Positions 1 through 64,000 of a stretch of 64,000 nt of DNA are shown here, in pieces; position 1 is the first letter of the stretch, and each line of letters opens with the position of its first letter. The notes under the pieces were generated by a model that saw nothing but the letters and a program-made list of their open reading frames with translations, had not been told where the DNA came from and made no database searches. The DNA is from Gnetum montanum (taxonomy: Eukaryota > Plantae > Gnetophyta). The translations under genes were made by a program, and so were the position numbers. Location: NCBI GenBank assembly GCA_015680685.1, contig MNCI01001625.1:217448-281447 (forward strand), written 5' to 3'.

Positions 1-1735
1 GACATATGCTGGGTCTTTGCTGGCCTCCACAGCATCTTGGATGCTTCGGACCTGGGCGAAGGCCTGATGTATATTGCCGGGGGAAAGATAATACAGCTTA
101 GACTTAATAAAGTCGTTGACTGCTCCCTTGAATATAGCCAGTAGATGGGTGTCCACGATCAGGTCGCGGATCTCATTCAAGGTAGCATTCCAACGCTGTA
201 TAAACTTTTGGACTAGCTAGAGCGGGTCTTGTTTCACCCCCATAAGATGTTCCAATGTGACTTCCAGCTTCAGGTTGTATTTGAAATGGGTCACAAATTG
301 AATCAGCAGCTCTTCCAAGGTTGAAATGGAAGAGCGTGGGAGAGCTCTATACCAGTCTAAAGCCTTTCCTGTTAATGACATCGCGAAGACTCAGATTAAA
401 GTGTGCAACCACTGTTGTAACAACAAAGATTCAGATCTGAAGGTGGCTAGATGGGTGTTGGGATCCCCCTCTTCATTATACTTGGTAAAATGAGGGAGGA
501 ACATCCCTGGTGGCAACGACAGCACAGGGACCGCTGGATTGATCGGATCATCCTGATAGAAGTCCATGATCTGAATGGTATCAGATCCAGCGGTCTTGAG
601 GTGTCAAACCTCCTCAGTAAGCGTTTGGATAAGCTGGAAAGCTTGGTCTAGACCTGTTAACAGAGGTGTCTGTGCAGCAGGCACAGGAGGTTAGACCTGG
701 AGGGCGACGCCAGGAAACGGAAACAACGGAAGAGGCTGGCTGGCTGCTGGTTGGGCGAGGATCCCTGCAGGCGGAGGGGCCTGTGAAGACCACCACCTAC
801 TGGTTTGGGCAGAGGGGTTGGCAGTTTCCTGCTGCACAAAATAGGAATAGGTATACTGCGGGATCCTCTGTGGAGCCTATGTTACCGGTGCAACCGGGGG
901 CTGCACGCCGTGCACCACAGACTGAGCATGTTGCACCGCTGGGTTGGCCCACTGACTTGCGGCAGGTTGCTGGATGTATGTTTGGTGCTGAGCGGTCGTG
1001 GGTATCTATTGAGTTTGTGGATGCGGAAGCGGCATGGTCTGAGCCGGGCGTGTTACAGATACGTTATGGGGTTGTATCTGCGGGATGAAATGGGGCGCGG
1101 TGGTTGCTAGGATCACCGCTGGGATACTAATTACGTGGTGCAGTAGTTGTGTCTACAACCCAGAAGGTTACATGTTGGCCTGTGGAAGGACAGGGATTTG
1201 CATCTGCGTAGTCATGGCTGAGTCCAGAGAGGCTGCCTCTCCGTTGAAAGGGAAGAACGGATTTACGTACGTGTGGGGCGTCAGAGTATGGAACGAATGT
1301 TCCGACAGGGCCGTGAATTCGTCCTCTGCCTCTTCCTCATGCTGGGGCTCCACCACAGGTTGTGAAGTCTAGCCTCTGGCTATGACCAACTGTGCGATAA
1401 GTTCGTGTTGGTGTTCGATCAAGGGGATTATGTTGTAGGCTGTCAGCTTAAAATCATAGCCCCCTCAGTGGAGCACCTCAAAGTTTCGCTTCGCCTCCAG
1501 CTCGGCTCGGCTAAGAGCCAGCCTCGCCTGGATCTTGACACATATGAAATTGTATTCTTCAGGGGTTATAACTGTGAAGATAGGTTCTTTCCCCTGAAGC
1601 CTCAATGAACAGCGCAATGGTCCCTGAGTTTCGGTTGCACCAGGAGCTGGTCCTGTGACCACCGTAGGATTCACAGGCGCGACACCCAGATCAGTAGTGC
1701 CCATGGTGGTGTTGTTTGAGTAAAAGGAATCCATT
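1..1735 (-). pseudogene. gag: Retrotransposon gag (disrupted)
   Basis: Minus translation VFAMSLTGKALDWYRALPRSSISTLEELLIQFVTHFKYNL...FIQRWNATLNEI is a Retrotrans_gag motif and is clearly homologous to 8120-8510. Confidence 0.88.
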
Positions 1736-2100
1736 GATCGCTGAAATCGAGAGTAACTGGTAATCAGATCTAAAAGAAAATGGTTGGCAACAAAAAGCAC
1801 AAAAAGGCTTTCTACCCTGTAGGATTTCANNNNNNNNNNNNNNNNNNNNNNNNNNNNNNNNNNNNNNNNNNNNNNNNNNNNNNNNNNNNNNNNNNNNNNN
1901 NNNNNNNNNNNNNNNNNNNNNNNNNNNNNNNNNNNNNNNNNNNNNNNNNNNNNNNNNNNNNNNNNNNNNNNNNNNNNNNNNNNNNNNNNNNNNNNNNNNN
2001 NNNNNNNNNNNNNNNNNNNNNNNNNNNNNNNNNNNNNNNNNNNNNNNNNNNNNNNNNNNNNNNNNNNNNNNNNNNNNNNNNNNNNNNNNNNNNNNNNNNN

Positions 2101-3171
2101 AAAATGGTCTAAACAGAAGTCCGATCTACCTCGTGGGCTAAAGCTGAGATGCAAGGCAGGCCAAGCTTTGACGTCTACCGATCAATTGTTTCTAATTGAT
2201 AGAGTCTTTTCAGTAGAGTGATTACTCCTGTCACTGGTGCTCAAAGCGAACTGTACTCTGCTTCGGCTGTAAGGTGATAATGTCAACGATTGCCGAAGCG
2301 CTGTTCTCTGTATCTCTGCTCCAAAGTGGTAAGTGCTCTGGTGCTCAAAAATATGCTTCTGCTTCTCTGATTTGCCAACCCCTGTATCTTTGTCAACTGA
2401 GGTACTTATAGGCCGCGACGCTTCGTAAAAAGGGCGCAACCCTGATGACGTGGGTCCCGGATATTGCGGGTCCTGTTGGCATGACCATTTTAAGTCAGAC
2501 TGTGACTACGCACAACACGCTCATTTGCGTGTTGTGCGTGTGAAGAGCAGGTACATGCTGAGCGCGCTTTAATTTCTTTCAGGTTGTATTACACTCATTC
2601 GCGTTGTATTGCGTGTATGAGCATAATCCGGTGTAAAAAACAATAAGCTCAAAATTGTTTTACGCTCACTACGCAGCTGCGCGTAACAAAGCGTAAATAA
2701 TGTGCAACTTACGCTCACTACGCANNNNNNNNNNNNNNNNNNNNNNNNNNNNNNNNNNNNNNNNNNNNNNNNNNNNNNNNNNNNNNNNNNNNNNNNNNNN
2801 NNNNNNNNNNNNNNNNNNNNNNNNNNNNNNNNNNNNNNNNNNNNNNNNNNNNNNNNNNNNNNNNNNNNNNNNNNNNNNNNNNNNNNNNNNNNNNNNNNNN
2901 NNNNNNNNNNNNNNNNNNNNNNNNNNNNNNNNNNNNNNNNNNNNNNNNNNNNNNNNNNNNNNNNNNNNNNNNNNNNNNNNNNNNNNNNNNNNNNNNNNNN
3001 NNNNGTTGTGCTTCTCTGGACTCTGCCTTCGACTATTTTGGAGCTTATTACGCTCATTACGCTGCCATGCGTGATAGAGCATAAACTTGTCCTTGAACAA
3101 AACTGATGCGCGCTCTCGCTTGAATTGCGAATCTTTGCCTGAGGCCGACTCGTAATTTTCACGGTGTTTCA
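2101..3171 (-). repeat. 5' LTR (partial; its inner end and the PBS probably lie in the 1830-2100 gap)
   Basis: TGAAACACC start; TACGC/GCGTA-rich repeats like the element A LTR; 13-bp perfect hairpin at 2508-2539. Confidence 0.75.
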
Positions 3172-5303
3172 ATAGCTATATGCAGAATACATTGCATGCA
3201 AGCACCAAGCAAGGAACTACCATCCCACAGAAGCGCAACATCAACAGGACTTGCAACAGGAGAGATACTATACATCGTTGAAGGGCAAAGGACGCCATAA
3301 TGCTCCACCCGTCTTAAGTGAAATTGAGGGTGGTGAACCTATTTCTGTAGGTTCTCCACAAAAAAATGTTCCCCATCCTAATGATGGTGAGGAGGTGGTG
3401 TATCAAAACCTTCACTCCATGATTTGAAATCCTATTTTTGATCCCCATGAACATCAAGTGCTCAATGAGGGAACATGAAGACATGATGGGGGTGAGCATT
3501 CTAATCATCATCACAATCGGAGTCAGGACCATCGAAGAGAAGGTAGGAAAATTTGTCATGGCAATGGTTCTCCTTCTTCTTCACGTTCATCATCAAATTC
3601 ACCCTCTCCTTCAATATTAAGATGTAGTCATAAGGAACCTAACCATGAGGATAAGGGTAAACAACATGAAAAACCTTGACGAGAGAGTCGAGAGCGAGGA
3701 CAAGGGAACTCTAGAGAATCAAGGCATGGAAGAAGGGAAAGTAGGAAATCACATAGACATCATAGATGCTATGATAGAAATGACCACGAAGAACCCCTAC
3801 TTGCAACCTGAGGCATGTTAGACATCACGAAGGCTGTTAGAATTCCTCCAAAGCACCAGAAAGATAGCAAGATCAAGAGATTGGATATGAATAATATCCC
3901 ACGATTTGAGGGGGGATACAACACTGATCCTCAGAACCATTTACAAGAATTTCATGATGCATGTGCCTTGAAAAACATAGAGAACGAGTGGCAAAAATTA
4001 AAGTTGTTCCTAAGGAAACTCATAAATGAAGCGAAAAGCTGGTACTGGTCCTTAGAACCAAAATCCATTTGAAGGTGGAGTACGATGCTAGAACTATTTA
4101 ATGATAAGTATCAAACATGCTCCCAGGTATCCAAATTGCAAAAGAAAATCCAAGGATGGAAGCAGGGAACTCATGAACCCTTGGATGTTGCCATGGGCCA
4201 ATACTATGCACTTTTACATCATTTCCTAGGCCATGGTTACTTGTAGCAAGATCAACTATTCCATCTCATAGATGGACTTAGGCATGAAACCAGGAGAACC
4301 CTTGGAATGTATGCCCAAGGGAGATTATTAGAGCTTAGGTCACATCAGGTCCATAGATTGTTGGAACAAGTAGCTAAGGAAGAAGGAGAGCTATGTAAGA
4401 GAGAATGTACGAAAGAGTACAAGCATGATCCTTCCCTCTGAAAAAGGAAGGTAAGGTTCTATGAGGAGGAGGATGAGTCACCACTCGAAGAGTTGGTGAA
4501 TAGAAAAACCTTGCTACTTCAAAAAATAACAATAGAAGTGTCACCAAAGGTAGATCAAATGTGGGACTCCTTAGATAGTAGATTTGAAACCATCCTTAAA
4601 ATTGTAGAGGAGTCTATGGAGCAAAGTAGTGACTATGACAAAAAGAAAAAGAGGGATTTGGACCATGAACATAACAAAGATAAGGGTAAAATGGCTATCA
4701 CCAAAGAGGTTGTGGATTTTGATACAAACAATGATGGTGGATGTGAGATATGCCAGTATGACCATCCTAAGCGATGTTTCCCATTAATCTCACATCTGCA
4801 AGAGTCTAGGGTGTATGCACTTAACCCATGACTTAACAAAGAACAAGCACCCCAAAGGTTACCTTATCCCCAAGGTAACCCAAGGTAGTTTCACCAACCA
4901 TTAACATATTATCCAAGTGGAACTCCACCACAACCTATTCAGCAACAGCAGCAGTGGAAATACCCATAGTCATGGCGGATGCCACCGCCAAGTCAAAAAT
5001 ATCCTTATCGCCAAGTCAAAAATATCCTTATCGCCAATTCGATCCATATGGCTACTACGTGCAGTAGCCAATCTCTCCACATGACTCTATTGGTCATGTG
5101 ACTCCACAATGTCACTACTAAGCTTGGGAGTATTATAGGACTCCTTCTGCTAGGAGAGACACACCACACGCATACCATTCTCCAAATCCATCCACAACTC
5201 TCACACCGATAGCTCTGTTACCACCCGCTCTAGTAGTGCAAGGGGAACTCCCCACTCAACCGCAACAATGTAATGCTATGAGAGCTATAACCCTTCAACC
5301 CAC
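3172..5303 (+). pseudogene. gag: Athila-type gag (disrupted)
   Basis: IPRFEGGYNTDPQNHLQEFHDAC...KLKLFLRKLINEAKSWYWSLEPKSI*RWSTMLELFNDKY resembles Athila gag; homologous to 56800-58890 on the minus strand. Confidence 0.85.
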
Positions 5304-6541
5304 TGAAACATCATGAAATTTGAAGACCTCGATGATTCAACAACGTCTCGAGGCTTAGGTAATGATTTTCAACAAGTGGCACATCTCAACAACTTTTCTT
5401 TTTTTGGCTAAGGGTCTGCTATGCTACACTACACAACGTAGCATAATAGACTCCAGAAAATAGAATAGAACAAGGGATGCACAGTGGAAACACTTCAACT
5501 TTGCAAATTAGCCATGTTCAAAAATATTAACCTTTGTCGTACTATGTCATGTTACACTACGTAGCGTAAAGCAAGTAGCGTAGTGGACTTATCCACAGCA
5601 ACAAAGATAACAAAATTTAGTTAGTAGTAGTCACTACACCACGATACGCTTATCACAATGTAGTTGGCGGATAGTTTGTTCAATGCAAAAGACAAGGCCA
5701 AATGAACTATCTTCTTGAAGGATGGTTACGCTATACTATGCTTCAAAGCGTAATGCAGCGTAACACCACAAGCTTCAACTATAGAACATCAAGTCAACAA
5801 CATTTTGTGGTCCTAGGACACGTGTCATCTAAATCATGTTTTTCTCCTAACCCTAATCTTATAAATTTTCCAGTTAACAACGATCAAAGGGTTGACAATG
5901 GTTGGCAATTTTGAACATTGTTGGCAAGAAATTGGCGAGATGACGAGAGAGTTGGAAATAGAAGAGCATCGACAGTGACAGAGAGAAGCTTTTGGGTCAA
6001 ATATTTGAAGTTAGCAAAAATCTTGCTTCAAGCCTAAGTCCCTTGCACCCAGATTGGCTAGTGAACAAGGTAGATTGACCTTTGCTTGTTTCATCTCTGA
6101 ATAACTTATTGTTCTTGGCATGCACTTCGTCTACACCGAAGTCCTCTTGCAACCATTGTATTCAACATATTTGTCTATAAGTTCAATCCTAGATTTCGGG
6201 AAAACACATTCTCCAGAATTCAAGTTGTCACATTTTATTTACATTGATTTTACCATCATTTTGCATCATTTGCATCATTATCACTACCTTCAAGATTTGA
6301 TCTTGGAGCAGATCTCATTTTCTGGTCAACCAATATTATACCCTCACATTGAAATCATCATCTTGTGATCCGATCATTGCAAAACTTACTAATTAATTAA
6401 GTCCTTGTTTGATAGACAAGACCATTCAGGGCCCCTCAGATTCATTTTCTCTAGCACGGCCCTCACATGGATCCGAGGTTGGAACTGTGTACATGGAAAT
6501 CTGCTTGGTGTTTCTAGCAACCGATGTTTTCCATCGTTACA
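5304..6541 (+). repeat. 5' LTR of element A
   Basis: TGAAACA...ATCGTTACA; direct repeat of 20694-21949 (13 mismatches in the first ~117 bp, counted by eye). Confidence 0.95.
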
Positions 6542-6547
6542 ATTTTC

Positions 6548-6570
6548 TAGAGTTAGAAGGAGGGCTTGAA
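6548..6570 (+). other. Primer binding site, tRNA-Asn type
   Basis: TAGAGTTAGAAGGAGGGCTTGAA just after the LTR is a decayed TGGCGCTAGAAGGAGGGCTCGAA, the complement of the plant tRNA-Asn(GTT) 3' end. Confidence 0.8.
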
Positions 6571-6795
6571 GGTCCGATCTACATTTCACAGGTAGTCCTA
6601 TAAGCTTTCTGTACCCATTTTTGAATGATGTAAATGTAATACCTCGGTGGTTGTTTATGTTATCGTGAGGTACAGATCGGTCACTTCAATGATTCCTCTG
6701 GAATCCTGTAGGATAGAAATCCGACTTTTACCTTAGCTTGTGTTTTCCCTTCTGATATTTATTCTTCTTATCATTACCCTCTAGCTGCATAGAGA

Positions 6796-9700
6796 ATGGC
6801 TGCATCAACCATCATTGTTGACACCGCTAGCCTCAAAAATCCCTGGATGGTGCAGGTTATGCCTGCTGTTGTCGAACCACCGACTAGTCTTGTGTGGCTA
6901 CGCCAGTTCCTTAGGATTCAAAATAAAGAGCCAGAGGGACATGCTTAGCATAGAGAACATTACAAATTTCTCTATGCCAAACTTATGGAAAATCTACCCA
7001 TGTACCCATAGGAAATCAAAGTGAAAAGCAAATGCAAGTTCATCTACTGTAATGGGAAGGAATTCGTCCCTTCGCCTAATGCTTCCATACCTCTGATGGA
7101 CTAGAAATAGTGGATGTTGGACCAGATGTTAATGGCTAGGGCATTAGTGGAACAACGAGATGAGATGTTCTACGATGAAGCATCCCACAATGGGCAGGAA
7201 GACTTAGATTCCCACTCTGAGGGAGGTAGTCACGCTAGCTTTGTCGTGGCCCCTCCCTCCACAATGTCCCACGTAAATCCATTGTTCATGATCACTATGC
7301 CATTATCATTGACTACCACTGACCATGTGGCGCATAACATCCAACAACATTTCTTCTCTCTAACTACCCTCTGGGTGGTATTCCTTCACAGACCTTTCCT
7401 CCGCAGTCACAGTTAGCCAATCCATCTCATTGTATACCTACGCCTACGTCACCGTATGTGCACGTAGTGCCTACTTCGCAATTACACGCAGCTCCTACAT
7501 TCATTCTAGCTTACAGAACAGGACCTTCCACTAGCACATGCTGGGCCCCAAATACATCATCCCTTGTTGCACATCCTACGAAGATGTCCCAAATGCACCA
7601 TCATCAACACAAAGTCTTGCAGATGATAAATCTGACTGCAGGGTCATTGTCTATGCCCCTGGCTACGCAAACAGTGTACCCCATGGCATAATCGATGGTT
7701 CTCACCCTGCATACACCACCGAGAGGGTGGTGGATGCCACAAGAAGCACTACCTATAGGGAAAATTCTGATAGCATCACACATCGGTTAAGCTACTACCC
7801 CTTTCTCGCCACCCAGCATGGCTCCCCCTATTATTGCACGACCAACCTCTTCATCCACGGGTCTGGATCAAGCCTTCCAACTTATTCAAACCCTTACCGA
7901 GAAGGTTAAATGCCTCAAGGCTGTCAGTTCTGACACAATACAGGTCATGGATTTTTTCCATGATGATCCTATCAATCTAAAAGTACCTATTTTGTCATTA
8001 CCCCCTAGGATGCCACTTCCCCATTTACAAAATACAATGGGAAAGGTGATCAAAATGCCCATTTAGTTACCTTTAGGTCAAAGTCATTATTGCTGCAACA
8101 GTGGCCACATACCATCATCCATGTCTTTGCTATGTCCTTAATGGGTAAAGCTTTAGACTAGTATCATGCACTTCCACACTCTTCCATTTCAACCTTGGAA
8201 GACTTGTTAACTCAGTTCGTGACTCATTTCAAATAAAACCTAAAACCAGAGGTCACGCTGGATCAGCTTATGGAAGTCAAAAAAGATCCACTCGAGCCAG
8301 TCCAAAAGTTTATATAGCGGTGGAGTACAACCTTAAATGAAATCCGTGAACCCATCATGGAGGCCCATCTATTGGCAATCTTCAAGAGAGTAGTCAATGA
8401 CTTCATTAAGTCCAAATAGTATTACCTTGCTCCCCACTCCCTCAGCCAAGCCTTCGCTCAAACTAAGAGCATTCAAGATGCGACAAAGGCTAGCAAATAC
8501 CTAGTGTATGCGGTCTACAAAAATGCCCACAACAAGAGCAAAGAAAAAGGCAAAGCTATAAAAATGATAGTAGTAGCTATTGCCAAAGGGGCCAAGAAGA
8601 AAAATAATAATAAGAAGGTATCTACGGTGCCTGCTGAGGCCACAACTAGCTCAAATAGTGCCAATCAAGAAACAACGCCTGCCTCTGAGGCATCCCCACA
8701 GTTGAAACCTAATTTTGAGCATAAATATCACTTAAAATACATGGCTCTACCTATAAATCCTTCAGAACTTCTAAAGAAATTGTTGGGAACTGTTCACATC
8801 CAACATAAGAAGGTGTCCGAAGAGGATCTAAAACACCATAGACGACATTGTGGGCTACTTAAGAACCCCTCCTTGACCCTGCGAAATGAACCGCTAGCTC
8901 CCAAAAACTTTAGGTTGGACCATTTCTGTGATTACCACCAACTATGTGATCATGACATAGATTACTACTAGGCATTGAAATATGACATTCAATGCATGAA
9001 TGATGAAGGTAAACTAATCCTAGACAGTAGTAGTCTGGTCCATCTAGAAAACTAGTCCATGCATGTGTACTAAGACTCGTTAAATACAAATAATGCAGGG
9101 CACACTATCAACGTAGTGGGTACAGAGGGTAATGTATAGGTATAGCCAAAGTAACCATTTGTGTTATGTGTAACTCTTCATCCTCCTCAGATGATAAGCC
9201 CATCAGCATCGATGGGTATGGCTCAGCGACAACCTTTTGTCCTTCGAGTCTTGTCTTAGACCTTCATTCCATAGCCCACTATCAATAAAGTCGCGGCCCA
9301 GCCTATGCCCACACCTATGACACCCTTTGTTATTAGGATGCCAAAGCCATCAGTTTCTCTTGCTACATAGGGGAAAATCTGTAAGTAAACACCCAAATCA
9401 CAACCTACGCTTGGGTTCGCTAAGGGTGTATGATAGGTAATACAGCCAAGGATCTCCTTACGCTTGGGTTCGCTAAGCCTATGCCTCTCACCTTGATGCT
9501 CTTGGCCCCTGCTTCCTTTGAAAAGGAGGATGTTACGCAGGTGCGACCATCTTCTCACTGTTCAAGAAAATGAAATCCTCAACTAGAAACCATTCCTCCC
9601 CGAGAGATTTGTCTCCCGAGAAGAATGGAAGAAGAGAGGAGTAGCAAATAATCTAATCATGGGCATGATCTCCTCAATGCTTTTACGCAAGTTAAGAAAG

Positions 9701-10359
9701 CTCTTAAATAAAAAAATACAACATTGAGCCTCTATGACTTGTTGATGACATCACAAAAGCATTGTGAAGCCATGGTTCACATGTTAGCATCCATACCTGT
9801 GGACGAGAGCTTGCCAGTAGAGGAAGAGGCAATCCATTCGATTATGCTTCCTTCCACTGCTGAACAACCACAGTCTCCCGAATTGACATTTCATGACGAA
9901 TCCATTAAGGATGACCCAGAAAAGGGTCAGGTGACAACAACTTCCATGTTCATCACTATCTGGGTTAGCCAATACGTAATCTGGAAAGTACACATAGATG
10001 ATGGGGCCACTGCTAATGTCATTCCATATCCCATAGTGGATAAATTGGGCTTGATCGACCAGATCAATCCCACAACAACTTCATGCTTGAATTCATTTAA
10101 CGAGGCATGAGTGCAAGTCAAGGGAATGGTACACATCAACTTTGTAGAGGGGGATCAATTCCCCACAGATGTAGTATTTATCATCGTCAAGGAGATGCCC
10201 AGTTTCAACCTAATCATAGGGAGGTCTTGGTTAGCCCAATTAAGGGAAGGCTCATCACCCATTCATCAAGAGAACCACTTGCCCTATCCAAAGGGGGAAG
10301 TGATCATCCATGGTGATAAGATGACCCCTCAAGCAGTTAACAATGTTGAAATGGAATAG
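6796..10359 (+). pseudogene. gag-pro: gag and aspartic protease of element A (many stops and frameshifts)
   Basis: Gag core VFAMSLMGKALD*YHALPHSSISTLEDLLTQF (8120-8230); Zn-knuckle-like FCDYHQLCDH (~8920); protease KVHIDDGATANVIP (~9985) and FNLIIGRSWL. Start coordinate approximate. Confidence 0.88.
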
Positions 10360-11029
10360 GGTTTGGATATTGAAATCCTTGAAGATTAGACTCTTGTCCT
10401 AATAGTTGGATAGGCCAACACAGTGGCCAACGAAAGGCTAGGTTAGGTTGAACTACCCTTCCAACGAGAAGATGGTAGCGTAGAGGAATGCTGTAATAAG
10501 CCTCCTCATCCATACGCATCGCCAAATATAAAAACGATCAAGAAACAGCTACAGAGCTAGCAAATGAACATGTTAGCATGACATGTTATATCAGTCTGAA
10601 TTGTTTACTATTACGCAATTTATGCTCTTTCTTGTCACATTATTCTTGTTACGCTTTTTCATACGCATCTTGGCCCGAAATGGCCTTAAACTAGTTACGG
10701 CCTGCTACGACATAAAACTAGTAATACTGTTTATTCCTTTTCATATGCATCCTGGCCTGAAATGACCTTAAACTTGTTACGGCCTGCTATGGCCTAAAAC
10801 TAGAAATTTTGTTTATTCTTTTATGCTTACGATGGCCTAGCTTGAAATGGCCTTAAACTATTAATGGCTAGTAGTGGCCTAAAATGTGTAACCTTTCTAA
10901 CGATACATTTNNNNNNNNNNNNNNNNNNNNNNNNNNNNNNNNNNNNNNNNNNNNNNNNNNNNNNNNNNNNNNNNNNNNNNNNNNNNNNNNNNNNNNNNNN
11001 NNNNNNNNNNNNNNNNNNNNNNNNNNNTC

Positions 11030-14000
11030 TAGGATGACTAACAAACTTCGCATGATCTCGTCCTTAGTGAGCTCGGCCCAAATGATGTATCATAGATCAA
11101 CTCCAGCCTTTACCTTCCCTTTTTCCATGGGAGTCCACCATGGTGGTTCAGGAAAGAAGGAAGGGACAATAGTCTCCCCGCCAAGGAGGGTTATCTCTCT
11201 CTCAGGGGAAGCACTTACTATCACTTGCTCCTAAAACTTTTCATACGCTCTAGAAGCATCGATGACATCAAGGAATAGCCAGAGGGACTACGCTTCAACG
11301 CAGAATCCTTGTAATGTTGGCGGTAGGTAGCACATTCTCATTTATACATGTGCTTATGGTCTTTCTATGCCTACCCCCATTCCTAGACTCTTGTGCTAAA
11401 ATCATTCCAGTCTTGGTTCTTCTGGGCTAGGAGATCCATTTGCATCCGCTACTCGATGAGCTCATGATTGGCTTGGACATTGTTCCTGATGACCATCCAA
11501 TAACGGGCATAGTCAACCATAGCTATCCAACAATTCTCGTCATTGGTTTCTTGAGCTTGTAGAAATTTGTTCCGAGACTCAAGGTCCCCAACCTTAGCTG
11601 TTAGGGCCATTTTCTCCTTTTCTTTTTTCTGCAGCCTCTTCCAAAGATCTTTTTTGACGTTCTGACACTCTCATAAAGAACGGGCCAAGCGTAAGGCACA
11701 TTTATGCATCTCATCGTAAAGGCTATGTGGCACTTTAATCACTTTAGGTGAGGGTTTAGGGATAGTGTCTATGTCAATGAGCTTGTTGGGATCCCATCTG
11801 AGGCGAGATCCCATAACATAAAAAATAACAGTTAACAGAATAACATAATGTTGCACTTTCAACGATTCTTATGTAACAACAGTGATCTACCGATTTTAGG
11901 ATCGATTCACTCTAAGCAACTAACCATATCATTCACAATGCCTCCATAAAAGTGAATTTGTCAGGAGTCTCACCCCAATGCTGAGTTGGGGTTACTGACA
12001 AAGGTACACCACTGTTACCAGAAGTGCCTATTACGCAAACAAAACAGGTTAAACATAGCATGGTAGACAAAGCCAACTGAGACGTTACAACAATGCAAAG
12101 CTCCAATTCAAAAAACCCCCAGGGATAATAGTGGGAGGATTGCCCTCCGAGGAAAAGGTTAAACTTACAAGCGACACATCGCTCCTCCTTTTCTAGCTCA
12201 TCTAAAAGGATCTTGGCATCCTCTAGACCTATCTCTCCTTCAAGCATAGGAACTTGTGTGCTACCTATGTTATTAATCGAAGCCTCCTTTTCCAGAACTG
12301 GGGCCCCTTCACCATGCTATAAAACTATGGCCCCTTTTTTAGGGGTCAATTCCTCTACATCTTTCCCTTTTTCTATCAAACAACATAGTTAATCAAAACA
12401 AAATTTTATTTACTCTTTACAAGTGCTATGCGATGCAATGACATCTATACGTAGTGTAATATGCATAAACTAATCACACATTCTTCTACTTACTAGCCAA
12501 AGGAGCATTCCTATGGAACTTAATTCGTAATTTCCTTCCCTCTTCACCAGTCGGGCCAGAGGACTCCACAGCCAGATGATGCTTTTTTTTTGCTAAACTG
12601 ATGAATTCACTATTTTTTCTACCAAGAATTTCACCCTCCATGCACTGCCGATGTAAGAAGGGGATGCCCCACCTACGTTATCTTGTTCTCGCACATGAGG
12701 TGCGACCAGATCCTTAGTCGTTAGTGAAAAAAACTCTCTGATGCCTTCAGAAGGATCTTGGGATCGGACGGTGTGGAAGACCTGAGAAATCCACAGTTTT
12801 GAAATCTGGTTACAGTCTTGCTGCACCTAGACTCCATCCCTATGAACCACCAAGAATTTAGCAAAACACCAAAAGCAAGCTATGAAAAAGGCAAAATTCA
12901 TGTTAAAACAAGACTTACGCTTCTTGCGAAGCTTGACCATTTCAGCTTGCAGACCTTCAACAAGGTAACTAGACTAATTATACCATGTCCCCTCTTCCAT
13001 AACCTCCCACATGATCCAAGCCTGCTCTATTCCAAGGATTCTTCCTTGGGAGAGTAGTTTGGGGAAGGTACGCACTTAGAAGAGGGGGTAAATGATATTA
13101 GCCACCTCTAGCTTGATTTTATCAGCAAGGGTGCCTTTTGGTTTCATTTTAAGCCCTAGCCACTCCTCTATGTCCTTCTGATCCTTAGAAACTCTCTTTA
13201 ACCTTTCTTCCAATGGAATACCATCAAAAGGAATGCCAAAAATGTCAGCAAACAGTCAAAAATTAATATCAAAACTCAGACGCATGTTACGCATACGCAT
13301 GTGAAGACGCTCAGCTTATTCGGTAAAGGAGTCGACTAAGGTTAACATTTTAGCTGCTATGACATCGGGGGTTACAACTAGGAATAGCTCCATCAGTCGA
13401 GATTCTTCGAGGTTATTGGTTATGATAGCTGGGGCCACTCCATGGCAAAGCCAACATTGTGCTTCTTCCATGTCGCCATAATGGAAAAAGAGACTGCTCG
13501 TCTCATGCCCAGAGGCTATCACCATGACCTCTCGTGATTCCCTAAATATGAAAATAAAACAATAGTTTAGACAAAATAGCAAAATAATAAAATATTGTAC
13601 ACTATTCCCACTTCTTAAGGTCATAAAGTTGATCATCGTAGCATAGCTTATAGCGTCCAAAGGGCAAAGGAAATGTTGGGATTTTCTCTTGTACATCGTC
13701 AACTGTGATAGGACGATCCAAAGTCCACTCCTTATCCAGCCATCTAGAGTCTCTACACTTGGCAAAGAATCTAGCATAACAGATAGGGTAGTGTTGGATT
13801 TCAAATCCTAATTGTCCTAGGAAACTAGCACGCACATTGCTGATGGAAGTGAATTCCTTTATGGTCGTTTCGGCCATAGATAACATATCTGTATCACCTT
13901 AGAGACCATTAGCATCAATAAAAAGACTACATCATATAATGCAGATAATTGTTTATACTTGACGCAAAATCAAATAATAGTTAGCACATTAGAACATCTT

Positions 14001-15092
14001 GAAAACACTTACCTACTAGCATAATGCATGACGCTAGGTGGATTCTGAAAATAGATTGTGAGATGACGAGCCACGAACAATGTGTTGTAGGCATGATAAC
14101 AATCAAACCTGGGCATCTCCTAGATCCAAGATAAATGCCTCAAACGCTTGATGCTCTATTCGTGGTCTTTTCCCCTCATGATCTCGATTGAGCTGTCCAC
14201 CAGAAACATTAAGATACCCTGCATTGACCCAACCAGTAGCATCTCCAGAATGGCGATGGTTGTCTCAGTCCGTAGATGTGACCAAATAATTCTGCTGAAA
14301 TTACATAACAAAAACTACAAGAACTCCCATGCATCTTTCCAGAACCAAACCACCTCTTCCCCTACATGAGCATGGGGAGGAGGAACATTGGCCGTGGGGA
14401 CATGTAAATAGCACAGAATGCCCACAATGTCTAGGATGATCAAGACGGGCCTTAGCGTAACCCTTTACAATGAAATGCACTACCATTAGAAAAGTAGTAT
14501 AGACATATCAACAACGCTGCAACAATCGAGGTTCTCATTACCTTGACTCCCAGAAAATTACATGTTATGCTAAAGATGCATTACCAAAACTGTGCAAACC
14601 CTTGCGATGGTGCAAGGTTAGTCTCTGACAATGGTGATAAAGGTAACATCGCATATTGCCCTAGTGTAACATGAAACCATCGTGGGCAAGGCAATGAAAC
14701 CCCATTTGCATTATACAAGAGTACAAAACCTAGAATCCTGACCAGTTGCATATTGTGTTTACACAATATTGTCCAAAATCACCCAAACCCTTGCGAAGAT
14801 GTAAGGTCTATCTCTAACAACAGCGATAGGGGAAATATTACAAACTCTAGTTGTGTAACTAGCATAGGCAAGTATCGACACCCAATGCAATGCACATCTT
14901 CGGAAAAAATACAATTACGATGTTGTGACAATGAAAACAACCATCATACAAAGAAGGTAAAAAAATGACTTACTGGGCAAGTGGAGTAGCCTCCCGAGTT
15001 TTGACTCGAGCCTTTGAAATTCACCCCAAGCTTTCCTGCACTTCATCGATCCTCACCAACTTAGCATGTTTTCCTTTGATCTTCGGTGCCAT
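11030..15092 (-). pseudogene. Spliced antisense accessory gene of element A: FCP1/NIF-like phosphatase domain + PMD-like domain + coiled-coil tail (decayed)
   Basis: Predicted exons 15092-14974 (MAPKIKGK..), 14462-14013, 13926-13603, 13541-12919, 12839-12494, 12372-12169, 12027-11937 and ~11812 to the gap. GTAAGT donors at 14973, 14012, 12918, 12493 and 12168 with phase-compatible AG acceptors. Homologous exons at 36207-39567. The frame in exon 5 and the last acceptor are uncertain. Confidence 0.8.
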
Positions 15093-15638
15093 GGTCACAC
15101 CTGAATAATCTTTGTAAAATCATCTACTTATGCTTTCCTTCTGCTTCAGCCTATCTCAGCCTCGCGATGTTTACAATTTACTTTGAGGACAAACCATCTA
15201 GTTATGAAAGTAATGATGAAAACTTGCCATTTTCATGTCCAATTAACGTGGAAATTTACCAAAACGTAGACATGTCAGTTTGACATGAAGCGTGGAGATC
15301 GTACCATTAATCTCATAGATATCACATTGATGATGGTCTGAAAAGACCCTAAACTAATGCATAGGTTATCATCTCATAATCTTGTTGCATTAACTATGGT
15401 CTACACAAAATCATAAATTAGCTATTTTGACATGCTAGACATGCCACATTATACCCTTCATCATAGTTGGCAGAAACCTTACGCTAATACCTAGGAAACC
15501 TGGCTTGCTGTTTTCTTGCAAACTGTGTACATTGTAATGGTCCACTAAGACCTTAAACTAGTAACCTTTTTGACACATACCTTTAAAACCTTCTACCATT
15601 GCACCATGTTGATAAAAATAATGTAACGACTTCTATTC

Positions 15639-18600
15639 TTGGCGGTTTTGTATGTCAATTCGCAAATGGACGAAGCTTTACTTTCACCCCTAGCCATAAC
15701 AGGCCCATATGGGAAAATTTTTAGGCAGCTTGATCTTGCAATGATAGGAATTGATGCTTCCTCCTATTACATAACCATAGCAGCCTTAGAAGTATCCCTA
15801 GACTGGCCTGAACATTTGGCCTGAATCCTAGACTTGGAGGTTGGTGATGTGATCAAGGATTCCCTCACTGAGGTCTCTATGATTATGCACAAAGGGGAAA
15901 GAAAAACTCTAAAGGTTAGTTCCCTCCCTGACCAACAAATGCAGAGCGATATATCTCAAGTGCTCCAAGATAACATTACAATGTTTTCATGATCATATGA
16001 AGACATGCCAGGTTTAGACCTACGACTGATACAACACAAGATCGTGTTAAACCCAAATATCAAAGTGGTTAGACAGAAAGCACAAAAGATTAACCCTGAA
16101 ATCATGTTAGCAGTGCATGATGAAATCCCCAAGCTATATTAGGCTAGTTTCATCCATGTGGTTGATTATTGGGATTGGGTGTTAAACATTATTGTTGTTT
16201 CTAAGAAAATGGGAGGAATACGCATTTGTATAGACTTCCATGATTTCAACAAAGTAGCGATTAAAGATAATTTCCCATTACCAGGTATTGACCAACTTAT
16301 TGATACAACCACTGGACATGCGTTAATATCCTTCATGGATTATTTTTTTGAAATATAATCAAATCTGTATCAACCCAGAACGTCAACTGAATACAACTTT
16401 CATGACCCTCTGGGGAACTTTCTGTTATACCATGATGCCCTTTAGGCTAAAAAATGCTGAAGAAACTTATCAATGCACCATGACATATATCTTTAGAAAT
16501 TACCTCTTAGAGAGCTTGAACGACTATGTAGATGACATAGCTGTTAAATCTAGGAAGTCGGAAGATCACCTAAAAGACCTAGAGTTAATCCTTAAACGAT
16601 GTCTTAGGCACGACCTAAGGCTCAACCCTAAAAAATGTGTATTCAAAGTTGAAACTGGATGCATGTTGGGGTTTGTAGCATCAGAGGCTAGCATACAAGT
16701 CAACCCTGACAAGGTTAAGGCCATTGTTAACCTAACACCACCTACAAACCTCAAGGAACTACGTGGGTTATAGGGTAGGTTACAATTGATTAGGAGGTTC
16801 ATCTTGAAGTTGACAGACAAATTACATCCTATGCAACATTTGCTCAAGCAGGGGGTTAAATTCAAATGGATCGAGAACTGCCAGTGTGCATTTGACAATC
16901 TAAAAGAAGAGCTGCTACATTTTTCAATGATTTTTCCACCACAAAGGGATTAGCCTTTCTACATCTACCTGGTGAGTTCAGATGTATCTATAGCTGCATT
17001 GTTGTATCAAAAGAGGGATGACGGGTTAGAAATCCCTATCTATTATCTAAGTCATGCTCTATTCACATACGAAATAAGTTATAATGAAGTAGAGCATAAT
17101 TTTTTAGCATTGGTTTTTGCACTCAAAAAATGTAGACACTATATTTTTCGTATGCAAGTTAACATAATTTGCAAGAATAACATTTTACGCGCAATCACGA
17201 ACAATTTATATGAGAGCAGTAGGATAGCCTGCTGGAAAGCCATCATAGCAAAATTTGACTTGCACTAGCTGGTAACATCACCTGTTAACAATCAGGCCAC
17301 GATAGAGCCTGAGTTTCCTAATGAACATGTACATAGTTTAAGCCCTGTATCAACAGGACTCGAAGCGAAGTTATACTTTTTTGGAGCTTTGACTACTAAG
17401 GGCAGAAGTGCCGCCACCATCATTACACTTTCCCCTAAGGATGTTCGCCCATTGGCTTATTATCTGGTATTTCCTTGTATGAACAATGTGGCAGAATATG
17501 AAGGACTCCTCAGGGGATTATTGGCAACCAAAGAACTAAACATCCAACACCTAGCAATCTGAGGTGATTCGATGCTCATTGTCAATCAAATCATAGAAGT
17601 CTATGACTGCAAAGCTGTGCATTTATAGACCTACTAGGATATGGCTAAATATCTTTTGAAACAATTCACAACGACTAACATCCAACACATGCCGCGTAAT
17701 AAGAACATTGTAGCTGATGTACTAGCTACATTAGCTCTAAACAGGGTACCACATTTGTTTGCCACCTGGCCTGCTTTAATGTTGGAATGTACAGATCTTG
17801 TCATCCAAGTAGTGAAAATCTCTTTTCTAACTAGGGAAGGGATGCCAAAATGGTACAATAACATTAAAATCTACCTTCTACATGGCGAACCACGACACGA
17901 GTTAACGCCTGCACAAAAAGACGCAATCTGCTAGCGTGCCAGGTAATACGTAAACATCGGAGATAGTACTCTATGTAGATGCTCTTTTGATGGAATATCA
18001 TTAACCTACATTAATAGTAACCAAGCACAAAGGATAGTTAGTAAAGTCCATGAGGGCCTATGTGGAGGACACATAGCCCCGTGAGCCATGGCCGCTAAAA
18101 TTAGATGCTTAGGGTATTACTAGTCGTACATGGAATGAGATTTCCTTACCAAAGTTAAGATATGTGACACATGCCAGTGTTATGTAAATCTAATACATGT
18201 GTCACCCACTAAGTTACATACCACAAAGATCACTTAGCCATTCCAACGATGGGGACTAGACATCATAGGCCTCATCACGCTTAAGTCTTCCACAGGACAT
18301 AGCTTCATAGTTACTACCACCGAGTACTTCACGAAGTGGGTCAAGGCTATTCTCCTATGAAAGACTACATCTCAACAGGTCTGCCATTTTATCTTGGATA
18401 ACATAGTAATAAGGTTTGGGCTTCCCATGACTATTGTGACCAACAATGGACCACAATTTAGTAGCACTGAAACAAAATCATTTTTCAATAACCTTGATAT
18501 TAAACAATCTTTTTCCTCACCTTATTACCTGCAAGAAAATGGTCAAGTAGAGGCAAAAAACAAGATGGTCATCAATTTACTAAAGAAAATGCTCAGCAGC

Positions 18601-19070
18601 AACAAGAAATGATGGCATAAAAAAATCCTCTATGTGCTATGGGCCTATCATACGACATGCAAAACATCTACCAGTAGGACATCCTACAGCCTAGAAGCAG
18701 TGCTGCCTCTTGAACTATAGGTTCCCTCACTGTGAATGAAACTCTTCACGGTTATAAATGAGACTCAACACAGCAATTCCAGGATAGTGGATCTAGACTC
18801 AATGGAGGAGAAATACATCCAGACACTTGAAAACATCGAAAAATATTAGGACAGGTAGAAGTAGAAGCATCATCGCAACCTACATCAATGACCGATTAAG
18901 AAAGGAGACTTATTTCTTAAGGCAGTTTATCAACTAGTGAAAAAATTCTTTGCAAGCTAGGAAGGCCCCTTCCTGGTCGTCGATGCATACGGCAATGGAG
19001 CATTCAGGCTAGCGGACATTGATGGCAACGAACTTCCAAATCCAGTGAATCACATGTACCTGAAGTAGTA
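15639..19070 (+). pseudogene. pol: pol of element A: RT, RNase H, additional (archaeal-type) RNase H, integrase
   Basis: RT: IRICIDFHDFNK, YTMMPFRLKNA, YVDDIAVKS. aRH: NNVAEYEGLLRGL..GDSMLIVNQ. INT: HEGLCGGH, TEYFTKWV, YLQENGQVEA. Confidence 0.95.
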
Positions 19071-19101
19071 CCACAGCTCGGCTCAAACACAAAGTAATAA
19101 A

Positions 19102-19495
19102 CATCCGCTACAATGTAAAACTAGCATTGTAACAAATTTTTGCTATGACATAAAACTAGTGGTGTTGTACTCATCCACTACGACATAAAACTGGCATTTC
19201 CTGCATGCGTCTACCATGATGCTAAACTGGAAAAATTTTCGACCGTTCGGCACGACGTGAAACTGGCAAGGTAAGCATCCATTTGCTAAGATGTTAAACT
19301 AGCATATACTTGTCCCTAGGTCATGACACAAAACTGACACCCATAGTACAATATGCTGGGACCATAAACTAGCTCTTCCACCATCCGCTACGACGTAAAA
19401 CTAGCACGCTCCAGTCTACCCAAATTTTAAATCGGGACCATGGTCTGATGGGACTTAAAACCAGCAACAGCGGTCTACCAGGAATTAAAACTAGA
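19102..19495 (+). repeat. Array of ~12 short hairpin-motif repeats (~30-36 bp period) in the 3' UTR of element A
   Basis: Consensus ~GTCYGCYA-CGACGTAAAAC-TRGC separated by 4-12 bp of variable sequence. Confidence 0.85.
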
Positions 19496-20680
19496 ATTTT
19501 CCAATAGATCCATGAAGTAAGAAACCTTGATCATTCTTGTGCAACATCCCTATTAGACAGAATAGGTAGGATATTGGAATAGACACAACATTGCTACCCT
19601 CTTGGTATCCTACTGATTCCTTGAATATGCCGAAAGGCATACTACTGACCCCTCGGAGATGCTGCTATGATGGCCACTCTATAGTTGTAGCTCCAAGGGT
19701 CAGCATCGCCACTTGGAGCCCCAAGGAAGCTATGATCATCCATAACCTTGGTCACCTCCAGCCATCATCGCCATTGGACTCTAGCTTAGTAGATTCATCT
19801 AACTAGCTCCTTAACTAACGAGATGGATAAGATGAATCTGGCTATTGACAGTGAATTCCTGAGCCATGGTGTCAACAAAGGGACCAGTGCCTCTTGCTAT
19901 GGTTCCTTCTCCATGGCCTGCACTCTCCTTTTCTCTTTAGACGGCACTTGTTTCAATAGCCTCCCTAATGATTAGGATGATTTCTTTTGTTCTCTCTTCT
20001 TTGTTACATTTTGTAGGTTACTTGCTATGATAGCGTTACTCAAAAATGCATTCACTAGGAGGGCGAGGTGTCACAACATTCTGATGTGGCCGCATGAACT
20101 AGCTTGACTACTTGGGAGTGTGGACCCTACCCTTTCCCCCACTAGGCACCTTATCTTACTTTCTCCTTTCATTATCTTTACAACTGCACTTACCTTCTCC
20201 TCCTATTTGTACAGAATCTGAGCATATCAACATTTTTTTTGCACCTGATAACCATCACATCCATAGATTGGTGTAATGCAATTCGCCTCATGGAAAGAAT
20301 TTTTATTCCCCAAAAAAAAGCGAGTGGGCAAAGCTAGGCAAAATGGATGAAACACAACTCATCTAGGCCATACGAGCATAATCCAACTCATCCAGGAAAG
20401 CCCTGCATATACAGTATAGAACCTCTTGGGAAAACACCCACAAGAAGATGTCTAATAACATGTTTGGAAAGTATCCTACTCATGCTTGAGTCTTCCCTGA
20501 ACCTCCCTTCCTCACAATTGTAAAATCCCTCTTCTGCTCCTTACGCTCCCAACCTTCATAGTTCTAGGTTTGATAGAGCGACATCCAAGCAGCAGCCAAT
20601 GGACAATGTTGGTATCTTTACCTCTATGGTGTTTTGTATTCTTTTTCAACATCTCTCGAGCAAGCCCTCCAAACATCAAC

Positions 20681-20693
20681 AAAGAGGAGCCAT
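20681..20693 (+). other. Polypurine tract of element A
   Basis: AAAGAGGAGCCAT immediately before the 3' LTR. Confidence 0.7.
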
Positions 20694-21949
20694 TGAAACA
20701 CCTTGAAATTTCAAGACCTTGATGATTCAGCAAAGTCTTGAGGCTTAGGCAACGATTTTCAACAAGTGGCACATCTCAGCAAGTTTTCTTTTTTTGGCTA
20801 AGGGCTTGCTACGCTACACTATGCAATGCAGTGTAATAGAATCCAGATATATGAATAGAATAAGGGATTCATAGTGGCAACAGTTCAGCTTTGCAAATTA
20901 GCCATGTTCAAAAATCTTAACCTTTTCCGTACTACATCATGTTACGCTATGTAGCATAATGCAGTGTAAAGAAACTAGTGTAGTGGACTTATCCGCATCA
21001 ACGAAGATAACGGAATTTAGTTAGTATTAGTCACTACGCCATGACATGCTTCCTAGCATATCATAGCATAGTCACGAGACAGTTTGTTCAGTGCAAAAGA
21101 TAAGGCCAAATGAACTATTTTCTTGAAGGATGGTTACGCTATACTACGCTTCATAGCGTAATGTAGCGTAACACCACAAGCTTCAACTACAGCGCATCAA
21201 GTCAATGGCATTTTTTGGGCCCAAGACACGCGTCATCTAAACCATGTTTTTCTCCTAACCCTAATCTTATAAATGCTCCAGTTGACAATGATCAAAGGGT
21301 TGGCAATGGTTGGCAATTTTTAACATTATTGGTAAGAAATTGGTGAGACGATGAGAGAGTTGGCAATAGAAGAGCATCGACAGTGACAGAGAGAAGCTTT
21401 TGGGTCAAATATTTAAAGTTAGCAAACATCTTGCTTCAAGCCTAACTCCCTTATGCCTAAATTGGCTAGTGAACAAGGTAGATTGACCTTTTCTTGTTTC
21501 ATCTTTGAATAGCTTCTTGTTCTTGGCATGCACTTCGTCTAAACTGAAGTCCGCTTGCAACCATTGTATTCAACATATTTGTCTATAAGTTCAATCCTAG
21601 ATTTTGGGATCACACATTCTCCAAAATTTGAGTTGTTGCATTTTATTTACATTGATTTTACAATCATTTTGCATTTTTTACATTGTTATCACTACCTTCA
21701 AGATTCGATGATGGAGCAGATCTCATTTTCTCATCAACCAATATTATACCCTCACATTGAAATTTTCATCTCATGATCCGATCATTGCAAAATTTATTGA
21801 TTAAGTAAGTCCTTGTTTGATAAACAAAACTGTTGAGGGCACCTCAGATTCGTTTTCTCCAGCACAGACCTTGCACGGATACGAGGTTGAAACTATGTAC
21901 ACGAAAATCCACTTGGTGTTTCTAGCAACCGACATTTTTTATCGTTACA
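20694..21949 (+). repeat. 3' LTR of element A
   Basis: Direct repeat of 5304-6541, followed by the TSD CCCAC. Confidence 0.95.
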
Positions 21950-22099
21950 CCCACTACTGGTTCTAACAACCACACAAAGAGAAGACCTTTCTTCAAAACC
22001 AACAACCCAAACAAGCTCTCACAACCACAAGAGGTTGAGCCTCCGAACATTTCTCCGTCAAATAAGGCTTCAGAGCTCCCTTCAAACCAAAACAGAAAA

Positions 22100-22630
22100 C
22101 TCAACGTATACTATTATGTTAACACATACTATCACTGATTGGATCAAAGAGGGCCACCTTCCCAGGAAATTATCTGATCCTAGAAGTCCTTTAATCTATC
22201 TCCAAGTCGCTAGGAATGAACCATGTAAAGCTCTTCTGAACTTAGGTTCTGGAGTCAACTTAATATCACAAGAGATGTATAAAGCCTAGAATCTGCCTCC
22301 ACTAAAGAAGAGTAATATTCACTTAGATCTGGATGACTAGTCCATCACTGTTCCCTTGGGACTAGTGGAGGACATTGTTACCACTGTGTGTGGGTGGTCA
22401 TACCTAGCTAATTTCCTAGTCAACAATGATAAACGGGACTTCCCATTAATAATGCAAAGGGCATGGCTAAGTACCGTGAATGCGTGCCTAAGAATCCGCA
22501 ATCTTTCCTTGGAAATATCTAAGGAAAACACTTGTGGAAAGATCGAGAAGAAGAAAGTTCCATGCATCACGTACAGTGATACAGGGTGTGATTGCGTACA
22601 GGAATGTTTAGCATTTCCTGCATGCAATCG
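22100..22630 (+). pseudogene. pro: Athila-type aspartic protease (disrupted)
   Basis: LPRKLSDPRSP...KALLNLGSGVNLISQEMY...GLVEDIVTTVCGWSYLANFLV..PLIMQRAWLST; the sister copy has LLDLGSKVNL. Confidence 0.85.
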
Positions 22631-24803
22631 GTGTGCACCAGAGGTTAACATACAAAGGTGCTTGTATGTAGCAACCACACAACAAGAAAACACCTAGTGG
22701 TTGACAACTAATCAAGAGAGAAACTCATGAATATGCATGGAACTAACTAGGGGACCAACTTGTGGCCACATTGAAAGCATAGATACACTTGAGCGAGAGT
22801 GTTGCCAACTTCCAACCCTTAACCTGAAAACATCGGTAGATGGAAGTTGGACTCTTCTAAAAAATTCAAACAAGTGCTCCGATAAGAGATTACTAGTCCA
22901 TGTGCAATAGACCAACACTTATGTTGAATCTAGAATGGTCAATGCACATCATACCTCAAAGACGAGAAGACCCTACTCATCATTTTGGATCTCCCCCTTT
23001 CAATTCATTCATGGGGGAGATGGCCACCTATGCTAACCATTTGTGGCCCTCAGTTTCTTTTTATGTTTTTGTTTTGTGCATTTTTGTTTTACAAATTTCT
23101 TTAACATTTCTTGTTTTTGTTTTGCAACATCGTTCATACTTCTTTGTTTATTTATGTGTTTATTTATTTTTTTTTGTTAAGGTTTGTTACTTAATAAGTG
23201 CTACGAAGATAGTATGAACTGTATTCCATTGATTACTAATGTTTGGTTTTTACCTTTGAGTTATGATGTTGATACTAAGGTATGGTTTCTTTTTATATAA
23301 TAGGCAATGAGTCCATTTCATCTATACATCCATGAATTTCTATGATCTCTCTTGGCTTGGAACTGTACAATCCCTTTCTCAAAAATAAGAACTATCAATG
23401 AATCGGTGACTGGGCATTTCTCAAACTAAGGAAGGACTCAAGGATTGAAAAGGATGTGACTTCAAGGGAAATTGAAGAATTTGTGTTAGCCATTATCTTA
23501 GGTGCTTTTATGTTTTCTTCTTGAGTCTTCCGTACCATTTCGATGTGGCTCCATTATCGGGAAGCTAAGCTAATAAAAATAATAAGTCTTTTCATGGTTT
23601 GGTTCTCATCCCAAAAAAAAAGTGAGGATTCAAAGCACATCCCTTAGATGGAATAATCATCTGGGCTACAAGAACTAGTTATGGAACTAAATAAACATGT
23701 TCCCTCTAACTAAGGTCCTTCTTGTTTCCTACTTTCTCCTTTTTCATTTCGTCAGAATGGTGGTGACTCTTTGGCGGAAGCATTCTTGTTATTTTAGGTG
23801 GATGGATTGGCCAAATGTATTAATGCAAAGTCACTGGTTGTGGTTGGTTTGAGGCTAAATTTGGAATGAGATCTACTAAGTCATATTAACCATTAACAAA
23901 CAAGGGGCTGTACACCACCTTATTCTTGAGACTTCATTCCATTCTCTTCTTTCCATCCTTCTTTCTCCATTTTTCACCTCATTGTCAGTTGTATCAGTAG
24001 TTCATATCTTGGTTGATGAATTTTTTTCTTTTTGGTAAATTATTGTGGTTAAGACTTTAACTCTTTCTTCTAAATGACATTTCTTTCCCTTAAACATTTC
24101 CACAATCACCATTTATTTTGTTCATCTCCATCTTTAACATCCATTTTATCAGTGTTTCCATTGTTTCTTTCTCTCCATATTTCTTATTCCTTACCTTTTT
24201 CCATTCTCTTGCTACCATAGGTTTGCTCTCAGTCATGGGGGTTCTAGTCCAATTTTTTCGATTTTCTCCTAACCCCTACACCTTTGGTAGTCACCAATAT
24301 TATATATCTAGATCTACATTCGCCATATCACAACTCAGCCAATGGACCTTACACTGAGGCAAGGTATTAACTACATTGTGATTTATTTACCCTTGCTAAT
24401 ATAAGACTGTGTTATGTGTGTATATGGAAATCATACAACAATGGATTGGATCTGGAGGGAACACTTGGAATGGACTGGTGCTGAAGTGGTTATGCAAGGA
24501 ACAAGATTGATGACGTGCTTATGGATGGACAAAAAAAAGTGGAATCTTAGCATCGGTAGCAATAGAATTGTTCTTTTCTCTCTCTTTTCTCTCTTCTCTC
24601 TCATCTTCCAAATAAGGCTGGATGTCAAATGTGTATAGTGTTCACTCTTGTTGTCATGAACACTAATTTTGTCATGTTTTGTAATGATGATCCATTCACA
24701 TGTCACCCTATCTATCATTAGTTTCATTCAAGTTAATAATCCCATACCTTTCCAATATTTTGTAAAAAACTTGAGGATGAGTTTTCATTTAGTCATGGGG
24801 ATA

Positions 24804-25626
24804 TGATGAGCCGTGATATCGCGTACACAATATTGCAGTCACGATATCGCATCGGCCCCTACAATATTGTGTACACGATATCACAGCCCATCGCCAGTTC
24901 TATAAATAAGAGGCAGCTTTCCCTTATTCAATCATCTAGATTTAGACCCTTAGCCAAACTATAGTAGTTTTACGATTCCAGAGTTAGAATAATTTCCATG
25001 TACTTGTAGTAGGAGTCTTAAAGTGAATGGATATTTATTCGAGCAAATTGTACCTAAGCACACATTTATGTACAGAAATAAAGATGAACTTTCTAATAAA
25101 CATTGTAGCATGTGGACTAAGCTAAATAGGAATTAATTAATGTTAAATGTTTAAATTCTTTCCTAGATAATTAATCTCTCTTAACCCTTGACTCTCCTAG
25201 TTAAGTGCACTCAGTACAACCGCTTCGAGCATGTGTGTAACGCTTGGTAACCCAGAAACAAGTAGCGTTTGGTAATCCTAGTAGTGTTGCATTGGTTCAG
25301 GGTGTGTATGGTAAGTGGGAATGGATACTGATGCTAGGATACTTAGAACTTAGTTAGTGAATCATTAATGAAAGTTAGTCACTTAGTCTCTTCACCATTC
25401 CCTATTAGCATAGGTGAAAAAAGATAAAAGTTGTAAAAATCACATACCTCAAACTTACTTAACCATACAACCATGACAATACAAGTAAGTTTGGGAGGAC
25501 AATGATTGATTAATCTTTAGTGTTCCATTAGGGTGCATAAGCACTTAGTCCTTGGAGTTCAATCGGATCGCACATGCGACGCTCGTATTCGTATGGTTGA
25601 GTGTAGGGGTACCTTGCCACTCATCA
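24804..25626 (+). repeat. 3' LTR of the Athila-like non-autonomous element
   Basis: TGATGAG...CTCATCA termini; preceded by an Athila-like CTTGAGGA…GGGGA tract; TATAAATAAG at 24901; homologous to 59209-60002 (-). Confidence 0.9.
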
Positions 25627-26910
25627 AAACGACACTATTCCAACCTTTCAAAGAAAAAGCATTATGACCTATTAGAGTTACTTAGCAAATTTAGACAAAA
25701 CATCTAGTCGAAGGTGATATTAGCCTCTGTTAAAAGCTTGAAGGTTTTTATCAAAATTAGCCTAAGTAATTTCATCACAACCTTGCATAAAATTTCATTA
25801 TGACCAATTGCAATTTCTTTTACAAATTTAGAGAAAACTTCCTAAGTTAGAGGTGAAATTAGCTTCTATACAAAGCTCTTAGGTGTTTTCTTAAATTAGC
25901 TTAAGAAATTCCATAAAAACATTAATATCATAACCAAAAGCATTATGACCAAAACTATATCTTATTCTAAATTATACATAAATTTTTTAAAAAAACATCT
26001 AAATTATTCATAAATTTGGAAAAAAAACCAAACATAAGTTTATAAAAAGAATCTAAATTATGCAAGGCATGCATAAATTTAGAAAAGACATCTAAATTAT
26101 GTAGAAATTTTGATAAAGCATGATAAACTTAGAAAACGCCATGAAGCCAATGCCATGATCTACACAACCTTAGAAAAAACTCATAAAAAATTCATTTTAA
26201 ATCCAATTGGAGTCATTTCACATCTATTAGAAAGCTGAAGAAAAATCCTATATAGCCATAACAAGAAAATAGCGAAAACTGTGGTTTTTTTCCTATGAAA
26301 ATTTCACAAATCTACATGACAGTACAAAAGTGGTAAAAATAGCCTAACTGCGCAATGTTAGGAAATAGTCATAACTCCCCTATTTCAAGGACAACTTAAA
26401 CAAGACAACCACCATCAAGAATATTAAAAAAGTGGCTACAAATCCATATTCTTTGATTTCACAAATATGTAGCTATTTTACCAACAAAAATACACAACTT
26501 TGCTTGCTTTTTCAAAGTAAAACTTCAAAAATCCCAAAGCCCAAAATTCATATAGGCATTAAAATGGTAAAAATCACCAAAACCATTACAACTCATTTAA
26601 ATTCACATCAAAATAATGGGGTATGATTTCCTAAGGCCTATATTTAAAAGAAAATACAACATTACCCCAATATTTTAGGAAAAGAGCATGAAACAGCAAG
26701 CCCTATTTTCAAAACCAAATTTGCAAAAGCTAAAGTGACAAAACAACCATAGATCTACATGGAAGCAACCAAAAAAGGAGGTGTTATTTTCTTAGAATTA
26801 TAAGTTAATATCCCCATTAGAGTAGATATGAGAAAACAACCCTAACACTTGGAAAGTAAAAATAAGAAAAGTCACAAAAACCAATGGTAGAAATAGGTAG
26901 AATAGCCTAC

Positions 26911-27038
26911 CTTGGAGTAATGAAAAATGGGGCTTGGATGGAGATAGTCCTTGGAACCTCTAATAACTCCCTTGAATGCTTCTCCATACTATATATTTTG
27001 GGGTTATTTCTCTTTCCCCCTCTCTATTTTGATGCCAT
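26911..27038 (-). pseudogene. Exon 1 of the antisense accessory gene in element B
   Basis: ACC ATG GCA TCA AAA...; MASK*RGGKRNNPKIYSMEKHSRELLEVPRTISIQ; phase-2 donor AG|GTAGGC at 26910; homologous to 39437-39567. Confidence 0.7.
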
Positions 27039-27599
27039 GGTAGGCTCAACATTGTGAAAGAGGATAATTGGAAGAAGATGAGAGTTCTGCGTTGGCTGTA
27101 GGGGAGATGTAAAGCTTCCATGTTGAAGATTAGTTGTGGTTGCCAAAAAATATCTACCAAATATCTCCATGAATGCATTATTGCTAAAAGATAACAATTG
27201 TGATCAATATTTGTAAATTTTGACATATAAAACCAACCTAAACCTAAACAAAACCCTAGCTGGTAATTTAGTGCACCATGACTACAAGTGCACTCAAGGA
27301 AAAAAGGGGAAAGATTACTTCATGTTGGTTTTATGGGGGAAGGAAGAAACCATTGCACTTTTCAAAATTCTAAATTTTTGGATGGTGGCTCCACCTTGCA
27401 CAGCTCGTTTTAACCAAACTTACCAATTTCATCACTTAAGACATTATGACAACCTTACCCCCCACCCCCGTAGGTGCATTCACACTAGGAATACCATGTC
27501 CAACTTAGAAGTATGTTGTTTATCATTTTTAAAATTTGTTAGCATTTCAATATATTTCTATTTTAAGTAACTCAAACTTACCTTTCTAAACCTCAGGTT

Positions 27600-30450
27600 T
27601 CCAAATTTGGGAAAAACATGAGAAAGGGTAGGTGCCATGGATTTTCATGATAGTATGAAATAATGCCTAGCATGGAAGAAGGGGGGTGACAATCACTCCT
27701 ACCTCCCAACATGAATTTGGCATACGTTTTATCCTAAAGTGGCCCCCACATGGCCTAGAACCCCTCCAAGTATCTTTGGCAGCCTTGGAACCTCACCAAA
27801 CCTAGTTGAAACTAGCTAAAACTACTTGAAACATAGGATTTTGTGTTTTCCATGGTGCAAGAGACTTCTTCCATGCTCCAAATTTTACCCTCAGCATGGA
27901 AAGAAGGGGGAAGCCAAAAATAACTTAAATTGATGACCTAATGACCATTTCTTTATTCCTAGTAATCCCTAGACCTTGTCGAAACCTTCTAGAGCTTCTG
28001 AAAGCCACAAAATGGGTCAAAAATGGTACAACTCTATCATCCCCCTCTCAATCATGTTGTGGACACCATTCTCAACATGGAAGAAAAGGAGGAAGTTGCA
28101 TTAGGCACTTAGAATCCTCCAAACTATCAAATCTTGACACCCAACATTGACCATCGACATCGACAACCTTAGAGGTCAACATGCATGGTTGATCAACTAT
28201 AGATCTAGCCTAGATCTAATTTTCTTGATTTAAGGTACCTATTTAATGCTAAGCCTTCCACCCCCATGATAAAAAAGGGGCATATCCTAAAACCTTCCTC
28301 ACAATCCCCAAAACAACCAAATCTTAACTCTAGGCACTAATGATCAATGTTGACAATCCTAGGAGCACTCATGCATGGCCAAATCAATTAAAAATGATTA
28401 AAAAAAGCTTTTCCCAAAATCTTCCACATTTATCATGAAATACCTAGTGTGAAAAATGGTGAAATTAAAAAAAATAGCTTGTTACCCTTGAAATAATCAA
28501 ATTTTAGAGTCAAATGATAGTAGGCAACACCGATGACCTTAGGGGCCTACATGCATAATCAAAAGTTGTCAAAAGTGATCAAATTTTTTTCCCTATTTTT
28601 ACATACTAAGAATGGAATTTCTAGAGTGGAAAACTAGGGGGAAGTCCAAAAAATACTTCATCAATCTTGAAATAAGAAAAACTTGAAATTAAGTAGCAAC
28701 CATCATCATCGGAAATCTAGGAAGCCTACATGCATCTCCATGAGTTGCCAAAAGTTATCAGAAATCTCTTCCCTTAATTTTCAAAACTAAGAATTGAAAT
28801 CCTAGTGTGGGAAAAGAGGGGGAAGTCCAAAAATTACCTTATGACCTTTGATGATTACCAAAATTTGACATCAGATGCTAGTAGTCCATGACGACAACAT
28901 AAGAAGCTCATATAAATAGTCGAAAATGATCAAAAATATTTCTTTGTATTTTTCCACACTGAGCATGAAAGCCCTATCATGGAAAAAATGGGGAGTTTAA
29001 AACATTTCTTGTCAACCCTGAAATAATAAAATTTTAACATCAAGCAACAATGATCATCGCTAGCAACCCTAGAAACTTGCATGCATGGTTGAAATCAGTC
29101 AAAAATCATAAAAAATATTTTCCTCCATTTTTACACAATGATAATTTAAACCCCAACATAGGAAATTGGGGGAAATCCCAAAATCCACTCATCAATCTTC
29201 AAGATGGTCAAATTTTGACACTAGGCATTAACCATCATCGCCAATGACCTTAGGAGACCACATGCATGATCGAAAGTGATAATAAAGCATCAAAAAGTGT
29301 TCTCTCCTTTTCTCCAAATTAATCATGGAAGCTCCAATGTTGTAAAATGGGGGGAATCCCAAAAACTACTTAAAAACCCTCTAAAATGACCATTTTGGCT
29401 CTAGACCCCTGTTCTTGACCCCAATAGCCTTAAAGGTTGACATGTAAATTTGATTGAGGTTATAAAAGGTCAAAAATCCATTCCCACTTCTTTTTCATGT
29501 TTATCTCTCCATCCCTAGCATGGAAATAAGGGAGGAAGCTAAAAAAGCACTTCAGAATGGCTAAAATTGCCAAAAATTGAGACCAAACCTTAGTCCTCAA
29601 CCCCATTATCCCTAAAGGCTAACATGCAAAGTTGATTGAGATCAAAAAGGGTTAAAAATTTACTCCTTCTTGTTTTCCACACTAATATTTCTATCCCTAT
29701 TATGGAAGAAAGGGGGAAATCCAAGAAAACACTTAGGAATGCCCAAAATTACGAAACCTTAAGAGCAAACCTTAGTCCTAGACCCTACTAGCCATGAAGG
29801 TTGACATGCAAAGTCAATTAAGGTAAAAATTAGTTAAAAATTCAGTTTCCTTTATTTTATCTATTATCCCCAGTGTGTAAGAAATGGAAAAAGTGAAAAA
29901 AATAGTTAGCAATGCCCAAAAATGTCAAATTTTGACATGGATCCATAGCCCTTAACCTTGATAATCCTAAGAGGTAACATGCACAAATGATTGTGACTCA
30001 AATTGGCCTAGGTCTAGGATTCTTACTTCTTCCATGCTAGAGTAACCTCCCTAGTGTGGAAACAAGGGAGAAAGTTGCTTTTCCAATTTTGAAGGTAAGA
30101 TGACACTCCCAAAAACCAAAGATCTTTGCCAAAGAATTCCAAGATGTCACAACATCAAGATTTTACATGTTTGACTTTGTCCCAACCTCCAAAGCTCATT
30201 CACAGCATTCTTCCAAACTAGAGTAACTCTCCTATCATGGAAAAAATGGGAAGACCATAAAATACCCTTAAACAACCTTCAAACATGCCCAAAGTTAGCC
30301 AAAAACATGTAGAATTGAAGCTTGCAACCCTAGGGGCTTAGAAACTTTGCCAAAGTGCCCCAAACCACCCTGAATTTATCAAACAAATGTTCCTTTATTT
30401 TTCCATGCTAAGGATACCTTACCCAACGTGGAATTCATTTCAACACTTAT
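27600..30450. repeat. Degenerate tandem array (~110-120 bp units) rich in TAGCATGGAA / TTCCATGCTA inverted motifs
   Basis: Recurring 'ttccatgcta…tagcatggaa…gggg' and 'catgcatg' blocks; equivalent array at 40150-42400. Confidence 0.7.
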
Positions 30451-30939
30451 TGAAAATCAAAATGATTAACCTATGGCCTAGATACTTATATTGCTTTATG
30501 GAAATGATTGACATTATATGGCCTCTACATAGCCCCATATGTTCGTTATTTGTCTTATTACATCTCTATTTGTCTTTTTTTGGTCTTTAAAGAGGTATCA
30601 AATAGTGGGGTTTGACCTTCCTTGACCACCATTTGAAAACATATGACCATGACCTGCTAAGGCCTTAAACTAGCATCATGGCCCACTAAGGCCTTAAACT
30701 AGCATCATAGTTTACCAAGACTATAAACTAGCGTCATAGCCTACTAAGCCCTTAAAATAGAAATATTGTGACCTCTATTGGTCATTTTTGGCCTTAATCC
30801 TTATATTTTCCCTTATTTAACCCTTATGGATCCTTTGTTTGCGTCTATTGCACCTTTTCATCTCATTAATCGCCTTGATTTCCTTAGATTTGCACATGTT
30901 TTGTGGCATTTTTAATAGTATTTATTTACTTTTACATAG

Positions 30940-33900
30940 GTGTCATTTGATATGATTTTGGTTGATGTGCAGGATCAAAGTATGAGTTCTTGGGAGCAAA
31001 TCAGTTTGCCTTTGTGTCTACATGGATCTTATGGTTATATTAAATAATGTATCAACTATGATTGCCTAGATTTTGAGCCTACGAGTCTTGTAGATCACAT
31101 AGCCATAATAGGGAAACCCCTAGAATGGCCTGAAAACCTAGAAAAAACCCTTAACTTAGAAACAAGAGACATATTTGAAGATCCTTTAGTTCAGGTTCCT
31201 CTCACAACACAAAATGGTGAGGAAAGAACCCTTAAATTAAGTTCCTCACTAGAGCCTCAATGTACCCAAGATATTACTAAAGTTTTACAAAGCAACATTA
31301 TGGCATTTGTATGGTCATATGAAGATTTTTTGGGCTTGGACCCATGTCTAGTCTAGCACAACATCATATTGGATCCTAGCATTAGACCAATTAAGGAAAA
31401 AGTGTACAAGATTAGAGCTAATTTGGCCTTGGTAGTTCATGATGAAATCTCAAAACTCTACCAAGTAGGTTTCATTAGGGTTTTCGATTATGAAGAATGG
31501 GTACCAACATAGTGGTAGTCCCTAAGAAAAATGGGAGTATCCATATTTTCATTGATTTTCAACACCTAAATAAAGCCACCATCAAGGATGACTTTTCTTT
31601 ATCTAGTATTGGTCAAAATATCAATACTATAGCAAAACATGTCTTATTGTCCTTTAGGGATGGATTTTTAGGATATAACCAAATTAGGATCAAGCCAAAG
31701 CACTAACTTAGCACAACCTTTATGACCCCATGGAGTACTATTTGTTATACTATGATGCCCTTTGACCTTATTAATGTTAGAGCAACATACCAAAGAACCA
31801 TGACCTATATCTTTAGTGATTACTTATTAGGTTTGCTTAAATATTATGTAGATGACATAGTCGTGAAGTCTAAAACAGCCAATGGCCATGCTAATGAACT
31901 AGATCTTGTGCTTAAAAGATGCCTTAAATATGAACGTAGGCTCAATCCTAAGAAGTATTTCTTTGGTGTCAAGACCAGAAATATGCTTGGCTTTGTAGTC
32001 TTTGAGGTAGGAATACATGTAGATTATGATAAGTTTAAGGCCATATCCAAATTAGTAGAACCTACCAATCTTAAAGAGCTTCAGTGATTACAAGGTAAAC
32101 TATAGTTTATTCATAGGTTTATTTCTAGGCTTATGGATGAGTTATAACCCATGCATCACTTACTTAAGAAAGGAGTTCACTATGAGTGGATGGCTTATTA
32201 CCAAGAAGCCTTTGAGAACCTTAAGCAAGAATTAACACTTATACTTATAGTCTATCCTCCACAAGAGAGTAAACTATTTTGCATTTATTCTACCATTTTT
32301 GATAAATACATTACCTCTCTACTTTGTCAAAAATGTGATGATGGTGCAAAAATGCCTATATACTACCTTATCCATGTGTTAGTAACCCACAAGACTTGAT
32401 GCACTAAAGTGGAGAAGCATTTCCTAGCACTAGTATTCTCTTTGAAGAAATGGAGAAACTACCTCTTTAGAAGCCAAGTTAATGAGATTTCAAGATAATA
32501 TACTCAGAACCATAATAACTAACATATACAAAAGTAGTTATATAGCTTGATGGAAAGTCATAACCACAGAGTTTGACTTGCATTATGTCTCTAAATCCTT
32601 AACAAAAGTTCAAGCTATAGTTGTACAACACATTGTTTCACCAATTGATGAGCGAGCATCCATAGATCTTGATTTCCCTAATGAACACATTAAAATAGTC
32701 AACCAAGTTCCTAAGTATTATAATGCAATCATGAACTTCGATGCAGATTCAACTACCAATGGGATTAGTGTTGTTTCTATCATAAGAATCCCATCTTGTG
32801 AAATCCAATCCTTTTCCTATCGTTTTTGGTTCTCATGTACCAACAACATAGTAGAATATGAGGGTTTGATTAGAGGGATGATGGTAGCTCATGACCTAGG
32901 AATTATATGACTAACCATCAAAGGCAATTCACAACTCATGGTTAACTAAGTAATTGATGTCTAAGCTAAGCACTTGCAATCTTACTATGACCTAGAAAAG
33001 CAATTATTATAATAATTTACAGATGTTAATATCCAACACATACCTCAAAATGAAAATGCCATAGCTGATGCAATTACAACATTAGCCCTTAATATGATGC
33101 TAGATATGTTTAATAAGTTTTCCACCTTCTCTATGGACTCTGCTACGTCCATCGCACAGAACATTGAGGATACCTTTGTGGCTATAGTTCATGCTACTCC
33201 TTCCAAGTAGTGGTATTACAATATCAAATTTTACCTTATGCATGGTGAATTCTCATAGGTCTTGACTACTTCTTTGAAGGATGTCATACATAAGTAATCA
33301 AAGTTGTATGTCATTATAGGTGATAACACATTATGTTGATGGTCCTATGATGGCATACTCCTAAAGTGATTTGGCAAAACTAAAGCCAAAATAGTCCTAG
33401 AGGAGGTTCATGAGGGTGTTTGTGATGGACATATAGGACCTAGAGCCATTTCTGCTAAGATTAGATGGTAAGGCTACTATTGGCCCCATATGAAAAATGA
33501 TTGCTTGCAAAAGGTTAATTGATGTGACATATGCCAATGATATAGCAACTTTATACATGTATCACCAATTGAGTTGCATATGACCTAGATAAAATAGTCA
33601 TTTCAATGATTGAGGTTGGATATCATTGGACCCATAATGCCAAAATCTACTATAGGACATAGCTTTATCATCATCGCAACTGAATACTTTACAAAGTGGG
33701 TTAAAGATATTTCCCTAAGAAAGATCGCATCTAAACAAGTTTATCCTAGACAATATTGTAGCATGTTTTGGCATACCCATGACCATAGTTATAGAGAATG
33801 GACCTCAATTTAGTACCCATGAAACCAAGTATTTTTATCACAACCTAGGCATTAAGCATTATTTCTTGTTACCTTATTACCTTCAAGCCAATGGACAAGT

Positions 33901-34444
33901 AGAAGTAAGCGACAAGGCCATCATCAACTTTCTCAAGAAGATGCTTAATAATAGCAACCAAAAGTGGTATGAGTGGCTTATCCATGCACTATGGAAATAT
34001 AGAAAAACCTATCCCATGGCAATCATCATGATCCCTTATGACCTTATTTATGATTTTGAAGCTATTTTACCTCTTGAATTACAAGTATCATCACTCCAAG
34101 CAACCTTGACAAACTTCATCAACGACAAGCAAAGCAAGGAGTTTTGGATAGCAACATTGAATTTAGTGGAAGTGTGATGTATGCAAGCACTTTCTCAAAT
34201 TGAGAAATATCAAGAGAGGTAGCAATGAAAACATCACCATAACCTAACCATGCACAAGATCAAGGAGGGGGACCTCATCCTCAAGGCCATTTGTGAACAT
34301 GTGGACAAATTCCTAGCCAATTGGGAAGGGCCTTTTATTATCACCAAAGGTTATGGAAATAGAGGATTCAAAATAGTCAACATGGATGGGAATGAGCTAG
34401 GAAATCAAATAAATCATTCCTTTCTAAATCAATACTACATGTAG
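30940..34444 (+). pseudogene. pol: pol of element B (RT-RH-aRH-INT)
   Basis: VVVPKKNG, YTMMPFDLIN, YYVDDIVVKS, CTNNIVEYEGLIRG, ATEYFTKWV, QANGQVE, NWEGPF. Confidence 0.93.
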
Positions 34445-34694
34445 TAGACCGATCATCAACAAGTGAGCCTACTTTCAATGGTCCACTACAACCTTAAACT
34501 GCAACACAACCCACCAAGGAATTAAACCAGTACCATTGCCTACCACAATCTTTAACTAGCAACATTGGTAACCTAGATAGCCTAATTCACATGTGGAATC
34601 TATGCATTATAAAATTATAATATGTAGTGGTGTTTTGTATTCTTTGTCAGTGCCTCTCAGGTCAATCCTCTAAACACCAACAAATAAGGATCAC

Positions 34695-36206
34695 TGAAAC
34701 ACCACAAAATTTTGCATGTTATAACCAATCTTCATAGTGTAGCTTTCACCCCATGGAATCTAAGGTAAAATTCCATTGTAAATGTGAAATCTATACTCCA
34801 CAAGGGGAAATTTCACATAATTTATACTTTTCGGGTAAAATTTCATTGTAAATGTGAAAATTGTAATCCATAAGTGAAAAAAGTTACCTAGTGTCTCTAT
34901 TTGGGCTTGGGGGATCAAAATGCCTTTTGGAATGTCAAAAGAGAAAATTTAATTGGTTTTATGAGGGGTAGACATTTTTATATGATGAAAACACATGTAG
35001 GAGGATGGATATTAGCTACCTTAGCCTAGAAGGATGGGGAATTTGAAAACATTCCTTCCTTGAATGTGGAGACCAAGTGAACCTTCTAGAAAGTTTTCAC
35101 CAAACTTAGAAACTTTTCTGCTAGCTTGGAAACTTTCCTTCCCAACATGGAAAATTCAAACCCCCAAGGTGGAAGCCCCAAGAAGAAAAATTCATCAAGT
35201 TGTGCACTTTAACATTAACTAGCCACTTCCACAGGCATGGTGGAGAGCTCAGCATGGAAAATTTATCTCTGACATGGAAGGAGTACCTATGTTACTATTT
35301 TTAGTAAATATAATGGCCATGCAAAAAAACACTTATTATTTTTAGTAACCCCCCAAATTTGGGCATCCATTTCACCTAAATTTGGCAACCAATTTGTAGC
35401 AAAATTACATCAAATTTGTAGCCATTTTGTAGCCCAATTATAGCCAATTTCCAGCCACATTCATAGCCCAAAAAACCTATAGAAGCCAAGATCCAACACC
35501 ATTTATAGGTTCCAAAATTTTTAATAACATTAAACAATTTTAAGAAAAAGAGAGAGCAATAGCAGAAATTTGCACACAATTCCATACTTAGGGAATTTTT
35601 AGGTACTCAAGAGCTCTTGCAAGTCCCCATACTATAATCTCTTGAACCCTAGTGTGGAAGCACTAAGGCCTTGAGATTTGGTGGATTTTGGTGTTAACAC
35701 TACACTTCTAGGATATAAAACCTAGTGTGGAGCAACTTAGCATCCAAATAATCCCCCTTTCTCATCCCCCAGTAGCAACAAAATTGTAGATCCAAGGTTG
35801 CAGTAGTGAAGGGAGGTCCTATAGCATCAAGAATGGCTTGGCACCTAGATCACGAAGCAAATCAACTTGGCTTCAATAAGCTTTGAACTCTTGCATAAGT
35901 GGACCTCCTTTTTGCTCATCAAGTCATAATTTATAGCCATTTCTCTAACTTATTGTTTATTCTTTTCATAATAAAGTTTTTAGTTTTTAGTTTTGTGTTC
36001 AAAAATAAATTTATTATTTGTGCATTATTCGAATATATTTATATTTCCCCATTTTGCATCTATCCCAAGTCCTTGGTTGAACTGTTAGACCAACTAGGGT
36101 GTCCAAAATCCCATTTTTATTATGAAGGCCCTAGGGGTTTACGGTTGAGGAACTACTTGTGCTATGGATCTTTGGTTCACATTCTAGCAATTGAGGTTTT
36201 CGTTCA
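34695..36206 (+). repeat. 3' LTR of element B
   Basis: Starts TGAAACACC, ends ...GTTTTCGTTCA; homologous to 50392-51921. End coordinate approximate. Confidence 0.85.
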
Positions 36207-39200
36207 TAATAGGAACCTTTACCCCATCAGTAGGGACTCAAAACAAGTCATGAAAGAGGCCCACACCAATTTCCATGTTCACCTTCACATCATAAATGAT
36301 GTTCCTAAAATGACCAACCTTCTCATCAAAGGTGTCGATGGCATGTAACATCTCAACAGTAAGAATGGAAGGGATAGGTACCATAAATACATCAAGCAAA
36401 CCTACATGCTAGATGTTTGCTTGAACATACCTAGGCATCTATTCTTTTAATAGATCATGTGCTCGTATCACCTCTCCAAACTTTATCATGAGGCTATCCT
36501 CATGATGTGAACCTAAATGTGGTATAGTGACATTAGCCAAGGTGGAAGATCCTATGAAGCAACAACCAAAGCTTATCATAAACATGAGAAATTTTAATAA
36601 CCAAGCAAAGTAATAGAACACTTAAATTTATAGCCATGAAACACTACAAGCTATAGCATTTACATTTACTTTTTCTTTTCTTCATTAGTATGGTTTGAGT
36701 AGAGGTCCCAACTACAAGGGCCTAATCCATGCTATTGGTGTCTACCCACTAGTTGTGCATCATCCTATCATCCTTACACTTCTTGTACACAAGGTTGAAT
36801 CTTGAGGCAAATGCATCAAAGTCCCCTCTTAACTATTGATATACAGTAGTTGTAATTTGAGAAATCATGGTGAATTTTTCTAAAGTAGTTTAAGCCACTA
36901 CCCAGATTTGATTGTTGAGGATCAAGCCTTGATCATTGACCTTGTATCTATAGGAATGTTGTAAAATTGATGATGTTAGGGAAGGTAGTTAAGACAAAAG
37001 AATATAAACATTAAAATAATCATGCTTACCCTTATAAATGAGACATAGTATTAGGTGGGTTCTAAAATAACATGTGGGTTCTATGCACCACCATCAAAGT
37101 ATTTTCAACATTATACTAGTTATTCTTTGGCATCATCTAGATCTCGATAAGGTAACGTGGACTGATGGCATCTACTAGTCCCACTACTATCTTAGCAAGT
37201 GGCTTTTCAATAATGAATTTGATAATCAGGTCAAATACCTAAGGCACTATGGTCTCCACTACAACCCTAGCTACATCTAGAGATAAGCATGACCATAGGA
37301 TCACAATGAAGTTCTTAAGGAGGTAGGCAAGGAATTCCCTTGTCCTAGGCAAGAACCACAATGAGAGCTTTCCTAAAAGCATGTCATGTGATGGGGTATT
37401 GGTCTTGGGATGACCAATGTAGCATAGGATACCCACAAACTCCACAATGATGAGGGTGAACCTTGAAAAGACCCTACATGAAGCAAAGCAAAAACATTGT
37501 GACCAATTGAAATTTCTTAGCAAATTTGGAAAAAAAATCTAGTTGGAGATGAAATTAGCCTCTATAAAAAGCTCTAATATGTTTATTTGAATTAGCTTAA
37601 GAAATTCCATAAGAAATAATTATTACAACTTTGCATAACCTTACATTATGACCAATTGAAATTTCTTAACAAATTTAGAAAAAACATCCTAAGTTGAAGT
37701 TGAAATTAGCCTTTGTAAAAAGCTCTAAGTTGTTTATCTAAATTAGCTTAAGGAATTTACAAAAAAATGTTATTACAACATTTCATAGCCTTATATTATT
37801 GAATTAATAAAAAAATTTGTAAAAAACATCTAGTCAAAGGTGAAATTAGCCTTTGTAAAAGGCTCTAAGGTGTTCATCTAAATTAGCCTAAGAAGTTCCA
37901 TAAAAGCATGATTACCATAACCAAAAAATCACAGCAAAAAGATTATATCCAAAACTAAACCTTGGTCTGAGTTATGCATAAATTTGGAAAAAAAATTTAA
38001 ATCATGTACAAATTTTAAAAGGTAAGGATAAGTTCAAAAAAAACATCTAAATTTTTCAAAGCATGCATAAATTTATAAAAAAGAAACATGTAAGCTGTGC
38101 ACAAATTTTGAAAAAGCATCATAAACTTAGAAAAACCCATGTAGCCATAGTAAAAGATTTCTAAAAATAAAAAAAGCTTTTAAACTTATTAAAAAAATTA
38201 AGCATTACTTTTACATATTTATAAAATAAAAACATAAGTTATACATATCAACCACTTCCATTTACAAATGGGTAATATGCTTTGACCATAATTTTTCCTT
38301 GTTCACACAGCCATAGCTAAAAAATTTATTAAAAACTCAATTGTGATCTAATTTCAATTATTCCACCATGAAAATAATTCTAAAATTATGAATCTTATAG
38401 TGAAAACCATTATAACTGAAAATGTATAACCATATCTAGATAAAACATAACCAAAATTTAGCCAAAATAGTAGCTATCGCCATTAACCTCTTTTTACAAA
38501 AGGTTGGTAAAAATTCATTTATACTCCAAACAGAGTAATTCCACATTTTTTGAAAGTCTAAACCAAGCCCTATGCACCCATGTATAGAAAAAAGTCAAAA
38601 CTTTTGCTATTTATGCAAAAAAAAATTCTACAATTTGGACAATAATTTGAAAAGCCACAACCATCCTTATTACACATGCTTAGCAAAAAACATTCATAGA
38701 AAATTCATTCTAAGCCCAATTAGGGTGATTCCACCTCTTTTGGAAAGCTAAAGCCAATAAATAATTAGCCATGAGTAGAAAATAGCCCAAACCTTTGGCA
38801 TTTTCTTAGAAAAATTTTCCAAGTTTACATAAAATTACAAAAATGGCATGAGAAACCTAACTACACAATGGTAGAAAAATAACCATAACTTCATCATTAA
38901 AAAGCTAAATTAAATGAAAGAATAGCCATCAGAAAGATTAGAAAAAGATCTACAAACCTATATTATCAAATTCTAAAAGTATGTATCTATTTTATTAATA
39001 AAAAATACACAACTTTACTTGATTTTTCCATGTAAAAAGCTAAAAAGTTAAACCCAACTTAACATAGCCAAAATAGTTGAAACAATCGATACCCATTAGC
39101 AGGAATACCAAAATAATGTCATAGGATTTTGTTGAAATTTAATTTTGATGAATCCTTTGGCCTAGATTTGAAAAAATGGCCATACCCCAAAATTTTGGGA

Positions 39201-39567
39201 AAAAGACACAAAATCAACAATATTTATTTAAAAGTTGATTTTATTTAGGCAAAACCAATGAAAAAACCATGGATCCATGTGTAAATGGCCAAAATAAGAG
39301 GTGGTTTTTCATAGAATTTCATTTTAAGCCTTCTATCCAAGTAGATTTGAGGAAAATGGCCCCACATGTAGTAAGAAGAATGCAAGGAAACCATAGAAAA
39401 TAGCTAAAAAGAAAGGAAAAAATAGGTAGAACTTACAACCTCAAAGTGGTGATGGAAAAATCGTGAATGGAGATAGGCCTAGGAACCTCTGAGAACTCCC
39501 TAGCATGTTTTTCTATCCTCTAGATCATTAGATTCCAACTCTTTCTTCCATGTTATTTTGATGTCAT
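36207..39567 (-). pseudogene. Spliced antisense accessory gene of element C (exons 1-4, truncated by insertion of element B)
   Basis: Exon 1 39567-39437 (donor GTAAGT at 39436); exon 2 37473-37030 (TLIIVEFVGILCY...WFLPRTREFLAYLLKNFIVILWS...YNVENTLMVV...NPPNT); intron 37029-36948; exon 3 YKVNDQGL...TTLEKFTMIS...KCKDDR; exon 4 ...MLHAIDTFDE...LFHDLF*VPTDG. Confidence 0.8.
37490..37930 (+). repeat. ~150-bp tandem repeat (about 3 copies) inside intron 1 of the antisense gene; equivalent at 25655-25950
   Basis: Repeated 'cattatgaccaattgaaatttctt…gtgaaattagcct…aaaagctctaag' units. Confidence 0.75.
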
Positions 39568-40149
39568 GGTAGTTTCAATGTTGAGAGTAATTTGGAATCA
39601 AGAGAAATAGGTGTTCTATGCTAGCTATATGGGAGATGGGAGGCTTCCACATTGAAGATTGCTTCTACCATAAAAATCATTACCAAAGCTCTTATCCAAT
39701 GCACAATTTTCAAGAATAATGATTATGATTGAAAGCTTTCAAAATTCAACCATATAAACTGCATCTAAACCCTAAACTTAGACCTTGAAACCCCAATTGC
39801 TAATTAAATTCACCATAATTCCAAGTGCACTAAAGTGAAAGGGGAGAAAGTCTAGTTCACATTAATTTTGGATGGGAAACAACTTCACTTTTCAAAATTT
39901 TAAGTTTTTGAATTATGGCCCCTACACTGTGCCTTCTCTCTTAACCAAAAATTGCATTAATGGTAAGCTTTTTTCTAATTTTGATAGTTAGAACCATATT
40001 TCAACCTTGAGCCTCATGCATCCATGATAGGGATATGATGCCCAACATAGAAACATGCCTCCTATTTTACAGAGTAATTAAAACATAAATAATTTGCTAT
40101 TTTTAGTAACCAAACCTTGCCTTCTTCAACCCTATGTTTCTAAAAGTGG

Positions 40150-42400
40150 GTGAGACATGAATGAATCTAAACACCATGGGTTTCCACACTAAGGAAACAT
40201 TGCTAAGTGTGGAAGAAGGGAGGGTAACATGCATTCTTACACCCCAAAAACCTAGTTAGCCCAAGTTTGATCCCAAATTGGGCTTTGCATGACCTACAAT
40301 CCCTCCAAGTATCTTTGGCAACCCCAGAACCTTACCAAACCAAGTTAAAACTAGTTCAAACATTAGGATTTGGTATTTCCATGCTGGGAAAGGTTTCATC
40401 CATGTTGAGCATCTCACCCTTAATGTCAATAGATGGGAGGAAGCCAAAAATGACCTAAATTGACTACCTAGTAACAATTTCTTGATGCTCAATGACCCTA
40501 GACCCTATAGAATCCTATAGAGCTTCTAAATGCACCAAAATTAGTCAAATATGACATAAAAATTCCATCCCCCTCTCATCAATGCTGAGGCCCACATGCC
40601 TAGCATGGAAGAGAGGAAGGAAGGAATTGCCTAAGGCACTTAGAAGTCTCCAAACTGATATATCTTGATACTTAGCATTGACTGTCAACCTTGGCAACAC
40701 TAGAGGTTGATATGCATGGTTGATTAACTATTGATTTGGCCTAGATTTGATATTCTTAGTTAAGGAGACCTTTTCCATGCTAAGCATCCTAGTCCCAACA
40801 TGGATAGAAAGGGGGCATTTTGAAAACCCCATCACATCCTTCATAATTACTGAATTTTAACCTTAGACACTAATGGCCTATACCAGGAGCCCTATGGACA
40901 CTCATGCATAGCCTTATTTGACCATAGAAGCTAAAAGTCCCTTAGTGTGGAAAAAGGGAAAGCACAAAAATTTCTTAATAACCTTTGAAATAACTAGATT
41001 TTGACATTAGGTATAGCAGTTGATGCTAGCAACCTTAGAACGCTACATGCATAGCCAAAAATGAAGGTCTCTAAGTTCTTACATGCTACTCAACATGGAG
41101 AAAAGGGAAAAAATATTGGAGGACTCCAAAATAACCTCGAAAGACCTCAAATAAACACCCAAAGGATTTGTGTGTGTCCTAGAACCTTGTTTGCACATCC
41201 TAAGATCCTCAAACCTAATTATATTAATCATGAGTGGTCAAAAAGCCTTTCTCACTAATATTCCATGCTAAGCACGGAAACCTTAGCCTGGAAAAAATGG
41301 AGGAAGCTCAGAAACCACTCAAAACCTCTTGAAACGATTGAATTTTGACACTAGGTTGTAGCAATCAATATTAGCAACCTTAAATACCTACATGCATGAT
41401 CAAACATGATGAAAAAGGGTAAAAATCCATTTCACCCTAGTTTTCCACATTGGGTATACCATCCCCTATGTGAGAAAATAGGGGAAAGCTCAAAAACCCT
41501 CTAAGAAACCTCCATATTGGTCAAACTTAAGCTCAAATCCTAGTCCTTGACCCTAGCAAACCTGGAGGCATACATTCATAGTAGATTAACAACAAAACCA
41601 ACCTAGATCTAGGATTTATAATTCTTTCATATTGGGGATCCATTTTTCCATTTTGTGCATAGTATCCCCAATGTGGAAACTCAAAGTGAAATTTATTTGA
41701 AGCTTCTAAACACCTCAAAATTATGTCAAATGATCTTACATTCAATCTAGAATCCTTTCAATAGCCATTAGAGCCTTCCAAGATCAAGAAAATGATGTCA
41801 AATAGCCAAATTATGATTCACCCCTACTTATCCATGCTAAGCATCCTATTTCTATTATGGAAAATGGGGTGGAAATTAAAAAACACTTGGAAGTACTCAA
41901 AACTACCAAATTTTGACATGGAAACATATCCCTTGGCCCTAGCAACTTTGGCAGCTAACATGCATAATTGATTATGATCCAAATTCACCTAGATCTTGGA
42001 TTCTTACTTCTTCACACTAGAGGAAATTACCCAACAAGGAAAGAAGGTAGAGGAGGGGGTGGGGGTGGTAGAGCTACTTTTCCATGTTTGGTGACAAGAT
42101 GATAGTCCTAGAAGCGAAATATCTATGTCGAAGAAGCCTAGCATCCCATCACCATAATATTTTTCTTTTCTAACCTCATTTCAATCTCTAGAATCCATTT
42201 CCCCCATTTTTCCATGTTGGAGTAACTCCCCTAGCATGGAAACAAACGCAAAGACCTCAAGTACCCTTAAATAGCCTCCAAACATGCTCAAAATTAGGTA
42301 GAAGCCTACAGAATTAAATTATACAACCCTAGGGCCCTAGAAACTTGGTCAAAGTGCTCCTAAGGCATTATGAATTTAAAACCCTAATTAATTCTTGAAG
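40150..42400. repeat. Degenerate CATGGAA-motif tandem array of element C
   Basis: Same motif blocks as 27600-30450. Confidence 0.7.
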
Positions 42401-43001
42401 TTGCCTAATAGCCTTATAGCCTCAAGACATTGCCCACTGAGACTTAAAACTAGAAAAACCTAATCATGTTTAACCTTTATTAGCCAAATTTTACCATATA
42501 TTGCTCATTTTACTTGATTTTTGCCGTATCACATAGTTTTTTCCTTATTTTTGGACCTGTGTTGCATTGTTCATCTCATTAATCTAATATGGCCTTTACA
42601 CAGCCTTATGCGTTCTTTATTCATCTTATTATAGCTTTATTTACCTTTTTTGGCCTTTAAATTGTATCAAATGGTGGGGTTTGATCTTCCCTAACCACTA
42701 TTTAACACATTATGGTAATGGCCTACTAAGGCCTTAAGTTGGCATCATAGTCCACCAAGACTCTACAGTGGCATCATGACCTACTAAGGCCTAAAACTAG
42801 AAAAATCATAGCCTTTGTTGACCATTTTTAGCCTTGATCCTTATACTTTACTTTGTTTAACCTTGGTCTAATCTTTATTTGATCCTTATTGCACTTTGTT
42901 TACTTGTTTTCATCCTATTGATGACCATGGATGATATCATTTGCATTATATTTTCATGTATTTAAATAATTTTATACCATTATTTATTCACTTTTACTTA
43001 G

Positions 43002-46000
43002 GTTCCACTTAATATGCTTTTGAATGACATGAAGGATTAATCTATGAATACTTGGGAGTAAATTAGTTTACGTATGTGTCTACATGGACCTCATGGTAAT
43101 GTTGAATGGTGTATTGACCCTAATTGCCTAGATCTTGATCCTAAGAGTCTTGTAGATCGCATAACATTAATAGAAAAACCCCTAGAATGACTTGAAAACC
43201 TAGTCAAAACCCTTCACATAGAGGCAAGAAACATAACTAAAGACTCTTTAGTTGAGATTTCTATCACAACACATAGTGGTGAGGAGAAAACACTTAAACT
43301 AAATTTCTCACTAGAACCTCAATATGTTCAAGACATCACCAAGGTCCTATAAAATAACATTAAGGCCTTTGCTTAGTCATATGAAGATTTGCTAGACCTA
43401 GACCCTCATTTAGTCTAGCAAAACATCACACTAGACCCTAGCATTAGATCAGTTAAGTAGAAAGTGCAAAAAATTAGACCTAATTATGCCTTGGTAGTTC
43501 ATGATAAAATCTCAAAGATCTACCAAGAAGGTTTCATTAGGCCTATCAACTATACAAGATGAATGTCCAACATATTAGTAGTTCCTAAGAAAATTGAAGT
43601 ATCCATATTTCCATTAACTTTTGAGACCTAAATAAGCAACCATCAAGGATGACTTCCCAATGCCTAGTATTGATCATCTCATTAATACTATGGCCAAACA
43701 TGCCTTATTGTCCTTTATGGATGGATTCTTAGGATATAACTAGATTAGGATCAACTGAAAGCATTAACTTAGCACAACGTTCATAATTCGTTTGGGTTCC
43801 TTTTTTTATACCATGATCCCCTTTGGCATTAAGAATGTAGAAGCAACATACTAGAGATCCATGACCTATATCTTCAGCAATTACATGCTAGGATTGCATA
43901 ATGATCATGTAGATGATATAGCTGTTAAGTTCAAAGTGGCCAATGACCATGCTAATGACCTATATATTGTGCTTAAATAATGCCTTAAGTATGAACTCAA
44001 GCTTAACCCTAAGTAATGTGTATCGGTGTCAAGACTAGTAAGATTCTTTGCTTGATAGTCTCTGAGGTAGGGATATGTGTCAATCCTACTAAGGTTAAGG
44101 CCATATCTAAATTAGTGGTTCCTACCAATCTTAAGGAGCTTTAGGGATTACAAGGTATATTTGAATTCATTCATATATTTATTGCTAGGCTTATAGGTAA
44201 GTTACAACCCATGCAACACTTGATTAAGAAAGGGATTTACTATGATCAAACTACTTAATGTCAAAAGACATTTGAAAACCTTAAGCAAGAGATGGTACAA
44301 CTACAAATAGTCTATCCTCCATAAGAGGGAAAATTATTTTATATCTACCTTGCCATCTTAGATGCATCCATTTCCTCTCTACTCTATCAAAAATGTGATG
44401 ATGAAGTAGAAATTCATGTATAGTACCTTAGTATGCATTAGTAGCCCATGAGACTTGATACACTAAAGTGGAGAAGTATTTTCTAGCACTAGTCTTCTCC
44501 TTGAAGAAGTGGAGATACTACCTCTTCATAAGCCAAGTCAACATCATTTGAAAGAACAACATATTTAGAGCCATAAAGATAAACATCTACAAAAGTATTT
44601 GTATAGCCTAATGAAAAGAAATAATTGTGGAATTTAACCTTCATTATGTCTCTGAATACTCAACAAGAGGTCAAGCTATAGTCATACAACTAATAATTTC
44701 ACCTATTGATGACTAAGCAATCATAGATCTTAAATTCCCTAATGAGCATATTAACATGATAAGCCAAGTGCTTGAGGGATATGAGGTGGTCATGCACTTT
44801 CACAAAGCTTCAACTACCCATGGAACTAGTGTTTTTTCCATCATAACATTCTCATCTTTTGAAATACAATCATTTGCCTATTGCTTTAAATTCCCATGTA
44901 CTAACAACATAACATGGTATGAAGGTTTGATCAATGAAATGATGGTAGTTAGTGACATAGGAATTGGATGCTTAGTGACAAAAGCGATTCACAACTTGTG
45001 GCTAACCAAGTAGCCAAAGTCTATGTATGTAAGGCCAAATACTTATAGCCTTATTATGATCTAGGGAAGTACTTGTTACAAAAATTCATAGATGTTGAGA
45101 TCCAACACATACCCTAGAATGAGAACGCTATAGCTGATGTGATTGCAACATTAGCCCTTAATGTAACACTAGATGTGTTTAGTAAGTTGTCCACCTTAAC
45201 TATGAACTATGCTATTTCCATCACACAAAACACTAAGGATACCATTGTGGCTACCATTCATACTACACCTACCAAGGAGTGGTATGATGATATCAAATTT
45301 TACCTTATGCATGATGAATCCTTGCAAGGCATGACTACTACTTAGAAGGACATTGTATGCAAGCAATTGAAGTGGTATATCATTGTAGGTGATAACACAT
45401 TATGTTGACGATCCTATGATGACATACTCCTAAAGTGCTTAGGTAAAACTAAAGTTGGAACAGTCCTAGATGAGGTTCATGAAGGTGTTTGTGGAGGACA
45501 TATAGGACCTAGAGCCATGGCCACTAAAATTAGATGGTTAGGCTACTATTAGCCTCATATGAAAAAATGATTGCCTGTAGAAGATTAAGTAGTATGAAAC
45601 ACGGCAATAATATATCAACCTTATACATGTATCACCAACGAAGTTACATACAACCCAAATAACATGGTCATTTCAATGATGGAGATTGAATATCATTTGA
45701 CCTATAACACCTAAGACTTCAATATGGCATAGCTTTATCATCACTACAACCAAATACTTTACCAAGTGGGTTGAGGCTATTTCCCTAAGGAAGACTATAT
45801 GTAAACAATTCTGCAAATTCATCCTAGATAACATTGTAGTCTATTTCAACATACCCATGATCATAGTTATAGATAATGGATCATAATTTAGTAGCCATGA
45901 AACAAAAAATTTCTATCATAGCCTAGGAATTAAACATTCTTTCTCATTGCCATATTACCCTCAAGCCAATGGACAAGGAAAAGCAAGCATTAAGGCCATC

Positions 46001-49000
46001 ATCAACTTACTCGACTCAACAATAGCAAATGCAAGTGGAATGAGTAGCTTGTCCATGCACTATGGACATACAGAACAACCTATTGCATGGAAATCAATAT
46101 GACCCCTTATAGCTTGGTTTATGGTTTTGAAGTTATTTTACCTCTGGAATTATAGGTGCCATCACTCCAGATGGCCTTGGTCGACTTCATCAATGATGAG
46201 CAAAACATGAAGTTGCAAATAGAAAACTTGCAGTTAGTGGAGAAGCAATGTATGCAAGTGCTTGCTTACATCAAATACTATGAAGAAAGGTAGAAGAAAA
46301 AACATCATCATAACTTGATCATGTGCAAGATCAAAGAAGTTAACTTGGTTTTCTAAGCCATTCATGAGTGCATGTCCAAGTTCTCAACCAACTAGGAAGG
46401 GCCTTTACTTATCACCATAGCCTATGGGAATGAAGCATTCAAAATAGCTGAGCCATGAAATGAAATATTTTTGTCACAACTTAGGCATTAAACATTCTTT
46501 ATCATCACCATATTACCCTCAAGCCAATGGACAAGTAGAATTAAGCATTAATGCCATCATTAACTTACTTAAAAAGATACTCAATAATAGTAAATGCAAG
46601 TGTCATGAGAAACTTGTTCATGCACTATGGGCTTATAGAAAAACCTATCAAATGAAAACTGGTATGACCCCTTATAGCTTGGTTTGTGATTCTAAAGCTA
46701 TTTTACCCCTTGAATTACAGGTTCCATTGCTTCAAGTGGCCTTGACTAACTTCATCAATAATGAGAAAAATAAGGAGTTGTGAATAGCAATCCTTGACTC
46801 AATGGATAAGCAACATATGTAAATGCTTGCTCACATCAAACACTATCAAGAGAGTTAGAACCAACAACATCACCATAACTTGACCATCTCCAAGATCAAA
46901 GAAGGTGACTTGGCTCTCCAAGCCATCCACAAGCACAGATACAAATTCTCAACCAACTAGGAAGAACCCTTACTTGTCATCATAGCCTATGCGAATGAAG
47001 CACTCAAAATAGTTGTCATGAATGTGTTGGCACATTTGGCCATTTCATGAAATAGTTGGACTATCATATCTAAAATTGGAATAACCAGTGTTTAAGAATT
47101 TGAAAGTAAAACATATAGCTTAAAAGTTGGCTGAAGAATGTTTGGGAGTTATTCTCTACTAAATAAAATGCTGTTGAGGCCTTATTGGGATATATAAATA
47201 AAGTGCCAAATTATCTCTTTAGCAAACAAGAGTTATATTATTCACATTATTCACCCGAGCGAGCAGGAAGAAAGTGACTGATTTCTTTATGTAAGACTGA
47301 GGTGTTTGAGTAATATGGCAGTAAAATGCAGGATGAATTCATTCATAGAATAGGTGATTTCAGAGAAAATGGAGCTAACTTGAATTCAGAGCAGAAAGAA
47401 ACGATCGGCAATAAAATACTTAGCGTTGCTGAGTCTCAGAATAAGACTAATACGGAAAATGGCAGTTCTTCCACTGACCATTCTAATTCCGTTTCTAATT
47501 CCGTTCGGATTCACCAGAAAACTACATAAAAACGAAAGTAAAATCTAATGTTGTTTCTCAATATATTTCAAGAACACAGATTTCAAGAACGTAGTAATGG
47601 TAGCAGTTTTAATTCACTCCAGGAAATCGTCATGGGAGTGCAAGAAACCCATTCTAAAGCCGAAGTTTCTTGCTAAAATTTATTTTTGACAGTAGACAGA
47701 CTACAATCAGTAACGCAAAAAATTTGTATTCTAGAAATCCATAGAGAAGGACATGTGTATGGTTTTGAGGTGCTGCCGTCAGAGCCGCTGTTTGTAAATT
47801 TGGGGCTGCGGTGGCCAAAAAAACGAAGAACATCAGTCGCAGCCAAAACTAGTATTTCCTTCCACCTGAAACCAGAATCATGCTCTATTCTTTCTGCAGC
47901 AACTTATGACAACAAGACTATTTTATCGGCGCACTGAGCGGGCGGGTTAAACTGACGCATTTACAAGAGACACCTGCACAACACGCGGGGCCACATATAC
48001 GACATAATGGCCAATGGTGGATGCATCAGTTTCTTCTTCGTTTGCGGCCCTTTCAAGCAGCACAAATTCTACCGTGTGGAGGCACCCACATGGATCTTGG
48101 ATCTGCACACAGGAGCCAATCTGATGAGGCCAACGCACACTGTCCCAGAAATGATGAATCTCTGCACCTTGTTTTTTTTTTAAATGGTGATCATGAGCAT
48201 CAGTAACCACCAAAAAGGCCCGCGTTATCGATCTATTCTTGTCTGTTTCTTTCTTGGATATTTCCATAACAGACATATTTTCTATACGGAAAGCAAGAAA
48301 TTCAGATTCGAGTTACAGAAAAAAAAGAAGAGAGGCTAGGGTTGGTGTTGTATGTAATACTCTGGCAGTGTGGTCGTGTCCAACAATCCGCAATTGCAGG
48401 AGTTAGCACCAGAATGGCGGGTTAGAGTACGTGGTAGCTTTTATTGGTTTTATGCAAAGGTAAGAAAAAAAATGAACCAGCAGATTACCAGGGAAGACGA
48501 AGAATATTATTTTTAGCCATTAACTCTACCGCTTTCACTCACATTTGCAACAAGGTGTATGTAAAATTATCTTATTACTACTACTCGTGTATAACTTTAC
48601 GAAAGCATCGATGGTTTAAATATCAAACAAATTAATCAAAATATATATATATATATTATAACCATTAAAATACCTATAGTGTGAAGCCTTGGTTTAAAAA
48701 CTCTCCTTTAATTTAATTATTATTCCAAGACTTAGAACTTTTTTTTAATTATATATATAGGTTACTATTCATAAAAATATTTGCAATATTGATGTTAAAA
48801 TATTTAAAATAATTATGATATTTATAATANGAGAAGTTAGGTGAGATATTTTTGAATATGTAACTTCCCTACCTACCTTTGAACCCTATAAAAAGGCTTT
48901 AGGGGTCAAGGACGATGACATTGGGGAACTTTTGGAAGGTCTCATACATCACACTTTTGGAGATCACACTTTGGAAGGCTACTAGTTAGCACTTGGGCTC

Positions 49001-50131
49001 TCACTTGAAGACACACTTTGGGCCTTGAGAAGAGCATTTGTAAAGAATATTTGTAAAGAAGATTGCTTGTAAGATGACTTGATAAAGAAAAGATTACAGC
49101 CTCTTTGTCATAGTCCTGTGAGTTATGTTTTATTTTTGTTTTGTTTAAATTGCTTAGCTAGTGGTTTAGATAGTATCATCCTTGGCAAGTAATTTTGGGA
49201 TTTTTAGATTGCTCTTACTGTTCTTGTTTCCCGATAGAAATTTCTATTAAAATTTTTCCATAGAAGTGCTTATGTTTAAAAGCCTTAAAATCATTTTAGT
49301 AGTAAATTTTGTTATTGTGCAACGTGTGGGAATTGCTATTGGGATTGTTGTAAGAGAGCCTCTGNNNNNNNNNNNNNNNNNNNNNNNNNNNNNNNNNNNN
49401 NNNNNNNNNNNNNNNNNNNNNNNNNNNNNNNNNNNNNNNNNNNNNNNNNNNNNNNNNNNNNNNNNNNNNNNNNNNNNNNNNNNNNNNNNNNNNNNNNNNN
49501 NNNNNNNNNNNNNNNNNNNNNNNNNNNNNNNNNNNNNNNNNNNNNNNNNNNNNNNNNNNNNNNNNNNNNNNNNNNNNNNNNNNNNNNNNNNNNNNNNNNN
49601 NNNNNNNNNNNNNNNNNNNNNNNNNNNNNNNNNNNNNNNNNNNNNNNNNNNNNNNNNNNNNNNNNNNNNGAATCTTGCTCTATTTCTAGTTTTCTTGTGG
49701 AACTATCTCTTTCTCTGGGGAAAATTAGGAGTAGATTTGTGGAGTTGTGCTCAAATTTTTTCACAAAATTTTATTTGTTACAAGTAGGTATTATAAGGAC
49801 CACATAGACTAGGTAGTTGAACAAAATAGGAAACTTTCAACAACTCACAGTACTTGGCAAAGTTGGCTGAATCTCTTTAAAGTAAGTCATTTATAGTTTA
49901 ATCACAATGCAATCATTACATTTCACACAACCGCATGCCACAACAGCACATACACATACTCACATTAACTACTAAGTTTATTTGGAGGTATCTAGGCCTT
50001 GGTGTTGCCAGAGACTAGCAGGCACCTAAATCCTGTTCGAGGACACTCGTTGGTGGTCACGTCCCAAATGGTCGCAAACAGAATGGAAATGAGATGGCCA
50101 ATCCAGTCAATCATTCCTATCTAAAGCCATA
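43002..50131 (+). pseudogene. pol: pol of element C (heavily decayed; integrase C-terminal part duplicated and interrupted by a solo LTR)
   Basis: HVDDIAVKF RT motif (~43905), CTNNITWYEGL aRH, YYPQANGQVE integrase. The last codons resume at 50086 (…EMANPVNHSYLKPYYM*). Confidence 0.9.
47025..50080 (+). mobile_element. Probable solo LTR (~3 kb including a gap) of an unrelated, younger family
   Basis: TGTTGGC...GCAAACA termini with an imperfect ~17-bp inverted repeat; perfect TSD GAATG (47020-47024 and 50081-50085); CCCTATAAAAAGG TATA near 48885; CpG retained; no coding domains. Confidence 0.8.
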
Positions 50132-50391
50132 CTACATGTAGCCAACAATCATCAACAAGAAATCTTACTTTCAATAGTGTACTATGATCTTAAACTAGCA
50201 ACATAGCCTACTAGGGCCTTAAACTAGTACCATGGCCTACCACAACTTTAAACTAGATACTTTGGTGACCTAGATAGCTTGATTCACATGTGGGCTATGT
50301 GCATTGTAGCATAATAATATGTAGTGGTGTTTTGTATTCTTTATCAGTGCCTCTCAGGTCCATCCTCTAGACACCAACAAGGATGAGTCAT

Positions 50392-51921
50392 TGAAACACC
50401 ATCAAAACTTGCATGTTATAGCTAATTTTCATCATGTAGATTTTACCACATGAAAATCAATGGAAAAAATCATTGTAAATGTGAAGATTGTAATCCACGG
50501 TGGGCAATTTTACATCATAATTTTGAACGTAAAAAATGCCCCAAAGGAGATCAAAGCCTCATTCACCAAGTGAAAAAAGTCACCTAGTGTATATATTTGG
50601 ACTTTTTGGGGGGTCAAAATGCCTTTTGGAATGCCAAAAAGGATAATTTGATGGGTTTTATGAAGGGGTATACACTTTTCTACACTAGAAACACATGTAA
50701 GAGAGGTAAATCTCACCTACCACACAACATGAAAGGATGGGGATTTTCGAAACTTTCTCCCTTCACCGTGGAGACTACATGCATAGCTTGGACACCTTTC
50801 CCCTCAACATGAATGTTTTCCCTAACATGGATCCCTCATCCCTAATGTTGAATATTGCATCCCCTAGTGTGGAAGTGGCAAAAGAAAAAATTCATCACTT
50901 CATGCACTTCAATGTTGACCAGCCACTTCAGTAAGCATAGTGGAGAGCTTGGCGTGGAAGATTCATCTCTAGCATGGAAGGTGTGCCCTAGTTACTATTT
51001 ATAATAAATAGAACAACCATGGAGGAAGGAACTTACTATGTATATTAATCCCTCAAATTTTGGAACCCATATCACCTAAACGAGGTAGAAATTTTGCAAC
51101 AATTTGGCAGCCATTTCCATCCAAACAACAACCATTTTGTAGCACCATTCATGGCCCAAAACCTATCAAAACTAGTCTCAAATACCATTTACAATTTCAG
51201 CAATTCTCTCAAGGTTCCACATTTTACACACTTTTGCATACAAAATTGTTCATAATTCTAAACTTGGGCATTGTCAAGCACTCAATAGTTCTTACAAGTT
51301 TCCACACTTATATTATCTTGAGCCTAGCATAGAAACCCCATGACCTTATGACCTTGTAACCATCTTTGGGATTTGTGAATTTTCAAGCTCCACACAACAC
51401 TCCTAGGATTTCCAACTCCTAGTGTAGAGCATTTGGATAGCTTAGATTCTTCACATTTCTCAATCCCCATCATAGCCAATGTTGCAAATCTAAGATTGTA
51501 GTTTTGAGAAAGGTTTGAAAGCATCAGGAGTGGCTTAGCACCTAGATCATGGAGTAGATTGCATTAGCTTCAACGGGCTTTGAAATATTGCACTAGTGAA
51601 CCCAGCCCCGTTAGCTACTCATTTAGGCACCATTTGTACACATTTCTCTAACTTATTCTTTATTTTTTCTCAATAAAGTTTTAAGTGTTGGCTTTTGTAT
51701 ACAAAATACATTTGTTTGTTATTTATGCATTATTCAGATCTAGTATTAATTTTGCATTTTTTTTCACCATTCTTTGCATTCCATAAGTCCTTGGTTGATC
51801 TACTGGACTAGCCAAGGCATCCCAAATCCCATTTTTTCATTGAGGCCTTAGAGATTTATGGGTTAAGGAACTGTTGCATCAAGGATCTTTGATTTTCCAA
51901 TGACTAAGGTTTTCAGTTGCA
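50392..51921 (+). repeat. 3' LTR of element C
   Basis: TGAAACACC...GTTTTCAGTTGCA, preceded by a purine tract; homologous to 34695-36206. Confidence 0.87.
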
Positions 51922-53240
51922 ATATGTGGTATACATTTTAAAAATGAGAAGATATGTATTTCCAATTATGATTTTAGAGGCAAAATTATTTTACAAATAC
52001 ATTATGAAAGGTTGGTAGGCCACATGGAAAAGGATAAGATCCTTAAACTTCTTAGGAGAAGCTATCTTTGACCAAGTATTTCTACCAATGTTTCCAAATT
52101 TGAGATGAAATATCTTAGATGCCAAAAATTCAAAGGGAAGAAAGGTGTTGATAAGCATTATTTATTATTTCGAATTTCTAAATAATCATGCAAGAGTGTG
52201 TCAATGAATTACATGAGGAAAATTCAAAAGACAAGGAATATTAATGATGAGTGATTTATAGGTTTACTAAAATGGCACATTTTATTCAATGTAGGAAGAT
52301 TACTGATGCTTCTCATGTTTCTAACTTACTTTTCTAGCATGTTGTTAGGTTGCATAGTGTTTCACTAGTAATTATGGGTGATAGGAAATCCAAATTTACT
52401 AGTCAATTCTAGAAATATTTTTAGAGAATTATGGAAATAAATAGGAATTTCTTAAGTTTCTATCATCCTTAATCTAATGTGCAAAATGAAGTGGTAACAA
52501 AATCATTATTCAAAATATTAAGAATTATTGTATCAAGTAGAAGACTTTTCTATCTCATGTGAAATTCTCTTACAATAATGCATTTCATTTTAGCATTTGA
52601 AAGAGTTATTTTAAATTAATTTATTAGATTAGTCCAAGAATGTTTCATGGTATCAAGTATTTTAATTGGAAGGCATAATTTAATGCTAGATTCGTACAAG
52701 ATATGAAAGACTTACATGCCAAAGTAAGAGAAAGGTTGGTCAAGAAGGTTGAAAAAGTGTTCAAATGAAGAATGAGAATAAGATGAAGCTTAAGTTTGAG
52801 GTTGATAATTTGATGTGAGCCTATCTACATAAGAAGAGGATAAGAAGAATCAATTTCAAAAAAAATCAAAGCTAAGAAGATAGGGACATTTAAAATTAAC
52901 ACCAAAATTAATGATAATACTTTTGAAATACTAATTCCTAGTGATGTTGGCATGAGTTTTGTATTTAATGTTATAGATTTGACTCATTATCATGGATCAT
53001 TAGATGATCAAACCTTAGAGTGTAGCATGGAGAAGTTGAAGGCTATCATTATTATCTCAAAGTCTTCAAGAAAGAGAAAGAAAATTGTCTTAAATAAGAG
53101 AGAAAATTCAACACAAAGAATATAGAGGTTTAATTAGTTGATCCATTGTAAGGATAAAAATACTATACATGTTATGTGGATATATGAGATCCAATTAGAT
53201 GAGTAGGACATCACCACTACCCTAACTTTCTTATTCACAT
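51922..53240 (+). pseudogene. pol: Chromovirus (CRM-like) integrase with chromodomain-like tail, highly decayed
   Basis: GLVGHMEKDKILKLL..YL*PS; RFTKMAHFIQCRKITDASHVSNL; KIGTFKINTKINDNTFEILIPSDVGMSFVFNVIDL; chromodomain-like …LIHCKDK..HVMWI. Confidence 0.75.
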
Positions 53241-53268
53241 GAGTTCACATTTTGAAGGATGGTAGAGC

Positions 53269-54247
53269 TAGTGTAGATATACCTTCCTTTCATTTGATAT
53301 GTCTCTACATTATCTTTGGAAGTCATCATTTTTTTTTTACTTTATTTGAAGGTCAAAATAATGTTTTTGAGTTGGTATGAACTACAACAAGATAATGGCT
53401 CACAATAGAACACAATTTGGGGATTGAAAGAGGGTTGAGGATTACAATGAACCCAGAATATAGTTTTTAAAAAGATCAAGCTATATACTAAACTATGATG
53501 GAGGTGTGACTCATGGAAGATTGAAGTTTGATTAGAATTGCTATTAAAGGTTGCTATTTTCAGCCCATCACATTGATAAGAAGGTATGTTTTCAAATTCT
53601 ATTTCTAGATGAATAGCATAATACTACAACCTACAATTTTCTAGACTAATATTAACTCATCTCACATGTTTGTTGCCTAGAAAGTTGTAGATATCTATGA
53701 TCTATAAAGCCTCATAGCCAATTTGGGACTATGGGTGGACTATGATTTTTAATTCCTCATAATAGACAACGTAAATATTTTTGCATATGTTTTAAAATTA
53801 CAAAATAATATGAATTTGAAGAAAATATTCTAAATACCAAAAGAAAATAAAATTTGAGGATCTTTACAATTTTTGAATATTTTGAAAAACAAGGAGAAGG
53901 CTCTAAAGAATGTGTATGATTTCATTGAGCATTATGTGAGCTCTTTGGTACTTTGATTATGATCCTTTGAGTGAGTTGAAGATTATGAGGGATGCTAGGC
54001 CTCATGCCTTTCATTCATTATTGAGTGTTGAGAGGTTTTGATGTATTTGGAAGGCTTAAAGCTTTTATAGATCATTTTCTTATATGTTCATGAACATAAT
54101 ACACTTGTAATTAGTGTATCTTTTAGCTTTCATGCTCATAGTTTTTTTCTTTCTACTTCATTATGCATGAATTGGGAACCTTACATGTTGAAATTGAAGA
54201 ACAGTTTTGCTTTAAATGAGTAGGAATGATTTATTAAGTTTCTATCA
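53269..54247 (+). repeat. Possible 3' LTR of the chromovirus remnant
   Basis: Follows the purine tract GAAGGATGGTAGAG; TATAAA near 53703; candidate ...TATCA end. No partner copy in the window. Confidence 0.4.
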
Positions 54248-56045
54248 TACCATATTTATAACCAAATTCATCAATATTTCTTATACAATAATAGATTCTA
54301 TGAAAAGTTATATCAAATGAATTAAATTCTTCTTATTCTCAAGTTTTTAAAGTTAAGTAAAAACTTCAATTGGTTGATTTGCTAAATTTACAATAATCTT
54401 TTATACTCATTATGGAGAAATTAATAAAGAAAATAAAATATGAAATCCCTTGGTGAATGTTAATGTAGAGGATATTATGTTGGAAGATACAACTCTAGAA
54501 AATACTATGTCTAAAATGAAGAACTGCACACATGTTCTAAAATGAAAATGCTTAAACTTTAGCAAAAGTAAGATAAAATATATGAAATGAAATTTTAATA
54601 TGTATAACCTATGGTAAAATAGACATGATAATTCAAGGCTAAAAAATCCCTTCCTACAAATAGTTCTACTACCTATAATTAATCCTCTAATTAAATGCTG
54701 AAATTGATAAAAATATAAGAAATAGAATTGAGGTAGAATAGTCAAAATGGATACATGCTAGTGGTATGCTATGTAATAAAAGAATAACAATAAAATAAAA
54801 GAGAAAATTTTATAGGATATCAATAAACTTTCTATCTTATATGGCATTGAATGTTGGATAATACAAAAGAGGCATGAATAATAAATTAGTATGATAGAAA
54901 TACAAATGCTTAGATAGATGCTAAATGTTACTAGAAGAGATTAACTACATGATACATATATTAGAGAAATATTTGGAGTGGTTCTTATTTCAGATCAGTT
55001 ACATGAATGTTAGCATAAATAGTTATAACATAGGTAAAGAAGATTAGACAATGAGCCTTGAAACACCTCAAGGAAAATTTCATGTTGTGATGTAAAGGTT
55101 TATAACCCAAATTTCCATTGTAATTTGATGAAAATATAAAGTTAGATAAAATTATATTATTTTTTCGAAAGACCCTATATTGTAGTCTTATATCAAGAGT
55201 TACAAGAGATTTCTTTATGTAAAAATGATATTTGTAGCCCACAAGCTACAAATCCAATGCATCCTAGCTTATGAACATAAAAAATGCCTCATAGGCCATA
55301 AATGTCATGTACTCTAGCTTGTGAAAGAATAAATAATATTCCACAAGCTACAAATTCTATATATGCTAGCTTGTGAAAGCTAAAAAGGCTCCATAGGCTA
55401 TAAAACTTAAAAGTTTTCTCTCATACGACGAGTAGTGTATGAAGCCAACATGTGAGACATGGGATTTAACTCCATACAATGGATGATGTAGTTCCATATG
55501 ATGGGTAACACATGATGTCAACATGTGGGACTTGGACTTTAGCTCCAGATAATGAATGATGTAGTCCCACATGATTAGTAGCATGTGAACCCAATGTGTG
55601 GGACTTGGCTTTCAGCCCACACACTATGCGGTGACCATGAAGCCATTCATAATGCTTGAAATTGTAACAGATGTGAGCATTACAGATTTAAAATCTATAA
55701 ATGCTAGATTTTAGATTATATTTAGGACTTTTGGAGAGCCATTCTAGCAGTGCTCTTTTGGAAAATATTTGGCAATATATTTTAGTAACATCTTGACAAA
55801 CTTCATACAAGACTAATTGGCAAAGTTGTAGATCAAGTTGGGAGAAAAGTTTAGGTTATGTGTAGAACACACTCCACTAGTGATGAGTTGCGAGGTACCC
55901 CTACACTCAACCATACGAATATGAGCGTAGCATGTGTGATCCAGTTGAACTCAGCAGACTAAGTGCCTACATGCCTTATGGAACACTTAAGGTTAATTAT
56001 TCATTTCTTCCAAGACTTACTTATAGTTGTCATAGTTGTCATGTA

Positions 56046-58890
56046 TGCAGGAGATGTGGAGCATTTCTCCATGTCATCACCCGATGAGTCACAGTATGTG
56101 ATGTATGAAAATTTCTTCTTCTCAATATTTCCATAAATATTTACCTTAGATATATCCAAGGAAACATCGCAAATCCCTAGGCATGCATCTATTGTACTTA
56201 GCCATGACCCTCCCATTATAATTGGAAAGTCCCCTTTGTTGCTGTTGACTTCTATCACCAAGAAATCAGCTGGGTATGACCAACCACACATAGTGATCAC
56301 GATGTCCTCCACCAATCCCAAGGGAATGATGATGGACTAGTCAGCCAGCTCTAGTTGAATGTTGTTCTTCTTTAGTTGGGGCAAGTTCCAGGCTTGATAC
56401 ATTTCTCATGAGATTAAGTTGACTTTGGAACCTAAGTCAAGAAGAGCCTTATGAGGTTTGTTCCTGGTGACTTGGACGTAGATTAAGGGACTTCCAGGGT
56501 CAAATAGTTTCCTGGGAAGATGGCCTACCTTGATCTAGTCGGTTATGGTATGTGTTAACATAACTGTATGTGTTGATCTTTGGTATTGGTTTGAAGGAAG
56601 CTTTGAAGCCTTACGTGTTGGAGGAGCATGCACAGACTCATTTGCTTGTGGTTGTGAGAGCTTGTCTAGGCTTTTGGTTTTGAAGAAAGGTATTCTCTTC
56701 TTATGATTGTTAGAGCTAGCAGCAGGTTGAAGGTTCACAACTCTCATAGCGTTATGTTGTTGTGGTTGAGTGGGGAGTTCCCCTTGCATTGTTGTAGCGA
56801 GTGGTATTGGAACTAACTGTGTGAGAGAGGCAGATGGATTTGGAGGATGGTATGGACGTGGAGCATCTCCTAGAGGATAAGGAGTCCTTCTGAAGTACTC
56901 TCAAACTTGGTAGTGAGGTTGGGGAGTTGTGTGACCCATGGATTTACTTGGAGAAACTAACTGCTGCACTTAGTAGCCATAAGGATCTGGTTTCTCATAA
57001 GGGTATTGATGTTTTGGCAGTGGCATCCCCCATGACTGTGGGTATTGCCACTCTTGATGTTGTCCGATGGGTTGTGGTGGAGTTCCACTTGGATAGTACA
57101 TTAACGGTTGGTGGAATTCCCTTGGGTTACCTTGGGTATAAGGTAACCTTCAGGGTGTCTGCCATTTATTAAGTCTCAGGTTGAGTGCATACATCCTAGA
57201 CTCTTGTAGGTGTGAGATGCTTGGACAACATCCCTTAGGATGGCTATATTGGTAGATCTCACATCCATCATCATTGTCTGTGTCTGAATCCACAACTTCA
57301 TCAGAGACAATTATTTTTCCCTTACCCTTGTTACATCTCTTCTCTTTTTCTTATCTTTTTCACTACTTTGGTCCTCCTTAGACTCTTCTACAATTTTTAG
57401 GATAGTTTCAATCTTACTATCTAAGGAGCTCCATACTTCATCTACCTTAGCCAATACTTCCATTGTTAGCTTTTGAAGCGACAAGGTTTTTCTATTCACC
57501 AACTCCTTAAGTGGTGACTCATCCTCTTCATCACAAAATCTCACTCCTCTCTTCTGGAGGGAAGGATCATGGTTATATTCTTCCATGCTCTCTCTTTTTC
57601 GTAGCTCCCCTTCTTATTTGGCTACTTGCTCCAACAATCTGTGGATTTCATGGGATCTAAGTTATGATAATCTCCTTTGGTCATAAGTCCCAAAGGTTCT
57701 CCTAGTTTCATACATTAGCCCATCTACAATGTGGTCGAGTTGATCCCACTATGCATAACCATGGCTTGGGAAACGATGTAGCAATGCATAGTAGCAGCCC
57801 ATGGTAGCATCCAAGGGTTCATGACTACCTTGCTTCCATCCTTGGATCTACTTACACAAGTTAGACACTCTGGAGTACATTTGATATTTATTTTTAAAGA
57901 GTTCTTACATCATACTCCACCTCCTAATGGTTTCCATCTCTAAGACTGGTACTAACTCTCTGCTTCCTTTATGAGTGTCCTAGGAAATAACTTCAGTTTT
58001 TGCCACTCGTTTTCTATGTTTTGTAAGACGTAGGCATCGTGGAATGCCTGTAAATGATTCTACGGATCAATGTTGTATTCCCCTTCGAACCATGGGATGT
58101 TATTCATGTCTAAGCACTTGATCCAACTATCTTTTTTATGCCTTGCTAGTATCCTCATAGCCTCCATTATATTGAGCATGCTTCGGGTGGCAAGTAGGAG
58201 TTCTTCATGATCATCTCTTTCATGACGTCTATGATGTCTATGTTGTTCCCTACTTTTCCTTCTACCATGCCCTTGTCCTCGCTCTCAACTCTCTTGTCAA
58301 GGTCTCTCATTTTTCCTACCTCTATCCTCACTGTTATGCTCTTTATGACTATGCCCAGATGTTGAAGGAGAGGGTGAATGATGTGATGAAGGGGAAGAAG
58401 AAGGAGAACCATTGCCATGATGATGTTTCCTTCCTTCTCTTTAGTGGCTTCGGCCCTGATCATGATGATGATTTGAGTGCCCGTCCTTATCATGGGTTGT
58501 TGTTCCCTCAGTGAATAGCTGGTGTTCATGGGGATCAGAACCAGTGTTGTGTATCGTGGAGTGTAGGTTTTGATACACCACATCCTCACTATTGTTAGGA
58601 TCAGGAACATCATTTGATGGAGAACCCGTTATAAGTGGTTCACCATCTCCAATTTTGCTTAGGACATGTAGGACCCCTTTTCCCTTCAACAGTGTATGGT
58701 GGCTTTCCTACCTTGAGTCCCTTAAATGTTGTGCTTCTATAGGATGATAATCCCTTCTGTCAAAATCACCTATAACGTATTCAGCATAGAGTTGTATCAT
58801 GCCTATTTGTGCCAGAGCACAGAGGAGCATGTTGGGAACTGCATGATTTGGATGTAACACTATGTTACCTTGCAAGTCTCTCCAGTGCAT
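56046..58890 (-). pseudogene. gag-pro: Athila-type gag + protease (disrupted)
   Basis: KALLDLGSKVNLIS, GLVEDIVITMCGWSYPADFLV..FPIIMGGSWLST; gag colinear with 3172-5303. Confidence 0.88.
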
Positions 58891-59189
58891 CTATTCATCC
58901 TAATGGAGGAGAAAAGTAAAATTGGGTATGTACTCATCAGGATGAGTATATACCACTCGGTATTGTTGAGGAATTGGCAAATTTTGGTTATGTGTTTTAG
59001 ACTGCCGACTGTTTCTTGTATGATCCCTAGGTGGTGTAATGCTCTTATGAGATGAAGAAGTAGACATTATGTCTTATTTGGTATGTTGATTAACCATTAT
59101 ATAGATTTTTTTAATTAATCCTAAGGTTTATTTAAGCTCCCAACGATGTGAGTGATCTCCTATGTTCTACTTAGCGCACAAACACTTAC

Positions 59190-59207
59190 TCCCCGGCAAT
59201 GGCACCA
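59190..59207 (-). other. Primer binding site, tRNA-Asp (Athila type)
   Basis: Minus strand TGGTGCCATTGCCGGGGA, close to the Athila PBS TGGCGCCGTTGCCGGGGA, 1 bp after the LTR end. Confidence 0.9.
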
Positions 59208-59208
59208 A

Positions 59209-60002
59209 TGATGAGTGGAGAGGTACCCCTACACTCAACCATACGAATACAAGCGTAGCACGTGCGATCTGGTCAAACTCCATAGACTAAGTTCCTACAC
59301 AAATTATGTAACACTTAAGGTTAATTATTCATTGTCTTCCTAGAGTTACTTGTAGTTGTCACAGTTGTATGGTTAAGTAAGTCTGAGGTATATGATTTTT
59401 ATGTCTTTTCGGTTTTATCTCCTATGCTGATAAGGTGAAGGGTGAAGAGACTAATTACTAACTTTAACTAACTAACTAAGTCTGAATTAACCTAGTGTTT
59501 GCATCTATTCCCACTTACCGTTCACACCCTGAACCAATGCAACCTTGGTTACCAAACGCTAGTCGTTGCTGAGATCACCAAGCGTAACGCACATGCTCAA
59601 AGCGATCATACTGAGGAACTTAACTAGGAGAGAAGGGTTGAGAGAGAATTAATGAACTAATAAAGAATTTAAATGATAAACAATAAATAACAGTAAATAA
59701 AATCCTATTTAGCCTATTCCATGCACTGCAAGGTTTATCCAAGAAGTTCATCTTTATTATCGTACATAAACATGTGTTCAGGTATAATATTTGCTCAAAT
59801 AAAGATCCGTTCACTTTAGAGCTCCTACTACGGGCACATGGAAAATATTCCATCTTTGGAGAGGTAAAACTGCTAAAGTTTCACTAAGGGTCTAGATCTA
59901 GATAAGAAACAAAGGGAGATTCACTTCTTATTTATAGACTTGGCGGCACACCGCAATATCACGTACACGATATCGCGGCCCATGCGATATAGTGTCCCAT
60001 CA
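59209..60002 (-). repeat. 5' LTR of the Athila-like copy
   Basis: TGATGGG...CACTCATCA; homologous to 24804-25626. Confidence 0.92.
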
Positions 60003-60509
60003 ACTAGCCATGATAAATTACAACAAATATGTTGATTTTCTCATGCTTTTAAGCCTTGATTTCTATCCTAAAATCTTCTCATCCTCACATTCATTACATT
60101 TATTATGTAATATAAGATTTATTACTCTTCCTATTTTTCCTTATTATTCTCTAATTTTATTTATCCTTGAATTTAACCTTGTGATCCCATTTTACATACT
60201 TTTGTTACATTTTTTCCTGCACTTAAACAAAGTTGATAACATCCTATTAAAGTCCCTGGGTGATTAATAAGATCATTCAAGGTGCTCCAAATCCTTTTCG
60301 AGGCTTGTGGATCTATGAGTTAAACTATCTCGTATGAAATATTTTGATTTTCTAGTGAGAAAGGTTTTCATTATTACAATTCTTAGCACTAGAAGGGGAA
60401 CCTCCACCAAGCTTCTTTACTGAAATCCATTGTGAACTTCCCCTACCTATGTTATTCTTCAATCTACAAGCTTACCTTGTTCAATGAAAGTCCATTTTGA
60501 GTTTTTTTG

Positions 60510-60975
60510 AAAGCCCGTCATGTGGGCTGAAAACCTATCATGTGGCCTTGTGTTCACCTTCATTTACAGCTTTAACATTTTCCATGGGTTTTCTTCCAAG
60601 CCCATCATGTTAGTTAGAAGCCCATTGAGTGGGCTAAAAATTCATCATGTGCATGGAAAATCTATCATATGGCCCTGTGTTCACTTTCCTTTGGAGCTTT
60701 AACATCTGACTTAGATTTTCCCAAAAGCCCATCATAAAGGCTAAAAACCCATTGTATGGATTGGAAGTCCATTGTGTATGTTGAAAGTCCATCATGTGGA
60801 CAAAGAGCCAATCATGTAGGATAAAAGTCCATCATGTGGGCTAAAAACCCATCATGTGAGCTAAAAAATCCATCATGTAAGATGAGAAAACCGTTGTGCA
60901 ACTCCATAATTAGTGTTATTCTATACCAACTTTTTCAAAGTGTGTTGGGCTTTTCTAAAATCCATCATGTAGAAC
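60510..60975 (+). repeat. ~20-bp tandem repeat AAAAGCCCATCATGTGGGCT in the 5' UTR of element D
   Basis: More than 10 degenerate copies; each unit is self-complementary (AGCCCA…TGGGCT). Confidence 0.85.
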
Positions 60976-61299
60976 TCTAAAATCCTAAAGAACCTCACCA
61001 CCATGGCCAATTAATTAGTCCACTATATTTTATGTCCTTTATCTCCACTATCCTTGTATACCATATTATCGATATCACTACTAATGAGCAATCCACTTGC
61101 ATTTATGATCTTAAAGATCCCACCATGATGAAACACAAATAGTACCTTAGAAACCTGGAACATGATCCACTGCATGGCATGGTTACTTAGGATTATTATA
61201 ACTTCATCTATGCAAAGATTAAGGTTGGCCTTCACATTCCATGCAAAGAGTTAGACTCTAAGGTGAGTTTGAGATCATTCACATGTATGGAAAGGAATA

Positions 61300-63928
61300 T
61301 AGTCCTTTCCCATATGATAAGATAGAGCTTTCCAAAGCTTATATCCACATGTTGGCTCACCTAGTAGATGATGATGAGGAAGTCCCAGTGGGTGAAAGGT
61401 CTAGCCTAGAACTTGAATGAGATGATCTAGAGGAGTTCAGGAGATACTATGAGGAAGAGGCTTAGGGACAAGAAAAATTACAAATATTTGTACCTAACTT
61501 TATGATTAATTCCTTATATAACACACAAGTAACATTTATCTCTTCCATTGAGCAAACTTCACACCGAATCTTCCAAGTCTCCTCTATATTCACACCTCTT
61601 CTATTTTTTAGCCAACCTTGTGTCTTGTGATCATCCCACAATATACCTTCCATGCCTCATCCATTCATCGCTATAGCAAGCCCCTCTTCAAGACCTCAAG
61701 TCTCGTGAACTTCTAGCATACCTATTGCTCCATTTATGTTGCAAATCCCTACACAAACATCATTCACCCTCTTTAACCCTCCCATAGTACTAGCAACTAG
61801 GCCTTATCACTAGATACCATAGTTTATCTCTCAACCTCAAGTCGTCCCACCACCTATGCAACTAACTTTGCAACCTACATAACCTACAAGAGTGCTTCAG
61901 AGCCTAGACCAAGCCTTCTAGATGATCCAAAGCCTCGCCTATAAATTAAGAAAGCTCAAAGGTAGCACCACATAGATGGTAAAATTTATGGACTTTCACC
62001 AAGATAACCTAATTAGCCCTAATGTTTCCTATATAATCCTTCGCTCTGGATGCCAACCCATCACTTCACCAAGTATAATGACAAAAGTTATCCTAATGTG
62101 CATCTCATCACCTTCTGTTCAAAATGCCTATTACTGCAAGCCTAGCCACATCTCATGTTGTGTTTCTATCTAATTTCTTTGACTAAAAAGGCACTTGATT
62201 GGTACCATGCACTAACTAGAGGATCTATCTTCTCTTTGGATAACATAATAAGTTAGTTTGTTAACCACTTTACATATAACTTAAAACCCAAAGCAATGCT
62301 AAATGGAATGCTAAAATTAATGAGATACCTAAACCCATCTTTGAAACACATCTTTTGGCAATTTTCAGGTTAGCGGTTAACAATTTCATTAAGTTTAAAC
62401 TCTATTATTTTGATTCCTAGTCCCTAAGTCAAGCCTTTTCCCAAGTGAAAAACATAGAATACACCATTGAAGCTAGCAACAATCCTATATATAACCTACA
62501 AGAACCAACATACCAAATGGAATAGGAATAAGGGTATGTTGTCATATGTAGCTATAGCAATAGTAGCTAAGAAGCGTAAAACCATAGAAAGCTAGAACAC
62601 CATGTAAAAAAAGACTTCTACCATTGCCTTTTAGTTGTTAACATTAGCTGCCACTATGTATAATCCTCATACATACAATTTTGAGTGAAAAGATAGGTCC
62701 AAGTATACTATGTTACTGGTATAAGCATTCAATCTTATTGATTAGTTACTTTAGAACAATCACAACTAGTATAAGCAATTGTCTGAGAATGCTCACAGGA
62801 CACATGATCGCTTATGTGAAATAGCCAAAGACCCTTCTATAGAAATGGAGGATGACCCAGCCTTATCTAAATTCTTTAATCTGGTTTGATCTTTCCACTA
62901 TCATCAACTCCCTAGTCATGATATCAAATTTTTCTTAGTATTAACAGATGACTTACAAAAGATGATAGAGAATGGGGAGCTAGTCCAAGATACATCTAAT
63001 CTAGTTAAGACCCACAACCAAAATATGTAGGTGTACAAAGATCCTTTGAATGCTAATAAAGATCAATTTACATTAGTAATCTTTGATGTATGTGATAAGT
63101 CAAATCTCCCTAAGGAATCATTAGTCATTTGAGTCCCTCCCATCATGAATAGACTTCTAGTTCTAGAAGTCCATTTGTGATAAGGGTACCACCACCATCA
63201 GCTCCTAGTGAATCTTTTTTCATCAAAGTATCATTTTCCCATACTAAGAAACCTATAGCTCCAACTAATCAATGTCTCCCTATGGTGGTCAACAATTCAA
63301 ATTCAACATAGGAAAACAACAAGGAGTTGCCTTCAAAAAAATGTAAAGAACTAGTGGCCAAGCGTAAGGAAAAAAGCACTAACCAACCAAAGATGTAGAA
63401 GTAAGTAGGCCCACTTTAACCATGTATTGTAATGCACAAAATTCATCTACTAGTCATCTTATGGAATATAGGCAAGAAAAGGAAAAGGAACCAAAACAAA
63501 AACTATTAAAAGATGAGGTCAAGATCCTAGGTATAATGGAGGAAGTCAATCTAACAAGACTGAGAAAACATTAGGTAATGATAAAGAATTTCTTATCATC
63601 ATGGATCAATTTAATCTCTCATTGAAATAGAAAAACACCTCATTAATTTTTTATGACTTAGTCATGACCTCCCCTACCCACTATCAAGTGTTGTTCAAGA
63701 TGCTATCTTCCATCCTAGTAAGTGAGGATACCCCACTAATGCAAAATTGATCCATTAAATAATAGTGCCACCCTCCTTCCAAAAAGAAAATGTGTTAACT
63801 ATCTTGACATTTCATAATAGTGAGGTGAAGCTCAACCCTTCAAATAGAAAAGTGTCTAAAGCCCCTCTCTTTATAACAATTAGAGTTGATCAATACAAGT
63901 TCACAGAGTACATGTTGATGATGGTGTG
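61300..63928 (+). pseudogene. gag-pro: gag-protease of element D (heavily decayed)
   Basis: MDFHQDNLI, KALDWYHAL, FHYHQLPSHDI, LFITIRVDQY...VHVDDG; homologous to 7900-10000. Start coordinate approximate. Confidence 0.8.
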
Positions 63929-64000
63929 TGATGAGTGGCGAGGTACCCCTACACTCAACCATACGAATACAAGTGTGCACGCATGATCCGGTCGAACTCC
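63929..64000 (-). repeat. End of a third Athila-like LTR, running off the right edge
   Basis: TGATGAGTGGCGAGGTACCCCTACACTCAACCATACGAATAC is nearly identical to 55881 and 59209. Confidence 0.9.

What the first reader, a model, noticed from the sequence alone, without database searches (positions are those of the whole stretch)
14013..14462. Retrotransposon-borne FCP1/NIF-type (HAD) phosphatase-like domain, apparently a pseudophosphatase
Seen: minus-strand exon 2 of element A translates (through decay stops) as RPVLIILDIVGILCYLHVP...VGEEVVWF.KDA.EFL*FLLCNFSRIIWSHL...YHAYNTLFVARHLTIYFQNPP. The diverged copy in element C (37473-37030) reads RFTLIIVEFVGILCYIGHP...LSLWFLPRTREFLAYLLKNFIVILWSCL...YNVENTLMVVHRTHMLF*NPPNT. 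Known: plant FCP1-homology/NIF (PF03031) proteins follow the pattern KLLVLDxNGLL...VFKRPxxxEFLxFCFxxFxVGVWSS...YNxSNTLLLDDSPxKALxNPPxT. Order and spacing match in both copies. Inference: the element captured an FCP1/SCP-like domain. Motif I is altered (DIVG, EFVG) and the acidic DD pair is lost in both copies, so it may be a catalytically dead decoy or binder of phosphoproteins, e.g. the Pol II CTD. I do not know of this domain as standard LTR-retrotransposon cargo.
Basis: partly seen in the sequence, partly recalled or inferred. Interest (0 to 1): 0.95.

Follow-up and report, generated by a model that had tools for sequence, protein, structure and literature searches.

The report
Dead phosphatase-like exon inside plant retrotransposons
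Two old, broken plant LTR retrotransposons each carry, on the strand opposite their own genes, one exon that clearly descends from the NIF/FCP1 family of protein phosphatases but lacks the residues needed for catalysis; the plant transposon papers I read do not describe such a passenger.

Summary
The minus-strand readings at 14013-14462 (copy A) and 37030-37473 (copy C) translate as quoted and are 34% identical over about 146 residues. Both are bounded by matching splice sites in the same phase.

The NIF interpretation is also confirmed, but only with a profile of the right subgroup. Pfam, PDB and large-database searches on the stop-free pieces found nothing. A profile built from 42 natural NIF domains with a D-x-N-G first motif scores A at 37.4 bits and C at 35.7 bits. 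In 1631 six-frame test windows, only the four overlapping these exons score (20-37 bits); the next best scores 5.7. A tool hhalign run gives 94% probability (E 1.2e-7).

Copy A lies inside an LTR pair, between protease and reverse transcriptase of an Ogre/Retand-type Tat element. The family is present in thousands of contigs in two species.

Both copies lack the second motif-I residue (Val), the motif-III Lys (Arg) and the motif-IV Asp-Asp pair. A non-catalytic domain is therefore likely. Its function is untested.

Both copies are dead here (3 and 5 stops). RNA support is negligible. The scan has noted this gene on other DNA of the same genome (35 notes, two follow-ups).

The parts
14013..14462 (-). 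Copy A of the NIF-like exon (150 codons, 3 in-frame stops at 14315-14317, 14156-14158 and 14120-14122)
   Evidence: Translation. Subgroup NIF profile: 37.4 bits with X at the stops; best six-frame test window 37.2 bits, E 2.2e-10. Stop-free pieces 14318-14464 and 14159-14314 rank 2nd and 3rd of 2798 pieces, in collinear order.
14420..14434 (-). Copy A, former motif I: L-D-I-V-G where relatives have l-D-x-N-G and canonical NIF has l-D-L-D-E
   Evidence: Alignment to the subgroup profile; coordinates.
14054..14086 (-). Copy A, former motif IV region: N-T-L-F-V-A-R-H-L-T-I where relatives have N-T-l-L-i-D-D-s-P-y-K
14463..14469 (-). Splice-acceptor-like site of copy A (TGTAAAG, AG at 14464-14463)
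   Evidence: Position and phase match copy C.
14006..14012 (-). Splice-donor-like site of copy A (GTAAGTG)
   Evidence: Family contig depth drops over 13910-14031.
37030..37473 (-). Copy C of the NIF-like exon (148 codons; in-frame stops at 37239-37241, 37137-37139, 37116-37118, 37062-37064 and 37032-37034)
   Evidence: Subgroup profile: 35.7 bits with X at the stops. Stop-free piece 37242-37538 scores 28.8 bits, E 1.4e-7, rank 1 of 2798. ESM Atlas: the three best named clusters are all PF03031. hhalign 94%.
37431..37445 (-). Copy C, former motif I: V-E-F-V-G
37071..37103 (-). Copy C, former motif IV region: N-T-L-M-V-V-H-R-T-H-M
37474..37480 (-). Splice-acceptor-like site of copy C (CATGTAG after a pyrimidine tract)
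37023..37029 (-). Splice-donor-like site of copy C (GTAAGCA)
5300..6541 (+). 5' LTR of element A
   Evidence: 86% identical over 1260 nt to 20690-21949.
20690..21949 (+). 3' LTR of element A
9712..10356 (+). Protease-like region of element A. The label rests on the D-D-G-A-T-x-N motif and on similarity to another element at 63631-63896. There is no Pfam hit.
15828..19065 (+). Element A pol: RT (RVT_1), RNase H (RT_RNaseH, 16954-17265), second RNase H (RVT_3, 17269-17931) and integrase (rve)
   Evidence: Pfam; homology to pol of B and C.
11040..14012 (-). Remainder of the antisense region of element A: further minus-strand reading pieces downstream of the NIF exon. Its exon model was not verified here.
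   Evidence: Frames. No Pfam family at E<=1-10 for twelve pieces. Family depth peaks at 13666-13909 and 13361-13482.
37504..37905 (.). 151-bp tandem repeat (2.8 copies) directly beside the acceptor of copy C

Best explanation
These are two decayed copies of one exon of an accessory gene carried backwards inside Tat-clade (Ogre/Retand-type) Ty3/gypsy LTR retrotransposons.

The exon encodes almost a whole NIF/FCP1-homology (HAD) domain. The domain descends from the NIF subgroup whose first motif reads D-x-N-G.

In the element lineage the domain has lost the chemistry of a phosphatase:
- The residue two places after the nucleophile is Val in both copies.
- The motif-III Lys is Arg in both.
- The Mg-binding Asp-Asp pair is gone in both.

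Structural landmarks are kept: the hydrophobic first strand, E-F-L, W-S, N-T-L and N-P-P.

What is shown: the homology, the location, the orientation, the splice-site conservation, the motif states, and the high copy number in two species.

What is inferred: in intact family members the domain acted as a non-catalytic fold, either a binding or scaffold module or a mimic of a host D-x-N-G NIF protein, within a protein made from an antisense, spliced transcript. In this window both copies are dead relics and do nothing.
For: Homology to NIF:
- The subgroup NIF profile was built from 42 unique metagenome domains, all D-x-N-G. A sample of eight source ORFs was confirmed as PF03031 at 55-145 bits.
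- It scores A at 37.4 bits and C at 35.7 bits.
- Of 1631 six-frame test windows, only the four overlapping the two exons score (37.2, 32.8, 28.1, 20.3 bits); the next best is 5.7.
- Tool hhalign of the stop-free pieces against 14 subgroup proteins: probability 94.2%, E 1.2e-7, first motif included.
- Against 138 canonical NIF sequences: hhalign score 37.3, P 1.6e-5. The maximum was 22.4 in 300 column shuffles and 21.6 in 330 random genomic reads.
- Reverse search with a two-row A+C profile: the top 54 hits are all true NIF sequences before the first reversed decoy.
- ESM Atlas: the three best named clusters are PF03031.

One origin: A and C group together (SH-aLRT 99) on the D-x-N-G side of the tree.

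Borne by the element:
- LTR pair around copy A; pol domains on the opposite strand.
- About 6400 contigs laid per DNA run in two species, with depth peaks on 14337-14458 and 14032-14153.
- Splice sites are conserved between A and C.

Motif states.
Against: - Pfam's own NIF model gives no hit at E<=10 on any stop-free piece. PDB sequence searches are blank too.
- Both copies are pseudogenes, so motif states could in principle reflect decay.
- The Asp-Asp replacement differs between A (A-R) and C (V-H).
- No intact copy was retrieved.
- RNA support is negligible: 21 and 30 reads, nearly all under 95% alike, and no splice joints.
- The AlphaFold model of the longest piece was an uninformative all-helix model at pLDDT 65.
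- No functional test exists.
Confidence: 0.8

Rival explanations
1. The family's intact copies encode a working phosphatase, and the missing catalytic residues seen here are decay in two dead copies.
For: Copy A keeps the nucleophile Asp, and both copies keep the motif-II Ser. Both copies are clearly decayed. The residues replacing Asp-Asp differ between A and C.
Against: - Val at the position two after the nucleophile is shared by two lineages that are only 34% identical.
- Arg for the motif-III Lys is also shared.
- V-G-I-L-C-Y over the old active-site loop is the best conserved block between A and C.
- Among the 40 best-supported family differences from copy A, none falls in the motif I or motif IV codons, although depth is highest there. 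A further 241 rows were not shown.
Confidence: 0.12
2. The exon has long since stopped coding. It survives as part of an antisense transcript or regulatory RNA region of the element, and the peptide similarity is a fading remnant of an old capture.
For: No intact copy was seen. Only a few RNA reads map, from diverged copies. Reviews consider regulatory roles for antisense transcripts of plant LTR retrotransposons (PMC7264820).
Against: A and C retain protein-level similarity (E 2e-12) and splice sites, but no detectable DNA similarity. This is the signature of past selection on the peptide. The coding frame also has the fewest stops of six in both copies.
Confidence: 0.05
3. It is a fragment of an ordinary host NIF gene, broken up by nested transposon insertions, and not part of any element.
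For: The window is a dense nest of elements. Cellular D-x-N-G NIF genes exist.
Against: - Copy A lies inside one LTR pair.
- A second, diverged copy lies upstream of the RT of another element, with repeats beside it.
- The stretch is laid by thousands of contigs per run in two species.
- No other exons of a host NIF gene are nearby.
Confidence: 0.02
4. The resemblance to NIF is due to chance.
For: Pfam and PDB searches on the pieces were blank.
Against:: independent profiles, shuffles, genomic nulls and decoys all separate these two loci from the background by 15-30 bits.
Confidence: 0.01

Closest known systems
NIF / FCP1-homology domain proteins with a D-x-N-G first motif (Pfam PF03031 members sampled here from metagenome contigs, e.g. 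L041, L074, L054, L046, L134)
   Same: - The alignment covers nearly the whole domain (profile positions 4-150 of 164).
- Shared landmarks: the hydrophobic strand before motif I, Gly after it, E-F-L helix, W-S (motif II), N-T-L, N-P-P-x-T.
- Domain length is the same.
- The two-row A+C profile scores these proteins up to 43.5 bits for one domain and 54.9 bits for a two-domain protein.
   Different: Cellular members keep Asp, Asn, Lys and D-D-S-P-x-K without exception. The element copies have Val for Asn, Arg for Lys and no Asp-Asp. They are encoded antisense inside a retrotransposon and sit on a very long branch.
Canonical NIF phosphatases (SCP1/CTDSP, FCP1, CTDNEP1/Dullard, giant-virus NIF) with D-L-D-E-T
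   Same: Same Pfam family. hhalign is collinear from the segment before the E-F-L helix to N-P-x-N (score 37.3, P 1.6e-5).
   Different: The D-x-D-x-T first motif and the acidic motif IV are absent. Similarity is much weaker than to the D-x-N-G subgroup. Pfam's model does not reach any stop-free piece.
UBLCP1 (PDB 3SHQ), the nearest solved structure to the D-x-N-G subgroup
   Same: It is the only PDB sequence hit by the subgroup profile (E 4e-7). It is therefore the best available structural template for the fold.
   Different: UBLCP1 is an active proteasome phosphatase with an added ubiquitin-like domain. There is no direct hit from the element pieces.
Antisense additional ORFs of plant Tat-clade elements (Retand, Grande gene23, RIRE2; Transposase_28 domain)
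   Same: An accessory coding region antisense to gag-pol inside a Tat-clade LTR retrotransposon, with tandem repeats beside it (PMC7264820, PMC11963269).
   Different: Those lie between pol and the 3' LTR, are read as single ORFs and mostly carry Transposase_28. This one lies between protease and RT in element A, has intron-like boundaries, carries a NIF domain and gives no Transposase_28 or PMD hit.
Ogre elements' gap between gag-protease and RT (a spliced intron, 274 bp on average)
   Same: Element A has the RT, RNase H, second RNase H, integrase order of Ogre/Retand, and a break between protease and RT (PMC6317226).
   Different: Here the break is about 5.4 kb (10356 to 15828) and holds the antisense gene. 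REXdb's survey and the supplements held here mention no NIF or phosphatase domain.

Membership tests
Pfam NIF (PF03031) / FCP1-homology domain | Reaches Pfam's own model threshold | tested here: not met
   No hit at E<=10 for five stop-free pieces. The tool does not accept a read-through, so the whole exon could not be scored against Pfam's model.
Pfam NIF (PF03031) / FCP1-homology domain | Significant profile similarity to proven PF03031 members over the domain length | tested here: met
   37.4 and 35.7 bits against a profile of 42 unique metagenome NIF domains (eight source ORFs confirmed by Pfam). Six-frame null maximum 5.7 bits. hhalign 94.2%, E 1.2e-7. Decoy test 54/54.
Pfam NIF (PF03031) / FCP1-homology domain | Motif I D-x-D-x-(T/V): nucleophile and acid/base Asp | tested here: not met
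   A reads D-I-V-G-I; C reads E-F-V-G-I.
Pfam NIF (PF03031) / FCP1-homology domain | Motif II Ser/Thr | tested here: met
   W-S in both copies, at 14276-14290 and 37287-37301.
Pfam NIF (PF03031) / FCP1-homology domain | Motif III Lys | tested here: not met
   Arg in both copies at the aligned column.
Pfam NIF (PF03031) / FCP1-homology domain | Motif IV acidic pair (D-D or D-N) | tested here: not met
   A-R in copy A and V-H in copy C.
Pfam NIF (PF03031) / FCP1-homology domain | HAD Rossmann-like fold | tested here: inconclusive
   AlphaFold on the 78-residue piece with a two-row alignment gave an all-helix model, pLDDT 65. It was not used for fold search.
D-x-N-G subgroup of NIF | D-x-N-G first motif, and D-D-S-P-x-K with N-P-P after it | tested here: not met
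   Gly, N-T-L and N-P-P are kept. Asn is Val, Asp-Asp and Lys are lost. The domain is a descendant of the subgroup, not a regular member.
Tat clade, Ogre/Retand type (REXdb) | Second RNase H between RNase H and integrase | tested here: met
   RT_RNaseH at 16954-17265, RVT_3 at 17269-17931, rve at 18361-18609. The criterion comes from PMC6317226.
Antisense aORF of Retand-type elements | Located between pol and the 3' LTR and encoding Transposase_28 | tested here: not met
   In element A it lies between protease (up to 10356) and RT (from 15828). No PF04195 hit on any piece.

The most novel reading that the evidence does not exclude
A whole lineage of Ogre/Retand-type retrotransposons, abundant in at least two related plant species, maintains a spliced antisense gene between protease and RT. 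The NIF-derived, catalytically dead domain of that gene acts as a mimic or binder in host phospho-signalling (for example Pol II CTD or silencing-related phosphatase partners) to favour the element. This would be the first retrotransposon-encoded pseudophosphatase in plants.
Probability: 0.3. Interest if true: 0.8.

Novelty: new variant of a known kind. Interest (0 to 1): 0.62.

Why it matters
Extra genes in plant LTR retrotransposons are known, but almost none has a recognisable origin or function. Here the origin of one is pinned to a specific cellular protein family, and the lost catalytic residues give a testable idea: binding or mimicry rather than enzyme activity. The gene also sits in an unusual place, inside the gap between protease and RT that Ogre elements splice out. 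That links accessory-gene expression to the element's own splicing. The D-x-N-G NIF subgroup has, to my knowledge, no characterised member, and none was found or searched for here. The element's copy therefore points to a host pathway that transposons may target.

Tried and rejected
Sequence searches that found nothing:
- Pfam on five stop-free pieces of the exon: none.
- Pfam on twelve other minus-strand pieces of the antisense region: no PMD, no Transposase_28, only sub-threshold noise. The neighbouring note's 'PMD-like' reading got no support here.
- phmmer of the 78-residue C piece against 1.8 billion representatives: one hit, a 3793-residue bacterial repeat adhesin scored over 12 repeats. 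I judged it spurious.
- The search for homologous proteins with the C and A pieces: no candidate shares enough 5-residue words. This says nothing about longer or shorter kin.
- PDB phmmer/hmmsearch with the pieces and with their two-row alignment: rhodopsin and insulin-like receptor noise only.
- The search for related loci in metagenome contigs with the A/C alignment: 93 pattern matches, none confirmed.

Other blank or uninformative results:
- ESM Atlas with the 36-residue C-terminal piece of copy A: no usable hit.
- AlphaFold of the C piece: uninformative, so not taken to fold search.
- A canonical-NIF HMM on the stop-free pieces: the C piece ranks first, but at only 8.6-9.6 bits. The canonical D-L-D-E-T profile penalises this domain.
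- Element B has no copy of the exon.
- RNA: no splice joint and no reads at 99% or more.

How the searches were done:
- Tools were given stop-free pieces by reference only.
- Read-throughs with X at each stop were used only inside scripts.
- The A+C two-row alignment was used as a search profile.

Full report
**1. The observation**

It gives four stop-free pieces:
- 14318-14464 (49 aa)
- 14159-14314 (52 aa)
- 14123-14155 (11 aa)
- 14012-14119 (36 aa)

These are separated by three stop codons, with no frameshift.

The second copy reads in one frame from 37475 to 37035. It has four internal stops, plus one more two codons before its donor.

- In A, an AG at 14464-14463 precedes the unit and GTAAGT at 14012-14006 follows it.
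- In C, a pyrimidine tract and an AG at 37475-37474 precede it and GTAAGC at 37029-37023 follows it.
- Phase is the same in both.
- Lengths are 450 and 444 nt.

The two copies align over their whole length with two small gaps and 50 of 146 identical residues. tblastn gives E 2e-12. blastn at word size 9 finds no DNA match between them. In both copies this frame has the fewest stops of the six (3 against 6-11, and 5 against 9-16). These are therefore two diverged, dead copies of one coding exon.

**2. First searches were blank**

- Pfam on the stop-free pieces gave nothing at E<=10.
- PDB sequence searches gave only noise.
- The 1.8-billion-representative phmmer search returned only a bacterial repeat adhesin, scored over 12 repeats, which I judge spurious.
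- The word-indexed protein search found no candidates for either piece.
- The only early lead was the ESM Atlas feature search with the 78-residue C piece. Its three best named clusters were all PF03031 NIF (0.89, 0.88, 0.87; 174, 181 and 151 shared features), and all ten best hits lay in one clan.

**3. Test against canonical NIF**

I fetched real NIF genes by scanning viral contigs for a back-translated D-L-D-E-T-L-V-H pattern. I confirmed ten as PF03031. I then used their alignment to collect 120 more NIF proteins.

Inside scripts only, each exon was read through with X at each stop.
- hhalign of the two-row A+C alignment against the 138-sequence NIF alignment gave a local score of 37.3 (P 1.6e-5, 79% probability). 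The match was collinear from the segment before the E-F-L helix to N-P-P.
- 300 column shuffles gave mean 12.3, sd 2.3, maximum 22.4. The reversed query gave 11.6.
- 330 random 150-codon reads from this same window gave a maximum of 21.6.
- C alone scored 37.8. A alone scored 18.6, which only 3 of the 330 random reads reached.
- In the reverse direction, a profile of the two rows ranked 54 true NIF sequences ahead of the first reversed decoy (best E 1.3e-6).

All 138 of these NIF sequences carry an intact Asp-x-Asp first motif, nearly all as D-L-D-E-T. That explains why the first motif of the element copies did not align locally.

**4. The right subgroup**

- The scan gave 120 loci.
- 52 open frames scored at least 45 bits on the NIF profile.
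- From these I cut domain segments that begin at a first motif of the form [D/E]-x-[N/D/S]-G; this pattern cannot match canonical D-L-D-E-T. That gave 51 segments, 42 of them unique.
- All 42 unique domain segments read D-[L/V/I/M]-N-G at the first motif.
- Pfam confirms eight of them as NIF at 55-145 bits.

The two-row A+C profile hits these proteins at up to 43.5 bits for a single domain (L041, aligned 7-148 of 151) and 54.9 bits for a two-domain protein (L046).

A profile built only from the 42 natural domains was then run, with filters off, against all 2798 stop-to-stop pieces of the window in six frames:
- The top three are C's long piece (28.8 bits, E 1.4e-7) and A's first two pieces (9.6 and 8.6 bits).
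- They fall in collinear profile positions.
- The next piece scores 5.3 bits.
- With X at the stops, A scores 37.4 bits and C scores 35.7 bits.

In 1631 sliding 150-codon windows over all six frames, only the four that overlap these two exons score (37.2, 32.8, 28.1, 20.3 bits; E 2e-10 to 3e-5). The next best is 5.7 bits.

The tool's own hhalign of the stop-free pieces against 14 subgroup proteins gives 94.2% probability, E 1.2e-7, over 72 columns including the first motif. BLASTP of the C piece against L041 alone gives E 3e-5. NIF descent is therefore established.

**5. Motif states**

| Position | Subgroup (invariant) | Copy A | Copy C |
|---|---|---|---|
| Motif I | D-x-N-G | D-I-V-G | E-F-V-G |
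| Arg before the E-F-L helix | Arg | lost | lost |
| E-F-L | E-F-L | kept | kept |
| Motif II | W-S | kept | kept |
| Motif III | Lys | Arg | Arg |
| Motif IV | D-D-S-P-x-K | A-R-H-L-T-I | V-H-R-T-H-M |
| N-T-L and N-P-P | present | kept | kept |

The best conserved block between A and C is V-G-I-L-C-Y, which lies on the former active-site loop.

Established knowledge of HAD phosphatases says the Asp-Asp pair holds the Mg ion and the residue two after the nucleophile is the acid/base. By that knowledge, the shared Val and the missing acidic pair argue for a non-catalytic domain. This is inference from two dead copies.

Among the 40 best-supported positions where nearly all family contigs differ from copy A, seven fall in this exon. 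None falls in the motif I or motif IV codons. However, 241 further rows were not shown.

**6. Context**

Element A:
- It has LTRs at 5300-6541 and 20690-21949 (86% identical).
- On the plus strand it has a gag-like region (similar to two other elements) and a protease-like D-D-G-A-T-x-N stretch at about 9900-10000.
- It also has RVT_1, RT_RNaseH, RVT_3 and rve.
- That order is the Ogre/Retand arrangement of the Tat clade in REXdb (PMC6317226).
- The NIF exon lies antisense in the 5.4-kb gap between protease (to 10356) and RT (from 15828).

Copy C and element B:
- Copy C lies 5.7 kb upstream of the RT of a second, more decayed element.
- A 151-bp tandem repeat sits directly beside its acceptor.
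- About 850 bp on its other side, the 3' LTR-like block of element B ends.
- No protease or further antisense exons could be found for C.
- Element B, a relative of C, is cut off at 25626/25649 and has no copy.

Laying public runs on 13300-15100:
- About 6400 contigs per run were laid in two species labels.
- Depth peaks on 14337-14458, 14032-14153 and 13666-13909. It falls in the intron-like stretch 13910-14031.
- Two RNA runs gave 21 and 30 reads. Nearly all were under 95% alike, and there were no splice joints.
- So this copy shows no sign of expression. The family shows at most traces.

In a tree, A and C join each other (SH-aLRT 99) on a long branch. They fall on the D-x-N-G side of the branch that separates canonical NIF (97-99). 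Their place within that side is unresolved.

**7. Comparison with what is known**

- Reviews of additional ORFs in plant LTR retrotransposons describe antisense ORFs between pol and the 3' LTR, without database similarity or with Transposase_28 (PMC7264820, PMC11963269).
- REXdb reports PMD, Transposase_28 and Athila ORF-1 as the main extra-ORF domains. It gives a 274-bp average gap between gag-protease and RT in Ogre. It only looked for single ORFs of 250 codons or more (PMC6317226).
- None of these texts, nor the REXdb supplements as held, mentions a NIF or phosphatase domain. Full-text searches for retrotransposon with NIF or FCP1 terms found nothing relevant.
- The nearest solved structure to the subgroup is UBLCP1, 3SHQ.

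The scan's own notes hold 35 entries with the same reading on other DNA of this genome. Two follow-ups reached the same conclusion. I treat these as leads, not evidence.

**8. Verdict**

The observation and the NIF reading are confirmed, and 'retrotransposon-borne' holds. 'Pseudophosphatase' is likely but rests on dead copies. The decoy or CTD-binder function is untested.

The main refinement is that the closest relatives belong to the D-x-N-G subgroup of NIF, not to FCP1/SCP enzymes.

That step is referred.

Noticed in passing
window 14120-14122 and 37137-37139: One in-frame stop of copy A and one of copy C fall in the same aligned column. All seven stops inside the two exon bodies are TAG; only the stop next to C's donor is TAA. 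Chance overlap is about 8% for 3 x 4 stops in 146 columns. The transition-dominated decay seen in the read table could explain both observations.
   Followed up: partly
window 5010-5300 and 22000-22626 versus 57018-56042: The two flanks of element A are contiguous in another copy of a different repeat at 56042-57018 (minus strand). Element A therefore inserted into an older repeat. That repeat's terminus at 25626 also cuts off element B.
   Followed up: partly
window 25649-36177 versus 37484-51894: Elements B and C are collinear relatives (66-78% identical). C carries an extra 3.6 kb (46452-50082, including an N run near 49350-49690) inside its integrase end, and a local duplication 45893-46450 / 46451-47015.
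   Followed up: partly
window 10880-11030: An assembly gap (run of N) lies between the protease side and the 3' end of the antisense region of element A. An 82-bp-period repeat sits just before it (10643-10853).
   Followed up: no
window 14498-14860: A diverged internal duplication of about 190 bp lies directly beside the acceptor of copy A. It is seen only at peptide level (34-48% identity), and Tandem Repeats Finder finds nothing. Copy C has a clear 151-bp array at the matching place.
   Followed up: partly
loci L037, L052, L069, L075, L103, L117, L121, L129 and others: Many plant-like metagenome contigs of the D-x-N-G NIF subgroup end their open frame right after L-L-N-P with a Val (GTN) codon, which suggests a conserved intron there. 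The element exon and several other contigs (L054, L126, L046) run through that point.
   Followed up: no
window 13361-13909 and 14215-14580, run X11: The few RNA read pairs of one transcriptomic run lie almost all with the first mate on the plus strand. In common stranded libraries that would mean minus-strand RNA, which is the strand of the antisense gene. There are only 30 reads, mostly under 90% alike, and the library type is unknown.
   Followed up: no
window 11452-11670 minus strand: A Lys/Glu-rich, coiled-coil-like reading piece lies near the 3' end of the antisense region. It has no Pfam family.
   Followed up: partly
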